Below, piece after piece: positions 1 through 50,826 of a stretch of DNA of 50,826 nt. The stretch spans positions 1 to 50,826 of the IMG/VR virus record IMGVR_UViG_3300025669_000046; one strand, 5' to 3'. The stretch comes from a virus. Within the stretch, counting starts at the first letter, position 1; each line of letters begins with the position of its first letter. The position numbers were made by a program, and so were the translations under genes. The notes beneath the pieces are model-generated. The model did not search any database, was not told the origin of the DNA, and was given only the letters and a program-made list of their open reading frames with translations.

Positions 1-240
1 TAGAACTATAATACCAACTTCGCCATTCACACTTGTAACTGGAGCCACATCAGAACCAATCTCCCATTGTGTGTTAGTTAAGTTATACTTTAAAATTGAA
101 TTACTAATAGGAGTTAATGTAGAATCTACATCATTTAAGTTTTTCAGTCCACCAAAGGATACACTCGAAGCAATTAATACATTTGTTGTTTCTTCCTCGA
201 TGCTAACAGTGTTCGAATCCTCTACAATTTCAATATTCAT
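1..240 (-). CDS. Fibre-like virion protein, N-terminal part (runs off left edge)
   Basis: Not in ORF track. ATG at 240 opens an 80-codon frame to the edge: MNIEIVEDSNTV...LKNLNDVD...APVTSVNGEVGIIVL. PVTSVNG-x-x-G is a common phage fibre repeat. Confidence 0.65.
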   Translation of the reverse strand, partial: MNIEIVEDSNTVSIEEETTNVLIASSVSFGGLKNLNDVDSTLTPISNSILKYNLTNTQWEIGSDVAPVTSVNGEVGIIVL

Positions 241-245
241 ATTTA

Positions 246-614
246 TCACTCATCAATTGTTATGCTTCTATTTATTTCTACCTTACCCTCTAGTATGTAT
301 GATGCATCTAAAGTCACAGGTTTTATAAATCTTATATCATACATGGCATCTGAAAAATCATAAGTAACAGTATCAGTTTTTGCAATGATTAAATATACAA
401 TTCCAGATATCGCTTCAGACATATCAATTCCATTATTCGCGATTGTAAGCTCTTGTATAACTGTATCATTATAATATTGCCTAATCTGCATTTTAACTAA
501 GTAATCAGTTAAATTAATAACCGATCCATCATCCTCAGTCAGGGTCAATTTAATTTTCCAGGACTCACCTTGGACAATTGATATATCATAACTTCCTACT
601 TCACTCATTTTCAC
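246..614 (-). CDS. Virion structural protein (beta-sandwich, baseplate/BppU-N-like)
   Basis: Pattern IVQGESW..LTL..DG..INLT.Y..KMQIR...YDIRF...ILEGKV is typical of small phage structural beta-sandwich proteins. Likely start is ATG at 608 after AGGTG. Confidence 0.6.
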   Translation of the reverse strand: MKMSEVGSYDISIVQGESWKIKLTLTEDDGSVINLTDYLVKMQIRQYYNDTVIQELTIANNGIDMSEAISGIVYLIIAKTDTVTYDFSDAMYDIRFIKPVTLDASYILEGKVEINRSITIDE

Positions 615-620
615 ACCTAA

Positions 621-968
621 TTAAATTACCTCAATAAATAAATAAACCACAGCAGTTAAAAATGTAACTACACCAGCCACAATTCCTGTGTATGCTAATG
701 CCTTTCCTTCTTTTTTATCTATCCAGCTCTGTTGTGTTCTATCCCGTACATCGAGAATCTGGATCTTCTTGCAATGATCCTTTGTTTCGCTTTCTAACTT
801 TACAACCTTACCATTAGTCTTTGTTGCCTGGATCTTCACATCATTGACTTTTGTGTCAATGATGTCAGTCTTATCATGAAGCCTATCAATCTTTATGTCT
901 AAATTTTTTATGTTATCATTAATTAAAAATATTACATCTTTATATGAAATATCATTGCTTTCCATCAT
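621..968 (-). CDS. Coiled-coil protein with C-terminal transmembrane helix (holin-like/membrane anchor)
   Basis: Heptad-rich N-terminus (IKNLDIKIDRLHDKTDIIDTKV) and hydrophobic C-terminus (ALAYTGIVAGVVTFLTAVVYLFIEVI). Confidence 0.55.
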   Translation of the reverse strand: MMESNDISYKDVIFLINDNIKNLDIKIDRLHDKTDIIDTKVNDVKIQATKTNGKVVKLESETKDHCKKIQILDVRDRTQQSWIDKKEGKALAYTGIVAGVVTFLTAVVYLFIEVI

Positions 969-1013
969 ACTTTTACACCTTTATACTTTATATCCTTATA
1001 TCTTTATATTTCT

Positions 1014-2750
1014 CTATTGCTCCACTATATTCTTCATTTTTATATTAGCTATTCTATCACCGTCATCTAAGTCGGCTACAAAGTACTCGCTTGTGGTATA
1101 GGTTGTGTCTTGTACTGGATTAGTTCCTGAACCACCGCTTGGGTCTACTAATGTCCAGTTAGTGTCACCAAAATCACCACCTTTTATGAACACAGCGAAT
1201 GTATTAGCAGGATAAACAACACTTCCACCTGCTCCTGAGATGTCCGGGAACACACCCTCGCTGGATAGTCGTGCGACTTTTAGTCTGTAATAAGTGTTGT
1301 TGTCGATGTAAGATGCTGCTGTTACAAATAAAATAGAAATTCCAGAATTAATTAATGAAAGTTTCTCATCTGAACTTATGTTTATTCTATATCCCCCATT
1401 ATCTGCTGAGTTCGTATTTGAATCTAAAAATGAAACTGATATTGAATTTCCAGCTCCACCTTTATACAAATCAAATTCCCATTCACCATAGGCTTGTTTG
1501 CTCTGTACAGCAGTTGTGCCTGCACTGTCACACTCTAGGTACTTAGTCCCAACCTTCAAGTCTGTAAGCACAGAGTCTGCTATTGCCATTTCATCTGTAA
1601 AATAAGTACCAGTGCCAGTTATGAAGGGGTCTTTAGTTCCAACAATGCCATCAGCACCGTCGTAGATCATGTTGTCTCTAAAGTACACCTCTTGAAAGGA
1701 ATTGTGGTATGCCTTAGCCTGAGTTGGTGTTAGTTCATAATTATAAAAATTCAAGTCAGCAATATCAAATGCACCATAGGATGTATCATTCAGAGCTAGT
1801 GTACACGCACTCATATCTACATCAGTTGAGCTGGTAATTACCACATTATGCCAAAGCCCAGCTGAGATTGTATCATTATCACTACCATTAATATAAGCAT
1901 TATCAAACTCTGCATAGGTTAATGTTCCTGCACTTGCTAGTATTAATTTATCATTAGCTGCACCCTCGAGTATTTGCTCAGTTGTAGTCGCTAGTTTAAT
2001 TCTGAAAGACACAGACTTTACATTGCCTAGATTTCCTAAAACTTCTTTGTCATCCACGCCATCAAACACAAGGCTGCCTTTGCCATCACTCAATGCACCA
2101 GAGATGGTACCAGTATTCCCATTCCCTGAGGTGTCAGTTAGAACACCATCCCCGCTTGGGATCATGTTATAAGATGCTACTAGACCAGTCTCCTTGCTCA
2201 GGTCAGCCTGCTTAAGAACTGGACTTGGGGCGTACTTAGTTTCATATAAGTTAAAAGAGTGTTGAAACTCCTCCATTAAATCGTTTCTTTCTTGTGTGGT
2301 TAGAAGTGCATCAAAACAAATGATTCTAGCAATATAAGTTTTTGTAGTTGGTGTAACTTCTAGGTCTGTTGAGAAATCTATACCACCACTAAATTGGCTT
2401 TCGGACATCTGCCATTCATTCAATACAGCAACATCACTATCTAAGTTATTAACATAATTCTCGGTTAGTCCAGTTCCTGAATATGAACCACCAGTAATTT
2501 CGAGCTTATCAGAACCATCATCTAAAAGAATTTTAGTGTTATCTATTGGTTTTATAAACATTATAATGGTCTTAACCCCAGTTAAAGTTACACCACTATC
2601 AATATCAGTAGCACTACCATCAAACAGCATAGCCTGACCCTTCTCGGTCTGCTTAAACCCACCAGTACCTGCTGTTAGTGTGCCTTTTATATTACTTACA
2701 GTATCTCGTAAACTCCCAAGTCGTGCATCAAAATTAAAAATCATAGACAT
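1014..2750 (-). CDS. LamG/concanavalin-A-like multi-domain virion protein (putative glycan-binding fibre)
   Basis: Two LamG-type starts (FNFDARLGSLRDTVSNIKGTL...MLFDGS; LVASYNM...LTDTSGNGNTGTISG...LVFDGVDD), plus WHNVVIT and DLNFYNYELTPTQAKAYH. Confidence 0.75.
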   Translation of the reverse strand: MSMIFNFDARLGSLRDTVSNIKGTLTAGTGGFKQTEKGQAMLFDGSATDIDSGVTLTGVKTIIMFIKPIDNTKILLDDGSDKLEITGGSYSGTGLTENYVNNLDSDVAVLNEWQMSESQFSGGIDFSTDLEVTPTTKTYIARIICFDALLTTQERNDLMEEFQHSFNLYETKYAPSPVLKQADLSKETGLVASYNMIPSGDGVLTDTSGNGNTGTISGALSDGKGSLVFDGVDDKEVLGNLGNVKSVSFRIKLATTTEQILEGAANDKLILASAGTLTYAEFDNAYINGSDNDTISAGLWHNVVITSSTDVDMSACTLALNDTSYGAFDIADLNFYNYELTPTQAKAYHNSFQEVYFRDNMIYDGADGIVGTKDPFITGTGTYFTDEMAIADSVLTDLKVGTKYLECDSAGTTAVQSKQAYGEWEFDLYKGGAGNSISVSFLDSNTNSADNGGYRINISSDEKLSLINSGISILFVTAASYIDNNTYYRLKVARLSSEGVFPDISGAGGSVVYPANTFAVFIKGGDFGDTNWTLVDPSGGSGTNPVQDTTYTTSEYFVADLDDGDRIANIKMKNIVEQ

Positions 2751-3511
2751 ATTATATCCCTCATAAATTTTTCATAATAATCTTGCCATTTACTTCTATT
2801 CCAATTTGTTTTAGCATGACAAACATTACATAAGGTTATTAAATTAATTAATTCATTATTATTTTTATTATAATCTATATGATGAATATGAAGTATTCTT
2901 TCTTTATCTGATATTCCACATTCTTGACAAATATAATTATCTCTTTCTCTAATTAACTGTTTTAATTTATTATTCCATTCTTTAGGATAAATTTCAAAAG
3001 AAATACCTCCTTTCCATCCTGGTGCATTTTCTCCTTTATATATTTCTCCAAAATGTTTTGACATACAATCTTTAGAACAATAAGGTAAATGATGTCTTAC
3101 ACTTAAACTTCTTTTTATAATACTTTTACCACAATAAGTGCATTCTACTTCTGAATATTTTCGTTCTATTCTATAATTATCATAACACTTTCTATTACAA
3201 AAATGTATTGAATGTCTATTATCTTCATTATTAGTAATCAATACTTTTTCACCACAATAATTACACATAACAAGTTTACCAGTGAATCTTATACTATCCA
3301 CACCAGAAGGTTGAGGATTTTTAATTTGATACTTTTTTTGTGCATCGTGTAATTTTTGTTTAGTTTCGTCTGTCATGGGATTTTCTTCCTTCCATTTATA
3401 TAAACATTCTTTACAACAAAAATGGTGACTATCTCTTTTACATCTAAATGGTTTCTTGTTAAACCTAGTTTTACATTGATCACATTCTACCATGTTTGCT
3501 ACTTTATTCAT
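2741..3511 (-). CDS. HNH homing endonuclease with repeated N-terminal zinc-binding modules
   Basis: Three CxxC...FC/YC-x3-C modules, then IRERDNYICQECG...LHIHHIDYNKNNNELINLITLCNVCHAKTN (HNH core). Confidence 0.9.
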   Translation of the reverse strand: MNKVANMVECDQCKTRFNKKPFRCKRDSHHFCCKECLYKWKEENPMTDETKQKLHDAQKKYQIKNPQPSGVDSIRFTGKLVMCNYCGEKVLITNNEDNRHSIHFCNRKCYDNYRIERKYSEVECTYCGKSIIKRSLSVRHHLPYCSKDCMSKHFGEIYKGENAPGWKGGISFEIYPKEWNNKLKQLIRERDNYICQECGISDKERILHIHHIDYNKNNNELINLITLCNVCHAKTNWNRSKWQDYYEKFMRDIICL

Positions 3512-3587
3512 TTCTTTTCACATTTAAACACAAAATTCCGATAGCCGATAACCGATTACCAGATAAAATATTATATTTTTTGAAATA

Positions 3588-5060
3588 TTATGGTACTACT
3601 GCACAACGCAGCCCGAGGCCGGTGCTCAAGGTCGAAGGACCATCGTTCAGGAGCAAGGCCAAAGACCCAGCATAAGAACCAGAGCCCCAGGAACCACTCC
3701 GCAGGAACCCACGCACTGTCGTTGATGCACTTGATCTATTACTATTGGTGTATATTCTACCCACACCATTGCTTGAGTTGTAATTCCCACGCATAAACAA
3801 ATCATTCCTACTCAAAGTAGTGTTACCTAAGTCAGTTTCATCTATATATTTTACATCACTATCAGCCTGGTTGTATCCAAACCAATTAAACCCAGCATTA
3901 TTCTCAGTACCATCATCATTGAACCCATCAGGCTGGTCTTTGCTTTGGATTGTATCACTGCACCAATTCCATACATTCCCTGCAAAGTCCCAAATGCACT
4001 GACCATTACTCAAAAATAAAGTACGTCTTTGGTATCCTGAGCTCTGACCAGTTCCTGAGTATCCATCATTATCATCCGTGCTCGCTGCTAGACTGTTTGC
4101 TGGAGTTCCGTCATTGTGCCCACTATAAATATAACCAGTTCCCACTGTTCCTGAGCTCCAGTTAGACTTGACATTTTCTATGTTCCTGGCAATGGACATC
4201 CATTGTGTGTTTGTAATTAATTGAACAGTGCAAGTTGCAAGGTCTGAGTCCAGTGCTCTAAAGCTATCTTGAAGTGCTGCACACTCTGCTATGCTCGCAG
4301 TTTGGGTTATGTTCACCCAGGGAGTTCCGTCTGCCCTGCTCTCTGCCTCATAAGCTGAGTCATAAGCTATATTCCCATCAGCAATACCCTTAATCTTCAT
4401 ATCATACTTAGACACAAAGAAACCCTTAGCGCCTGTTATGTAATCCGCTGGGACATACACAAATCCTTTATCTGCCATTTTCCGCATTATATGCTCTGAG
4501 GTTCTGCCTCTGTACTTTCTTTTGTGGTACATCGCCTCTACTTCACCAGGAGTCAGTGTGCCTTGATATATCTCAACTAAGTCCATTGTGCCTAGAAATT
4601 CATCTGAATTAGAAAATCTTGAACCAATTAATGTTTTATTGGCACCAGTTCCTTCTATTAAAGTTATTCCAGTTATAATTATTTCATTATTAACTCCTGC
4701 TACTGTAGTAGTAGTTGCAACACCATTAACATAAGCAGTCCCACTTTGAGCACTTAAATTTCCAGTAGTTACATCAAATCTAACAAAACCAACTCCATCA
4801 ACATTAGTCCCTTCACAGGTAAATAAATATCTATAACCTGCAAAACTCGTAGGATTACATCTAATCCTCACACTATAAGTACCATTCAAATCAAGGTCAT
4901 AATTTATCTTAGAGCTTGTACCATTAAATGTTCCCTTTCCATTACTGAAGTCTACATCGGTTGGTACACCATTATTTATTTTTCTTGTTATTTGTTCTGA
5001 TTCAAAGGTTTCCTTAAAAATAAGAGAACTACTTATACCATAACGTGATTCTTTAGTCAT
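3588..5060 (-). CDS. LamG-like + FGE-sulfatase/C-type-lectin-fold receptor-binding protein; DGR target-type C-terminus
   Basis: FFVSKYDMK, PWVNITQTASIAEC, LITNTQWMSIA, IWDFAGNVWNWC and a terminal RSGSW...GSLAL.L...PS....GLRC are CLec/FGE motifs. Likely start is ATG at 5060 after GAGGGT (the track uses 5075). Confidence 0.85.
   Translation of the reverse strand: MTKESRYGISSSLIFKETFESEQITRKINNGVPTDVDFSNGKGTFNGTSSKINYDLDLNGTYSVRIRCNPTSFAGYRYLFTCEGTNVDGVGFVRFDVTTGNLSAQSGTAYVNGVATTTTVAGVNNEIIITGITLIEGTGANKTLIGSRFSNSDEFLGTMDLVEIYQGTLTPGEVEAMYHKRKYRGRTSEHIMRKMADKGFVYVPADYITGAKGFFVSKYDMKIKGIADGNIAYDSAYEAESRADGTPWVNITQTASIAECAALQDSFRALDSDLATCTVQLITNTQWMSIARNIENVKSNWSSGTVGTGYIYSGHNDGTPANSLAASTDDNDGYSGTGQSSGYQRRTLFLSNGQCIWDFAGNVWNWCSDTIQSKDQPDGFNDDGTENNAGFNWFGYNQADSDVKYIDETDLGNTTLSRNDLFMRGNYNSSNGVGRIYTNSNRSSASTTVRGFLRSGSWGSGSYAGSLALLLNDGPSTLSTGLGLRCAVVP
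3603..3716 (-). other. DGR variable region (VR)-like segment
   Basis: 38 codons with only 8 A in 114 nt and 70/114 G+C (hand count) in an AT-rich gene. Putative variable codons are all NNY and sit where a template would carry AAY. Confidence 0.8.
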
Positions 5061-5241
5061 ATTTATTACCCTCAAATATATTATAAATCTTACTAATATG
5101 TTCTTTAAATTCTTTAGTCATATTACCACAAATACATTTACATAACCATTTATTACTACCATTATTAGTTTTACCATTTAATTCAATAACCGTTAAATCA
5201 CCAAATTGTTTTCCAGTTAAATCATGTGCTTTTCTTGGCAT
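5053..5241 (-). pseudogene. Truncated homing-endonuclease N-terminal fragment
   Basis: DLTGKQFGDLTVI...KWLCKCICGN is the N-terminal DNA-binding motif of HNH/AP2-type phage endonucleases. No nuclease domain follows. Confidence 0.7.
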
Positions 5242-5360
5242 ATCATCACTTTATAAGTATCATCCAGCGTCATCTGGTCTCCATCGAGTCCGTCATATCA
5301 ACACTGGGGTTCATTGTAGCTATGCGTTATGCTCAACACACAATGCATAGGTCTATAGAT

Positions 5361-5792
5361 TTATTCTTGTTGAGTATAATGTGCTTTAAGTTCTTCCCAG
5401 GTCATGTCGCCCTTGAGTTCATTAAAGACTTCTTCAACTCCCCAGTGTTGGTACACATCAAAGTCTTCTAAAAACTTAACTTGTGTAGTAGGGGTATAAT
5501 AAACTACAGCACTTATCAGTTCATTAGTATCCACATCATACTCAGCTGGAGTGATAATGTGTTTACCTTTTAGCTTTAATTCCATATCTGACACTAACAT
5601 TTGTTTAGCAGATTTTACTTCATTATAAATAGCCTGGATATCTTCAACCTTCAAGTGTACATTGCCTGGGTTATCAGTAATATAACTATTCATAATTGTC
5701 ATTGCGTTAAAGTCATTATTCCCAAAGTTAGCATAACCATCTTTAATTTGTTGCACTATTTTTATTTTTATTGCATCTTCCATATCATTCAC
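5361..5792 (-). CDS. Hypothetical virion-associated protein
   Basis: 143-aa ORF with GGTGA RBS inside the structural operon. No motif recognised. Confidence 0.6.
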   Translation of the reverse strand: MNDMEDAIKIKIVQQIKDGYANFGNNDFNAMTIMNSYITDNPGNVHLKVEDIQAIYNEVKSAKQMLVSDMELKLKGKHIITPAEYDVDTNELISAVVYYTPTTQVKFLEDFDVYQHWGVEEVFNELKGDMTWEELKAHYTQQE

Positions 5793-5809
5793 CTATTAAT
5801 ATATATTAT

Positions 5810-5953
5810 TTAAGGATACTCGTGATAGTATACCTTTACGTCTGTTGTATTTGCTATAGTATTACCTGAGCTATCCGCAGTTAGTGTAGTACCAATACCA
5901 TCAAGAATGTCTTGTGATAAAGTACCACCTTCACTTTCTTTAATACCGTTCAT
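5810..5953 (-). CDS. Small hypothetical protein (47 aa)
   Basis: Not in ORF track: MNGIKESEGGTLSQDILDGIGTTLTADSSGNTIANTTDVKVYYHEYP. It fills the gap between co-directional genes with structural-type codon usage. Confidence 0.55.
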   Translation of the reverse strand: MNGIKESEGGTLSQDILDGIGTTLTADSSGNTIANTTDVKVYYHEYP

Positions 5954-5961
5954 ATAAATTG

Positions 5962-6849
5962 TTATACTAGATAACCACCATCTACACAAGACATATATTC
6001 AATTGTTACTGTTAGGTCTGTTGCGGTTGCTCCTGTTCCTTGTAGGTCAATTGCTATGGTCTTTGTTGCGGCAAGTCGTACTGCACCAGTCCAGCCTACT
6101 TGTTTATCAGCTGCGTCCAGGTTTGCCTGTATAGCATCAGTAGTACCAATAAATTCTACTACTTGATTCACTCCACCCTCAACTGCACAGGTTGTCATAT
6201 CTGCTGTTTGTGCTGCATCAGCGTGAATTGTCACTGACTTAATCATACAAGGCTGTGTAGTAATTGTTGCAACTGTAGTTACTCCTGCATTAGCTGCTGC
6301 TGTAATACTTACTTCTTTAACTTGAATTACACCGTATTCTCTTCTATAAGCAGTTGGGGTTGCTGTTGTCCCGTCCAAGAAATCTTGATTTGTGTCTACT
6401 ACTGTGTCAATAGTTACTAAACTTGCTGGTATATCAGTTACCACTGCTGTGTTTAAAGTTGTAATTGTAGCAGGAATTGTTGTACCAGTATCTGCAAGAA
6501 TATCTGTAACATTACTTTGAAGTGTAGTTAATGCACCAGCATCAGGAATTACATCAGTTACTGCTTTTACAGCAGTCACATCACTTTGAAGTGTTGTGAT
6601 TGTGCCTGGAATTGTTGTTCCTGTGTCATTTAAAATATGTGTAATATCACTTTGAGCTGTTGTAATTGTTCCAGGAATTGTAGTTCCTGTATCTAACACA
6701 ATTTGCTTAGATACGGCTACTAATGAATCACCCGCAGTTGTGTCAGATTTCTTACCTACTACATCAACAACGTTTACATCATCAGCAGAGTCCTCTGCTG
6801 GGACTGCAATCTCAGTTGTGAAGTCGGTCTTAGTTAATTGATTTTTCAT
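5962..6849 (-). CDS. Virion fibre/whisker-like protein with ~22-aa repeats
   Basis: Repeats DTGTTIPGTITT(A/L)QSD(I/V)T; Thr/Ala/Val/Asp-rich. Confidence 0.6.
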   Translation of the reverse strand: MKNQLTKTDFTTEIAVPAEDSADDVNVVDVVGKKSDTTAGDSLVAVSKQIVLDTGTTIPGTITTAQSDITHILNDTGTTIPGTITTLQSDVTAVKAVTDVIPDAGALTTLQSNVTDILADTGTTIPATITTLNTAVVTDIPASLVTIDTVVDTNQDFLDGTTATPTAYRREYGVIQVKEVSITAAANAGVTTVATITTQPCMIKSVTIHADAAQTADMTTCAVEGGVNQVVEFIGTTDAIQANLDAADKQVGWTGAVRLAATKTIAIDLQGTGATATDLTVTIEYMSCVDGGYLV

Positions 6850-6861
6850 TCATAATCACCC

Positions 6862-7572
6862 TTAATAACTCTTTATTATATTATCATTTATAATATTAAT
6901 ACATTTATCTATATTATTTATTATATCATGTTCCCAAAATCTTAATAATACCCAACCACATTTAAATATATATGCATTTTTAGATTTATCACGATTTTTA
7001 ACATCTGTTCTATTATGCCAATAATCACCATCACACTCAATTATTATTTTATCTTTAATAATAGCAAAATCACAAACAAATTTATTCTTAAAATTATATT
7101 GATGTATATAATTTATACCACACTTTTTTAATTTATTTTTCATTATAATTTCTATATTAGTATTTATTTGTTTATATTTACCATTAATTAAGTTTTTAAT
7201 AGTTGCATTTCGCATCAATTGCTTTGATGCCTCAGTGTGTTTTTTATCTTTCATACCAGAAACTCTACCAGTCATTATTTTACTTTGACGTGCTCTTTGT
7301 GTTAATGATATAATTTTACCTTTATGTATTTTACTTATCTTTTGTTTAAAACTTAATGATTTGGGTCTTCCTTTTAATGTTACACTTATTTTTTGTTTAA
7401 CACTTTCAGGCATAGATTTTCCTTTCAACCAATTATTAGCACCAACTTTCAATTTTGTTTCTTCAGAAAGATGTTTACCTAAACGTGATTGTCTTAATTT
7501 TTCTTTAGAAACATCATTATGTCTAAAATATATAGGATGACCTTTTTGAAAACCTTTAAGTCCTTTTGTCAT
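6862..7572 (-). CDS. NUMOD3 + Vsr/DUF559-like (EDxHD-type) homing endonuclease
   Basis: GKHLSEETK, KKHTEASK NUMOD3 motifs; FVCDFAI...IIIECDGDYWH...RD...LLRFWEHDI. Confidence 0.85.
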   Translation of the reverse strand: MTKGLKGFQKGHPIYFRHNDVSKEKLRQSRLGKHLSEETKLKVGANNWLKGKSMPESVKQKISVTLKGRPKSLSFKQKISKIHKGKIISLTQRARQSKIMTGRVSGMKDKKHTEASKQLMRNATIKNLINGKYKQINTNIEIIMKNKLKKCGINYIHQYNFKNKFVCDFAIIKDKIIIECDGDYWHNRTDVKNRDKSKNAYIFKCGWVLLRFWEHDIINNIDKCINIINDNIIKSY

Positions 7573-7578
7573 ATATCA

Positions 7579-9252
7579 TTACCAACTTTTTCTCTGTTTT
7601 ATGATGAATGTATTTGTAGCACCATTATTGATTACTTTATACCTATAATATTTATAGTTGAGATTATCAAAGTCCCATGCAAAGGTTAAAGTGCCATTAG
7701 TCACAGCCATACTATTCACTGTGCTGTCGTTCTCTGCATCATAACCATAAATTGAAATCCAATCCCTGTTAGCTGCAGTTGCGTCTTCGTCATTTGTGGC
7801 TTCAATGGTCATTGTAATTACACCATCACCGTCAATGAACTTACCAGTCACACTTAGATTCTTATAACCATCCATTGTTGAACCACTTGAGCTTGGGTAG
7901 TAGTTTGTTGCAGCTGCCACGTCTGTGGTGTCAACTACCGATTCTGTTACATATCTTGCATAAGCTGGGTTCTGCACACTATTCTTCTGTACATCTAAGC
8001 CATAATCCATACTCACTAATGGAGCATTGATTCCTAGTTCATAAACATCACCACTTGCGAATGGTGTGCCTGCACCGTTAATTGTTAATACGCCTGAGCT
8101 AATTGTTAATGTTACTCCATTCAGACCACTCACATAATAAACTGCACCACTTCCTGCGGTTGGGATTATCTTAACATATACTAATTGTGCATTGCTTGTT
8201 ATGGCTGGATAATCTCCAGTTAGTGTGGCTGTTACATTAGAAGTGTACGCAATTGCTCCACCTTCAGTTCCTACTCTGAAATTAGCAAATGGAATTGGTA
8301 ACTCAGCGTCTAAGCTTGCATCTACCTTTAGCTTGCCTGAGCTTGTGTATTGTTGGATTACTCTATCACCATCAGTAAAGGTTGGGGCTGTAGCATTGTA
8401 CTGTCCACCAATTGGAACTGGATAATCTGTTCCTGGATAAGCTGCATTATCTGCTACTAAAGCTACACCAGCGATTGAGCTTACATCACTTTTTAATGAA
8501 TTAATAGTTGCTATAATATCTACTTCACTTGTGCCATCTGTAAGTGTTACAAAACCTGGTCTGGCTGTTGCGTCCATAGTTGGCATTGTGTTAGTACCAT
8601 CTGTTATATATTGATAACCTGCTCTTCCTACAGCATCCATTGTGTTTGCAGTGTTTGTGCCATCTGTCAAATAAAAATAACCAGCTCGACCAACAGCATC
8701 AAGAGTAGGCATATCATTAGTTCCATCAGTAACATTTACATTTAATGCTTTCTTAGATCCTGTAGACTCTACTACAACCTCAGTTGTACCATCAGTTATG
8801 TTTGTCATTTGTGTTTTATCAGTAAATCTGCTTGTGCCTCTATACACAATCTCGAATTCATCAGTACTCAATGGTAACGGTGTACCAGGTTCTTGATTCG
8901 CTATTATAATTTTTAAAGTTGTAGCAGTTACAACTGCACCTTTAGTGTTATAAACCCAACCTTGAGTTTTATTTTCTACTTTAATTATATCTTCTAACAC
9001 TAATCCTGCTACACTATCAAATCCAATTATATCTGTGTCATCACCTAGATTTGTAGTTGTTACATAATAATCATGCCCAGAGGCCTCACTCATCTCTGCT
9101 GTGATAGACATAGAGTCTACGGTTACAACTGCATCAACTGGTAACGGATTTGTGGCAGTTGCCATGTTTATTCCGTCTTTTCCAAGAACTAGAGTTTTCT
9201 TAACACCACTGGAATAATCCTGTGTTCCAGGAGTGTCTGTTTTTTTTGCCAT
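7579..9252 (-). CDS. Large virion structural protein with 21-aa TDGT repeats
   Basis: Repeats TDGTNDMPTLDAVGRAGYFYL / TDGTNTANTMDAVGRAGYQYI / TDGTNTMPTMDATARPGFVTL; beta-rich C-terminus. Confidence 0.6.
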   Translation of the reverse strand: MAKKTDTPGTQDYSSGVKKTLVLGKDGINMATATNPLPVDAVVTVDSMSITAEMSEASGHDYYVTTTNLGDDTDIIGFDSVAGLVLEDIIKVENKTQGWVYNTKGAVVTATTLKIIIANQEPGTPLPLSTDEFEIVYRGTSRFTDKTQMTNITDGTTEVVVESTGSKKALNVNVTDGTNDMPTLDAVGRAGYFYLTDGTNTANTMDAVGRAGYQYITDGTNTMPTMDATARPGFVTLTDGTSEVDIIATINSLKSDVSSIAGVALVADNAAYPGTDYPVPIGGQYNATAPTFTDGDRVIQQYTSSGKLKVDASLDAELPIPFANFRVGTEGGAIAYTSNVTATLTGDYPAITSNAQLVYVKIIPTAGSGAVYYVSGLNGVTLTISSGVLTINGAGTPFASGDVYELGINAPLVSMDYGLDVQKNSVQNPAYARYVTESVVDTTDVAAATNYYPSSSGSTMDGYKNLSVTGKFIDGDGVITMTIEATNDEDATAANRDWISIYGYDAENDSTVNSMAVTNGTLTFAWDFDNLNYKYYRYKVINNGATNTFIIKQRKSW

Positions 9253-9361
9253 CTTTAATCACCATTTTTTTTATTTGAGTATACATACCCATAGGATTAT
9301 GAATCCCAATATAAATTGTAAATATTAATGCTATATATTATATATATTTAACATAATTTAA

Positions 9362-9384
9362 TTTATAAATATATTTAATATTTT
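9362..9384 (-). promoter_or_regulatory. Late-type BRE-TATA promoter (AAAATATTAAATATATTTATAAA)
   Basis: Identical 23-mer at 20188-20210; variants at 14264-14286, 23426-23448, 30266-30287. All lie upstream of minus-strand gene starts. Confidence 0.65.
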
Positions 9385-9385
9385 A

Positions 9386-9736
9386 TTACTTTTTTACTTT
9401 TTCTTCTGATTTAAGTGCAATATTCTTCTTAACTTCTTTTTTTAATGGTTCTTTCTTTACTTCTTCTTTAACTTCTTCTTTAACCTCATTCTTCAATTCT
9501 TCTTTAATTTCTTTCTTTATTTCTTCTTTAATGTCTTCTTTCTTTTTAATTAAAATACCTTGCTTAACTAAGCTTTTTAGTTCTATGCTTTTATTATAAA
9601 AATCATCTTTAATCTCTACATACTCAGGTTGTTTTTGTTTAATCCAATCCCTGAAAAAAGACTCACCATTTACTGTTGTTAAAAATGTGTTACTATAATT
9701 CTCATTCAATTTTAAATTTACCATGTGTATATTCAC
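9386..9736 (-). CDS. Hypothetical protein with K/E-rich repetitive C-terminus
   Basis: KKEDIKEEIKKEIKEELKNEVKEEVKEEVKKE tail; AGGTGA RBS. Confidence 0.6.
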   Translation of the reverse strand: MNIHMVNLKLNENYSNTFLTTVNGESFFRDWIKQKQPEYVEIKDDFYNKSIELKSLVKQGILIKKKEDIKEEIKKEIKEELKNEVKEEVKEEVKKEPLKKEVKKNIALKSEEKVKK

Positions 9737-9763
9737 CTAATTCCCTAATCCTTTTATGCATTC

Positions 9764-9817
9764 TTTTATAACAAATGATGCAAACGAGGTATGGTATTCA
9801 CATCATTTATTATAAAA
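9764..9817. other. Intergenic stem-loop (17-bp stem)
   Basis: ttttataacaaatgatg (9764-9780) pairs with catcatttattataaaa (9801-9817) with one mismatch, which is a G-U pair on the coding strand. Confidence 0.6.
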
Positions 9818-9829
9818 ATATTAATCGAT

Positions 9830-10330
9830 TTAAACAAACTTAGCTGAGCCTCTGAAATAAAATAGACCTTTTCTTAAGATTGTTGCTGATGTTGGTAATG
9901 CTTGAGTTGATAAACTTGTGAATGTTCTGTTTCCTGCTGTTCCAGTTGCTACAACTGCTGTTCCTGTTGCTGCGGTTGTACCACCGTCACCACCAACTCC
10001 ACAACTTGAACCAACTGCGAATACATCATCCCAATCACCAGTTGCTCCACATAAACAATCTACCCAGATGTTTCCTCTTAGTAATACAGGTACATTAACT
10101 GCGTCTGCTGCACCATCTGAGTTGTCTACACCTGCTACTACAATTCCATCGATCTTTGCATCATTAGCTGCAACTGCTGTTACTCTACCAGCGGTGTCTA
10201 TTGTGACAAAGTCACCATATGTGTATTCTGTTGATGCTAATGCTCTGAATGTCTTTATTATTTGGTCGTTTGCACTACCAATCTCTCTATGTGGTGTTGT
10301 TACGTATGTTGTATCTGATGTAACTGCCAT
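9830..10330 (-). CDS. Capsid decoration/cement protein (putative)
   Basis: Small Gly/Ala/Thr-rich protein downstream of MCP with YTYGDFVTIDTAGRVTAVAA...IDGIVV...VPVLLRG, resembling beta-tulip head decoration proteins. Confidence 0.6.
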   Translation of the reverse strand: MAVTSDTTYVTTPHREIGSANDQIIKTFRALASTEYTYGDFVTIDTAGRVTAVAANDAKIDGIVVAGVDNSDGAADAVNVPVLLRGNIWVDCLCGATGDWDDVFAVGSSCGVGGDGGTTAATGTAVVATGTAGNRTFTSLSTQALPTSATILRKGLFYFRGSAKFV

Positions 10331-10453
10331 TTATTATCTTTCTCCTTGCGGTTCTTCCACAATCTTTATATTACTATCTTAGTCATAAAAATTCTTTTCC
10401 CATGACTTCATTGATGCATTAATTTATTACTTTAATCATAATCATTTACATAA

Positions 10454-10738
10454 CTATGATGATACTGTATGCACTGTATATTGAATTGTTACTGCTGGTG
10501 TCTGCATTGTATCAGCTTTTACAACTATTTTATTGGTTACTGTGTCAATTGAATATACATATACACCAAATCTCTGTCCTGCTGTTGTCATTGGTCTTGT
10601 TGTTCCACTAATTGAAACAACAACAATGTCTGTTGCTGCTAAGGATGAAATTGTGCCCGATGTTATGCTGGCATAATCCCCAGGTCCACTCGCTGCTAAG
10701 GTCAAAGTACCTGTCCATCTTTCTACACCTACTCCCAA
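10454..10738 (-). CDS. Small virion structural protein
   Basis: 94-aa beta-strand-rich ORF with GGAGTGA RBS in the head operon. Confidence 0.55.
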   Translation of the reverse strand: MGVGVERWTGTLTLAASGPGDYASITSGTISSLAATDIVVVSISGTTRPMTTAGQRFGVYVYSIDTVTNKIVVKADTMQTPAVTIQYTVHTVSS

Positions 10739-10783
10739 ATATTATCACTCCTTTTATATTTTTTTTCTAAACTATGTTTAGTA

Positions 10784-11653
10784 TTATTTTATTGATTCTA
10801 TAACTTTTTTAAATAATTCTTCATTCTTTATTTTTACATCAATAATTTTTACATTATATCCTAATTTCTTCAATTCTTTTTTTCTATAATTATCCTTTTC
10901 TATTCTATCTTTTTTAGTATGCCAATAACCATTAATCTCAATTATTAAATTTTGTTTTATAATATAAAAATCACAAACAAATCTATTATCAATTGATTTT
11001 TGAAACTCATATTGTATATTATTTCTTTCTAATAATATAATAAATAATAATTCTGGTTTTGATGCATTATCTAATTTTTTTATTCTTTCTGAATTTATTA
11101 AGGAATATTTCATTTTTTCAATTTGCTTTATCTTTTTTTCATTATTATTAGGATTGCTCCAATATTTTTGTCGCCCTATACTTATTTTTCTACATCTTTC
11201 TGGATTTCTTAATGATGTAAGTAAATTTTTATATGAATCTGATTTTTTCCATTCTTTACTATGCTTTGTTTTACTTTGTGATATTGCATATTTTTTTACA
11301 GATGCACTTGTTTCTTTAGTTAATCCTTTATTCCAAGCAACTTTTCCTTTACGATATTCACTTATTTTTTTTCTTATTTCTTTTGATATATTACTTTTTG
11401 ATTTTTTGATTTTTTCTATTGTTTCTTGTGAATGCTTTTTACCTTTATTCCAAGCAACTTTTCCTTTATGAGATTCACTCATTTTTTTCCTTGATTCTAA
11501 TGAATTTTTTTTACCCTTTCTTGGGGATATCCTACCTAATGCTCTTTTACTCAATTTTTCTTTTATTTGATTAACCTTTTCAATTGAAAAACATTCACTT
11601 AATTTCTTTCCTTTATTCCAAGCAACTTTTTTCTTCTTTTCCATATATCTCAA
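10784..11653 (-). CDS. NUMOD3 + Vsr/DUF559-like homing endonuclease
   Basis: Four (V)AWNKG repeats, KHSQETIEKI; FVCDFYI...IIEINGYWH...KD. Confidence 0.85.
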   Translation of the reverse strand: MRYMEKKKKVAWNKGKKLSECFSIEKVNQIKEKLSKRALGRISPRKGKKNSLESRKKMSESHKGKVAWNKGKKHSQETIEKIKKSKSNISKEIRKKISEYRKGKVAWNKGLTKETSASVKKYAISQSKTKHSKEWKKSDSYKNLLTSLRNPERCRKISIGRQKYWSNPNNNEKKIKQIEKMKYSLINSERIKKLDNASKPELLFIILLERNNIQYEFQKSIDNRFVCDFYIIKQNLIIEINGYWHTKKDRIEKDNYRKKELKKLGYNVKIIDVKIKNEELFKKVIESIK

Positions 11654-11671
11654 ATTAAAAAAATAAATAAA

Positions 11672-11697
11672 TCAAAGAGAAAATTAATTCTCTTTGA
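11672..11697 (-). terminator. Hairpin plus T-tract after the major capsid gene
   Basis: tcaaagagaa-aattaa-ttctctttga (perfect 10-bp stem), followed on the minus strand by tttatttattttttt. Confidence 0.65.
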
Positions 11698-11712
11698 AGT
11701 TTATGCAATGAT

Positions 11713-12744
11713 CTAACTTGTAATTTTTGCGATTGCATAAGGTCTTATGATTGCAAGAACTTCTGAAATTAAGGCAAGAATTTCTGTGTCTGGTGAACCT
11801 GGTAGTCTACCTTCGAAGAATTCGTGCTCAGCTTCTTTACAAAGCATTCCAGCATTCTTAGAATCTAATACTAATGCATATGCACCTGTTAATAATGGTG
11901 TTTCCCAAATTGTACAATCTAAAACTCTCATTGGTGATAGAATACCCATCTCTGATTTTTGAACTCCAGAGTTTGCGTTCCCAGGGAACATAGATTTTTG
12001 GAATGATTCGTCTAACACAATGTCATTGTAATATGTTGCACTTACAACGAAAAAGTTTGGATAGAAATTGTACTTAACTCCATTGCTTGCTGCTGCATCT
12101 CTAATTGCAAGTCTTGCTGCTAAGAAGTTTGCATAACTTAATCCACCAGTTACTGTAGTTCCAGCACCAGTTGCTAGACCATTTACGATGTTAGAAATTC
12201 TCTTTCTTACTAATGCATCCTTTGCATTTCCAAGTATATAATTCATTAATGAACCCATACCTCTCTTTCTAACTTCCCAAGTAATCTTTGTTGATGCAAG
12301 ATATTTCTTTGGTGTAACTGTGATTGGATCCACACCCTCTTCGAAGTAGCCTACTACGGATCCTTCTCCGATCTCTAATGCGATTGTTGGTTCTCCTCTT
12401 GGTATTTGGTATGCACCATATCCTGAGTTCTTAATCATATCATCATTGATATATACTAATGCCTCAGCCATTTGAAGTTCCTTATCACTAATCATTGCTG
12501 TTTGTATGATTTGGTGTAATAGAGTAGTATATGCACCTGTATTATTTGCTACAGTTTGTCCATCAGATTCTTTTAAATTAAGACTCTCTTTCAGGATTTT
12601 ACCATACTTAGGGTCATTACTTAAAGCTTCCTTGAATAAACCATTAATATTGCTTGCTAATTCTGTGTTTACAATATCATACTTTGGTGCTACATACTTT
12701 TCTACTTTAAATTTTGTTTTAAAAACATTACTTTTTTCTGTCAT
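11713..12744 (-). CDS. Major capsid protein (HK97 fold, putative)
   Basis: 343 aa directly after protease/scaffold. YQIPRG...EIGEGS..., TVTPKKYLASTKITWEV, PNFFVVSATYYNDI, terminal IIRPYAIAKIT match the HK97-like MCP layout. Confidence 0.85.
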   Translation of the reverse strand: MTEKSNVFKTKFKVEKYVAPKYDIVNTELASNINGLFKEALSNDPKYGKILKESLNLKESDGQTVANNTGAYTTLLHQIIQTAMISDKELQMAEALVYINDDMIKNSGYGAYQIPRGEPTIALEIGEGSVVGYFEEGVDPITVTPKKYLASTKITWEVRKRGMGSLMNYILGNAKDALVRKRISNIVNGLATGAGTTVTGGLSYANFLAARLAIRDAAASNGVKYNFYPNFFVVSATYYNDIVLDESFQKSMFPGNANSGVQKSEMGILSPMRVLDCTIWETPLLTGAYALVLDSKNAGMLCKEAEHEFFEGRLPGSPDTEILALISEVLAIIRPYAIAKITS

Positions 12745-12766
12745 TTCTGATTCCTCCGATAAAAAT

Positions 12767-14218
12767 TTATATTTTTAGTCTGTCATTTACAAATCCTGCA
12801 AATGCCTCTTTATAAGTCATTTCAGGCTTTGTTGTTATTGTCTCTTTCAAGCTTTGATTCAATTTCGAACTCTCTGTTTTTGGTGGGATTGGGGCATTAA
12901 CTTTGTCCTTATCCTTATCCTCTTTATCCTTATCCTCGTCAGCTTCTTTCTTAGTATCTTTTGTAGAATCTTCTTTACTATCTTCTGATTCTTTAATCAC
13001 TTTATCTTCAACAGTTTTTTCTTCAGGAACCACCTTATCATCTGCATCCTCAGACTCAGTCAATTTCTTTTCTTTGTCTTTGTCTTTGTCTTTGTCTTCT
13101 TCTACAGCTTCTTTTTTATCTTTATCTAAATCCTTGTCATCATCTAGAGCTTCCTTTTTTATGGTCTTGTCCTTTGGAACTTGTTCCTTAGGAACTGGTT
13201 CCTTTGAATCTTCGTCCTTTGGAAGTTTAGTCTTAATCATGTCTAATTCTTCTTTTAAAGATTTATTGTCATCCTTAATTAATTCTAGAGCTTCAACAAT
13301 TTTTGTCATGTCATCATTATATTCTTCTTTCAACACATTATCTTTCTTTTCTGTGTCCTCATTTTCTTTAATGACTTCTTCGTCTTGCTTAGGCTTAGTA
13401 ACTTTATCAGGATCTTGGTATGTTTCTTTCTTTATTTTTTTGTCCATTATTTCATCCTCCATATTGGAATCGTTACTGCTATCTTTTTTCATTATTGTCG
13501 GAGCTATTGCTCCAGATACATTCGCTGTGTTGATGTCTTCTTTCTTATTCTCATTACTATAATAAGCATTATCTTTTTTCAAATGATCAATCACTAACTG
13601 CTTGATCGCGGTATCCTTCAATTCTGGGTGCTCTCCTTTCTCGATCTTGAATCCCATATTGAACTCGTCATTGTAATCCTCAATAAATTTATTATTTTTA
13701 TAAGCCTCTGCAATTAAAGTTTCAATTGAAGTTTGGTCATACCCAGCGACATTAACTCCACTTGCTTCAAGAATATCACTAATATATGCTCTTTCATATT
13801 CCTTACCATCTTTAAATTCAGGACTTACTTCTGAAGCATTCAATTGAATACTTACTTTATTTATAAATCCTTCTACTACATCATTATAATATTGTGAACG
13901 TGGATTCAATTTGGATTTATAATACCACCCCGCGATATTTTCACCCTCATCATCTTCTTGAAGCCAAGAATCTACAAACTTACCAACTGGTCTATCAGTA
14001 GTTTCTAAGTCATGATTAAATAACATTGGTTTCCCAATCAATTCTTTATAATGATCTTTAATTGAACCCCAATCGTATAAAACTTTATTTCTTGAAACCA
14101 CATCCTTTGGAAGTAGTAATCCTTGAATATATGTATCTTTATTTTTATTTTCTTTTAATAAAGAAAATGTATCATTAGAAATATACCAACCTTTAATATT
14201 CGTTAATCCATTCACCAT
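12767..14218 (-). CDS. Prohead protease fused to acidic scaffold
   Basis: IQGLLLPKDVVSRNKVLYD, KPMLFNHDL...PVGKF, INKVSIQL, ILEASGVNVAG (herpes/HK97-like serine protease), followed by a long D/E/K-rich tail. Confidence 0.85.
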   Translation of the reverse strand: MVNGLTNIKGWYISNDTFSLLKENKNKDTYIQGLLLPKDVVSRNKVLYDWGSIKDHYKELIGKPMLFNHDLETTDRPVGKFVDSWLQEDDEGENIAGWYYKSKLNPRSQYYNDVVEGFINKVSIQLNASEVSPEFKDGKEYERAYISDILEASGVNVAGYDQTSIETLIAEAYKNNKFIEDYNDEFNMGFKIEKGEHPELKDTAIKQLVIDHLKKDNAYYSNENKKEDINTANVSGAIAPTIMKKDSSNDSNMEDEIMDKKIKKETYQDPDKVTKPKQDEEVIKENEDTEKKDNVLKEEYNDDMTKIVEALELIKDDNKSLKEELDMIKTKLPKDEDSKEPVPKEQVPKDKTIKKEALDDDKDLDKDKKEAVEEDKDKDKDKEKKLTESEDADDKVVPEEKTVEDKVIKESEDSKEDSTKDTKKEADEDKDKEDKDKDKVNAPIPPKTESSKLNQSLKETITTKPEMTYKEAFAGFVNDRLKI

Positions 14219-14293
14219 AAAGTTTCACCATTTATTATATATATATTATTTAAATAATTAACATTTTTAAACATATTTAATATTTTTAATTAT

Positions 14294-14560
14294 TTATATT
14301 TTAATCTCATTCTTCGAAGTGCCTATAATCTCGTTATTATTTATATGAATATACATTTTTGTGCTTGTGTCATATATAACTTCTTCATTATTATTCTTTT
14401 TAATAATCCTAATATTTTCTATGAATGATGCATTATTGATTGATTCCTTCTTTATATATTTTCCTAGTAATCTATATATCAAATATGCAATTGCACCGAC
14501 CATGATAGGATTCTTGATCTTCCCACCTAAAAACATTCGAATATCACTCAATAACGCCAT
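14294..14560 (-). CDS. Hypothetical protein with hydrophobic segment
   Basis: 88 aa, PIMVGAIAYLIYRLLG, followed by YIKKES. Confidence 0.5.
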   Translation of the reverse strand: MALLSDIRMFLGGKIKNPIMVGAIAYLIYRLLGKYIKKESINNASFIENIRIIKKNNNEEVIYDTSTKMYIHINNNEIIGTSKNEIKI

Positions 14561-14566
14561 GTATTA

Positions 14567-15052
14567 TCATTCCTTTTTATCTTCTTTTTTATAGAACTTC
14601 TTCCAAATTTTTAATGTATTGCTAGAATTCTGAACTGCTTTTAATGACATGGACTTTTCTGGTTCAAGCTTCTTCTTTAATCCCTTGTATGTCTCTTTAA
14701 TAATATTTTTATAATTCTTAATTATATTCTCATGCCCAGCAATTAGTCTATCTAAGTATTCTATTGCGAGTTTAGATTTATTCTTATCATTTATGCTTGC
14801 TAAGAACTCCTCTGATTCCTTCTTTCTTTTATCAATGTTCGCCTTTGCAACCTTCTTTTGATTCTTCGTGTACTGATCAAATGCACTAACAAATTCCTTA
14901 GCTCTGGCATTCAGGTTTGTATTCGATTCCACAATTGCATTCACATTACTCTGTCCGAGTTCCTGGACTAGCACATGCTCAAACACATAGTCCCCTTTTT
15001 TATTCTGACTTATGTTCTTTTCATTCTTTAATACTTTAAGACTCATATTCAT
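14567..15052 (-). CDS. Hypothetical helical head-cluster protein
   Basis: 161 aa, coiled-coil character, between portal and protease. Confidence 0.55.
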   Translation of the reverse strand: MNMSLKVLKNEKNISQNKKGDYVFEHVLVQELGQSNVNAIVESNTNLNARAKEFVSAFDQYTKNQKKVAKANIDKRKKESEEFLASINDKNKSKLAIEYLDRLIAGHENIIKNYKNIIKETYKGLKKKLEPEKSMSLKAVQNSSNTLKIWKKFYKKEDKKE

Positions 15053-15070
15053 TCTCCTTTATTTCTTAAT

Positions 15071-16822
15071 TTAACTTTTATTTTTATCAATCCATTTAAT
15101 CATATTATCTAATGATTTTGAGGACATTGTATCATTAACAGTTGATGCCCAATATAAATTGTTGTCATCTTTATAAATTCTTATTCCATTATGATTCATT
15201 ACTTCGTCTAGCTTCTCTTCAAGATTGTCTTCTGTATTGTCCTTAATTCCTTCTGTCAGTCTATAATTAATCCCCATGTTCTTAAGATTGCCTAAGAACT
15301 CGTTAATCTCTCTTTTCAATAAACTCTTGTTATCATTGAAATCTATCTTACCATTGTCTTGAAGATTCAATCCGAAGTCGTTACATGTCTGTCCAAGCTT
15401 AGCCTTAAGCTTAGGTATGTTATAAGCCCCAACCAACTGAATCGATGATTCCTTTTTGTTTAAATTGTTCAATCTCTCTTTATAGGATTCTTTTTTTAAG
15501 TTTTTAGGTGGAAAATATAAGATTTCACCATCATTTAAATCTTTTACTTTTATTTCATCATTAGAAATTTTAATAACTTTATATCTATATTTCTTACCCA
15601 TAGGACTAATAACAACATCACCTACTTTATAATCAAACTTTCCAAAATCAAAATATTCTCTCAAATTACTTAATCTCTCTTTGTAGGATTCTAAAGTATA
15701 AGGTGAACTCGTTCTTTTCATTTTATCTTTATAAAAATTAATTATATCAATCAATGTTTGTTTTGATGCTGTTGAATTTTTTAATTTATCTAAAATTTCA
15801 TTATCAGATTTTCCTTGCTTTAACATTGATGCTATAATTTGATCCTCTAAAGCTTCTTTCTTTATAAATTTCTCTTTCAATTTTTGTAATGCTTCTTTTT
15901 TAGTTCCGCACTTCTCGTCATACTCGGATTCATCATTCCATTCTGAATAGAAATAGTTCGCTTCGCTCTTCTCTGCATCAGATAAATCACTGAAGTTCTT
16001 TTTAAACTTCTTCTGTGATACATCGTCAAGTGTTAATACCTCTGTGTAGGATTCTTTTTTCAATTCTGAGTCATAATATTTATCAGTTCTTATTATTCCA
16101 CCAGCTGTTTTATACTCAACCTCAAATGAATCTGATCCAATTTTCTTTTTAATTGTACCAATTCTCTGAGGAAAATCAGAACCAACCTTTACTTTATCAC
16201 CAACTTCTAATGCCTCTTTGTAGGATTCTTTTTTTGATTTTATTATTTCAAAATCTTTTATTTGTCTATCTTTTGCAAATCTCTTTACTTCTTCTTCAGA
16301 ATCAAAAGGACCTCTTTGAAAAGTTACACCATCATCTTTATATTTTATTTTAAAACCGCTTGGTAAATAAGCTTCTCTGAAGTTATTCAATTTCTCTCTG
16401 AATGATTCTCCTAAGTAATTGTTCATTCCGTCGTTAATTATATACTCATCAACTGATGGGTACTTAGTTAGCATCTTCTTCTTAACCTCTATCTTAGGCA
16501 AGCCACTCTGGAATAATTCGTTTATCTCTTGCTGTATGTCACCCATAATAGATTCTTTTATGCCTTTTAATCTCTCTTTGTAATTCTCTAATTTCACACC
16601 AAAATTTTTTACTAACTTAGTTACTTCATTTGGATATAACAATTTCAAATTCTTTTTAATTACTATACTTTGTTCACTATTATCTTTATCTTTATATTTA
16701 TTATATAAATTCATGCCTAACAATAAATCATTCTTACTTACTTGTTTCATAATTATATTGATCTGATCATCATTTAATTTATTATTACTCATAAATTCTT
16801 TTAATCTCTCTTTGTAATTCAC
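15071..16822 (-). CDS. Modular head-cluster protein with repeated ESYKERL linkers (putative processed polyprotein/internal head protein)
   Basis: Seven E(S/N)(Y/F)xE-type linkers plus KKEA/LTEG variants separate 40-70 aa modules, two of them KOW/SH3-like (LEVGDKVKV; YKVGDVVIS). Confidence 0.6.
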   Translation of the reverse strand: MNYKERLKEFMSNNKLNDDQINIIMKQVSKNDLLLGMNLYNKYKDKDNSEQSIVIKKNLKLLYPNEVTKLVKNFGVKLENYKERLKGIKESIMGDIQQEINELFQSGLPKIEVKKKMLTKYPSVDEYIINDGMNNYLGESFREKLNNFREAYLPSGFKIKYKDDGVTFQRGPFDSEEEVKRFAKDRQIKDFEIIKSKKESYKEALEVGDKVKVGSDFPQRIGTIKKKIGSDSFEVEYKTAGGIIRTDKYYDSELKKESYTEVLTLDDVSQKKFKKNFSDLSDAEKSEANYFYSEWNDESEYDEKCGTKKEALQKLKEKFIKKEALEDQIIASMLKQGKSDNEILDKLKNSTASKQTLIDIINFYKDKMKRTSSPYTLESYKERLSNLREYFDFGKFDYKVGDVVISPMGKKYRYKVIKISNDEIKVKDLNDGEILYFPPKNLKKESYKERLNNLNKKESSIQLVGAYNIPKLKAKLGQTCNDFGLNLQDNGKIDFNDNKSLLKREINEFLGNLKNMGINYRLTEGIKDNTEDNLEEKLDEVMNHNGIRIYKDDNNLYWASTVNDTMSSKSLDNMIKWIDKNKS

Positions 16823-17058
16823 ATTTTCACCTTTTTAAATAAATCCTTTAACTTAGGCTTAGTATTAATCTTATCTTTCTTAACTTCTTTCTTGACTTCT
16901 TTCTTAACTTCTTTCTTAACTTCTTTCTTAACTTCTTTCTTTTTAGGCTTTAAGCTCTCTATGTGCTCCGACCATTTTTTTTGGAAATCATCAGGTCCTA
17001 AGCCTATAATAATTTTGCCTGTTAATTGGCATTTCTCTTTTATGTATTCATTATCCAT
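16819..17058 (-). CDS. Small protein with (KKEV)5 tail
   Basis: 79 aa, AGGGTGA RBS, overlaps the next gene's start. Confidence 0.6.
   Translation of the reverse strand: MDNEYIKEKCQLTGKIIIGLGPDDFQKKWSEHIESLKPKKKEVKKEVKKEVKKEVKKEVKKDKINTKPKLKDLFKKVKM
16877..16940. repeat. 12-bp tandem repeat x5 (TTCTTAACTTCT) encoding KKEV
   Basis: Units at 16877, 16889 (one variant base), 16901, 16913, 16925, plus a partial unit. Confidence 0.9.
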
Positions 17059-17084
17059 TATTTTTCACCCTTTACTTTTTTTAC

Positions 17085-17897
17085 TTATATATTTATTTGA
17101 TTATAATATGATTCTTTAAATATATTTAAAAAATCAATTTTATTCATTTTATTAATTTGATGTTCCCATAATCTTAAAATTTTATATTCTGCATTTTTCA
17201 ATTCAATATTTCTAAATTTATCATTTTTTGTACCTAATGGATAATTATGCCAATAATTTCCATCACATTCAATTATCATATTTAAATCTTGTATATAAAT
17301 ATCACATTGATATTTATGTTCTATATTTAATATTGGTTTATGCTTAATAAATGGAATATTTAATTCTTTTAAAATAATTTGAATCTTTTTTTCTATTGAA
17401 GTTTCCCATGTATGTTTTTGTAATAATCTTGCTTTTTTTATTTTTCTTCTTGCTTCTTTCGTAACAATATGACCTTCTAAATTATTTGCATATTTATTTA
17501 CTCGTAAATCTGTTTCTTTTGTTAATCCCTTATTCCAAGTAATATTTCCTTTATGAGAATCACTTAATTTTTTTCTTGTTTCTTTAGAACATATTTTTCC
17601 TTTATTTGCAATACCAATTTTTTTCTTTTGCTCCTCTGACATTTTTTGTCCTTTATTTGGTGAAACTCTACCTTTTAATGATTTATGTACCTTTTCTTCA
17701 TAAGATTTTACATCTTTATAAAATAATTTAGAACTTTTACCTTTCCAAATACATGATCTTGATAATCCTAAATCTTTATTTTTTAAATTAAATTTGTTTG
17801 TATATTCTTTAATAGTCATATTATGTTTTTTTAAATGCTTATGCGTAATACTTTTAAAACATTTCCCACAAATTTTACAATATAATTTAATATCCAT
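17085..17897 (-). CDS. Zn-finger + NUMOD3 + Vsr/DUF559-like homing endonuclease
   Basis: CKICGKCFKSITHKHLKKHNMTIKEY, NUMOD3 (KMSEEQKKKI, CSKETRKKLS), YQCDIYI...IIECDGNYWH...LRLWEHQI. Confidence 0.85.
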   Translation of the reverse strand: MDIKLYCKICGKCFKSITHKHLKKHNMTIKEYTNKFNLKNKDLGLSRSCIWKGKSSKLFYKDVKSYEEKVHKSLKGRVSPNKGQKMSEEQKKKIGIANKGKICSKETRKKLSDSHKGNITWNKGLTKETDLRVNKYANNLEGHIVTKEARRKIKKARLLQKHTWETSIEKKIQIILKELNIPFIKHKPILNIEHKYQCDIYIQDLNMIIECDGNYWHNYPLGTKNDKFRNIELKNAEYKILRLWEHQINKMNKIDFLNIFKESYYNQINI

Positions 17898-17899
17898 AA

Positions 17900-19708
17900 T
17901 TATTTCTTCTTTTTTATTTTAGTTTCTTCAACAAGTTCCCCAGTACAAAGGCAACGATTAGCCCAACCCATCCACTCAATTTTTTTATCTACCATATCTT
18001 TAATTTTATACATTTTACCATGCTTATTTATATGATATATTCTTGGATTTTCTGATTTATTATGTCTCCAAATTACATCTCTATATCCATCATTATATGA
18101 TTTTTTTAACCAATTATACATTTTCTTTGCATGCACGTTCGGTGTGGAGTCCTTGACGTCCTTGTTCTTTTCCTCTAGGACTTTTTCTTGAAACGCAGCA
18201 GCAGGAGATTCTTCTTTCACCTCTGATTGATCAGACTTAGTCTGTTGTTCTTCATTCTCTTCAATTTTATTCTTCTCAGAATTTTTAATATATGGATTAT
18301 CAAATTGCTTGTATTCATTCTCATCCATACCATACTTCTGTTGTAGCAATGCATTCCATTGAGCTTGGAATAGATCTCCATTCGTAATAATCTCGTATCC
18401 TAGTCCCTTAAGTAACTGATTCAGTGTAATTGCATTGTTGTTATACAACTGTATTATTGATTCTTGTGTGTCCTTAGAATCATCTAATGTAACCTCACCG
18501 AACTCGAAGGTTGCATCCTTTAGCTTAGGATCTTGCTTCATTACGTGCTTTAGAATATTTTTATTAAGTAACTTAATATATTTATTTCTCTTATTCTCTA
18601 GACTTAATTCGAAAGGTATCTTCGCATTCGTGCTCGATGCATATGTGACTGTATCACTCCACGGGGTCATGAATGCTGGAGTTAATCCTGAACTTACTTC
18701 CTTTCTATTATACTCTAATCCATTCGGCATCTCGTTGAACTGAGTTGGTGTGATCTCTGTGCTACCAATTTTCTTGTTTATAATTACATGCTCCTCATCC
18801 TCTGGGGAGTTTAAAATGTCAGTTATAGTCTTTAGCTCTGTTGGATCAGGTCGGTCATTCTCGTCACCGACACTGAATATCTTCTTTCCGAATGCCATGA
18901 ACCGACTCGCGATCGCGTAATTCTTAAGTATCTGTGTGATGATCTCACTCGAATTAATTGTGGAGGCTAGATAGCTTCGACCATAATAACCATATCTTGA
19001 TAATCCGATCTTCATATGTATCAAGTCATCCTCTTTCAAGCCGACACCATAAACAGTCTCCTGCCAAGCAATACCATTTTTGACATAACTAATTAAATAC
19101 TGCTTAAGAACCATGTCACCATACTTTCTAAAAATATATGGAACTTGATAAATCCAGAACTCGTTTTCTTTATTCGCGACCTGGGCGAGATTATAATACA
19201 CCCTAGAAGAATCTGGTGAGACCTTAAAGTCGTTCATGTACTTTATACCACCTGTAATTGTGTCCCATACTGGTTCGATCCAGCTATTCCCACAGACCTC
19301 GCATTGAGTTATTATATTTTGAACTGATTCTGTTACATGGTCCCTTTGCTCGAGCCATTTACCAAACCAATCATTTGTATACTTATCTTTACTCGTAATC
19401 TTAATCTCGTTTCCTGTGATGAACAACACAATCTGATTCACACCAGAGTTTATATTCGGGATGTCCTCATAATTCTCTAAATTCCTCTGAATCTCATAAT
19501 GAGGTGTTCTCAAGGAATTTTTAAATAAAGTAGTTCTAAATGTATATGCACCAAGATCTGAAACAGTAAAGTTCTTTTCCTTTAAATTCTTCTCGATCTC
19601 GTCCACTCTATATGCTTTAGAATAAGCCCTGTTACTAGACTCCTTACTAATAGGCTTAATATTCTCGGTTCTAATACTATTATCTCTAAATAATTCTTTA
19701 ATTCTCAT
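17900..19708 (-). CDS. Portal protein with C-terminal MuF/SPP1-gp7-like segment
   Basis: Position after TerL, 602 aa. QCEVCGNSWIEPV, DDLIHMKIG...YYGRSYLAS, KEVSSGLTPAFM and FEFGE are portal-like; the C-terminus has IWRH...PRIYH..KHGKMY...NRCLC. Confidence 0.8.
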   Translation of the reverse strand: MRIKELFRDNSIRTENIKPISKESSNRAYSKAYRVDEIEKNLKEKNFTVSDLGAYTFRTTLFKNSLRTPHYEIQRNLENYEDIPNINSGVNQIVLFITGNEIKITSKDKYTNDWFGKWLEQRDHVTESVQNIITQCEVCGNSWIEPVWDTITGGIKYMNDFKVSPDSSRVYYNLAQVANKENEFWIYQVPYIFRKYGDMVLKQYLISYVKNGIAWQETVYGVGLKEDDLIHMKIGLSRYGYYGRSYLASTINSSEIITQILKNYAIASRFMAFGKKIFSVGDENDRPDPTELKTITDILNSPEDEEHVIINKKIGSTEITPTQFNEMPNGLEYNRKEVSSGLTPAFMTPWSDTVTYASSTNAKIPFELSLENKRNKYIKLLNKNILKHVMKQDPKLKDATFEFGEVTLDDSKDTQESIIQLYNNNAITLNQLLKGLGYEIITNGDLFQAQWNALLQQKYGMDENEYKQFDNPYIKNSEKNKIEENEEQQTKSDQSEVKEESPAAAFQEKVLEEKNKDVKDSTPNVHAKKMYNWLKKSYNDGYRDVIWRHNKSENPRIYHINKHGKMYKIKDMVDKKIEWMGWANRCLCTGELVEETKIKKKK

Positions 19709-19718
19709 TACTAATCAC

Positions 19719-20054
19719 TCATTTTCTTACTTTATTTATTTTAATAAATGAATTTTCTATCTTCAAATATACTAAATACCCAAAAAAACCGATTACAAAA
19801 GCTTTAAACCAAGGCATATAGAACATAAGAATGAAAAATACGAAAACACCAGTCAAATTGAATACCTCTATGTTAGATATAACTTTAACTAATTTCCTAA
19901 TAAATAATATTAATTTACTTTTGAATGTCAAATTCCTAGTAAATATAGTCTTAACATTCTTCTCGACATTTTTAATTTTTTTCAGGATTTTATTATTCTG
20001 TTCTTTATTCTGTTCAGAATCCCTGAGCTTTCGAATATCATCAAGTTTACTCAT
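19719..20054 (-). CDS. Small membrane protein
   Basis: Hydrophobic stretch VFNLTGVFVFFILMFYMPWFKAFVIGFFGYLVYL. Confidence 0.6.
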   Translation of the reverse strand: MSKLDDIRKLRDSEQNKEQNNKILKKIKNVEKNVKTIFTRNLTFKSKLILFIRKLVKVISNIEVFNLTGVFVFFILMFYMPWFKAFVIGFFGYLVYLKIENSFIKINKVRK

Positions 20055-20226
20055 TCATTACCACACATTTAATTAGAATATCCCAAGAAGGGATAATTAC
20101 ATCAAAAACATATCAATGTTGATGTAACTATATTTTACGCAATTCATATATTATGTATTAATTACAAATATATTAAAGTTATTAATATTTATAAATATAT
20201 TTAATATTTTATCAAAATTTATGGTA

Positions 20227-20511
20227 TTATAGCTTAATTATATACATTTTATATGTTCCTTTTATTGTTTTATTAAATTCCATCCTGAATCCCTCATTAC
20301 TACACATCACATTTTTATTAAACCCATTCGTGCAGAGATTCTTTTTTATGTACCATAGCAACTTATCGACTAACATACTTGTCAGTCCGATTTTGTACTT
20401 AATCTGTTCTCGCGTGATGATGTCATTAGGCTTCATGCAATCAAGAACATCGTCCTTGAATTTATTATAGATCACATTTTCTATTTTCATAATATATACC
20501 CTCCAGTCCAT
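20227..20511 (-). CDS. Hypothetical protein
   Basis: 94 aa ORF with GGAGGGT RBS immediately after TerL. Confidence 0.55.
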   Translation of the reverse strand: MDWRVYIMKIENVIYNKFKDDVLDCMKPNDIITREQIKYKIGLTSMLVDKLLWYIKKNLCTNGFNKNVMCSNEGFRMEFNKTIKGTYKMYIIKL

Positions 20512-20551
20512 TATTATTATGATTAAATAAATATAAAATATAATATAGGAC

Positions 20552-23356
20552 TTAAAACAAATTGTTCATTTTCGCCTTTGATACGAGTTTATACATCTTC
20601 AACTTCTCTTCGATTGTAATCTCTTTATTCTTAATATCTACATCTTTCTTGCTTTCTTCAATCCTTGCCTCTCTAGATAACTGATTCCCGATCAATATAC
20701 CAGACCCTGACATCAGGCTGTTTAGATTCTTAGGCAATAATGCATGAGCATTAGATATTGTAGTGTCTCCATGCGCCATGTCATCAGTCAAATCCGATTC
20801 GACCTTCTCGAAGTTATAATCATACTGCCAACCACTGAAGTGCATTAACTGCACACTATCCCGAAGATAAGTCACTTTCTTATTCATTTGCTTTTCGAGT
20901 TGGTTTGTATGCAGATATTCCTTAATCCCGACTGATTGTTTTCTATTTATCTTAATTCTATTCCCACGAACCACACGCACATGATGAGGGAACAACTTCT
21001 TTAAGTAATTAGACAACTGCACTCCTAGTCCATTTCCATCAATGTTCATCATTTCCAGACCGAGTGGCATGAAATGCTCAGACAAGTCCTGACAGACATC
21101 CTGCATGTAAGTCAAGTCCACACCTATTTTGTAATATAACCCCTCTTGGTTATAATTTATGTCATCGTCATTGAACACAGAAATAGAAAACATATCATTC
21201 GAGTACGCGGGATCGATGCCAATGTGCCATTTGCCTTGCTTATTCGGCCATTGGGATTTATCTAGACTGAATCGATCCTCGCTATTCAAAAAGAAGTTCT
21301 TATTATTATTTAATAAATTATCACGAATGAATTGTATGTCATAAAGCTTGTCGGTCTCGTCCACAAGCATTGCCATGTACTCTTCCTTGAACCGATTCAG
21401 ATTCATTCTTCGTCTTTTTTCGAGCTCAACAAGAGTAAGCCAAGGCACTATAGGGACAAGATCTTGCTTTGTTAGATCTTCATTCAGATTCACCTTCTTC
21501 GGATCCAATGCTGGCCACTTTCGTATTATAAACCCAGAATCGAAGCCTGTGTTGTTAAGCATCTCTATATTCTCTAACCAAAGATTGAAGCTCGTGAACC
21601 TACCTTTCCTTGTAGTCCCATATGTAAGTTGCAATGCCTTTTTCCCGATGTTCTCTCCGGATATAGTAGCACCTCTGGATGCGTCCTGCATTGCGATGTC
21701 TATGTTCTGGAACTCAATCTCGAAGTTACAATTATGTGAGAGTAACTTCATGCCACTAACTAAATAATTATGATTATTTTCTACTTCAAAATTATATACT
21801 ACTCGCCTTTCATTCTTTATAACAATATCTTTAATTTTATATATTTTATAATTATTTTTATTTATTTTTATTTCTTTATAATCATTATAATCTTTTGACA
21901 ATTTATACTTCATTGAAGGAATAATATATGGTGATATAATTTTACTTAACTTTAATGCATTTTTTTTATTGAATTTTATAAATGCTTTATTGCATCTTTT
22001 ATCTTTTAATAAAACAACATCAATATCATATTTATTTTTAAACCAATTCTTAATCAATATATTTTCTGCATATGAAAATGAATGAGTTGCTAATGTTGCT
22101 CCCCATATAACCCTACAACCATCATCCATAAACCAATATGCTAATGATATGTCTGTTAATTTATTTAAATAATTACTAGAAATAGTCTTTTTATTCTTTA
22201 TATATAATTTATTATATACATCTTTATATTCATTACTAATTTTTGAATATGCCTTTATAACATTACCACCAAAGGATGTCTTTTTTACTTTTTCTTTTTT
22301 TAAATTGAATATATCCACAATATGATCTAAATATTTCATTTGCTTTATTGAATGGCATGTTGAAAATATTGCAGACTTATATTTATTATATAATGAAATA
22401 TTTCCATCACCTAATAAAACACCATACAATATTTCTAATTGTATCTTATTTAATTTATATGAATTCTTATTTGTAAATGATATTAAATTATCATTTACTT
22501 TAAATTCTGAAATTGGTTTTATTTTAAATGTATCATCATAAAATGGATGAGTATCAGTGCACTTTATTGAATAACCTTGATTATGCATTTTAACATAATA
22601 AACATTACCATTATATGTTCTTTTATTTTTATGTACTATTTCCTTAAATTCTACTTTATTATTATTTAAGTTATAACTTGCTAATTTATAATTATCTATA
22701 TTTTTATAAATACCCGAGCATACTACTACTCCTTTATTGGTTACTAATTTTACATTACCTAACAAACATTCGTCATTAAATCCATAATTAATTCTTAGTC
22801 CTCTGATGTTCTCCGAGGATCTCGAGCTCGATGGATACCCAGTGATTGTCACATCCCTATCCGGGATCGTGATCTCATGTGCAGTAAATCTCACGAGCTT
22901 ATTATTAAATGGCCAATAAATCACAGACCCATCGTCTTGTGTGTATGTTAATGGTGTCATTTTCTCGATTATTTCTTTCATCTCTTTACTAATAAGCTCC
23001 ATGACTTTTTTATCATTGATTCTAACTATTGGAGCGATCTGATCTTTAAATTCATAAGTATTAGTACAAAATCTAATTACACCATCTGTGGTTAGTGATG
23101 TATTTCTAGACTTAATTATTACTTCAGAAAGAGCATTATATTGCTTTATCACTAAATCATCTTTATGAAACTCGGCTTGATGATTAGTTAGTTTAATTGG
23201 TCCCCATGTACCATCTGGGTATTTTACTTTAAAAACAGACTCTATCATTTTCAGATAGACTTCTTCTTTTTTTGTTACTTCCGGTGCAGGATACCAGCTC
23301 GGATAAACCGATTGCCATATATGATAATCACTAGGACTATCATTCACGCTTGGCAT
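20552..23356 (-). CDS. terL: Terminase large subunit, intein-containing
   Basis: IKLTNHQ (Q motif), IIKSRNTSLTT (Walker A variant), RGLRINYGFNDE (Walker B), nuclease WHIGIDPAYSNDMFSISV, MNIDGNGLG, HGDTTIS. Confidence 0.9.
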   Translation of the reverse strand: MPSVNDSPSDYHIWQSVYPSWYPAPEVTKKEEVYLKMIESVFKVKYPDGTWGPIKLTNHQAEFHKDDLVIKQYNALSEVIIKSRNTSLTTDGVIRFCTNTYEFKDQIAPIVRINDKKVMELISKEMKEIIEKMTPLTYTQDDGSVIYWPFNNKLVRFTAHEITIPDRDVTITGYPSSSRSSENIRGLRINYGFNDECLLGNVKLVTNKGVVVCSGIYKNIDNYKLASYNLNNNKVEFKEIVHKNKRTYNGNVYYVKMHNQGYSIKCTDTHPFYDDTFKIKPISEFKVNDNLISFTNKNSYKLNKIQLEILYGVLLGDGNISLYNKYKSAIFSTCHSIKQMKYLDHIVDIFNLKKEKVKKTSFGGNVIKAYSKISNEYKDVYNKLYIKNKKTISSNYLNKLTDISLAYWFMDDGCRVIWGATLATHSFSYAENILIKNWFKNKYDIDVVLLKDKRCNKAFIKFNKKNALKLSKIISPYIIPSMKYKLSKDYNDYKEIKINKNNYKIYKIKDIVIKNERRVVYNFEVENNHNYLVSGMKLLSHNCNFEIEFQNIDIAMQDASRGATISGENIGKKALQLTYGTTRKGRFTSFNLWLENIEMLNNTGFDSGFIIRKWPALDPKKVNLNEDLTKQDLVPIVPWLTLVELEKRRRMNLNRFKEEYMAMLVDETDKLYDIQFIRDNLLNNNKNFFLNSEDRFSLDKSQWPNKQGKWHIGIDPAYSNDMFSISVFNDDDINYNQEGLYYKIGVDLTYMQDVCQDLSEHFMPLGLEMMNIDGNGLGVQLSNYLKKLFPHHVRVVRGNRIKINRKQSVGIKEYLHTNQLEKQMNKKVTYLRDSVQLMHFSGWQYDYNFEKVESDLTDDMAHGDTTISNAHALLPKNLNSLMSGSGILIGNQLSREARIEESKKDVDIKNKEITIEEKLKMYKLVSKAKMNNLF
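21731..22768 (-). mobile_element. Intein with LAGLIDADG homing endonuclease (346 aa)
   Basis: Begins CLLGNVKLVT after NDE and ends VYNFEVENNHNYLVSGMKLLSHN before Cys. Internal LYGVLLGDG and LAYWFMDDG; DNA is markedly more AT-rich than the exteins. Confidence 0.92.
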
Positions 23357-23481
23357 CTGTTTATCACTCCACTAAAATATAAATATTATATAAATATTAT
23401 ATAAATATATTTTATAGTAAATAGGTTTATAAAGGTATTTAATATTTTAAAAATTAGACATTCATGTTCTATTTATTCTCA

Positions 23482-23553
23482 AGCCCCTGAACGGACTCGA
23501 ACCGCTAACAATTTCCTTACAAGGGAAGCACTCTACCATTGAGCTACAAGGGC
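23482..23553 (-). tRNA. trnT: tRNA-Thr(UGU)
   Basis: GCCCTTG acceptor/CAGGGGC, D-arm GCTC-AATGGTA-GAGT, anticodon loop CTTGTAA, T-loop TTCGAGT, discriminator U, no encoded CCA. One C:A mismatch at the top of the anticodon stem. Confidence 0.9.
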
Positions 23554-23567
23554 AATAGTGGTATATA

Positions 23568-23894
23568 TTAAATTTGTTTGTTCTTCTTTTCTTCAAATTC
23601 TTTAATCAGTTCTTTTCTTTGTTCATCAGTTACCTTATTTCCTTGCATATGTATATACAATTCCATTGAGTTATCTGATTCAATATTAATCTTCTGTGGA
23701 ATATAAAACAAGATTTGTTTCATTACAATCTTATCCTTATATGTATACTCTTTAATCGTAATTGGCTTAGACTTATATGTTTTATCCCATTGATCTTCAA
23801 TCTGTTTAGGATCTGCAGTCCTACAATCAAGATAGGATACCATATAACCATCTTCTTTAATCTTATTTGCTATGTCTTGTATATTCTTATTCAT
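23568..23894 (-). CDS. Hypothetical protein
   Basis: 108 aa ORF with GGAGTGA RBS. Confidence 0.6.
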   Translation of the reverse strand: MNKNIQDIANKIKEDGYMVSYLDCRTADPKQIEDQWDKTYKSKPITIKEYTYKDKIVMKQILFYIPQKINIESDNSMELYIHMQGNKVTDEQRKELIKEFEEKKNKQI

Positions 23895-24059
23895 TCCTTA
23901 TCACTCCTATTTAATATTTATTATTATCATTCCAAGCTTTCAATTCTTTTTCTAACTTCTCAAGTCTATCCTTCTGCCAGAGGATGATCTCCTTTAGAAA
24001 GTCCTCGTTATAATTATCCAAATCCATTATATAAAAATGTGGCTTTTCATTCATATTAG

Positions 24060-24788
24060 TCATTCTTCATCAATCTCCAGAAGTTCTAAAACTTTATATA
24101 ATATTTTATATTTAGTTCTAGCTTCAAATGAAGAAATACCTTTTTTAACTTCATCTTTATCTATTTCTGCTGATGCATGTTCTATAGCAACTAAATCCAT
24201 TTCTAATCTTATCTTATTAACTAACTTATCCCTCTTCACATATCCTGCTTTCTTATACTCTGACTCTTCCATGTCATTATATGCTTCTGTTAATGCTTTT
24301 TTATCAATAATATCTGAATTTTTATCAGGTATAATATCACTAGGTTTGCATTCTATACCTATCATTAATATTTTATTTTGTATTTTTAATAACCTTCTAA
24401 GATTCAATTCAAGTGCTTCCTCGTCGTCCTTGTTGATGAATTGATGGTCTAAATATACTATTTTATCTTCATCAATATTATTATAATCACCTAATCTCTC
24501 CCAACTACAACCACCATCTGTAATTAATTCTATTCGCTCTAAATACTCACTAGCAATTTCAAACTTCTTCTCTTTATTCATAGACTCGTCTAGCACTTTA
24601 TCGGCTTCTTGAACATCAAGAATAGTTATGCCTCTATTCTTCGCACTTCTTGTGCCTATATCAGCCTTGTCCAATCCAACACTTGACTCTGATTCATTCA
24701 TCTTATCAATAAGAGTTATTTGTTCTCTAAACTCTTTTGTAGTTCCTATATGTAAATTACCCTTTTTATCTTTAATCATCTCACTCAT
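24060..24788 (-). CDS. Hypothetical acidic protein
   Basis: 242 aa ORF with AGGTG RBS; no motif recognised. Confidence 0.6.
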   Translation of the reverse strand: MSEMIKDKKGNLHIGTTKEFREQITLIDKMNESESSVGLDKADIGTRSAKNRGITILDVQEADKVLDESMNKEKKFEIASEYLERIELITDGGCSWERLGDYNNIDEDKIVYLDHQFINKDDEEALELNLRRLLKIQNKILMIGIECKPSDIIPDKNSDIIDKKALTEAYNDMEESEYKKAGYVKRDKLVNKIRLEMDLVAIEHASAEIDKDEVKKGISSFEARTKYKILYKVLELLEIDEE

Positions 24789-24802
24789 ATTTTACACCTT
24801 CT

Positions 24803-24955
24803 TTATATTTTTATATAGTATACTTTATAACAATCAAGGCATTCTATACAAATGTGTATTCTACCACCCTTGATATCTAATGCATCACCATATTTAATAT
24901 TGCTTGAATTACAAAAGTTGCACTTTAAACTTATAATACAATCATTATCTTCCAT
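24803..24955 (-). CDS. Zinc-ribbon micro-protein (50 aa)
   Basis: Not in track: MEDNDCIISLKCNFCNSSNIKYG...CIECLDCYKVYYIKI, with AGGTGA RBS. Confidence 0.6.
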   Translation of the reverse strand: MEDNDCIISLKCNFCNSSNIKYGDALDIKGGRIHICIECLDCYKVYYIKI

Positions 24956-24959
24956 AATC

Positions 24960-25121
24960 TCACCTTATATTTTTTACCATTGATATAAAAAACTTAGCAA
25001 TAGTATCTGCGTGTTTATCAATTAACTCCTTTCTATGAGGCATATAATTTTGTTCTAATAATTGTGCACATTCTATTGCTTTAGATAATTCCGAATACTC
25101 ATCTTCTTTTTTAATATCCAT
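24960..25121 (-). CDS. Hypothetical micro-protein (53 aa)
   Basis: Not in track: MDIKKEDEYSELSKAIECAQ..., with GAGGTG RBS. Confidence 0.5.
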   Translation of the reverse strand: MDIKKEDEYSELSKAIECAQLLEQNYMPHRKELIDKHADTIAKFFISMVKNIR

Positions 25122-25140
25122 AACACACCTCATTTCTTCC

Positions 25141-25257
25141 TTATATCAATACATTAATTGCAATAACTGCAGTAATAAATACTGCTATAAATAAAGTTAT
25201 ATATAATGATTTATACATTGCTAATTCATTTATTAATTCATCTGTAAATTTATCCAT
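25141..25257 (-). CDS. Membrane micro-protein (38 aa)
   Basis: Not in track: MDKFTDELINELAMYKSLYITLFIAVFITAVIAINVLI. Confidence 0.5.
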   Translation of the reverse strand: MDKFTDELINELAMYKSLYITLFIAVFITAVIAINVLI

Positions 25258-25262
25258 ACCAA

Positions 25263-25418
25263 TCACTTCTTTATTTGATACACATCTACCATGTTAGGTA
25301 TTACTATACAATCTTTAAAGCCCTTCTTTTTAAGTTCTTTTCTGACCTCACTACAAACACCAGCACCTGCATTGTCAATACCAATTATTGTAATCTTACT
25401 TTTCTTTTTCCAAAACAT
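25263..25418 (-). CDS. Hypothetical micro-protein (51 aa)
   Basis: Not in track: MFWKKKSKITIIGIDNAGAGVCSEVRK..., with GGAGTGA RBS. Confidence 0.5.
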   Translation of the reverse strand: MFWKKKSKITIIGIDNAGAGVCSEVRKELKKKGFKDCIVIPNMVDVYQIKK

Positions 25419-25423
25419 ATTAA

Positions 25424-25609
25424 TCACTCCTTTGTATAATATTTAAGTATAAACTTTTTCAACCCATATTTTAATAAAAAACAATTTTCTTTAAATTTAA
25501 TATCATATTCATTATTAACATCAGATTTAATACATTTATCTATACTATATATTGTATCATTAATCTTTGCAAGTATATCACAATATTCAATATCACTCAT
25601 ATCAATCAC
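25424..25609 (-). CDS. Hypothetical micro-protein
   Basis: ORF track; preceded by the hairpin+GGAGTGA element. Confidence 0.5.
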   Translation of the reverse strand: MIDMSDIEYCDILAKINDTIYSIDKCIKSDVNNEYDIKFKENCFLLKYGLKKFILKYYTKE

Positions 25610-25625
25610 TCCTTTGTTAGCTTAA

Positions 25626-25769
25626 CTATTTAACCAACTTATTCTTTTTAATAAACACATCTCTGCATTTGTTGCTACAAAAACTTCCTATCGGAGTATC
25701 TTTATTGCCATCAGAAACTATAATTTTGCCACAGCTATTACAAAATTCAATTCTGCATCTCTCACACAT
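25626..25769 (-). CDS. Cys-rich zinc-binding micro-protein (47 aa)
   Basis: Not in track: MCERCRIEFCNSCGKII...FCSNKCRDVF. Its stop codon lies in the hairpin loop. Confidence 0.55.
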   Translation of the reverse strand: MCERCRIEFCNSCGKIIVSDGNKDTPIGSFCSNKCRDVFIKKNKLVK

Positions 25770-25783
25770 AATTCCACTTAATC

Positions 25784-25966
25784 CTACTTTTTATTAGTGT
25801 TAATCTCTACCCAATCTTTACTACTTTTCCTTCCAAAGATTTTTATAACTGGGAGATTTTCATTTAACTTAAATTCATTATCACCAATTTTAATTAAAGG
25901 GGACATATAGCAAAGTTCATAATACTCCTTCCTAGTCATTGTTACTAATCCTAATAATTTTATCAT
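25784..25966 (-). CDS. Hypothetical micro-protein
   Basis: ORF track, 60 aa, in the micro-gene cluster. Confidence 0.5.
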   Translation of the reverse strand: MIKLLGLVTMTRKEYYELCYMSPLIKIGDNEFKLNENLPVIKIFGRKSSKDWVEINTNKK

Positions 25967-26141
25967 ATCAATCTACCTTTATAATTTTTGATTTACCACA
26001 TTTATTGCATACACAAAATGGTACACAAATAGGAGGACTTATACTATAAAACTTATTAGGATAATATATCTTCCACTTGTGATTACAAAATAACATTCTA
26101 ATTAATCTTAATCTACCAATATCAATCACTCTTTTGTCGAC

Positions 26142-26501
26142 TTAACTATTATACCGACTTATTCTTTTCTTTAAATAAATTAATATTATAGTTATTATAT
26201 CAGCATCCATATCTGAAGTATAAATTAATGTTTTATATTTGTTATAAATTTTAAAATAATTTGTACTATCATTACGCATCCTATTAGGTTCACTTCCATT
26301 TGCATTCCACCAACTACAATAATAAAACTTAGCATAGTAATTATGTTTTTTTAAATATTTTTGTAATTTATATAATGTATTAATTATTAAATCATTAGTA
26401 ACAGATATTTTATCATAATCTATATTTATATTATTTAAATTATGATTTAATTCTAATTTTATTTTATCTCCAATTATATCTTCTTTTAAACTATAATCCA
26501 T
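26142..26501 (-). CDS. Hypothetical protein
   Basis: ORF track, 119 aa, flanked on both sides by the hairpin element. Confidence 0.55.
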   Translation of the reverse strand: MDYSLKEDIIGDKIKLELNHNLNNINIDYDKISVTNDLIINTLYKLQKYLKKHNYYAKFYYCSWWNANGSEPNRMRNDSTNYFKIYNKYKTLIYTSDMDADIITIILIYLKKRISRYNS

Positions 26502-26709
26502 ACCATTCCCTCTTCATTTTGTTGGCTTAACTATTTAACCAACTTTTTATTTTTCAAACTCTTCTTCTCTTTTATATATCTCTTTTTTATAATAATTATA
26601 TCTATTATCTTGCTTTCTTTTTACCTTTTTAGGAACTTTACCTAATTTGAGCCATAATTCCACTTAATCCCTCTCCCTCTTCATTTGGTAGGCTTAAACA
26701 GTGTTAAGC

Positions 26710-26988
26710 CTACTTTTCATTCTTTTTAATTAATTCTTTTAATTCATTAAAATGTTTAGGACAAGCACAAATATAAATACACACACCTTTAAATCTTAAT
26801 CCTGTAAGTAATCCTTTTTGTTGTATGTCATAACAATAATCACAACCAACATATTTTCTTTCTTTTTCATTCTTTACTTCTTCCTTAGTAGGAAATGTCT
26901 TAGTAGGAAATGTATATCCATAATTTTCTGATACCCCTTTATCATAGTTACTAAATAAAGATCCATATCCACCATGACTATTTTCCAT
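26710..26988 (-). CDS. Zinc-binding hypothetical protein
   Basis: CDYC...CACPKH motif. Confidence 0.55.
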   Translation of the reverse strand: MENSHGGYGSLFSNYDKGVSENYGYTFPTKTFPTKEEVKNEKERKYVGCDYCYDIQQKGLLTGLRFKGVCIYICACPKHFNELKELIKKNEK

Positions 26989-26992
26989 ACCA

Positions 26993-27175
26993 TCACCTCT
27001 TTAACTTCTTACGTTTGGTGTCATAGTTATTCACAACCATCATGTCCAGAACAAATCCACCAACCATGAATCCGCTCAGAAAGACCCAGTCGCTTATGAT
27101 TATGCAGTAGACTATGATAAACAACGCTAGTACACCGAATATAATGTTCAACTCTTTTGATATACCTATTTTCAT
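26993..27175 (-). CDS. Small two-helix membrane protein
   Basis: IIFGVLALFIIVYCIIISDWVFLSGFMVGGFVL. Confidence 0.55.
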   Translation of the reverse strand: MKIGISKELNIIFGVLALFIIVYCIIISDWVFLSGFMVGGFVLDMMVVNNYDTKRKKLKR

Positions 27176-27183
27176 ATCCTCAC

Positions 27184-28245
27184 CTATTCAGTATCCTCGA
27201 AGTACACCTTTTGGTAATGTTTCCAGGCATCACCAGTTGTATTATTATTTATTATATTATATTTTTTAAAATTTATACAATATATATCACCATAATTATT
27301 ATGATATCTAATATTAATAATCATTTTTATACCTTTATTATTAAGTTTATTGTGTATATTCCAATCATCATTATCTGTGTACCTGAAGAAATCACCGACC
27401 TTTAAGTCCTTGAACTCACAATCACGTAAGACTGCCTTTTTATTAGAATCTTTTAAATCTGCAATCCATTCATTAGAACTTGTGTCAATTTGCAATCCAT
27501 TCTTATTAGTATACATTATTTGTTTTTTATTATATGGATTGATTAAACTTGTTTCACTAAGCCCATAAAACAACTCACTCACGTCCAGCTCATCCTTAAC
27601 CGTGTCCTCGAAGGCTTTATAACTCTCTTCAGAAATAAAAACCTCATTACCATTCTCTAAAACTATCTTCTTACTCATACTTAATTTCTCCTTTTTTATA
27701 TTATTAAATTTCACAAAACATTCTGGAAAAAATTTATGATAAAAATCCAATATTCCTGGATTTGGACCTATACAAAATTCTTTAACCAATGGGTGTTCAT
27801 CTCCAAGAATATCCTGCCAAGTCACTTCTTTATTTTTATGATTATCAAAGAATACAGAATCGCTATATGTATAATATATTCTAGTGTTCATGATATAAAA
27901 ACACAAATCATCATGATCAAAATTTAATACTCTTTTATCATCATAACACCATTCATATCCACATCTGAACAACTTCTCCTGGACTGCCATGCTGATCTCT
28001 TTGCTCGGGATCTTGATCTTTATATCCTCATAAATCTTAAAGGGTAACATAGGCTTTGATTCTTTTGCTAACTCTAACTGATCATCAAACCAACACCAAT
28101 CAGCATCCTCATTTAATTTATAAGACCCATCAATATTCACATTTTTAATTTCATACATTCTATCATAATATTTTTCAATATTACATATGTCATAATCATC
28201 ACAGCCTTTTATAACCCTAACTCTATCACCAATCTTAAATCTCAT
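27184..28245 (-). CDS. Mosaic hypothetical protein with N-terminal SH3/KOW-like (YorP-type) module
   Basis: MRFKIGDRVRVI...YKLNEDADWCWFDDQLEL; second LKVGDFF module near the C-terminus. Confidence 0.6.
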   Translation of the reverse strand: MRFKIGDRVRVIKGCDDYDICNIEKYYDRMYEIKNVNIDGSYKLNEDADWCWFDDQLELAKESKPMLPFKIYEDIKIKIPSKEISMAVQEKLFRCGYEWCYDDKRVLNFDHDDLCFYIMNTRIYYTYSDSVFFDNHKNKEVTWQDILGDEHPLVKEFCIGPNPGILDFYHKFFPECFVKFNNIKKEKLSMSKKIVLENGNEVFISEESYKAFEDTVKDELDVSELFYGLSETSLINPYNKKQIMYTNKNGLQIDTSSNEWIADLKDSNKKAVLRDCEFKDLKVGDFFRYTDNDDWNIHNKLNNKGIKMIINIRYHNNYGDIYCINFKKYNIINNNTTGDAWKHYQKVYFEDTE

Positions 28246-28423
28246 CTTTTCCCACCTTCACTAACGCTTTATAAATTAACTTATTATTAATATACCCAAT
28301 CAAATCAGCATCATTCATTTTCTTAATCTTCCCACACTCAGCAATCTCAGCCTGAGTCAAAACTAATGTAGGAATAGTCTCTACAGATTTTTGAATATTA
28401 TAATTATCTTTATCCTTCTTCAT
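28235..28423 (-). CDS. Hypothetical micro-protein
   Basis: ORF track, 62 aa. Confidence 0.5.
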   Translation of the reverse strand: MKKDKDNYNIQKSVETIPTLVLTQAEIAECGKIKKMNDADLIGYINNKLIYKALVKVGKDEI

Positions 28424-28425
28424 CT

Positions 28426-28611
28426 CTATCTCTCTCTGAGCTCGACACTCTGGTAATTAAATACAGAATTTAAATAAATAGTACTACTTTTAATTGTATG
28501 TTCTTCATCAAAAAATACATAATAAATCTTTTCATTCTCAACCTTAGTTATTAAACATATATTTTTATTATCTTTATTATTTTCATAATTCCAATCATTC
28601 TTATCCACCAT
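28426..28611 (-). CDS. Hypothetical micro-protein
   Basis: ORF track, 61 aa, directly downstream of the promoter at 28642-28673. Confidence 0.5.
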   Translation of the reverse strand: MVDKNDWNYENNKDNKNICLITKVENEKIYYVFFDEEHTIKSSTIYLNSVFNYQSVELRER

Positions 28612-28641
28612 ACTTAATCATTTCCTAATGTCATATATAAT

Positions 28642-28673
28642 TATATACCAAAACATTTATAAACATATTTATT
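28642..28673 (-). promoter_or_regulatory. Early-type BRE-TATA promoter with TTTTGGTA element
   Basis: AATAAATATGTTTATAAATGTTTTGGTATATA, identical to 36549-36580 on the + strand. Confidence 0.75.
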
Positions 28674-28706
28674 TATGTAAATAATATTCATTATCAATAA
28701 TTGATA

Positions 28707-29051
28707 TTATCTATTTAAGTATATAATCAACCCGACTATTATGATCGAAAGCAATGTAATTAGTATGTACAGGTTCTGGAAATTATAACTCACGATCTCG
28801 TTCAGGTTATGCTGAAGATTGAAGATCTCGGAGTTAGCATCACAGGTCGATGTAGTCCAACCATGAACAGCTAATCCATTAAGCTCATAACTTATTTCTG
28901 CATCACAACCATAACTCTCAAATATAGCCTTATGAATATTCTCATGCGAGTCCAGATGTATCATACTCACAACCATGTACACAACAATGATCGCACCTAT
29001 ATAAAAAATTATACTCTTAGTATACTCGTTCATATATATATTACGTACCAA
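28707..29051 (-). CDS. Membrane protein (two TM helices)
   Basis: IIFYIGAIIVVYMVVSMI and LYILITLLSIIIVGLIIYL. Confidence 0.6.
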   Translation of the reverse strand: MVRNIYMNEYTKSIIFYIGAIIVVYMVVSMIHLDSHENIHKAIFESYGCDAEISYELNGLAVHGWTTSTCDANSEIFNLQHNLNEIVSYNFQNLYILITLLSIIIVGLIIYLNR

Positions 29052-29073
29052 AACATTTATAAAGGTATTTATT
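29042..29073 (-). promoter_or_regulatory. Early-type BRE-TATA promoter
   Basis: AATAAATACCTTTATAAATGTTTTGGTACGTA. Confidence 0.7.
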
Positions 29074-29103
29074 TACATAAATGTTTTATATAAAGGATCT
29101 CAA

Positions 29104-29217
29104 GCATTTATGCTACGCATGTATGCTACGCATGTATGCTACGCATGTATGCTATGCATGTATGCTATGCATGTATGCTACGCATGTATGCTACGCATAT
29201 ATGCTATGCATGTATGC
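29104..29217. repeat. 13-bp tandem array (GCATGTATGCTAY) x8 plus a partial unit
   Basis: Units start at 29104, 29117, 29130, 29143, 29156, 29169, 29182, 29195 and 29208 (10 bp partial). Confidence 0.95.
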
Positions 29218-29250
29218 ACCCCTATAAAGATCTTAATCCAGGGGGTACAG

Positions 29251-29278
29251 CACCCCTATAAAGATCTTTATAGGGGTG
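29251..29278. repeat. Perfect 28-bp palindrome CACCCCTATAA-AGATCT-TTATAGGGGTG
   Basis: Self-complementary. A 19-bp direct copy of the left part lies at 29216-29234 and a third TATAAAGATCTT lies near 29312. Confidence 0.9.
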
Positions 29279-29395
29279 TAATATGCATAAATATGTATAA
29301 ATATATACATATATAAAGATCTTAAACAAATAAGTGAAATATAACACACCTACACCTAATTGGGTATAATAGATGTAAAAATATAAGAGTGTCTA

Positions 29396-29473
29396 AAAAC
29401 ATAACACACCCATACCAAAATATGTGATCAATAGGAACTGACAATATAAATCAGTATGGGTGTGTTATGTTTT
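29396..29473. repeat. 20-bp perfect inverted repeat with 38-bp spacer
   Basis: aaaacataacacacccatac (29396-29415) and gtatgggtgtgttatgtttt (29454-29473). Confidence 0.85.
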
Positions 29474-29551
29474 ATATGGGGTAACTATAACCTGTAAATC
29501 TCAGGTACTTAGTAACTATGTACTGAGTAATATGTACTAAGTACTAAGCAA

Positions 29552-30226
29552 TTATTTAGTATTGAATTTGTCCATGAACTCGTCCATTGACACGGTCTCG
29601 CTGTTTACATTGATGTTCACATTCTTCGATCCTTCAATTATACGATCCAGCTTCTCGATTGCGTCGATCGTGAGTTTACTCAGATCCACCTTCAGTCTCT
29701 CAATTGGGTTCAGTACGAAACTAGAATTCTCGTTCTTGTCATAAACCCTCTGGAGCATGCCGTGCTTGTGACTGTATATATTAGCTCGGATCAGATCGGA
29801 CTTACTCATTAATAAATTATTCACAATCTCATAAACTCGAGGATCATCCAGGTCATACTTATTATTGAATCGTATCACTGTTTTATTCAACTCATCCTCT
29901 TGGTATTTGCATTTAATATGATTCTCTGTGCAGTAATCAGCCGCGTTATGAAGTGCCTTGCTTTTTATTTTATTCCAGACATTTAAAAATAAAGGTTCAT
30001 TATCATCATAAATCTCTTTCACATCATTATCCTTTAATGATTCCTCATATGCCTCATGCTTGAATCGTAAAATTAAATCATGTTGACAATCACAATTTAA
30101 TAAATGTTGATAATCACAATTTGGTAATAATGAATCTACTAAATTATTCTGAAATTGTGTCTTTAAATTTATACTCTCTTTCTTTAATTCTATATTAATA
30201 TTATCATTATTAATTACATTACTCAA
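29552..30226 (-). CDS. Putative terminase small subunit
   Basis: C-terminal HGMLQRVYDKNENSSFVLNPIERLKVDLSK resembles the P27-type TerS G...NP motif; 224 aa, same strand as TerL. Weak assignment. Confidence 0.4.
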   Translation of the reverse strand: MSNVINNDNINIELKKESINLKTQFQNNLVDSLLPNCDYQHLLNCDCQHDLILRFKHEAYEESLKDNDVKEIYDDNEPLFLNVWNKIKSKALHNAADYCTENHIKCKYQEDELNKTVIRFNNKYDLDDPRVYEIVNNLLMSKSDLIRANIYSHKHGMLQRVYDKNENSSFVLNPIERLKVDLSKLTIDAIEKLDRIIEGSKNVNINVNSETVSMDEFMDKFNTK

Positions 30227-30379
30227 AAATTATCACCAAATATAGATAATATATGAATAAAAATATTTATAAATATATTTATTTTTTTAGGCTTATATAA
30301 TATATAAAATATATTATACTCATTATCTCTTTTCTCATTTCACAAAAAAAAAAAAGAAAAAGTATATCAAAAGCTTATA

Positions 30380-30800
30380 TTAGATTTATTCTATTTATTT
30401 CATTTATTCCTTAATAATAAATAGAATAAATAAAATAAATTTATTTTTATTTATTTATTATTATTATTATAATAATAAATAAGGTTAATATATGTATTAA
30501 TTATACAAAATTAATACAAATTTATGTAGATAAATATGTTTAAACTTAGTGTTTATAATACATTTATGTATTAATTTACACTTATAAATATGACCATTAA
30601 TTATTTATAATTAACTAATTTCCCAACTTTTTCATCAAATTAATTTAATAACCCTATAAAATTAACCTATTTTCAGAAAGAATAAATGACGAATAAATGA
30701 AGAATAAATGGAAAATATTAATTTATTAATTATATACAATTAACAATTTATTCACCATTTATTCTTCATTTATTTTGGTTTATTCACCTATAATTATTCA
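30380..30800. other. Candidate replication origin in the divergent AT-rich intergenic region
   Basis: GAATAAATG x3 (30680, 30691, 30702) and a 20-bp perfect inverted repeat (30692-30711 / 30755-30774) around an AT-rich spacer, upstream of the MCM-like gene. Confidence 0.5.
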
Positions 30801-30901
30801 TGGTTACTAAATTAATTTAGGTTTTTCATAGATATTACTAAAGTATTATTAATATAATAACAATAAAACCCCAACAATTTCTATTATAATTTATAATTTA
30901 T

Positions 30902-30933
30902 TATAATAACCTTTATAAACATTTTGGTATATA
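30902..30933 (+). promoter_or_regulatory. Early-type BRE-TATA promoter
   Basis: TATAATAACCTTTATAAACATTTTGGTATATA, upstream of 30976. Confidence 0.7.
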
Positions 30934-30975
30934 ATTATATTAAATAATTCAATAATATTATCAGGAGGAATTAAT

Positions 30976-31191
30976 ATGGTTCAGAACTTAATATTTTTAG
31001 ATAATGATTTAAACAATAAATTAAAGGTTTATGCGAGTATGAAATCTATGTCTAAGAATGATTGCATTATATACATTTTAAAGGAATATTTGGATAACAA
31101 TTTAGATTATAAGTCTTTAGAGTTACAATCTGGTAATTCGCAATCGAGTATTTCAGAGCTTAATATAGAATCAGAAGAAAAAACTAAGTAA
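30976..31191 (+). CDS. Ribbon-helix-helix (CopG/Arc-like) DNA-binding protein
   Basis: LIFLDNDLNNKLKVYASMKSMSKNDCIIYILKEYL; GGAGG RBS. Confidence 0.65.
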   Translation: MVQNLIFLDNDLNNKLKVYASMKSMSKNDCIIYILKEYLDNNLDYKSLELQSGNSQSSISELNIESEEKTK

Positions 31192-31253
31192 TAATATAGA
31201 ATATATAATAATATAGAATATATAATATATATATGAGATATAGATGATAATTA

Positions 31254-34127
31254 ATGGGCAATAATTTAAATACAAATCATATAGTTAGAAATGAAATGAT
31301 GAATTTGTTTCCGCAGATTAAGAAGTATTGTGGGAACACGACTGGGTCATTTCTAAACACACCAATTTTTGTTATATTATATTTATTATACAGTGATAAT
31401 AGATTTAATAGTATAAAAAATCATGTGTATAAAGAAGATGGGATGATATATTTATATTATCATCAATATAATAGCATAGAAGATTTTAATAAAATGTCTA
31501 AAAAAGATAAAATTGAAGAGAATATAATATTTTATAAATTTCTAAATAATAATGGGAATAAGAACCAAACAAAGAGAGTAATGAATTTATTAAATCAGTA
31601 CCAAGGAAATAAGGATTTAATGGATATTAAGCTTGACCATTCGAACTTTGCGTATTATATAAGATTCAATGAGAATATTAGTAATATATTCATAAACTAT
31701 TTCGAAAGAATTATAAAGAATAATGGGAGATATAACAATCCGAATAATGAGATTAGAACTAGCATGGATGATGAAAATGATAATAATGAAAATGAAAATA
31801 ATGAAAATATAAATAAAGAGAATATAAATAGCATAATAAAGAATAATATTGTAACAGTGACTGATTATTTTATTGATAAAAAATTTAAGACATTACAAGA
31901 GGCTAAGGATATATATAAAAATAAATGTATATACATTCCGAATAGATTCAAGGAAGATCCACAATGCATACTTAATAATTATTATAATTATTACATTCCT
32001 AAGATTGCGTTTTCGATGATGGACTTTCATAAATTAATAAATTCTAATGATGATTGTAGATTTATAATGAATCCCGAAATTAAGATATCCACGTTCGATT
32101 ATAATGCACTCGGGATGGTGCAGAATGTGCAATTTAGAATTGATGAGATAATAGAAATTAATGAATCATCTGGAGAAAAGTTCGTAGCAATGTATAAATA
32201 TATCTGCCCGAGAAAAGAATGCCACGAGAGTGTGCAGATTCTACCAGAGGACATTCATCAAGAACTTCTACATGGATGTAAGAATTATATAACAGAAGAT
32301 AATAGACAAAAGTTTACGAAAATTAAACCTTCTGCATTGAAAAATGATAAAATGAAGTATATATATCTATATAAATGTAAGATTAAAATTGCTGAGAATA
32401 AAGGGAAAAAGAATTGGAAGGAGATATATATATATAGCTTTAATAATGATATGAAAATTGGTAGATATTATGGGAATATAATTGTGTTTGATGATAAATT
32501 GAATAAAGATGAATCTAAAAATCGGACATTAGTGTTCTTACTCGGATATAACATGATTAAACCAGATGCGAATATAGAAATGATAAATAATGAGACTGTA
32601 CAGAGTGCTAGCAAAAGTTTCTGTGAGAAGATCGGAATGCCACATATTAGACTTATAGATACTGTGTTCGGTGTAAGGTATGTATACAAAAAGTTCACGA
32701 ACTTCGATTTCGAGGATAAAGGGATGTGGCTACAGATTATCACGACCATATCAGAACTCGCAAGGAATCTTTTCGAGCATGAGAAGTTCGGGATTAATGT
32801 GATTAGTAACATGTCACTCGGAAAAACTTTCATTGCGACTAAGTTCGCGCAAATGCTGGACTTGAAGTTCAAGCATTCACCAGATATATCATCGAACATG
32901 AGCGAAAAGGGATTCACGGGTGGAATTAATAATAATGGAATGAACATTAATGGTGTGAATATCAAGACTTTTCAGAAGGGTATTGTTTCATTTGGGGGTA
33001 CAATTGTCATGGATGAAGCGACTAAATTCTTTACTGATAGTAACTATAACATGGCATTAAAAGGATTCTTTAATAAGAATATAGACATTGCCAAGATTGG
33101 GGGGAAGACACTTGAGGTTGATTATACACCGATTATGCTTTCGAACTTCGATAGAATTGATAAAGAATATAGAAATGATATATATAAATATTATAAAACT
33201 AAATGCTTCAAAAATAATGAAGAAGAGATTAATATTCATGAAAATTCGAACACTGAGATCCTGAGATATTTAAATAAAATAGATTTATATTTACCAATAT
33301 CATATTACCAAAATAGTCCGATTGAGAATAAAATACTCGCAGAGTCTGTGTATTATGTTCGGAATGTCTGGACAAAGAATAAGAAGCTAGACTATAAAAA
33401 TGGGGGATTAATTGAGGCAATGAATAGAATATTCTTTAATGTCTCGGTTTGGAATACATTGAATGTAAAAAAGAAGAAGTTTAAATCTGCACATAATATG
33501 CTATGTGACATTGAGGATGAGATATTACCAATAAATGAATTTATTGATCAGATTCATGAATATTATAATCCTGAGAATAAGAATATACAATTATTTTATG
33601 AATATAAAATGTCCGGGAGCAAGGAAGAAAAGCAGATAAAGAAGTTATATAGTAGTATAGAGAAATGGCTCGAGGGCAAGGACTGCGAGAACATGATTGA
33701 GTTTATTACAAACAGCACATATGAAATAGACCCAAAGACAGAGTCGTTATTGCATTCTATGATTGCAGTGATTCAGTTATGTGAGGACATAAATTCAACA
33801 GAAATTTCTGAGAACGTGAAAAAGTGGGTTGTGTTATTAGTTCTGAAAAATAATAGAGGAATTTCAGAGAGAGAATATAATTTTGAAAAGAACTTAATGC
33901 ATATTGATGTTGTGAATTATGATGTGATTGAGCTTGAGGAAGAATTAAAAGAAATTACTGAAGAGAATAAAATTAATGAAAAAGCTAGAATTGAATTACA
34001 AAAAGAGAAGATACAGAAAAAAGAAGAAAATATAAATAATCCGAATGAAAATGAATTGAATGAAAATAAAGACATGAGCATTGAAATTAATAATATAAAC
34101 GAAAAAGAATTTAATGAAATAGAATAA
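31254..34127 (+). CDS. mcm: MCM-like replicative helicase with N-terminal extension
   Basis: Zn finger YKYICPRKEC...HGCKNY, P-loop SNMSLGKT, SEKGFTGG, KGIVSFGGTIVMDEATKF (cf. MCM GALVLADGGICCIDEFDKM), IAKIGG, sensor region NRIFF. Confidence 0.75.
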   Translation: MGNNLNTNHIVRNEMMNLFPQIKKYCGNTTGSFLNTPIFVILYLLYSDNRFNSIKNHVYKEDGMIYLYYHQYNSIEDFNKMSKKDKIEENIIFYKFLNNNGNKNQTKRVMNLLNQYQGNKDLMDIKLDHSNFAYYIRFNENISNIFINYFERIIKNNGRYNNPNNEIRTSMDDENDNNENENNENINKENINSIIKNNIVTVTDYFIDKKFKTLQEAKDIYKNKCIYIPNRFKEDPQCILNNYYNYYIPKIAFSMMDFHKLINSNDDCRFIMNPEIKISTFDYNALGMVQNVQFRIDEIIEINESSGEKFVAMYKYICPRKECHESVQILPEDIHQELLHGCKNYITEDNRQKFTKIKPSALKNDKMKYIYLYKCKIKIAENKGKKNWKEIYIYSFNNDMKIGRYYGNIIVFDDKLNKDESKNRTLVFLLGYNMIKPDANIEMINNETVQSASKSFCEKIGMPHIRLIDTVFGVRYVYKKFTNFDFEDKGMWLQIITTISELARNLFEHEKFGINVISNMSLGKTFIATKFAQMLDLKFKHSPDISSNMSEKGFTGGINNNGMNINGVNIKTFQKGIVSFGGTIVMDEATKFFTDSNYNMALKGFFNKNIDIAKIGGKTLEVDYTPIMLSNFDRIDKEYRNDIYKYYKTKCFKNNEEEINIHENSNTEILRYLNKIDLYLPISYYQNSPIENKILAESVYYVRNVWTKNKKLDYKNGGLIEAMNRIFFNVSVWNTLNVKKKKFKSAHNMLCDIEDEILPINEFIDQIHEYYNPENKNIQLFYEYKMSGSKEEKQIKKLYSSIEKWLEGKDCENMIEFITNSTYEIDPKTESLLHSMIAVIQLCEDINSTEISENVKKWVVLLVLKNNRGISEREYNFEKNLMHIDVVNYDVIELEEELKEITEENKINEKARIELQKEKIQKKEENINNPNENELNENKDMSIEINNINEKEFNEIE

Positions 34128-34283
34128 ATAGAATATAAAAAATGGAGATGCAGAATTAAATAGTATGAATAGTGAGGAATTCGAAGACATACAATAATAA
34201 ATTAAATACATTTAAAAAGGTTTTTATATATAATATTATTATAATAGTAGTATTATATTAATATATAGTATGGAGAATATAAT

Positions 34284-34400
34284 ATGAACTTAACACAAAT
34301 ACAAGTAACAGTAAAAACTAGAGAATTATTGAAATCAAAAAAGATTACAAATAGAGAATCTTATGATGAAATAATTAATAGATTAATAAAAATTAATTGA
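34284..34400 (+). CDS. Small archaeal-type RHH/antitoxin-like protein (38 aa)
   Basis: Not in track: MNLTQIQVTVKTRELLKSKKITNRESYDEIINRLIKIN, matching the TxIQV..T...L...K....ESYDE.I.RL pattern. Confidence 0.65.
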   Translation: MNLTQIQVTVKTRELLKSKKITNRESYDEIINRLIKIN

Positions 34401-34406
34401 GAATAA

Positions 34407-35252
34407 ATGAGAAAAGGACAGAAAATTTCAGAAGAAACAAGAAAAAAAATGAGTGAATGGCATAAAGGAAAAATATGTTCTAAAGAAACACGAAAAAAAA
34501 TGAGTATAGTAAATAAAGGAAAAATATTATCAGAAGAAACAAAAAATAAAATAAGTATAGCAAAGAAAGGACATAAAGTTTCAGAAGAAACAAAAATAAA
34601 GATTGGATTAGCAAATAAGGGGCATATAGCTTGGAATAAAGGAAAAGAACGTTCAAAAGAAACAAGACAAAAAATAAGTAAATCAAATAAAGGTAGAATT
34701 TCACCAATGAAAGGTAAAAACCATTTAGAAGAAACAAAAAGAAAAATGAGTTTAGTTCATAAAGGAAAAATAATGTCACAAGAAGCAAAAAAAAAAATGA
34801 GTATTGTAAAAAAAGGATGTATTCCTTGGATTAAAGGTAAAACACATTCAATAGAAACAAAAAAAAAATTAAGTGAATATCGTAAAGGTAAAACACATTC
34901 AATAGAAACAAAAAAAAAATTAAGAATTATACGTTTAGAACAAATTAAAAAATATTTTAATTCTCAACCATATATAAATGTAGGAGGAAAGAATGAAAGT
35001 CAGATATTAGATAATATTGAAAATATTGATAATATTATTATTAATAGAGATTTTACATGTATAGGTTATCATCCTGACGGTTATTGTAAAGAAACAAATA
35101 CAATATATGAAATTGATGAAAAATATCATTTTGATTATAATGGGAATATAAATAAGAAAGATATAATAAGACAGAATAATTTAATTGAGAAATTGAATTG
35201 TGAGTTTGTTAGGATAAAGGATTTTGAAGATTCTAAATATTTTAAGGTGTAA
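34407..35252 (+). CDS. NUMOD3-repeat PD-(D/E)xK homing endonuclease
   Basis: About nine NUMOD3 units (KGKxxSEETKxKxS); C-terminus YHPDGYC...IYEIDEKYH...KDIIRQ. Confidence 0.85.
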   Translation: MRKGQKISEETRKKMSEWHKGKICSKETRKKMSIVNKGKILSEETKNKISIAKKGHKVSEETKIKIGLANKGHIAWNKGKERSKETRQKISKSNKGRISPMKGKNHLEETKRKMSLVHKGKIMSQEAKKKMSIVKKGCIPWIKGKTHSIETKKKLSEYRKGKTHSIETKKKLRIIRLEQIKKYFNSQPYINVGGKNESQILDNIENIDNIIINRDFTCIGYHPDGYCKETNTIYEIDEKYHFDYNGNINKKDIIRQNNLIEKLNCEFVRIKDFEDSKYFKV

Positions 35253-36539
35253 ATGAATATGAATGAAAATTATATATATTTTTTTAATAATATTATAACA
35301 TTCCAAAAATTCATAGAAATAAGGATTTTTGGTGTGAAATCTTACCCAATTATGAAATATGCACAAAATATGGAAGAATTACAAAAATACATTAAATTAC
35401 ACAATAGGTCTAACCTATATTGTAGTATTAACCCAAGAGTTACTAAAAGTGGTAAAAGCATTAATGTTAGTTATAGAAAAAACATATTCTTCGACATTGA
35501 GGGTATTAAAAACAAGCCCGTACTTACTGATTTAGGGTATTATAATAAGCTTAAAGATACAATAAACTATATTTCTAAATTATTCAATGAAAAATATGGT
35601 ATGAATGTGAATTGCGTGGTTAAATCTGGACGTGGAATGCATGTATATTTCACAATACAGAATTTAGATAATAAATATCAAATTAAATACATAAAATGGT
35701 ATAATGAAATTGTGAAATTTATAAACGAGAATTCACCCTATCATAATGAAATTAAATGTGACCCGCCAGTCAAGGATCTTCCGAGAATAGCAGGACTGCC
35801 AGGAACAATAAACTGGAAATATCCGGAAAAGCCTGTAAGGGAGATTGTGTATATTAATGAAAAGATTAATACAGGGTTTGAAAGTGTCTTAGATAATATA
35901 AAAGAGACTAAAACTAAGATGATCACAGAAAAAAGGACAATTAAAAAGTGCGGGAATAAAAAGAGATACACGAATGCAGACATTCTCGATGCACCGGAGT
36001 TCCAGGTCTGGAAGTTCAAGCCAAAGCAAGGAACTTCATTAAATAATATTCTGCGGTTAGTTGGGAAACTTCTAATTGATCGAGATAGCATAACCGATAC
36101 ATCTAAGATTTCTGAGTTCATACAGGATTGTGGTTATCCTTGGAAAGAAATGAATTTCGATCGGAGTCAATATCCTGATTATGAGTATAGTGAATCGATT
36201 CTTAATAAATATGTGATTCATAACATGCAATGGTCAGTCAATGTTGGATTTAAACTCCCATATAAACTATTTGAGGAAAAAGTTATAGATAATTCAATCT
36301 CGCACATTGAAATTGATTATGATACAGAATTTATTGGTTATAATATAAATACTTTGAATGACTTAATTGGGTTCATAAAAGTATTTAATAAAAAATATTG
36401 TGATAATAGAGTTAATAATGGGATGAAATATTATACAAAGGCATTAGAGCAAAATATAGAAATTAATATAAAGAGTGAAATATTAAGAAAGTTTATAGAA
36501 TTTAATAATTTAATTGAAAGATTAAAATACATTATATAA
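35253..36539 (+). CDS. Archaeo-eukaryotic primase superfamily (RepB-type primase-polymerase)
   Basis: NLYCSINP, IFFDIEG, KSGRGMHVYF, DLPRIAGLPGTINWK. Confidence 0.8.
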   Translation: MNMNENYIYFFNNIITFQKFIEIRIFGVKSYPIMKYAQNMEELQKYIKLHNRSNLYCSINPRVTKSGKSINVSYRKNIFFDIEGIKNKPVLTDLGYYNKLKDTINYISKLFNEKYGMNVNCVVKSGRGMHVYFTIQNLDNKYQIKYIKWYNEIVKFINENSPYHNEIKCDPPVKDLPRIAGLPGTINWKYPEKPVREIVYINEKINTGFESVLDNIKETKTKMITEKRTIKKCGNKKRYTNADILDAPEFQVWKFKPKQGTSLNNILRLVGKLLIDRDSITDTSKISEFIQDCGYPWKEMNFDRSQYPDYEYSESILNKYVIHNMQWSVNVGFKLPYKLFEEKVIDNSISHIEIDYDTEFIGYNINTLNDLIGFIKVFNKKYCDNRVNNGMKYYTKALEQNIEINIKSEILRKFIEFNNLIERLKYII

Positions 36540-36548
36540 ATTTACATT

Positions 36549-36580
36549 AATAAATATGTTTATAAATGTTTTGGTATATA
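36549..36580 (+). promoter_or_regulatory. Early-type BRE-TATA promoter
   Basis: 32-mer identical to the reverse complement of 28642-28673. Confidence 0.75.
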
Positions 36581-36616
36581 AATATGTATATAAACAACTA
36601 AATTTATGGTGAAATT

Positions 36617-36835
36617 ATGAATAAAAATGAATTAGTATATAGTGATTATTTTAACACTATGTTTACTGTTAAAGTAAATGGAAAATTGAAGGATAAAATA
36701 AAAAAGCATATTAAGGATAGTAAAGGTCTTTGGCAAAACTTGTTTGATGACTTTTTAAGGGATTATGCTAAACAGAACAATATAGAATTCAACACCCTCA
36801 AGGTTAGAAAGATCGAATCAATCATAACTGACTAG
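36617..36835 (+). CDS. Small putative DNA-binding (RHH-like) protein
   Basis: MFTVKVNGKLKDKIKKHIK...LWQNLFDDFLRDY. Confidence 0.45.
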   Translation: MNKNELVYSDYFNTMFTVKVNGKLKDKIKKHIKDSKGLWQNLFDDFLRDYAKQNNIEFNTLKVRKIESIITD

Positions 36836-36950
36836 AACTTCAATGTTTTAATTTTTTCTTAATTCGGTTTTTCTAATCTTATTTATAGTTAATAACTAAT
36901 AGTTATCAAATAAAAAAAAGACTGCCAGGATTGGCAATGGAGGAATTAAC

Positions 36951-37700
36951 ATGACAACAAATAAAACAAATCTGAATGGGGATAAAGTCGAGATTCTTGA
37001 GGCGAATGAGAACATAGAAATTTTCAAGTCTGAAGAAGTCAAAGCTGAATCTAATTCTAATTCTAAAGAACAAGGTTCTGAAGCAGATGAAATAAGTAAA
37101 ATAGACTCTGTGGATAAAATAACTTTTAATGATGAAACAGAACCTAAATCAGATCCTATGGAGCTTCAAGACTTTGCAGATTCTATTAATTATGATATAG
37201 AATTTAATGAAGATGAAGAGCTTGAAGAAGACAAGGAAACTAAAGAGAAATATACAAAAAAGATATATACAATAGATAGAGTTGAAGTTGGTCAACCTAA
37301 GCAATTTGATAATGAAGGAAATAAAATTGCACCATTAATTAGTGATAATGGAGCTTTATTCTATGAATCGAAATTGATTGTGTTCTATAAGGATTCTACT
37401 TATAAATCTGTGATACCAAAAATTAAGTGGTATGTGAATAAAGATATTACAACTGGAAAAGAAACTCTAACACCTTGGTTTGCAATTAAAGAAGATTCAA
37501 CAATTGAGGAACAATTTATTTCGGTACTTTCTAAAGTGTATTATAAATTTTGTAAATATATGAATTTAGAATCTGGTAAGGTTTCAATGAAAGACTTTAT
37601 TACTAAGCTTCCTGGATTAAAGGTTAATCTTTATAATACAAAAGGTAAGTTTAAAGGAACTACATGGAATAGAATTGATATTGTGAAATTTGTAAAATAA
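36951..37700 (+). CDS. Hypothetical replication-module protein (possibly ssDNA-binding)
   Basis: Acidic N-terminus, aromatic beta-rich C-terminus, strong GGAGG RBS behind a hairpin. Function is inferred from context only. Confidence 0.4.
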   Translation: MTTNKTNLNGDKVEILEANENIEIFKSEEVKAESNSNSKEQGSEADEISKIDSVDKITFNDETEPKSDPMELQDFADSINYDIEFNEDEELEEDKETKEKYTKKIYTIDRVEVGQPKQFDNEGNKIAPLISDNGALFYESKLIVFYKDSTYKSVIPKIKWYVNKDITTGKETLTPWFAIKEDSTIEEQFISVLSKVYYKFCKYMNLESGKVSMKDFITKLPGLKVNLYNTKGKFKGTTWNRIDIVKFVK

Positions 37701-37756
37701 GTTTTACAATTATTTTTTTTCTTTTTTATTTATTTATTTATTAGGTATGAAAATAT

Positions 37757-39976
37757 ATGAGTTTGAAGTTTAATTTATCCGCGAGTAGCGTGTCGAAATA
37801 TAAGGAATCACAATTAGACTTTTATTATACATATATAGAAAAGTCTAAACCTGATACTCAAATTCTATCAGTTTATGGTAATGCTGGGAATATTGTTCAT
37901 TCTTCCTTAGAGAATTATATTACTTTATTAAAGAATAAGGATGTAACTAAGGGCTATGCAAAGACAGAAGTCGAGAAGTATTTTAGTACTCAATGGTTTG
38001 AAAAGAATATATCACAAATGCAGACGAAAAATAATAAACCCCTTGATATAAATAAATATTTTAATGGATTAAGGAATGCGTTTGTATATATAAATAAAAA
38101 TATTAATATAAGTAATAACTTAATTCCGGAACAGAAGTTCATTTTCCCAATAGTTAATACTAAAGATGCAGTTATAAATTTCAAGGGATTCATAGATCTT
38201 GTGGATGAAACTACTGATATAATTTACGACTGGAAGACAAACTCATCTATTCAGAACTTCAACCTACATGCTAGAATTTATTGCTATGCATATTGGAAAA
38301 TGTATAATAGAATTCCAAAGGCTATATATTATTATTGTAATGTAGATAAGCCAAAAATATATTATTTCACAAAAGATGAAGTTCTAGAAACTGAAACTGA
38401 ATTGAATGATCTATGCAAAGAAATCATAGGTAAAGGACATGACATTTCTAAGTACGATCTAGGTAACTATAATCATATATTCAATGTACATTTACAGAAG
38501 TGCAAAAGAGAGGCATTGAATAGACAGGACTCTGATGTGATACAATACAATATTGAAAAGAATAATATAATATTCAGAAATTTAAACAACAATTTAAAGA
38601 ATATAATTGATAAAAAATTTAGTTATTATATAAACGGTCATGAGTTTAGTGACTTATTTAAAAAGAGAATATGGGATGGCAAAACTCATTTATTTAGTAT
38701 AAAAAGTAACAAATTACCTATTGGTTTATTTACGATTTTCAAAAAATTACTTAATCAATATAATAAATATTCAGAAAGGGACTATAAATTAGAACTAAAG
38801 TATGATTTAAGAAATAAAGATATAATGTCTAATCAATTCGAGACTAAGTTTAAGGACAATAAAGATATAGAATTAAGATATTACCAAAATGATGCAATAA
38901 AAAGTGCGATAGAAAACAAGATAGGAATTATATATGGCGGAACTGGTTGTGGTAAGTCTATCATTTCAGCAGAGATTATTAAGAATATAAATAAAAGAAG
39001 TTTATATATTATAAATAGAATAGAACTTGTTGATCAAACTGCAGAGGTCTTTGAGGAATATTTAGGAATAGAAATTGGGAAAATGTCTGAGGGGAATCTG
39101 GATATAAATAAACAGGTCACAATCGCATCAATTCAAACGGTTAATAGCCTCTTAAAACAGAGCTCTGAGAATTCGAAATTACTAAAAAAGTATTTATACA
39201 ATACAAACATCTGTATTTTTGATGAATGCCAGAACGTGAAAGACGATGGGTGCTATAAATTGTTATCGAATAACTTAACTAATTGTGAGTATTTAATAGG
39301 CATGACAGGAAGTCCATTTAGGAACGATGAGCACACACTTAAAATGAAGGCATTAGTCGGTGATGTTATTTATAGTAAAACTACAAAAGATCTAGTATCC
39401 GAGAATTACTTAGTTCCGACTAAGGTTTATTTTTTAGAGTACGATACAATTTTTGATAGAAATTATCAAAGCTACTCTGACGCATACACAGATCTCATTG
39501 TAGGAAACATTGAGAGAAATAATTTAATTAAAGACATTGTAAGTAAGTTCGAGAATAAAAAGATCTTAATTATCACAAAATTAATAAAGCATGGAAAGTT
39601 ACTCGAAGAACTTATCCCAGATAGCTTTTTAATCACAAGCCAAACAAAAAAGGATATACGAAAGCAAAAGTTTAAGGACTTCAAGGACAATAAATTTAAT
39701 ATTCTTATCGGATCGGCTCAGATATTCTCGACCGGAATTGATATTCCCGATCTTGATATAATTCTAAACAGTAGTGGTCATCGTTCAGATGTTTTATCAA
39801 CTCAAATTATAGGACGAGTTATGCGTAAGTCTAAAAATAAAGAATTTGGATACTACATAGACTTTATAGACGACACGAGTGTATATTTCAGGCAAGCAAC
39901 TAAGCAACGAATTCAGATTCTAACAGAATTCGGGCACGAAATTTTAAAAATTAATGATATAAAGGACATACAATAA
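37757..39976 (+). CDS. PD-(D/E)xK (RecB/Cas4-like) nuclease fused to SF2 (UvsW/XPB-like) helicase
   Basis: LSASSVSKY, GNIVHSSLE, KGFIDLVD...IYDWKT; LRYYQ, GTGCGKS, DECQN, GMTGSPFR, STGIDIPDL, QIIGRVMR. Confidence 0.85.
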   Translation: MSLKFNLSASSVSKYKESQLDFYYTYIEKSKPDTQILSVYGNAGNIVHSSLENYITLLKNKDVTKGYAKTEVEKYFSTQWFEKNISQMQTKNNKPLDINKYFNGLRNAFVYINKNINISNNLIPEQKFIFPIVNTKDAVINFKGFIDLVDETTDIIYDWKTNSSIQNFNLHARIYCYAYWKMYNRIPKAIYYYCNVDKPKIYYFTKDEVLETETELNDLCKEIIGKGHDISKYDLGNYNHIFNVHLQKCKREALNRQDSDVIQYNIEKNNIIFRNLNNNLKNIIDKKFSYYINGHEFSDLFKKRIWDGKTHLFSIKSNKLPIGLFTIFKKLLNQYNKYSERDYKLELKYDLRNKDIMSNQFETKFKDNKDIELRYYQNDAIKSAIENKIGIIYGGTGCGKSIISAEIIKNINKRSLYIINRIELVDQTAEVFEEYLGIEIGKMSEGNLDINKQVTIASIQTVNSLLKQSSENSKLLKKYLYNTNICIFDECQNVKDDGCYKLLSNNLTNCEYLIGMTGSPFRNDEHTLKMKALVGDVIYSKTTKDLVSENYLVPTKVYFLEYDTIFDRNYQSYSDAYTDLIVGNIERNNLIKDIVSKFENKKILIITKLIKHGKLLEELIPDSFLITSQTKKDIRKQKFKDFKDNKFNILIGSAQIFSTGIDIPDLDIILNSSGHRSDVLSTQIIGRVMRKSKNKEFGYYIDFIDDTSVYFRQATKQRIQILTEFGHEILKINDIKDIQ

Positions 39977-40003
39977 ATACGTTTATAAATATTTTGGTAT
40001 ATA
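39972..40003 (+). promoter_or_regulatory. Early-type BRE-TATA promoter
   Basis: AATAAATACGTTTATAAATATTTTGGTATATA. Confidence 0.7.
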
Positions 40004-40025
40004 AATATATAAAATGTGAATACAT

Positions 40026-41642
40026 ATGAATTTAAATTTGAATAACATTGCATGGTCAGAAAAATACAGACCGAAGAATGTCGATGCTGTGGTTTCGGAT
40101 AGTAAGCAGAAGATAAAGAAATACCTAGAGAACCCTGAGAGCATCGAGATAAATAAAATATATTGTATGGATTGTATTGATGGCATGAAGCAGCTAGAAG
40201 CTAATAGTGTAGACTCAATAGTAACTGATCCACCCTATGAATTAGGTTTCATGGGTAAGTCTTGGGATGGAACAGGAATTGCATTTAAACCAGAAGTTTG
40301 GAAACAAGCTCTACGAGTATTAAAACCAGGAGGACATCTTTTAGGTTTTGGTGGAACTAGGACTTATCACCGTATGGCCTGTGCAATTGAGGATGCTGGG
40401 TTTGAGATAAGAGACCAGATACAATGGATTTATTCTACTGGATTCCCTAAGTCACTGAATATTGGAAAAGCTATTGATAAAGTTAGTAAAAGATTAAATT
40501 TATTCACACCATTTGCTAGGTACTTAAAAGAGCAAAGACTAAAAAAAGGTTTTGTGATAACTGATGTTTCAAAGCATTTTATGAGCAAAACTGGGGGTGT
40601 GACTGGTTGTGTTAGTAATTGGGAATTAGGATATAGTACTCCAACTAAGACACAATTTATAATTCTAAAGCAATTATTAGACCTAGAAGATACTTTTGAT
40701 GACTTGATAAATAGGGTTGAAGCAGAAAGAAAAGTAATTGGAGAACAACATAGATCTGCTGGGAATGATGTAAATATACCATTTTCTGCTTGTCATACAA
40801 ATAAAAATAATGGTTGGTTTAATATTACAGCCCCATCCACAGACCAGGCTAAGAAGTATGATGGTTGGGGTACAAATTTAAAACCTGCCAATGAACCAAT
40901 TTGTGTAGCGAGGAAGCCTTTAGAGGAAAAGACTGTTGCTGCTAATGTTCTAAAATATGGTACTGGTGGTATTAACATCGATGACTGCAGGATTGGAACT
41001 GATGAAAATATAGAATTAGGCAGAAATAATAGAAAGGAATGTATTTCTAATTCATTTGGTCGAAAATTACTGGGTATAGATAGGAGTGGATTAAATCAAG
41101 GTCGTTTTCCTTCTAATGTGATTCTTGATGGTTCAGAAGAAGTTACTAATTTATTTCCTAATAGTAAATCAACTGGTAGTGATGGATCTAAATTTAATAA
41201 TTCTTGTTTTAAAGGATTAGAAAAAGATGTTATTAAAAAAGATGGACTTGGTTTTGGTGATGATGGTTCAGCTTCTCGTTTCTTTTACTGTGCAAAGGCA
41301 AGTAAGTCTGAGAGGAATAAAGGGCTTGAGGGATTTGATGATGTAAAAGGTGGTTCAATGGAAGGTGGAAATGATAAAAGAAATGGGTTAAATAAACCAC
41401 AATTGAAATTAACAAAAAATATTCATCCTACTATAAAACCAGTTAAGTTAATAGAATATTTAATCAGGCTTGTGACTCCAAAGGGTGGGGTTGTTTTAGA
41501 CCCTTTCATGGGTAGTGGCACGACTGGAATGGCTGCTAAGGCTCAGGGGTTCAATTACATTGGGTTTGACATGACTAAAGAATACTGTGAAATAGCAGAA
41601 GCCAGAATTAAGAGTGTAGATCACCAAATGAAATTATTTTAA
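40026..41642 (+). CDS. N4/N6 DNA methyltransferase (beta class) with RFC-like N-terminal remnant and inserted XRE-type HTH
   Basis: IVTDPPY, NLKPANEPI, GRFPSNVI, HPTIKP...LDPFMGSGTTG. N-terminal WSEKYRPK; internal YLKEQRLKKG...VSNWELGYSTP. Confidence 0.85.
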   Translation: MNLNLNNIAWSEKYRPKNVDAVVSDSKQKIKKYLENPESIEINKIYCMDCIDGMKQLEANSVDSIVTDPPYELGFMGKSWDGTGIAFKPEVWKQALRVLKPGGHLLGFGGTRTYHRMACAIEDAGFEIRDQIQWIYSTGFPKSLNIGKAIDKVSKRLNLFTPFARYLKEQRLKKGFVITDVSKHFMSKTGGVTGCVSNWELGYSTPTKTQFIILKQLLDLEDTFDDLINRVEAERKVIGEQHRSAGNDVNIPFSACHTNKNNGWFNITAPSTDQAKKYDGWGTNLKPANEPICVARKPLEEKTVAANVLKYGTGGINIDDCRIGTDENIELGRNNRKECISNSFGRKLLGIDRSGLNQGRFPSNVILDGSEEVTNLFPNSKSTGSDGSKFNNSCFKGLEKDVIKKDGLGFGDDGSASRFFYCAKASKSERNKGLEGFDDVKGGSMEGGNDKRNGLNKPQLKLTKNIHPTIKPVKLIEYLIRLVTPKGGVVLDPFMGSGTTGMAAKAQGFNYIGFDMTKEYCEIAEARIKSVDHQMKLF

Positions 41643-41660
41643 TAAAATAGGGTATAAATT

Positions 41661-43403
41661 ATGAATTACATTAATGATTATTTAGGCTTAAATGAATTAA
41701 AGGTGTTTGCATTTGACACAGAGACGTACGGTCTAGAATTTGATACAATAAACCTAAAAGACATAAGCTTTAGTGATGGTACTAATTCATATTACTTCGA
41801 TAAGGATCATTTAGATATCGAAAAATTAAAGAATGTACTAATTAACGCGGATTTAATAATCGGGCATAATCTAATATTCGACTTGACTGTGATGTCTAAG
41901 TTCTTTGGTCGAAGCTTTTTATTCGAGATAAATAATGTACCACTATTTGATACCATGCTAGCACAATATATACTAAACGAAAATGCTAAGAAGGGATTAA
42001 AGCATCTAAGTGAGACTATTTTGGGATATAAAATGCAGACTTACGAGGAATCTGTTAATAGCCTGAATAAAGAAACTTGGATTAAGTATAGTCTAGAGGA
42101 TTCAATTCAGACATTTAAACTGTATAAATATTTTAAAAATAAAGTTAATAATAATAAAGTATTCAAGAGAGAATGTAAGGCTATACTCCCAATCGTGGAC
42201 ATGCAACTCGAGGGCTTTCTCGTGGACAAGACTAAATTTAAGGACATAAAAGAAAAAATGGAGAATAGACTCAAGGAAATTGAGGATGAGTTTATATCGG
42301 TTTTTAAGAAATATGGATTAAAACAAAATAGCCTGTTCGGTAGCATTATCCCGATAAACCTAAATTCACCAAAGCAGTTAAAGAAGTTTATTAATAACAA
42401 ATTAAAAATAAAAATTGAGGATACAAGTGTTAAGACACTAAAGAATTATAAAACGAAGCATAAGTTTTTTGAATTGTTATTGGATTATAGGCATATTTAT
42501 AAGTTATACAATAGCTATATTAAGCCTTTTGAAGAAAAACACATACAATCAGATGGTAAAATACACGCGAGTTTTAATCCAACTGGAACAGTAACCGGCA
42601 GATATTCAAGTTCTTCTCCAAATCTTCAACAAATCCCATCCTTTGACGAGTTTGGTATGAGGGAACTATTTATAGCAGATAAGGGTTATAAAATAGCTTG
42701 TTTGGACTATGCCGGACAAGAGATTAGGCTCGCAGCCATTATTTCTAATGATAGGAATATGAAAGATGCACTTTTGAATAATAAAGATATACATCTAATG
42801 ACTGCTAATAGTGTTTATAACTTAGGCATACCCTCTGAATGTCTAAAGACTAATCATAAAGATTACAAAATGTATAAAGATAAGTTCAATGCATACAGAA
42901 AAAAGGCGAAGATGGTGAACTTCGGTGTTCTCTATGGCGCAGGTGCGATGGGTGTTTCTAACCTCACAGGTGAGTCCGAGGATAAGGCACAGGAAATGAT
43001 TGATAATTTTTTTGAATTTTATACAGGAATAAAATTAAAAATTAATAAAAATTCTAATTATTTATATAAATATAATGAGGTTATAAATTTATTTGGTAGA
43101 CAAAGGAGATTTGAATTGATTGACAGTAAAGCAAAAAGACAATCATTCAATTTCTTAATTCAAGGTACAGCTGGGGATATGTTAAAGATAGACTTATATA
43201 GAGTTTGGAATGAAGTTGTATTAAAATATAAAGATAATATTAAATTAAAAGCTACAGTACATGATGAAATAATATTTATGATTAAAGAAAATATGATAGA
43301 CGAAATATTACCACAATTAGTTAATATCATGCAAGACTTTAAATTTGAAATCCCAATAATAGTAGATTATAATATAGGAAATAATTATGGTTCAGCTCAT
43401 TAA
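41661..43403 (+). CDS. polA: Family A DNA polymerase (3'-5' exonuclease + polymerase)
   Basis: FDTET, GHNLIFD, TGTVTGRYSSSSPNLQQIP, DYAGQEIRLAA, RKKAKMVNFGVLYG, NFLIQGTAGD, VHDEI. Confidence 0.95.
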   Translation: MNYINDYLGLNELKVFAFDTETYGLEFDTINLKDISFSDGTNSYYFDKDHLDIEKLKNVLINADLIIGHNLIFDLTVMSKFFGRSFLFEINNVPLFDTMLAQYILNENAKKGLKHLSETILGYKMQTYEESVNSLNKETWIKYSLEDSIQTFKLYKYFKNKVNNNKVFKRECKAILPIVDMQLEGFLVDKTKFKDIKEKMENRLKEIEDEFISVFKKYGLKQNSLFGSIIPINLNSPKQLKKFINNKLKIKIEDTSVKTLKNYKTKHKFFELLLDYRHIYKLYNSYIKPFEEKHIQSDGKIHASFNPTGTVTGRYSSSSPNLQQIPSFDEFGMRELFIADKGYKIACLDYAGQEIRLAAIISNDRNMKDALLNNKDIHLMTANSVYNLGIPSECLKTNHKDYKMYKDKFNAYRKKAKMVNFGVLYGAGAMGVSNLTGESEDKAQEMIDNFFEFYTGIKLKINKNSNYLYKYNEVINLFGRQRRFELIDSKAKRQSFNFLIQGTAGDMLKIDLYRVWNEVVLKYKDNIKLKATVHDEIIFMIKENMIDEILPQLVNIMQDFKFEIPIIVDYNIGNNYGSAH

Positions 43404-43434
43404 AATATACAATAAATATATATATAAATATACA

Positions 43435-43466
43435 AATAAATACCTTTATAAATATATTGGTATATA
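43435..43466 (+). promoter_or_regulatory. Early-type BRE-TATA promoter
   Basis: AATAAATACCTTTATAAATATATTGGTATATA. Confidence 0.7.
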
Positions 43467-43516
43467 TATTATATATATAATAGCCTGAATAGGCAAAGGA
43501 GAAAATGTGAAAAAAT

Positions 43517-43870
43517 ATGGAAAAAAGTGTAAATACACAAAGTGTAAATACAAAAAATATAAATATACAGAATGTAAATATAAAAGAAAAATTAAAAATG
43601 TATTTTGATTTGTCTAATGACATAGAAACTTTAGACGAGCAAAGGAAAATTATTAAAGAAGACTTAGAAATTGTACTAACACAAAGTGGGGTTGATTCAT
43701 TATCTACTTCTTTAGGATCAATTAGTTATGTTCATAGAAATTATACATCAATTGATAAAATATTTATTGAATCAATTCTTACAATTGAACAAAAAGAAAA
43801 AGCATACACACAAAAAGAGTCTAAATTTATAAAAATTACTAAATCTAAAAAAGAGAGTGACCAGAAATGA
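43517..43870 (+). CDS. Hypothetical protein
   Basis: 117 aa; helical N-terminus followed by beta-rich segment. Confidence 0.55.
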   Translation: MEKSVNTQSVNTKNINIQNVNIKEKLKMYFDLSNDIETLDEQRKIIKEDLEIVLTQSGVDSLSTSLGSISYVHRNYTSIDKIFIESILTIEQKEKAYTQKESKFIKITKSKKESDQK

Positions 43871-44139
43871 AGCTCGAGATTTCTATTTGCTTGAAAAAAG
43901 ACGAGTGTGACTTCTTCTATTTCGAGGATCAATTCGATACTGAGGTTGCTACAATTAAGGGATACAAGGACACCGATGACGCGGGGTTATATTTCTATAC
44001 ATTATTTGAGGTTGTAGACTCAATCTTTAACGAGAAAAGCACACTAAAATTAATAAATGATAAGTGCAGTTTCGAGATGGAACTCTCAGAGGCTGATGAA
44101 AAGATATACAAAGAATGCTTTGGAGATGATCTAGAATGA
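43867..44139 (+). CDS. Hypothetical acidic protein
   Basis: 90 aa, ATGA overlap with the previous gene. Confidence 0.55.
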   Translation: MKLEISICLKKDECDFFYFEDQFDTEVATIKGYKDTDDAGLYFYTLFEVVDSIFNEKSTLKLINDKCSFEMELSEADEKIYKECFGDDLE

Positions 44140-44324
44140 ATAAAGAATTAAAAAAACAATTTCAGGCAATATTTAATATTATAAACTCAAAGATTAAAAT
44201 ACAATCACAAATTGAGTTATGCAAGGATTCCTGGAAGGACTTTGAGAACACGAATTATTTTATAAACACAAGGGACATAAATTTAGTTGATTTATACAAT
44301 GAAGAATTCAAGAAAGTGAAATAG
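44136..44324 (+). CDS. Hypothetical protein
   Basis: 62 aa, ATGA overlap. Confidence 0.5.
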   Translation: MNKELKKQFQAIFNIINSKIKIQSQIELCKDSWKDFENTNYFINTRDINLVDLYNEEFKKVK

Positions 44325-44326
44325 AT

Positions 44327-44770
44327 ATGAAAAAGCAAATTAAAAATATATGTAATAATTTAATTAGTATACATGAAAATCATTTTAGAAAAAATGATAA
44401 CTTAGAATTTATAGGATATAAATATGTCGATGGATTAACAAAAAAGAAGTTCCTAAAAAATTTCACAATAAAGACATTTATTGAAAGATTCTATACACTA
44501 TATTGGTTTAAATTAAATTATCACTATTTAATATTAAACAGAAATGATTTTCATATTACTCGAATTAAAGCATTGAAAAGTGTATTTAAGGAATGTACAA
44601 CAAATATTGATTATAAAAAGATATCTACAGAAGTTATTTATTATGAAGACAATGACTTTCAAGTATCAGTATTTCATTCAATGATAATTGATAATAAAAC
44701 ATATAGAATAGAATTATTATATCAACATAATGAATTGCTTTTTAGGGTTTGTTGTATGGATATAATTTAA
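44327..44770 (+). CDS. Hypothetical protein
   Basis: 147 aa ORF in the operon. Confidence 0.5.
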   Translation: MKKQIKNICNNLISIHENHFRKNDNLEFIGYKYVDGLTKKKFLKNFTIKTFIERFYTLYWFKLNYHYLILNRNDFHITRIKALKSVFKECTTNIDYKKISTEVIYYEDNDFQVSVFHSMIIDNKTYRIELLYQHNELLFRVCCMDII

Positions 44771-44806
44771 TATATAAAAATAAAAGTATTAGAAAGTGAA
44801 ATAGGT

Positions 44807-46054
44807 ATGATTGATATAAATAGTATGATACAACAGGTATTACAAAGCGAGATTCTAAGTGGTGCATTATTTATTAGCGTTTTCATGGGATTAATATATT
44901 CATTAAAAGGATTACCCCTTAAATTCTGGAATTGGATAAAGAAATATATATATTATGAAGTTTATATATATGAAACTGATAATTTGTTTGTATATTTTGA
45001 GAAATTCTTAAATAAGAATTACAATAAAAAATATAGAAAAGTTGAGGCAGTTACAGAATTTAATAAATTAGACACAGATATAGGTTATGATAAAGCACCC
45101 GAATCAGACTCGAATATAAATAAAAAACAAAAAAAGAAAAATGTGTTTATGAAGCAATATCAAATGATATTCACAATTAAGTATAATAAAAAATATTATA
45201 TTATAAATAAAGGTCGTGAGAAATTCGAGAATACAAACAATTTAAAAAATGCGTACATGAATCATTATAACATAAAAACTTTATTTTATAATAAAAGGTA
45301 TATAAATAAGTTATTGAATGAGTTAGTCGAAAAGAATATTAAAAAAAAAGTGACAAACACAATTTATGCAAACAATTCTGATTATTGGATTAGAGCTTGT
45401 GAGAAGAATCTTAGGAGTCTAAAAACAGTTGTGTTAAACAATAAAATAAAGAATGAAGTTATTAATGCATTAAAGAAATTTAACTCGAATAAGTCATGGT
45501 ACAAAAAGCGTGGGATTCCTTATAAACTAGGAATACTATTGCATGGTCCACCAGGGAATGGAAAGACGTCATTGATTCAAGCAATAGCGAATGAATTTAA
45601 AAAAGACATTTATTATCTAAATCTAGGAAACACAAAGGACGATTATTTAGCTAGATTGTTTAGGTGCATTAATGAAAATAGTATAATTATAATTGAGGAC
45701 ATTGATGCATTATTCAAGTCAAAAAGAGAAATGAATAATAAGGATTTAACATTCAGTGGGTTTATTAATGTCCTAGATGGTCTGATGTCCTCAGAGAATG
45801 TAGTATCGATCTTCACAACAAATAAAAAATTGAGCTTAGACGAGGCTCTAATGCGACCAGGCAGGATCGATTTTAAGATTGAGATCCCGAATCCGACAAT
45901 TAATGAAATTAAAGAATATTATAAATTATTTTTTAATACAAATATTAAAATTAAAAAATTAATTAAGAATATTAGCATGGCAGAAGTACAGGATATATTC
46001 CTAAAAAATTTAGAAAATAAAGATAGAATAAATAAGTTATTAGAAGGAAAATGA
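44807..46054 (+). CDS. BCS1-like membrane-anchored AAA+ ATPase
   Basis: N-terminal TM (GALFISVFMGLIYSL), WYKKRGIPYKLGILLHGPPGNGKTS, IIIEDID, FSGFINVLDG, LDEALMRPGRID. Confidence 0.9.
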   Translation: MIDINSMIQQVLQSEILSGALFISVFMGLIYSLKGLPLKFWNWIKKYIYYEVYIYETDNLFVYFEKFLNKNYNKKYRKVEAVTEFNKLDTDIGYDKAPESDSNINKKQKKKNVFMKQYQMIFTIKYNKKYYIINKGREKFENTNNLKNAYMNHYNIKTLFYNKRYINKLLNELVEKNIKKKVTNTIYANNSDYWIRACEKNLRSLKTVVLNNKIKNEVINALKKFNSNKSWYKKRGIPYKLGILLHGPPGNGKTSLIQAIANEFKKDIYYLNLGNTKDDYLARLFRCINENSIIIIEDIDALFKSKREMNNKDLTFSGFINVLDGLMSSENVVSIFTTNKKLSLDEALMRPGRIDFKIEIPNPTINEIKEYYKLFFNTNIKIKKLIKNISMAEVQDIFLKNLENKDRINKLLEGK

Positions 46055-46503
46055 TAGATATGACAAAGCAACATTTAGAGAGTTACTTAAGCAGGAGTCT
46101 GAAGCAGTACAATGATTTATGGTACTTGAAGCTTCAGGTAATGCCTTTGGCACACACACAGACACCCGCGGATTACATTGTGCTCTCAAAGGATAATAAA
46201 TATTTAGTTGAATGTAAGGAATGCAAGAACGATATTTTCAGTTTCGATCGACTCACTCAGGAGCATGAGTTAAGTGTGTTCCAGAGTAAGTTCAAGAGCA
46301 ATCGGAGTTATTTACTATTAATGTTCTGGAAAGAAAGATTGAATAAGTCATCTATATACCTAATTCCAATCAATGCATATTTAAGACATAAGTCCCGGAC
46401 GAAAAAGAGATCTATAAATCTTAAAGAATGCCAAGATCAATTTATGATTTATAAAGTAATGCTAACCGAGAACAATTTATTAAATTTAAATGACCTGAGA
46501 TGA
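46051..46503 (+). CDS. Holliday-junction resolvase-like PD-(D/E)xK nuclease (RecU/Hjc-like)
   Basis: TPADYIVL...YLVECKE...FSFDRLT..QEHEL. Confidence 0.7.
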   Translation: MIDMTKQHLESYLSRSLKQYNDLWYLKLQVMPLAHTQTPADYIVLSKDNKYLVECKECKNDIFSFDRLTQEHELSVFQSKFKSNRSYLLLMFWKERLNKSSIYLIPINAYLRHKSRTKKRSINLKECQDQFMIYKVMLTENNLLNLNDLR

Positions 46504-46510
46504 ATTATGT

Positions 46511-46663
46511 ATGTTTAAGTATGTGTATTTATGTGAGATTTATATTGGCCTTGAGGTGTACAAGCACAAGATTTTCAATTCAAAAGTTAATGCAACACGA
46601 TGGGTACAGAATAACGCGAGCATAATGGAAGATTACCAGATTAAAGAAATGCAGGTGTATTGA
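46511..46663 (+). CDS. Hypothetical micro-protein (50 aa)
   Basis: Not in track: MFKYVYLCEIYIGLEVYKHKIFNSKVNATRWVQNN... Confidence 0.45.
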   Translation: MFKYVYLCEIYIGLEVYKHKIFNSKVNATRWVQNNASIMEDYQIKEMQVY

Positions 46664-46669
46664 TAATTC

Positions 46670-46861
46670 ATGGTAGTAAGGGGAGATCACATAGACTCGG
46701 GATTAAAGATTCATAACTCGGGAAAGACACAGGGATCGAGTTGTAGTATAATTCATAAAATGCGAGCGAACAGACTTATGAAGTTTATATTTCAAAAGGA
46801 TTTAACAGATGAAGAATTACAGGATTACATTTTATATGATAAAATTAAAAAGGAGAAATAA
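46670..46861 (+). CDS. Hypothetical protein
   Basis: 63 aa ORF in the operon. Confidence 0.45.
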   Translation: MVVRGDHIDSGLKIHNSGKTQGSSCSIIHKMRANRLMKFIFQKDLTDEELQDYILYDKIKKEK

Positions 46862-46864
46862 TTT

Positions 46865-47236
46865 ATGTTACTAGAAAAAATACAAAATCAAGAAAAAGAG
46901 ATTGAAAGCAATAATACAAGATTGCTAAATGTAAAGCGTGAATTTCAGGACAAAATTGAGACACTAAAAAAGAAGTTCAGTAATAAAGACACTAAAGAAT
47001 TTTGTGATATATTTTTCAGAGCACCCTCAGCAGAGAAGTATAGCTTCGAAGAATCTCAGATTAATATTATTAAGTATAAAATAATTAAACAAGATATTAA
47101 AACAAATAAAGGCGATTCTAAGATTGATAAAAATGTAGTGTTATTTTCAATTAATGTAACTATAAATCAATTCAAGGAAAGATTTGATGAAATCAATAAT
47201 ATTTTAGTAAACTTAAAAGATATAATGGAGGAATGA
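46865..47236 (+). CDS. Hypothetical coiled-coil protein
   Basis: 123 aa. Confidence 0.5.
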   Translation: MLLEKIQNQEKEIESNNTRLLNVKREFQDKIETLKKKFSNKDTKEFCDIFFRAPSAEKYSFEESQINIIKYKIIKQDIKTNKGDSKIDKNVVLFSINVTINQFKERFDEINNILVNLKDIMEE

Positions 47237-47502
47237 ATATGGTAAAAAAGAAAATAGTAAAAAGAAAGAAAAAGAATGATATGGTTGTATTAAATCAAAA
47301 GAATATAATCAAGAGTTTAGAGCATGAAATTGATACAGACATACAAACTGTTTTAAAAAATAAAGTAAAAAATAAGTTAAAACAAATCAGAAAGACAAAG
47401 AAGATATTATCAATGCAAGAAATCGATTTACAAGACATTTTAACAGGAAAAAAGAACTTCTCGGAGTCTGACTTACTTTTTGAAGATTCTGAAGAATGGT
47501 GA
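47233..47502 (+). CDS. Hypothetical basic protein
   Basis: 89 aa, GGAGG RBS. Confidence 0.5.
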   Translation: MNMVKKKIVKRKKKNDMVVLNQKNIIKSLEHEIDTDIQTVLKNKVKNKLKQIRKTKKILSMQEIDLQDILTGKKNFSESDLLFEDSEEW

Positions 47503-47849
47503 TTTTAATGAGAACATCAATGGGATTTAATACAAAAAATATAGAAGATAAGTTTTATATATTTAATAAAACTGCATATGTTTCGATGTATGATACTATG
47601 TATATACTAAAAGATATTAAAGTACAAAATATAGATGTTACAATTGATAATGGAATACAACCATATTATACATTAAACGATAGGGTTGAGCATAGAAAAG
47701 AATTCAATTTAACAAATATGAATTTTAGTATTACTGGTGAAAAGCTAGAAGTTTCACAGGGTGAAGATTACATTGATGTTTTAGTTAAGAACATTAGCAC
47801 TGATAAATTGCTTAATATGCTATATAAAAAAATGAAGACTAGAAAATAA
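47496..47849 (+). CDS. Hypothetical protein
   Basis: 117 aa; likely start is ATG at 47508 after GGTGA. Confidence 0.5.
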   Translation: MVILMRTSMGFNTKNIEDKFYIFNKTAYVSMYDTMYILKDIKVQNIDVTIDNGIQPYYTLNDRVEHRKEFNLTNMNFSITGEKLEVSQGEDYIDVLVKNISTDKLLNMLYKKMKTRK

Positions 47850-47863
47850 TAAAGTGAATAATT

Positions 47864-49345
47864 ATGAAGATTGAGGTTTCAATGATTGTTAAGAATGAAG
47901 AAGCAGTGCTAGAGCGTTGTCTCGAGTCAGTCAAGGATGCGGATTTGATTACGATAATCGACACAGGATCGACTGATAAAACAATTAAGATCGGTAAGAA
48001 GTACACAAGCAAGATTTATTATGGTGATAGATACAAATGGCGAGGAGATTTTGCATTCCATAGAAATCAGGCATTGAATAAATGCAAGAAAGGAAATTGG
48101 ATATTAATAATTGACGCAGACGAGGTCCTAGAAAAAGGTGGTATTCAGAAAATTAGAGAATTTATAAAGGGCATAAATCCAGATATAAAAAAAGGTATAA
48201 TATTCAATACAATTTCGTCTACAATTCAGAACACACAGAATAGACAAGTCCGGATGTTTTACAATGATGGGAGCATTAAATGGCATGGGGTTGCACATAA
48301 CTATTTAGACGCAAAAGAATCTGAGAAGATTGATAGTGACTTAACAATTCATTATGGTCATTCACCGACTCATGCAAAAGACCCAGATCGGACATTTAAA
48401 ATTTTAAAAAAGTATGTAAAGAATAATATAAATTGTACAAGAGAGAAGTATTATTTAGCCAAGGAATATTATTATAGAAGAGACACAGACAAAGCTCTTA
48501 TGTATTTTGATGAATATACCAATGAATCTAATCATATAGCAGAGGTAGCTGATGCATACATGATATCTGCGTACTGCTTTTATAACACAGGCAAGTTCCA
48601 GGACGCCAAAGCATGCTGCATCAAAGCAATTCTATGCAATGCAGACTTCAAGGAACCATTTATTTTAATGTCCAAGATCTCAGGTTCACAGAGGAACAAC
48701 AAAAAGTGGCTCGAGTTTAGTGAACTTTGTAATAACAAAGATGTTTTGTTTGTTCGAACTAAGAATTCTAAACCAATTAAAAAAGAAGAAAAGACAGAGG
48801 AATACTACAATCAATTATTCAGCAATGATTATGACATGTCGAGGTATGAAAGAATATTTAGTAAAATTAAAAATATAACAGGTGAAACAAAAATTCTAGA
48901 CATTGGTTGTGGGACTGGTAAATTAAGTACATATTACAAGTCAGTAAATGACTATCATGGATTTGATTTTAGTAAAGTAGCAATCGATAAAGCAAATAAA
49001 AAGTATAAAAATAAAATGTTTTGGATTAGTGATGTATACAATAAAATTAATTATAGTCTTCAGTATAATTATTATATTTGCACAGAGGTCTTTGAGCATG
49101 TGAATGACTTAAAACTCTTAGAGAATGTAGATTCAGGACAAAAGATTATTTTCTCAGTCCCATCATTTAATGATCCCGCACATTTAAGAACATATACTGA
49201 GGAATTAGTTAAAAGTAGATACAAAGGTATTTTAGACATAAAGAGTATTATGAGATTCAATTGGGATTTAAAAAATAAAAAATGGGATAGTGCAATATCA
49301 AATACAGACTTGTACATTTTATTAGTTAATGCGATTAAGAAATAG
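47864..49345 (+). CDS. GT2 glycosyltransferase + TPR + class I SAM-dependent methyltransferase fusion
   Basis: SMIVKNEE...CLESV...IIDTGSTD, FAFHRNQAL, WILIIDADE, TPR-like helices, ILDIGCGTG, CTEVFEHV. Confidence 0.85.
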   Translation: MKIEVSMIVKNEEAVLERCLESVKDADLITIIDTGSTDKTIKIGKKYTSKIYYGDRYKWRGDFAFHRNQALNKCKKGNWILIIDADEVLEKGGIQKIREFIKGINPDIKKGIIFNTISSTIQNTQNRQVRMFYNDGSIKWHGVAHNYLDAKESEKIDSDLTIHYGHSPTHAKDPDRTFKILKKYVKNNINCTREKYYLAKEYYYRRDTDKALMYFDEYTNESNHIAEVADAYMISAYCFYNTGKFQDAKACCIKAILCNADFKEPFILMSKISGSQRNNKKWLEFSELCNNKDVLFVRTKNSKPIKKEEKTEEYYNQLFSNDYDMSRYERIFSKIKNITGETKILDIGCGTGKLSTYYKSVNDYHGFDFSKVAIDKANKKYKNKMFWISDVYNKINYSLQYNYYICTEVFEHVNDLKLLENVDSGQKIIFSVPSFNDPAHLRTYTEELVKSRYKGILDIKSIMRFNWDLKNKKWDSAISNTDLYILLVNAIKK

Positions 49346-49355
49346 GTGATTTAGA

Positions 49356-49628
49356 ATGATGAAGATTATATATTTTTATGCAGAGGGATATTCTGAGTGC
49401 AAGGTATTAAGTGCAATCTTGAATGAGATTGAAAAGGAACAGAGTTTAATCATCGCTAGAATTAATTGCGATGTGAATAAAGAATTAATAGATGTGTATA
49501 GCATTACAATAGTCCCGACATTAATATTCTTAGATAATGATAATAACATAGTAAAGCGAGTAGCAGGATTTATTTCTAAAGAAGTTATAATAGAGATATT
49601 AAAGTATCATAACCCAAAAATTAATTAA
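49356..49628 (+). CDS. Thioredoxin-fold protein with degenerate active site
   Basis: IYFYAEGYSECKVL...INCD...YSITIVPTLIF...GF. WCxxC is replaced by GYSEC. Confidence 0.75.
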   Translation: MMKIIYFYAEGYSECKVLSAILNEIEKEQSLIIARINCDVNKELIDVYSITIVPTLIFLDNDNNIVKRVAGFISKEVIIEILKYHNPKIN

Positions 49629-49652
49629 ATATAAAACAAGGAGAAATAGAAT

Positions 49653-49814
49653 ATGAATAAAACATGTTGTAATTACGACCAGAATTGCGCGAAGATAATT
49701 GTGCAGTGTGGGTTTGTGTATATAGCGGATGACTATGGTAGCATGGTCAAGATTGAAGAAAAAGATTTTAATAATTTAATGCAAAGATATAAAGATTATA
49801 AGAAGGAGGAATAG
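49653..49814 (+). CDS. Hypothetical micro-protein (53 aa)
   Basis: Not in track: MNKTCCNYDQNCAKIIVQCGFVYIADDYG..., with AGGAG RBS. Confidence 0.5.
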   Translation: MNKTCCNYDQNCAKIIVQCGFVYIADDYGSMVKIEEKDFNNLMQRYKDYKKEE

Positions 49815-49816
49815 AT

Positions 49817-50020
49817 ATGGATAAAAGAAGCGATACATTATTTAAGTATACAAATAGTGGATTTCAAATGGTAAGTGACGATGGTAAGGGTTTTACATTT
49901 AGAAAGAAGTTCAATAACTGGGCATTCATTTTGTTACTAATTTTCACATTTTTTGGTGGAATTATTTATTTAATTTATCATTTCACAAAAAAAACAATGT
50001 ATATTAAGTATAAAAAATAA
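49817..50020 (+). CDS. Small membrane protein
   Basis: WAFILLLIFTFFGGIIYLIYHF; GGAGG RBS. Confidence 0.6.
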   Translation: MDKRSDTLFKYTNSGFQMVSDDGKGFTFRKKFNNWAFILLLIFTFFGGIIYLIYHFTKKTMYIKYKK

Positions 50021-50042
50021 ACACCTAATACTCACCATTTTT

Positions 50043-50070
50043 GTAGGGGTATATTGCCTATTACCCCTAC
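50043..50070. terminator. Hairpin between convergent genes (candidate bidirectional terminator)
   Basis: gtaggggta (50043-50051) and tacccctac (50062-50070). Confidence 0.6.
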
Positions 50071-50086
50071 ACCTAACACCATATAT

Positions 50087-50278
50087 TCAATACTTAATTA
50101 ATCCTTTATTTGTGAAATATCTTATTATGAAATTAGCAATAGATGCAAATCCTAATGTGATTCCTGCTTCTAATTGACCAACAATAAAGCTTAATACTGC
50201 TAATACAAATAGACCTGCATTAATCCATAATGTCTTTGACTTCCACCATTCCTTAACTAAAATTATTTCTTTAACCAT
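50087..50278 (-). CDS. Holin-like small membrane protein
   Basis: KEWWKSKTLWINAGLFVLAVLSFIVG...FASIANFIIRYFT; two TM helices. Confidence 0.6.
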   Translation of the reverse strand: MVKEIILVKEWWKSKTLWINAGLFVLAVLSFIVGQLEAGITLGFASIANFIIRYFTNKGLIKY

Positions 50279-50415
50279 GTTAAATCATCTCCTTTATATT
50301 TTTTCAATATATTTTACATAGAATTATAAAAATTAGAATTAATACAAAAAATAAATATAAATATATCAAATCCAATTCTATCTTCTTAATCTGTCTATAT
50401 CTTGTATAATACATT

Positions 50416-50826
50416 TTAGAACTGCTCCTGTTTAGATTTTCCTGAGAAAAACCAATTGCTTAGTCCATTTAGCATACTGCCTTGTGTTATTTTATACTTA
50501 CTACCCTGTAACAGAATAGGCTTTCTCTTTGAAGTAGTTTCTATCACATACCATTTACCATCTTCAAATTTAGCAAGTCCAAAGCTATGACCAACTTCTT
50601 TATTATTCTGTGTTAGATAACCTGTTGCATTGAACACTCTTTCAGGATTAACACCACAGATGTTACAAGCAGTAATCCAAAGAATTGTAGAGTCCTCACA
50701 GTCACCAAGTCTACCATAGTATGTCTCAGTCGGCATTCTCCAGTTCTCACCAGCCTTACCAAGTCTAGACACGTCAGTTTCATACTTACAAATATCACAA
50801 GACAAATCCCTTAGTTTAATAATTAA
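50416..50826 (-). CDS. Transglutaminase-like cysteine protease, C-terminal part (runs off right edge)
   Basis: Frame is open from the edge (LIIKLRDLSCDICKYETD...). WRMPTETYYGRLGDCEDSTIL, GHSF and WYVIETT give a Cys-His-Glu triad. Confidence 0.8.
   Translation of the reverse strand, partial: LIIKLRDLSCDICKYETDVSRLGKAGENWRMPTETYYGRLGDCEDSTILWITACNICGVNPERVFNATGYLTQNNKEVGHSFGLAKFEDGKWYVIETTSKRKPILLQGSKYKITQGSMLNGLSNWFFSGKSKQEQF

Follow-up and report, generated by a model that had tools for sequence, protein, structure and literature searches.

The lectin-like virion gene of a head-tail virus ends in a variable region (VR) of a diversity-generating retroelement (DGR), and the only matching template repeat (TR), Avd and RT that we found are on contigs of an archaeon from the same assemblies. 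We consider it probable, at roughly two chances in three, that this host-encoded DGR mutates the viral receptor-binding gene in trans. It also seems likely on balance that this head-tail virus infects a DPANN (Iainarchaeota-like) archaeon and has given up a retroelement of its own, retaining a VR and a short flank copied from a host target gene, and that the tip of its protein is hypermutated by the chromosomal DGR of the host during infection. The DNA analyzed (hereafter the window) is the whole of the IMG/VR contig IMGVR_UViG_3300025669_000046, a linear record of 50,826 nt with a CheckV completeness of ~25%.

The DGR target gene (3588..5075, minus strand), delimited by its ORF and by full-length homologues on viral contigs, lies in a block of structural genes together with a gene for an assembly-like protein, and encodes a lectin-like virion protein that is probably receptor-binding. 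Read from the TTG at 5075, the protein has 495 aa; gene calls in its relatives start at the ATG at 5060 (490 aa). The N-terminal concanavalin/LamG-like jelly-roll domain (~residues 17–183; 4527..5027, minus strand) was matched by PF13385 over residues 104–179, and the C-terminal C-type-lectin (CLec)/FGE-like fold domain (~residues 200–495; 3591..4478, minus strand) was assigned from an AlphaFold model and its PDB matches. The model, computed with 40 homologues as input, had a pTM of 0.74, and pLDDT in the C-terminal domain was mostly 75–96. Its best PDB matches were TaqVP 5vf4 (E 1.8e-8), TvpA 2y3c and Mtd 1yu1, followed by FGE 6muj; because the first three are solved DGR variable proteins, the CLec-fold reading holds. 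In the model, the VR takes up residues 454–494 of 495, at the C-terminal binding surface of the CLec fold, and the N-terminal part is β-rich, with Foldseek pointing to the lectin domains of sialidases and of neurotoxin Hc.

The Pfam scores of the target for Laminin_G_3 (23.3 bits) and FGE-sulfatase (21.1 bits) were both slightly below their cut-offs, which for the latter family (PF03781) is 23.3, and NCBIfam returned no match. The target shares only its fold with formylglycine-generating enzyme, and we claim no enzymatic role for it. Searches for relatives returned none in the viral contig collection and, by tblastn, none among GenBank phages; the C-terminal domain is 44–48% identical to those of archaeal pilin-like DGR targets. 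Within the LamG-like domain, the window and a related viral contig (L004) disagree at 43 of 180 nt in a patch at 4715–4895, and the next 1 kb is nearly identical. This patch resembles a recombination mosaic and is not adenine-specific.

The initial annotation had singled out the tail of this gene, from its composition, as the footprint of adenine-specific mutagenesis. The composition is as described: on the gene strand, positions 3603–3716 contain 8 A in 114 nt and have 61.4% GC, whereas the remainder of the gene is 34% A and ~38% GC. No 114-nt window in the whole 50,826-nt record is poorer in A (mean 41, sd 9) or richer in GC (71/114; mean 34, sd 9) than this segment. A TR was then predicted by placing an A at each site that varies among six viral VR haplotypes, which gave a sequence rich in AAC and AAT codons. 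An exact search of JGI metagenome contigs with 44 specified bases of this prediction returned a single contig, Ga0222697_1000183 (L015; 31.6 kb, 23% GC), from a collection that is incomplete, given that it yielded one TR contig and the same RT is known on 16. The anticipated sequence, differing from the tail almost only at A, is found at positions 7737–7857 of this contig, and the TR fragments written out in the initial annotation match it except at one base (GGT, where the TR has AGT).

By blastn, the TR is homologous to 121 nt of the window (3595..3715, minus strand), which we define as the VR. Between TR and window VR, 19 of 29 adenines are changed and 0 of the 92 other bases (Fisher p 3e-15). 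In the remaining five viral haplotypes, 14–18 A and 0–4 other bases are changed, and the two 3'-most TR adenines are unchanged throughout, as expected near the homing boundary. Because the mismatches in the window are confined to TR adenines, the tail is a genuine DGR variable region. The TR of the closest other cassette, from another archaeon with an RT 80% identical, has 13 non-A mismatches to the window VR; the match at 92/92 bases therefore points to an L015-type cassette specifically.

Relatives of the target form a tight cluster on contigs of 3–50 kb that are collinear with the window at 96–99.98% identity. Compared with the window, contig L011 has 24 differences in the 121-nt VR, 13 in the adjacent 59-nt flank (an indel haplotype) and 1 in the other 10.8 kb. 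Judged from these contigs, change in the viral tip outpaces that in the remaining genome about two-thousand-fold. With 24 differences in the VR and a single one elsewhere, the diversification is recent rather than frozen. A frozen relic, in which the cassette has been lost and the VR no longer changes, was among the explanations initially offered, and would fit both a window without a cassette and the recurrence of one VR haplotype in five contigs. It is contradicted by the presence of six haplotypes in genomes that otherwise differ at ~1 in 10,000 bases, and by the restriction of all changes to TR adenines, which leave it scarcely credible.

At the 3' junction of the VR (3536–3594 and its equivalents in L004, L011, L012 and L014), two haplotypes occur in otherwise identical viruses. 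One of them lacks ~10 nt and starts GTAGT-TTT, with three more bases matching the TR flank, and its C-terminus reads VVL instead of VVP; this shorter haplotype could be a trace of imprecise cDNA integration. Contigs also tend to break in this vicinity: L004, L008 and L010, from independent viral assemblies, end 185–470 nt past the VR, and on the archaeal side contigs end just 5' of the avd genes. These breaks are the usual effect of the VR/TR repeat and of VR heterogeneity on short-read assembly.

In the window itself, no TR was found: in an adenine-tolerant sliding comparison on both strands the tail matched only itself, and a repeat search detected only AT-rich low-complexity families. Six-frame searches of the window for RVT_1 and the Avd family were negative even at E = 10. 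The initial observation that the window holds no TR, Avd or RT is thus borne out but, as the record is ~25% complete, absence from the window is not absence from the virus. A pattern fitting both VR and TR had zero matches in IMG/VR, in a scan from which near relatives of the window may have been absent. An exact IMG/VR search with an 18-mer of the VR scaffold gave three matches, none of which aligned past the 18-mer, and these were dismissed as chance. Extension past the left end of the contig yielded only 30%-identical relatives; one contig (L009) adds 236 nt, with no join to the other end of the window.

Directly downstream of the target lies, as had been noted, a free-standing HNH homing-endonuclease gene (2741..3511, minus strand; Pfam HNH 24.8 bits against a cut-off of 21.4, and PHROG HNH families), which stands outside the DGR system. 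The idea that this gene had displaced the cassette was not upheld. It is a mobile insertion missing from the otherwise collinear L004, where the next tail gene directly follows the target gene, and therefore it did not replace a cassette. The window carries an unusually high load of selfish endonucleases, comprising this one HNH gene, four NUMOD3 plus DUF559/Vsr-like genes, and an intein with LAGLIDADG in a 934-aa protein (2741–3511, 6862–7572, 10784–11653, 17085–17897, 34407–35252 and 20552–23356). A single tRNA gene, tRNA-Thr (TGT), is at 23482–23553 (minus strand). The intergenic segment 29104–29220 consists of about nine tandem copies of a 13-nt unit (GCATGTATGCTAY), and an intergenic motif, TTTATAAAT...TTGGTATATAAAT, occurs in both orientations at 36513–36583, 39936–40006, 43399–43469 and 28633–28682; with its TATA-box look, it is a candidate promoter element. 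A reading of the 957-aa ORF as MCM/primase received no support from Pfam and was dropped.

On the archaeal contigs, the cassette is arranged in the order pilin-like target, avd-like gene, Avd, TR and RT. The 121-nt TR lies in the avd–RT spacer of L015, 238 nt upstream of the RT start. Avd (L015 7936–8280) matches NF033474 DivGenRetAVD with 91.4 bits (cut-off 80) and PF22296 bAvd with 79 bits, and the avd-like gene (L015 8261–8671) is weakly Avd-like (PF05635, E 0.003). Two tandem Avd-like genes are always present in this DGR lineage (L015, L006 and L109). The RT (353 aa) scores 69.7 bits for RVT_1 (cut-off 29.6) and has a DGR-type IGNLTSQ motif; the HMM searches suggested at the outset thus detected both a DGR RT and Avd at the archaeal locus and neither in the window. 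An identical RT was found on 16 contigs, with the same cellular surroundings in all nine places compared, and the TR is identical in 8/8 contigs that reach it. The archaeal target (463 aa) joins an archaellin/type IV pilin N-terminus (TIGR02537) to a CLec-type C-terminal domain with its own VR, in which 14/29 A and 0/92 non-A positions are changed relative to the TR; two haplotypes of this VR are on record.

We traced the neighborhood of the cassette along contigs equivalent to the TR contig. Downstream of the cassette are genes for glycosyltransferases, a low-molecular-weight phosphatase, an Ogg-type glycosylase and PmbA/TldD, and then, 12–17 kb from the cassette, GatD and GatE. The GatDE amidotransferase is an archaeal enzyme; here GatD scored 408 bits and GatE 696 bits, against NCBIfam equivalog cut-offs of 310 and 456 bits, respectively. 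A contig of 31,607 nt, the same length as the TR contig (31.6 kb), is recorded with an identical GatE, and the nearest named GatE relatives are from Candidatus Iainarchaeum (DPANN), at 64–65% identity. RTs related to the archaeal RT come from Iainarchaeota, Pacearchaeota and Woesearchaeota MAGs, and two contigs of the cassette region are in one MAG, GCA_964531365.1. Together, GatD/GatE, the pilin-type target and the consistent cellular context indicate, on the evidence of gene content, that the cassette sits on the chromosome of an Iainarchaeota-like DPANN archaeon. GC content is 23–26% in the archaeal contigs and 30% in the virus, and three assemblies (ERZ27315617, ERZ27315654 and ERZ27315652) contain both viral and archaeal contigs.

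Because the only TR, Avd and RT found are on this archaeal chromosome, in the same assemblies, supply in trans by the host fits best among the three origins that the initial annotation had proposed for the mutagenic machinery; of the other two, the frozen variant was rejected, and a location elsewhere in the viral genome keeps a minor share of the probability because the record is a fragment. This last possibility, in which the virus carries avd–TR–RT in an unassembled part of its genome, not adjacent to the target, and the archaeal cassette is just a close relative, is the main rival to a host DGR acting in trans, and we judge it unlikely, though worth serious weight. The canonical linkage of target, TR and RT on one replicon was not observed here, in a linear viral record that is ~25% complete. 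The related virus L006 has a cis cassette with an RT 57% identical to the archaeal one, so the lineage has carried DGRs on viruses, and non-adjacent targets of phage DGRs are known up to tens of kb away (PMC5758913). A viral cassette would, however, need a TR equal to the archaeal TR at all 92 non-A bases, a degree of identity that the cassette with an 80% identical RT misses by 13. The 90% identity cluster of the RT is a singleton among ~15 billion proteins, with no second RT at or above that identity, although virus and archaeon are each present on at least ten contigs; a recently copied viral twin cassette would therefore have gone unsampled despite the occurrence of the virus on ten contigs. 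The combined VR and TR pattern, moreover, matched nothing in the IMG/VR records scanned, and no cassette lies within 3.5 kb downstream or 47 kb upstream.

Across all archaeal loci, the sole DNA similarity to the window is a 184-nt block (3536–3719) that is 89% identical to the host target gene. The block starts no more than four bases from where the TR homology begins on its 5' side, spans the VR, the stop codon and 59 non-coding bases, and stops abruptly at ...TATCGGAA, past which virus and host are unrelated. Upstream of it, the viral and host target proteins are homologous but their DNA is not alignable. The 59-nt non-coding 3' flank (3536..3594, minus strand) is common to the virus and the archaeal target gene and absent from the TR flank; therefore it was not placed by cDNA. 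Taken alone, the flank shows 3 mismatches in 64 nt between virus and host. In it are a lead-in rich in A and T, the bases TCTGG, and three heptamers in tandem, TAATCGG TTATCGG CTATCGG (3538..3558, minus strand), which are the only tandem occurrence in the window. The layout of TCTGG plus three heptamers recurs 3' of the VRs in L018, L110, L006 and L005; among these, L110 is the second archaeal DGR, with the 80% identical RT, and L006 and L005 realize the layout with a different sequence, namely (A/C)TCTGAC repeats. From these comparisons, we infer that the flank with its three heptamers is a candidate target-recognition element of this DGR lineage.

A structured hairpin was considered as an explanation of the flank and rejected: in DNA folding, a hairpin or cruciform 3' of the VR had z-scores of -0.6 for the window and host versions, which is not significant, and the deletion haplotype alone folded well. 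A second viral orphan VR was noted on L005 (3904–4023; JGI 3300028581), an 11-kb viral contig with an A-poor tail of 62–67% GC and a triple-heptamer flank, on which no TR or RT was found.

Identical VR scaffolds and a common 59-nt flank might also act as homology arms, and the host VR is itself diversified, so the viral variants could have arisen by homologous recombination or gene conversion with diversified host VR alleles instead of cDNA homing. We regard this as improbable: 0/6 viral haplotypes equal either host haplotype, the viral flank keeps its three differences from the host flank whichever viral VR variant it follows, and the 5' homology extends over only ~27 nt. Gene conversion from host alleles would equally require the virus to be inside this archaeal cell. 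Another arrangement would be integration of the contig as a provirus into the archaeal chromosome that bears the cassette, making its VR an ordinary remote target within one genome, and remote targets of cellular DGRs are known at distances of >100 kb (PMC5758913). This arrangement is very doubtful in view of the ten viral contigs, up to 50.8 kb long, that have no cellular flanks, of a gene content of head-tail virion plus replication module, and of a search of the window in which no tyrosine integrase was found.

With a host DGR acting in trans, as we prefer, host Avd and RT would copy the TR RNA into adenine-mutagenized cDNA during infection. This cDNA would home to any DNA that has the 3' end of the VR and the flank, replicating viral genomes included, and homing would rewrite the ligand-binding tip of the viral lectin protein. 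Such retrohoming into viral DNA in trans is suggested by the comparisons above, and in the BPP-1 system a plasmid-borne avd–TR–brt works in trans (PMC5758913).

DGRs are treated as self-contained. If the proposed mechanism is true, orphan VRs in viromes need a different reading, and the virus would be exploiting a host device for evolvability, or the host device would be acting collaterally on the virus. The TR/VR match would then also provide a sequence-based virus–host link for uncultivated archaea, and in this case it would connect a virus directly with a DPANN archaeon, a connection seldom available. For target recognition in this DGR lineage, the conserved triple-heptamer flank offers a concrete candidate that can be tested. 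The largest metagenomic survey sought VRs beside the RT only and states that remote targets are missed (PMC8144416), and another reasons that phage-associated DGRs should lack remote targets (PMC5758913). Full-text literature searches, whose coverage did not extend to Paul et al. 2017, returned no account of a viral gene templated by a DGR of a cell.

The system described here resembles the DGR of Bordetella phage BPP-1 (mtd VR, avd, TR and brt) in the C-terminal position of its VR within a virion receptor-binding protein of CLec fold, in differences between TR and VR that are specific to adenine, and in pairing Avd with an RT bearing an IGxxxSQ motif; the BPP-1 engine, too, can act experimentally from another replicon (PMC5758913). 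In BPP-1 the phage carries the cassette, immediately downstream of the target, whereas here an archaeal chromosome with a target of its own bears it and the virus has only the VR and flank. The GC-rich hairpin/cruciform that follows the VR in BPP-1 is also missing, and the triple-heptamer flank stands in its place. As in cellular DGRs with remote targets, such as the Treponema TvpA family (PMC5758913), one TR serves several VRs distant from the RT, in FGE-type CLec targets; in those systems, however, the targets share one genome, and here the second target is on a virus.

Paul et al. (2015 and 2017, as cited in PMC8144416 and PMC5758913) described DGRs in DPANN archaea, CPR bacteria and archaeal viruses. 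As in the DPANN examples, a small-genome archaeon uses a DGR to diversify a pilin-like surface CLec protein. As far as the citing papers describe them, those systems are self-contained, acting in cis, and a TR shared with a virus is not mentioned there. The nearest viral counterpart is L006 (ERZ27248895 k141_15247), which has an orthologous LamG + CLec gene (42% identity) beside the same 557-aa-type structural gene. Like the archaeal system, it combines a VR followed by triple heptamers with two Avd-like genes and the related RT; unlike the window, L006 itself carries the TR (6115–6234) and RT, with the TR 2.4 kb downstream of its VR. Non-adjacent and remote targets in a single genome are on record, and so is action in trans from a plasmid for BPP-1; here the setting is archaeal, and virus and host target additionally have a 3' flank in common.

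Follow-up and report, generated by a model that had tools for sequence, protein, structure and literature searches.

A polyprotein of linker-joined modules among viral head genes as candidate capsid cargo

Main Finding

The window, a 50,826-nucleotide stretch of viral DNA (IMG/VR record IMGVR_UViG_3300025669_000046), comes from an uncultured tailed virus and contains among its head genes an ORF for a polyprotein in which small modules are separated by copies of the linker peptide S-[YF]-[KR]-E (Table 1). With moderate confidence, this polyprotein is capsid cargo that would be loaded into the head and cut after Glu by the prohead protease, a probable Peptidase_S78, in the manner of the phage T4 internal proteins. 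Cleavage, packaging, retention and ejection, as well as any effector role of the modules, are steps that we infer. A published description of such a linker-joined head polyprotein was searched for and none was found.

Table 1. Features of the polyprotein and of the neighbouring head genes (aa, residues of the polyprotein; a slash in a motif marks the putative cut).
Feature	Coordinates	Strand	Description
Polyprotein ORF	15071..16822	(-)	583 aa, 68 kDa, GTG start; nine modules, S-[YF]-[KR]-E linkers
N-terminal linker copy MNYKERLKEF	16793..16822	(-)	aa 1-10
M1	16589..16792	(-)	aa 11-78; helical, low confidence; only in the present virus
Linker L1 ENYKERLKGIKE	16553..16588	(-)	aa 79-90
M2	16409..16552	(-)	aa 91-138; helical, pLDDT 83-92; family B, 7/15 family proteins
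Linker L2 ESFREKLNNFRE	16373..16408	(-)	aa 139-150; double-site form
M3	16229..16372	(-)	aa 151-198; beta-beta-alpha-beta with GPFDSEEEV, pLDDT about 90; unique
Linker L3 ESYKE	16214..16228	(-)	aa 199-203; short form
M4	16055..16213	(-)	aa 204-256; SH3/KOW/Tudor-like beta barrel; family E, 3 proteins
Linker L4 ESYTE	16040..16054	(-)	aa 257-261; short, degenerate
M5	15902..16039	(-)	aa 262-307; helical; family C, 7/15 proteins
Linker L5 KKEALQKLKEKFIKKE	15854..15901	(-)	aa 308-323; variant double-site form, also in P0004, P0032
M6	15692..15853	(-)	aa 324-377; helical bundle, pLDDT about 80; unique
Linker L6 ESYKERLSNLRE	15656..15691	(-)	aa 378-389
M7	15491..15655	(-)	aa 390-444; SH3-like by sequence, low pLDDT; family F, also in P0033
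Linker L7 ESYKERLNNLNKKE	15449..15490	(-)	aa 445-458
M8	15257..15448	(-)	aa 459-522; ferredoxin-like beta-alpha-beta-beta-alpha-beta, pLDDT 88; family A
RLTEG junction and M9	15074..15256	(-)	aa 523-583; acidic, medium confidence
Prohead protease fused to scaffold	12767..14218	(-)	N-terminal domain probably HK97-type; C-terminal half K/E/D-rich
Major capsid protein (MCP)	11713..12744	(-)	HK97-fold
MCP N-terminal 59 residues	12568..12744	(-)	sites LFKE/A, ILKE/S, NLKE/S
79-aa ORF	16819..17058	(-)	KKEV tandem repeat, five full units
161-aa ORF	14567..15052	(-)	conserved, syntenic, between polyprotein and protease
88-aa ORF	14294..14560	(-)	hydrophobic N-terminal helix, then YIKKE/S

The Polyprotein Gene and Its Modules

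The start codon of the polyprotein is preceded by a Shine-Dalgarno-like site (AAGGTGA), and the start overlaps with the stop codon of the preceding 79-aa ORF (ATGTGA). A wrong start codon was rejected, since only 4 more codons are open upstream. A frameshift or fusion artefact was rejected as well, since the frame of 583 open codons is intact in a region of 25–28% GC and the homologues have the same motif at their beginning and end. As had been predicted, the gene lies between the portal (17900–19708) and the protease-scaffold; it adjoins neither. An HNH/NUMOD3 endonuclease gene and the 79-aa ORF flank it on one side, the 161-aa and 88-aa ORFs on the other.

The original prediction, made from the sequence of the window, described about nine mini-domains joined by a repeated linker. 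About nine modules of 5.5–8 kDa each were recovered, and every linker listed in it was found in the translation. The whole chain is not modelled as one integrated fold (pTM 0.28 in AlphaFold and 0.18 in ESMFold); an integrated fold would have spoken against separate modules. The modules reach pLDDT 80–94 in the AlphaFold model. At six of the eight junctions, or next to them, pLDDT falls below 50, and several linkers are modelled as helices running on into neighbouring modules. The pI of the modules ranges from 4.6 to 9.6, and they are predicted as compact folded domains of mixed charge. Two KOW/SH3-like modules, two small helical bundles and one module with GPFDSEEEV had been proposed, which broadly fits: M4 is SH3/KOW/Tudor-like, M2, M5 and M6 are helical and M3 carries GPFDSEEEV, the low-confidence assignment being that of M7, SH3-like by sequence.

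Searches of Pfam, PHROGs and PADLOC with the polyprotein and its family gave nothing above threshold; across all 15 family proteins zero Pfam or PADLOC families passed, and fold matches were generic. A chalcone-synthase match to the polyprotein (E 2e-4, below the cut-off) was treated as noise. Foldseek with the whole model against the PDB gave nothing at E ≤ 0.001, the weak local matches being SH3/KOW and ferredoxin-like, and the ESM Atlas held no look-alike of use. Comparison of M8 with 48,161 PDB chains and BFVD (best Z 7.8) produced generic ferredoxin-like entries only (HMA, ACT, prodomain), so that the function of M8 cannot be deduced from them.

The Linker Peptide

The linker occurs singly (ESYKE) or doubled (ESYKE-RLN-xFKE). 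In the long form, S-Y-K-E-R-L-N-x-F-K-E, Tyr, Leu and Phe occupy positions i, i+4 and i+7 along the same face of the helix, and R-L is conserved between the two units; the doubled linker must therefore act beyond, or instead of, being cut. Like the polyprotein of the window, its homologues begin with M-x-[YF]-[KR]-E-[RK]-L, and linker copies are found at their extreme N- and C-termini. RLTEG (aa 520–524) is the degenerate last junction.

Three motif counts in the polyprotein were compared with shuffled sequences, and in each case 0 of 300 shuffles reached the observed value: E[SN][YF][KR]E (5 observed vs 0.0 expected), KKE[SA] (6 vs 0.1) and [KR]E[SA] (9 vs 0.8). Strong enrichment of [KR]E[SA] (p<0.01) is limited, among 47 ORFs, to the polyprotein, the MCP (4 vs 0.4) and the protease-scaffold (5 vs 1.1), the remaining ORFs being at or near expectation. 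At the DNA level, linker L1 and the N-terminal copy have a common 23-nt stretch (100% identical), and the copies within the window use the same rare codons: TCC in 4/5 (5% genome-wide), TAC in 5/6 (17%) and GAG in 7/7 (36%). Between genomes (for example in L003) the linker codons vary and the peptide is kept, so that the linker is constrained as protein.

The Protease-Scaffold and the Major Capsid Protein

T4-type prohead proteases had been named as the precedent; the enzyme of the window is not of the gp21 type and, judging by its homologues, belongs to the HK97-type Peptidase_S78. Of 17 proteins homologous to its N-terminal domain, 12 match PF04586 (best E 6.5e-10), and the 17 are 29–62% identical to the window protein over whole-length alignment. 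The window protein has no Pfam match at E up to 0.1, so that its assignment to Peptidase_S78 rests on the homologues. All 17 keep His69 (in N-H) and Ser123 (in V-S-I-Q), which are, by analogy, the candidate catalytic residues. The top PDB match of the protease is T4 gp21 (5jbl), a weak one (E 0.51); a profile of the homologues run against PDB sequences returned only a ribosomal match, which was discarded as spurious.

Judging by the motifs, the protease could be specific for Glu. To our knowledge, HK97 gp4, the type enzyme of S78, is not Glu-specific, and we know of no characterised HK97-like protease-scaffold fusion with a Glu cut in Phi-K-E or with a dedicated multi-module substrate.

The MCP follows immediately after the protease-scaffold in the window and in the viruses L002 and L012. 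All five of its [KR]E[SA] sites counted above are in the C-terminal half, including TYKE/A 12 residues from the C-terminus, and Phi-K-E is present near the scaffold C-terminus both in the window and in L012. In the MCP, 3/4 [KR]E[SA] sites fall within the first 59 residues. These positions in the MCP N-terminus and in the scaffold half fit a maturation programme.

The MCP was aligned with 70 homologues of 35–77% identity. The column of E59 (the NLKE/S site) reads FKE in 51, LKE in 12 and YKE in 5 of them, i.e., [FLY]KE in 68 of 70, within a generally conserved stretch, so that this motif could be structural and not a cleavage site. F-T-E is found there in two homologues, P0097 and P0101. P4 of the site is T, N or S in 56/70, which gives the P4–P1 pattern of the linker core S-[YF]-K-E, and the conserved mature MCP N-terminus follows directly after [FLY]-K-E.

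The Polyprotein Family and a Distant Relative

The family comprises 15 proteins of 79–1107 aa with 2 to about 17 modules and contains 55 [SNGE][YF][KR]E units, where 2.3 are expected. Modules were clustered individually, since whole-protein BLAST within the family gave many off-register alignments through the repeated linkers and told little. The 77 modules fall into 8 shared families and 38 singletons. Family A, to which M8 belongs, is the most conserved (10/15 proteins) and always stands at or near the C-terminal end.

Swapped module content between conserved linkers had been expected in orthologues. The linkers are indeed kept, being the most conserved part of the family, and the content varies; non-conserved linkers would have counted against the prediction. 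The modules are not freely shuffled: the shared ones follow each other in a fixed sequence (B, then C, then A). The variation consists of insertion, loss or replacement between the ordered shared modules.

In the distant virus L012 (54% GC, MCP 39% identical to that of the window) a 5'-truncated ORF of 1322 aa lies upstream of the protease-scaffold and MCP. It has 21 ES[FL]KE junctions spaced at 37–82 aa, i.e., at least 21 modules, and 23 Phi-[KR]-E where 3.0 are expected; the long linker form is also present (SFRSRLESFKE). Modules weakly similar to M5 are found in it, and similarity to the modules of the window polyprotein is otherwise almost nil. Judging by these motifs, L012 is an independent, distant case of linker-joined modules.

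The polyprotein is missing from most relatives whose MCPs are similar (L005, L007, L008, L011), which makes it accessory. Three queries were run against IMG/VR, namely P0028, the polyprotein of L012 and a degenerate DNA pattern for the linker, and none of them yielded new cases. Among reference prokaryote genomes scanned with the MCP and M8 alignments a provirus was not found, and the host is therefore not assigned.

Proposed Cargo Pathway and Alternative Explanations

According to the proposed scheme, expression of the polyprotein would be late, along with that of the head genes, and would give a single chain of 68 kDa whose nine modules fold independently of each other. Every junction and the extreme N-terminus have a short amphipathic peptide in which the S-[YF]-[KR]-E unit stands once or twice. 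The chain would enter the procapsid, and in this the linker helices are possibly comparable to the capsid-targeting sequence, 10 residues long, of the internal proteins of phage T4. The prohead serine protease would then cleave it after Glu of Phi-[KR]-E. The identical rule could serve for removal of the 59-residue MCP N-terminal propeptide and for dismantling of the scaffold. Released modules would remain with the DNA and reach the host at infection, although modules of this size might escape from the procapsid instead of being retained. Relatives would gain, lose and replace modules at the linkers, and linker copies inside the window gene may be homogenised at the DNA level.

Alternatively, the polyprotein could belong to the core or scaffold as an auxiliary component. 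It would likewise enter the procapsid and be cut at these sites, but its pieces would be structural filler or would determine head size or organise DNA, and would be expelled or stay inert and not act as effectors; T4 gp22, gp67 and gp68 and the phiKZ inner-body propeptides would be the models. In T4, phiKZ and SPN3US, core proteins and long propeptides are known to be cut at several sites, and the position of the gene within the head-assembly module, from portal to protease, agrees with such a role. The conservation and fixed order of families A, B and C suit a structural function, and no module resembles a known effector by Pfam or PADLOC. However, a scaffold is already present, fused to the protease, and close MCP relatives manage without the polyprotein. 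Family proteins have between 2 and about 17 modules and the L012 protein has at least 21, and about half of the modules are singletons; such variation is hard to reconcile with determination of size, and compact folded modules of such different pI are no uniform filler. We regard this explanation as unlikely.

An uncleaved multi-domain virion or assembly protein is a somewhat less probable alternative still. The linker would then be a helical connector or a docking motif for the scaffold, the capsid interior or the portal, and its likeness to the MCP site would be coincidental. More is conserved than a minimal cut site needs, namely R-L and the hydrophobic face at i, i+4 and i+7; these are in line with this, as are the modelled linker helices continuous with their neighbours, and a docking tag would suit copies at the extreme termini. 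On the other hand, Phi-K-E hardly varies at the boundary of the putative MCP propeptide and recurs near the scaffold C-terminus of both viruses, and the enrichment of the motif is limited to the three expected protease substrates. The short form ESYKE is too small for a docking helix. Besides, docking and cutting are compatible, since the T4 targeting sequence does both.

It is highly improbable that the repeats are mainly a DNA-level feature, i.e., recombination joints or gene-conversion tracts from fused small genes with no peptide function: the common rare codons and the identical 23-nt stretch agree with it, but the peptide outlasts codon differences between genomes and its 21 copies at the much different GC content of L012 indicate selection on protein, so that homogenisation is better read as a result of, or an aid to, module exchange.

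Comparison with Known Systems

Cargo loading and cutting as proposed for the window could be compared with T4. T4 gp21 cleaves after Glu at L/I-x-E, and in the targeting sequence MKTYQEFIAE residues 4 and 7 are responsible for targeting, residues 8 and 10 for processing (PMC9026906, PMC8442874, PMC3012670). The N-terminal layout of the window polyprotein, M-x-[YF]-[KR]-E-[RK]-L..Phi-K-E, is similar to it without sequence homology. IPI, IPII, IPIII and Alt of T4, like the polyprotein, carry a short N-terminal amphipathic aromatic/hydrophobic peptide ending in Phi-x-E (PMC9026906, PMC8442874, PMC3012670). T4 internal proteins are cut after Glu by the prohead protease, the likeness here being to a putative site read from sequence; they are also small, diverse, fast-evolving cargo after a conserved tag, as the modules are, and the T4 MCP and scaffold are cut under the same rule as the cargo, as is proposed for the window. 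In T4, however, cargo is encoded by separate genes with one tag and one cut each, whereas here nine modules (at least 21 in L012) have a tag at each junction. The T4 protease is gp21, and that of the window is a probable Peptidase_S78 fused to the scaffold.

In phiKZ, 201phi2-1 and SPN3US, inner-body and ejection proteins are cut at S/A-x-E by gp175 or gp245 (PMC10052503, PMC9026906). Several Glu-type motifs per head protein, a motif common to many head proteins and ejection of the cargo are points of likeness. However, the cuts in these phages remove long propeptides from one mature protein, while the segments between sites in the window polyprotein are compact folded modules. The protease of these jumbo phages is T4-like, and their linkers do not form a peptide that is repeated and conserved.

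Polyvalent proteins of phages and conjugative elements (Iyer, Burroughs, Anand, de Souza and Aravind 2017, PMC5512222) are similar in having many unrelated domains per polypeptide, a virion-gene context, proposed delivery with DNA and wide mosaicism among relatives (PMC5512222). The polyprotein, with its nine modules and low whole-chain pTM, likewise has at least two unrelated domains near virion genes. Polyvalent proteins, however, carry recognisable enzymatic or anti-restriction domains (nucleases, methylases, Ard, ParB), while the modules are of 45–70 aa and match no known domain. They often contain their own peptidase (for example MPTase); none was found by Pfam in the window polyprotein, whose candidate protease is a separate head gene. 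The conserved repeated linker matching the putative site of the head protease also distinguishes the polyprotein from them.

HK97-like protease-scaffold fusions (PF04586) resemble the protease gene of the window in the S78-type domain, the charged scaffold-like tail and the adjoining MCP. The P2 gpO-type arrangement is a protease-scaffold fusion as well.

Significance

Polyproteins have so far been known from RNA viruses and retroviruses. Tailed viruses would also use them, provided that the chain is indeed cut in this way, stocking the capsid with many small proteins at fixed stoichiometry, and the polyprotein as a gene-expression logic of tailed viruses would be new. More tentatively, this could be an undescribed cargo-loading strategy of tailed viruses with HK97-type heads, possibly archaeal ones too, in which one peptide serves as targeting tag, protease site and recombination joint, and one gene loads a set of swappable mini-proteins for anti-defence or host takeover and frees them during maturation.

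The linker would then become a sequence handle for capsid cargo in uncultured viruses, and the specificity of a prohead protease could be read directly from the genome. Dozens of modules of 45–80 residues, half of them found in a single virus, would be candidate proteins of the first seconds of infection, which is where anti-defence factors are expected. The T4 targeting sequence has already been used for loading foreign proteins into T4 capsids; the linker peptide could be a portable tag for HK97-type capsids.

The neighbouring 88-aa ORF is syntenic in L002, and in P0037 its homologue is joined to linker-separated modules.

The polyprotein and its linkers

The most economical reading of the target ORF is a head-cargo polyprotein, a chain of modules (M1-M9) joined by S-[YF]-[KR]-E linkers. 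The ORF codes for 583 aa from a GTG start with AAGGTGA just before it, and only four further codons are open upstream. Every linker copy listed in the original prediction is present in the translation. Their number is far above that expected from composition: E[SN][YF][KR]E occurs 5 times (0.0 expected), KKE[SA] 6 times (0.1 expected) and [KR]E[SA] 9 times (0.8 expected), counts reached by 0 of 300 composition-preserving shuffles.

The repeats are also seen in the DNA, where one pair has a common 23-nt stretch (100% identical). The linkers favor codons rare in the window genome, namely TCC (4/5, 5% genome-wide), TAC (5/6, 17%) and GAG (7/7, 36%). The related locus L003 encodes an identical linker peptide with different codons. 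Rare codons common to the window linkers, together with the other codons in L003, indicate concerted evolution or recent within-gene spread, plus protein-level constraint between genomes. Module exchange at the linkers fits this within-gene DNA signal.

Head gene module

The record is linear (50,826 bp; completeness 25% by CheckV estimate), with GC of 19-36% in 2-kb windows. Two scans of reference genomes gave no provirus.

Head gene module and flanking endonuclease gene, in the order read on the minus strand
Feature	Positions	Strand
Large terminase with intein bearing LAGLIDADG endonuclease	20552-23356	-
Portal	17900-19708	-
HNH/NUMOD3 endonuclease gene	17085-17897	-
79-aa ORF	16819-17058	-
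Target polyprotein ORF	15071-16822	-
161-aa ORF	14567-15052	-
88-aa ORF	14294-14560	-
483-aa protease-scaffold	12767-14218	-
HK97-fold major capsid protein (MCP)	11713-12744	-
HNH/NUMOD3-type endonuclease gene	10784-11653	-

Selfish elements are abundant here: two endonuclease genes flank head genes, and the terminase intein is a further one. The C-terminal extension of the portal (aa 536-586) gives a weak, sub-threshold match to a Mu F-like domain (E 0.05); in the related locus L005 a separate 271-aa ORF, MuF-like by eye, fills the portal-protease slot.

The 79-aa ORF carries a tandem KKEV repeat of five full units, and its stop overlaps the polyprotein start (ATGTGA), which suggests translational coupling. 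The 161-aa ORF, without a family match, is syntenic between polyprotein and protease in the window, L002 and L003 and may be another head-assembly factor. In the 88-aa ORF, conserved in L002, YIKKE/S (a slash marks the putative cut) comes after a hydrophobic helix at the N-terminus; the product might serve as a membrane or assembly anchor, freed by the prohead protease.

Linker motif in the capsid protein and scaffold

A screen of 47 ORFs for [KR]E[SA] showed strong enrichment (p below 0.01) in just three: the polyprotein, the MCP (4 sites against 0.4 expected) and the protease-scaffold (5 against 1.1). Of the four MCP sites, three are at residues 39 (LFKE/A), 53 (ILKE/S) and 59 (NLKE/S). The scaffold sites are found in its charged C-terminal half, with TYKE/A twelve residues before the end.

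In an alignment of 70 MCP homologues (35-77% identity) the triplet ending at E59 is FKE in 51, LKE in 12, YKE in 5 and FTE in the remaining 2. T, N or S occupies P4 in 56/70, and a conserved segment (..TT..GAYTT.L.) follows directly. The linker core S-[YF]-K-E thus copies P4-P1 of the best candidate for an MCP maturation site throughout the clade. L005, a more distant high-GC relative, has KLKE/D at the equivalent position (by eye).

Protease

The window protease itself falls below Pfam significance. PF04586 (Peptidase_S78) is matched by 12/17 homologues of its N-terminal 190 residues, and His69 and Ser123 are invariant in all 17. The sole PDB sequence match, to T4 gp21 across a G-x-x-L..(S/N)RN..LY motif, is weak (E 0.51). 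The PF04586 matches point to an HK97-type prohead protease fused to scaffold, rather than the T4-type enzyme originally proposed. T4 gp21 is known to cut after Glu, at L/I-x-E (PMC9026906, PMC8442874, PMC3012670), as are the proteases of phiKZ and SPN3US (PMC10052503, PMC9026906); from the motifs we infer that the window protease would do likewise.

Modules and relatives

The beads-on-a-string architecture was borne out by AlphaFold2 (15-sequence alignment), with pTM of 0.28 for the whole chain and high module confidence in six (pLDDT: M2 83-92, M3 about 90, M4 73-91, M5 75-91, M6 about 80, M8 88-93). Stretches with pLDDT <50 (57-82, 143-154, 197-202, 257-261, 297-309, 435-456, 526-541) lie at or beside 6/8 junctions; the Atlas ESMFold model agrees (pTM 0.18). 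The modules are of 5.5-8 kDa with pI from 4.6 to 9.6, and Pfam, PHROG and PADLOC searches gave no family above threshold. Weak local Foldseek matches place M4 among SH3/KOW/Tudor-like barrels. When M8 was modelled by itself (pLDDT 88, pTM 0.73), it took a ferredoxin-like beta-alpha-beta-beta-alpha-beta fold of a generic kind, whose top structural match (Z 7.8) is not diagnostic.

An exhaustive profile-free search gave 16 representative family proteins; metagenome and IMG/VR scans added further loci. Fifteen usable relatives (79-1107 aa) hold 55 [SNGE][YF][KR]E units where 2.3 would be expected, with the consensus S(43/50)-[YF](50/50)-[KR](50/50)-E, mostly after an E. A long form continues with [RK]-L-N-x-[LFI]-K-E, giving a second Phi-K-E (Phi, hydrophobic or aromatic) seven residues on. 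The motif opens homologues (MSYKEKL.., MEFRERL.., MNHKEKL..) and often also closes them (..ESYKERLNKLNKK).

When family proteins were split at linkers and the pieces clustered, 38 of the 77 modules were singletons and the others grouped into 8 shared families. Ten proteins have family A (M8), and seven each have B (M2) and C (M5). Modules of these three always follow the order B, C, A, with variable modules in between. Protein P0028 has about 17 modules, and P0037 carries linker-joined modules fused to a homologue of the window's 88-aa ORF. The gene order of L002 matches that of the window, and its MCP and scaffold sites are retained. Loci L005, L007, L008 and L011, with similar MCPs, have no polyprotein; in L008, single ESFKE and ESFRE sites occur in head ORFs. 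A public database protein, P0026 (199 aa), joins a DnaE-like fragment (by eye) to polyprotein residues 223-282 (92% identity) before running out of frame, and is most likely a chimeric assembly.

Proposed mechanism and known systems

The polyprotein chain would enter the procapsid and be cut by the S78 protease after Glu of Phi-[KR]-E; the same protease would trim the MCP and degrade the scaffold. Cleavage at the linkers by this prohead protease is probable. That the modules are ejected effectors, as the original prediction held, is a tentative proposal, clearly less probable than linker cleavage. It is unlikely that the polyprotein is instead a degradable auxiliary core protein. Every piece between its sites is a folded module, which distinguishes it from the multi-cut propeptides of phiKZ and SPN3US.

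In the long linker Tyr, Leu and Phe (i, i+4, i+7) lie on one helical face. In the T4 targeting sequence MKTYQEFIAE, targeting depends on residues 4 and 7 and processing on residues 8 and 10 (PMC9026906, PMC8442874, PMC3012670); by analogy of layout, the linker may also be a loading tag. An uncleaved polyprotein whose repeats are docking helices is an unlikely alternative.

As a putative cleaved head cargo, the polyprotein would work in the manner of T4 internal proteins but stands outside their family: its protease is of another family, its tag is non-homologous, and T4 cargo is encoded by separate genes whereas the window cargo is one chain. Unlike polyvalent proteins (Iyer et al. 2017, PMC5512222), it has a conserved repeated linker and neither recognisable effector domains nor an embedded peptidase. 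Full-text literature searches found no description of such a prohead-protease polyprotein system. The window adds a smaller virus whose protease-scaffold system is HK97-type, an anchor for the putative cleavage site that holds in MCPs across the clade, and a distant relative bearing the same linker.

Distant relative L012

This independent case is a 70-kb IMG/VR record (IMGVR_UViG_3300031952_000015) with GC of 54% and an MCP 39% identical, bearing the site GITFKE/DVTTT. Directly upstream of its protease-scaffold and MCP lies an ORF truncated at its 5' end (at least 1322 aa; region 2-5907), with 21 E-S-[FL]-K-E junctions spaced by 37-82 residues, Phi-[KR]-E 23 times (3.0 expected) and the long-form linker SFRSRLESFKE. 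The L012 scaffold carries TESFKE/ALS at its C-terminus. The L012 modules resemble those of the window family only faintly, through family C (E 8e-4). That the peptide is kept between viruses so different in base composition and module content indicates that selection acts on it directly; a purely DNA-level origin of the linker repeats is highly improbable. The next ORF (688 aa) has four more junctions and overlaps the long ORF by 130 nt, which might reflect a frameshift or an assembly error.
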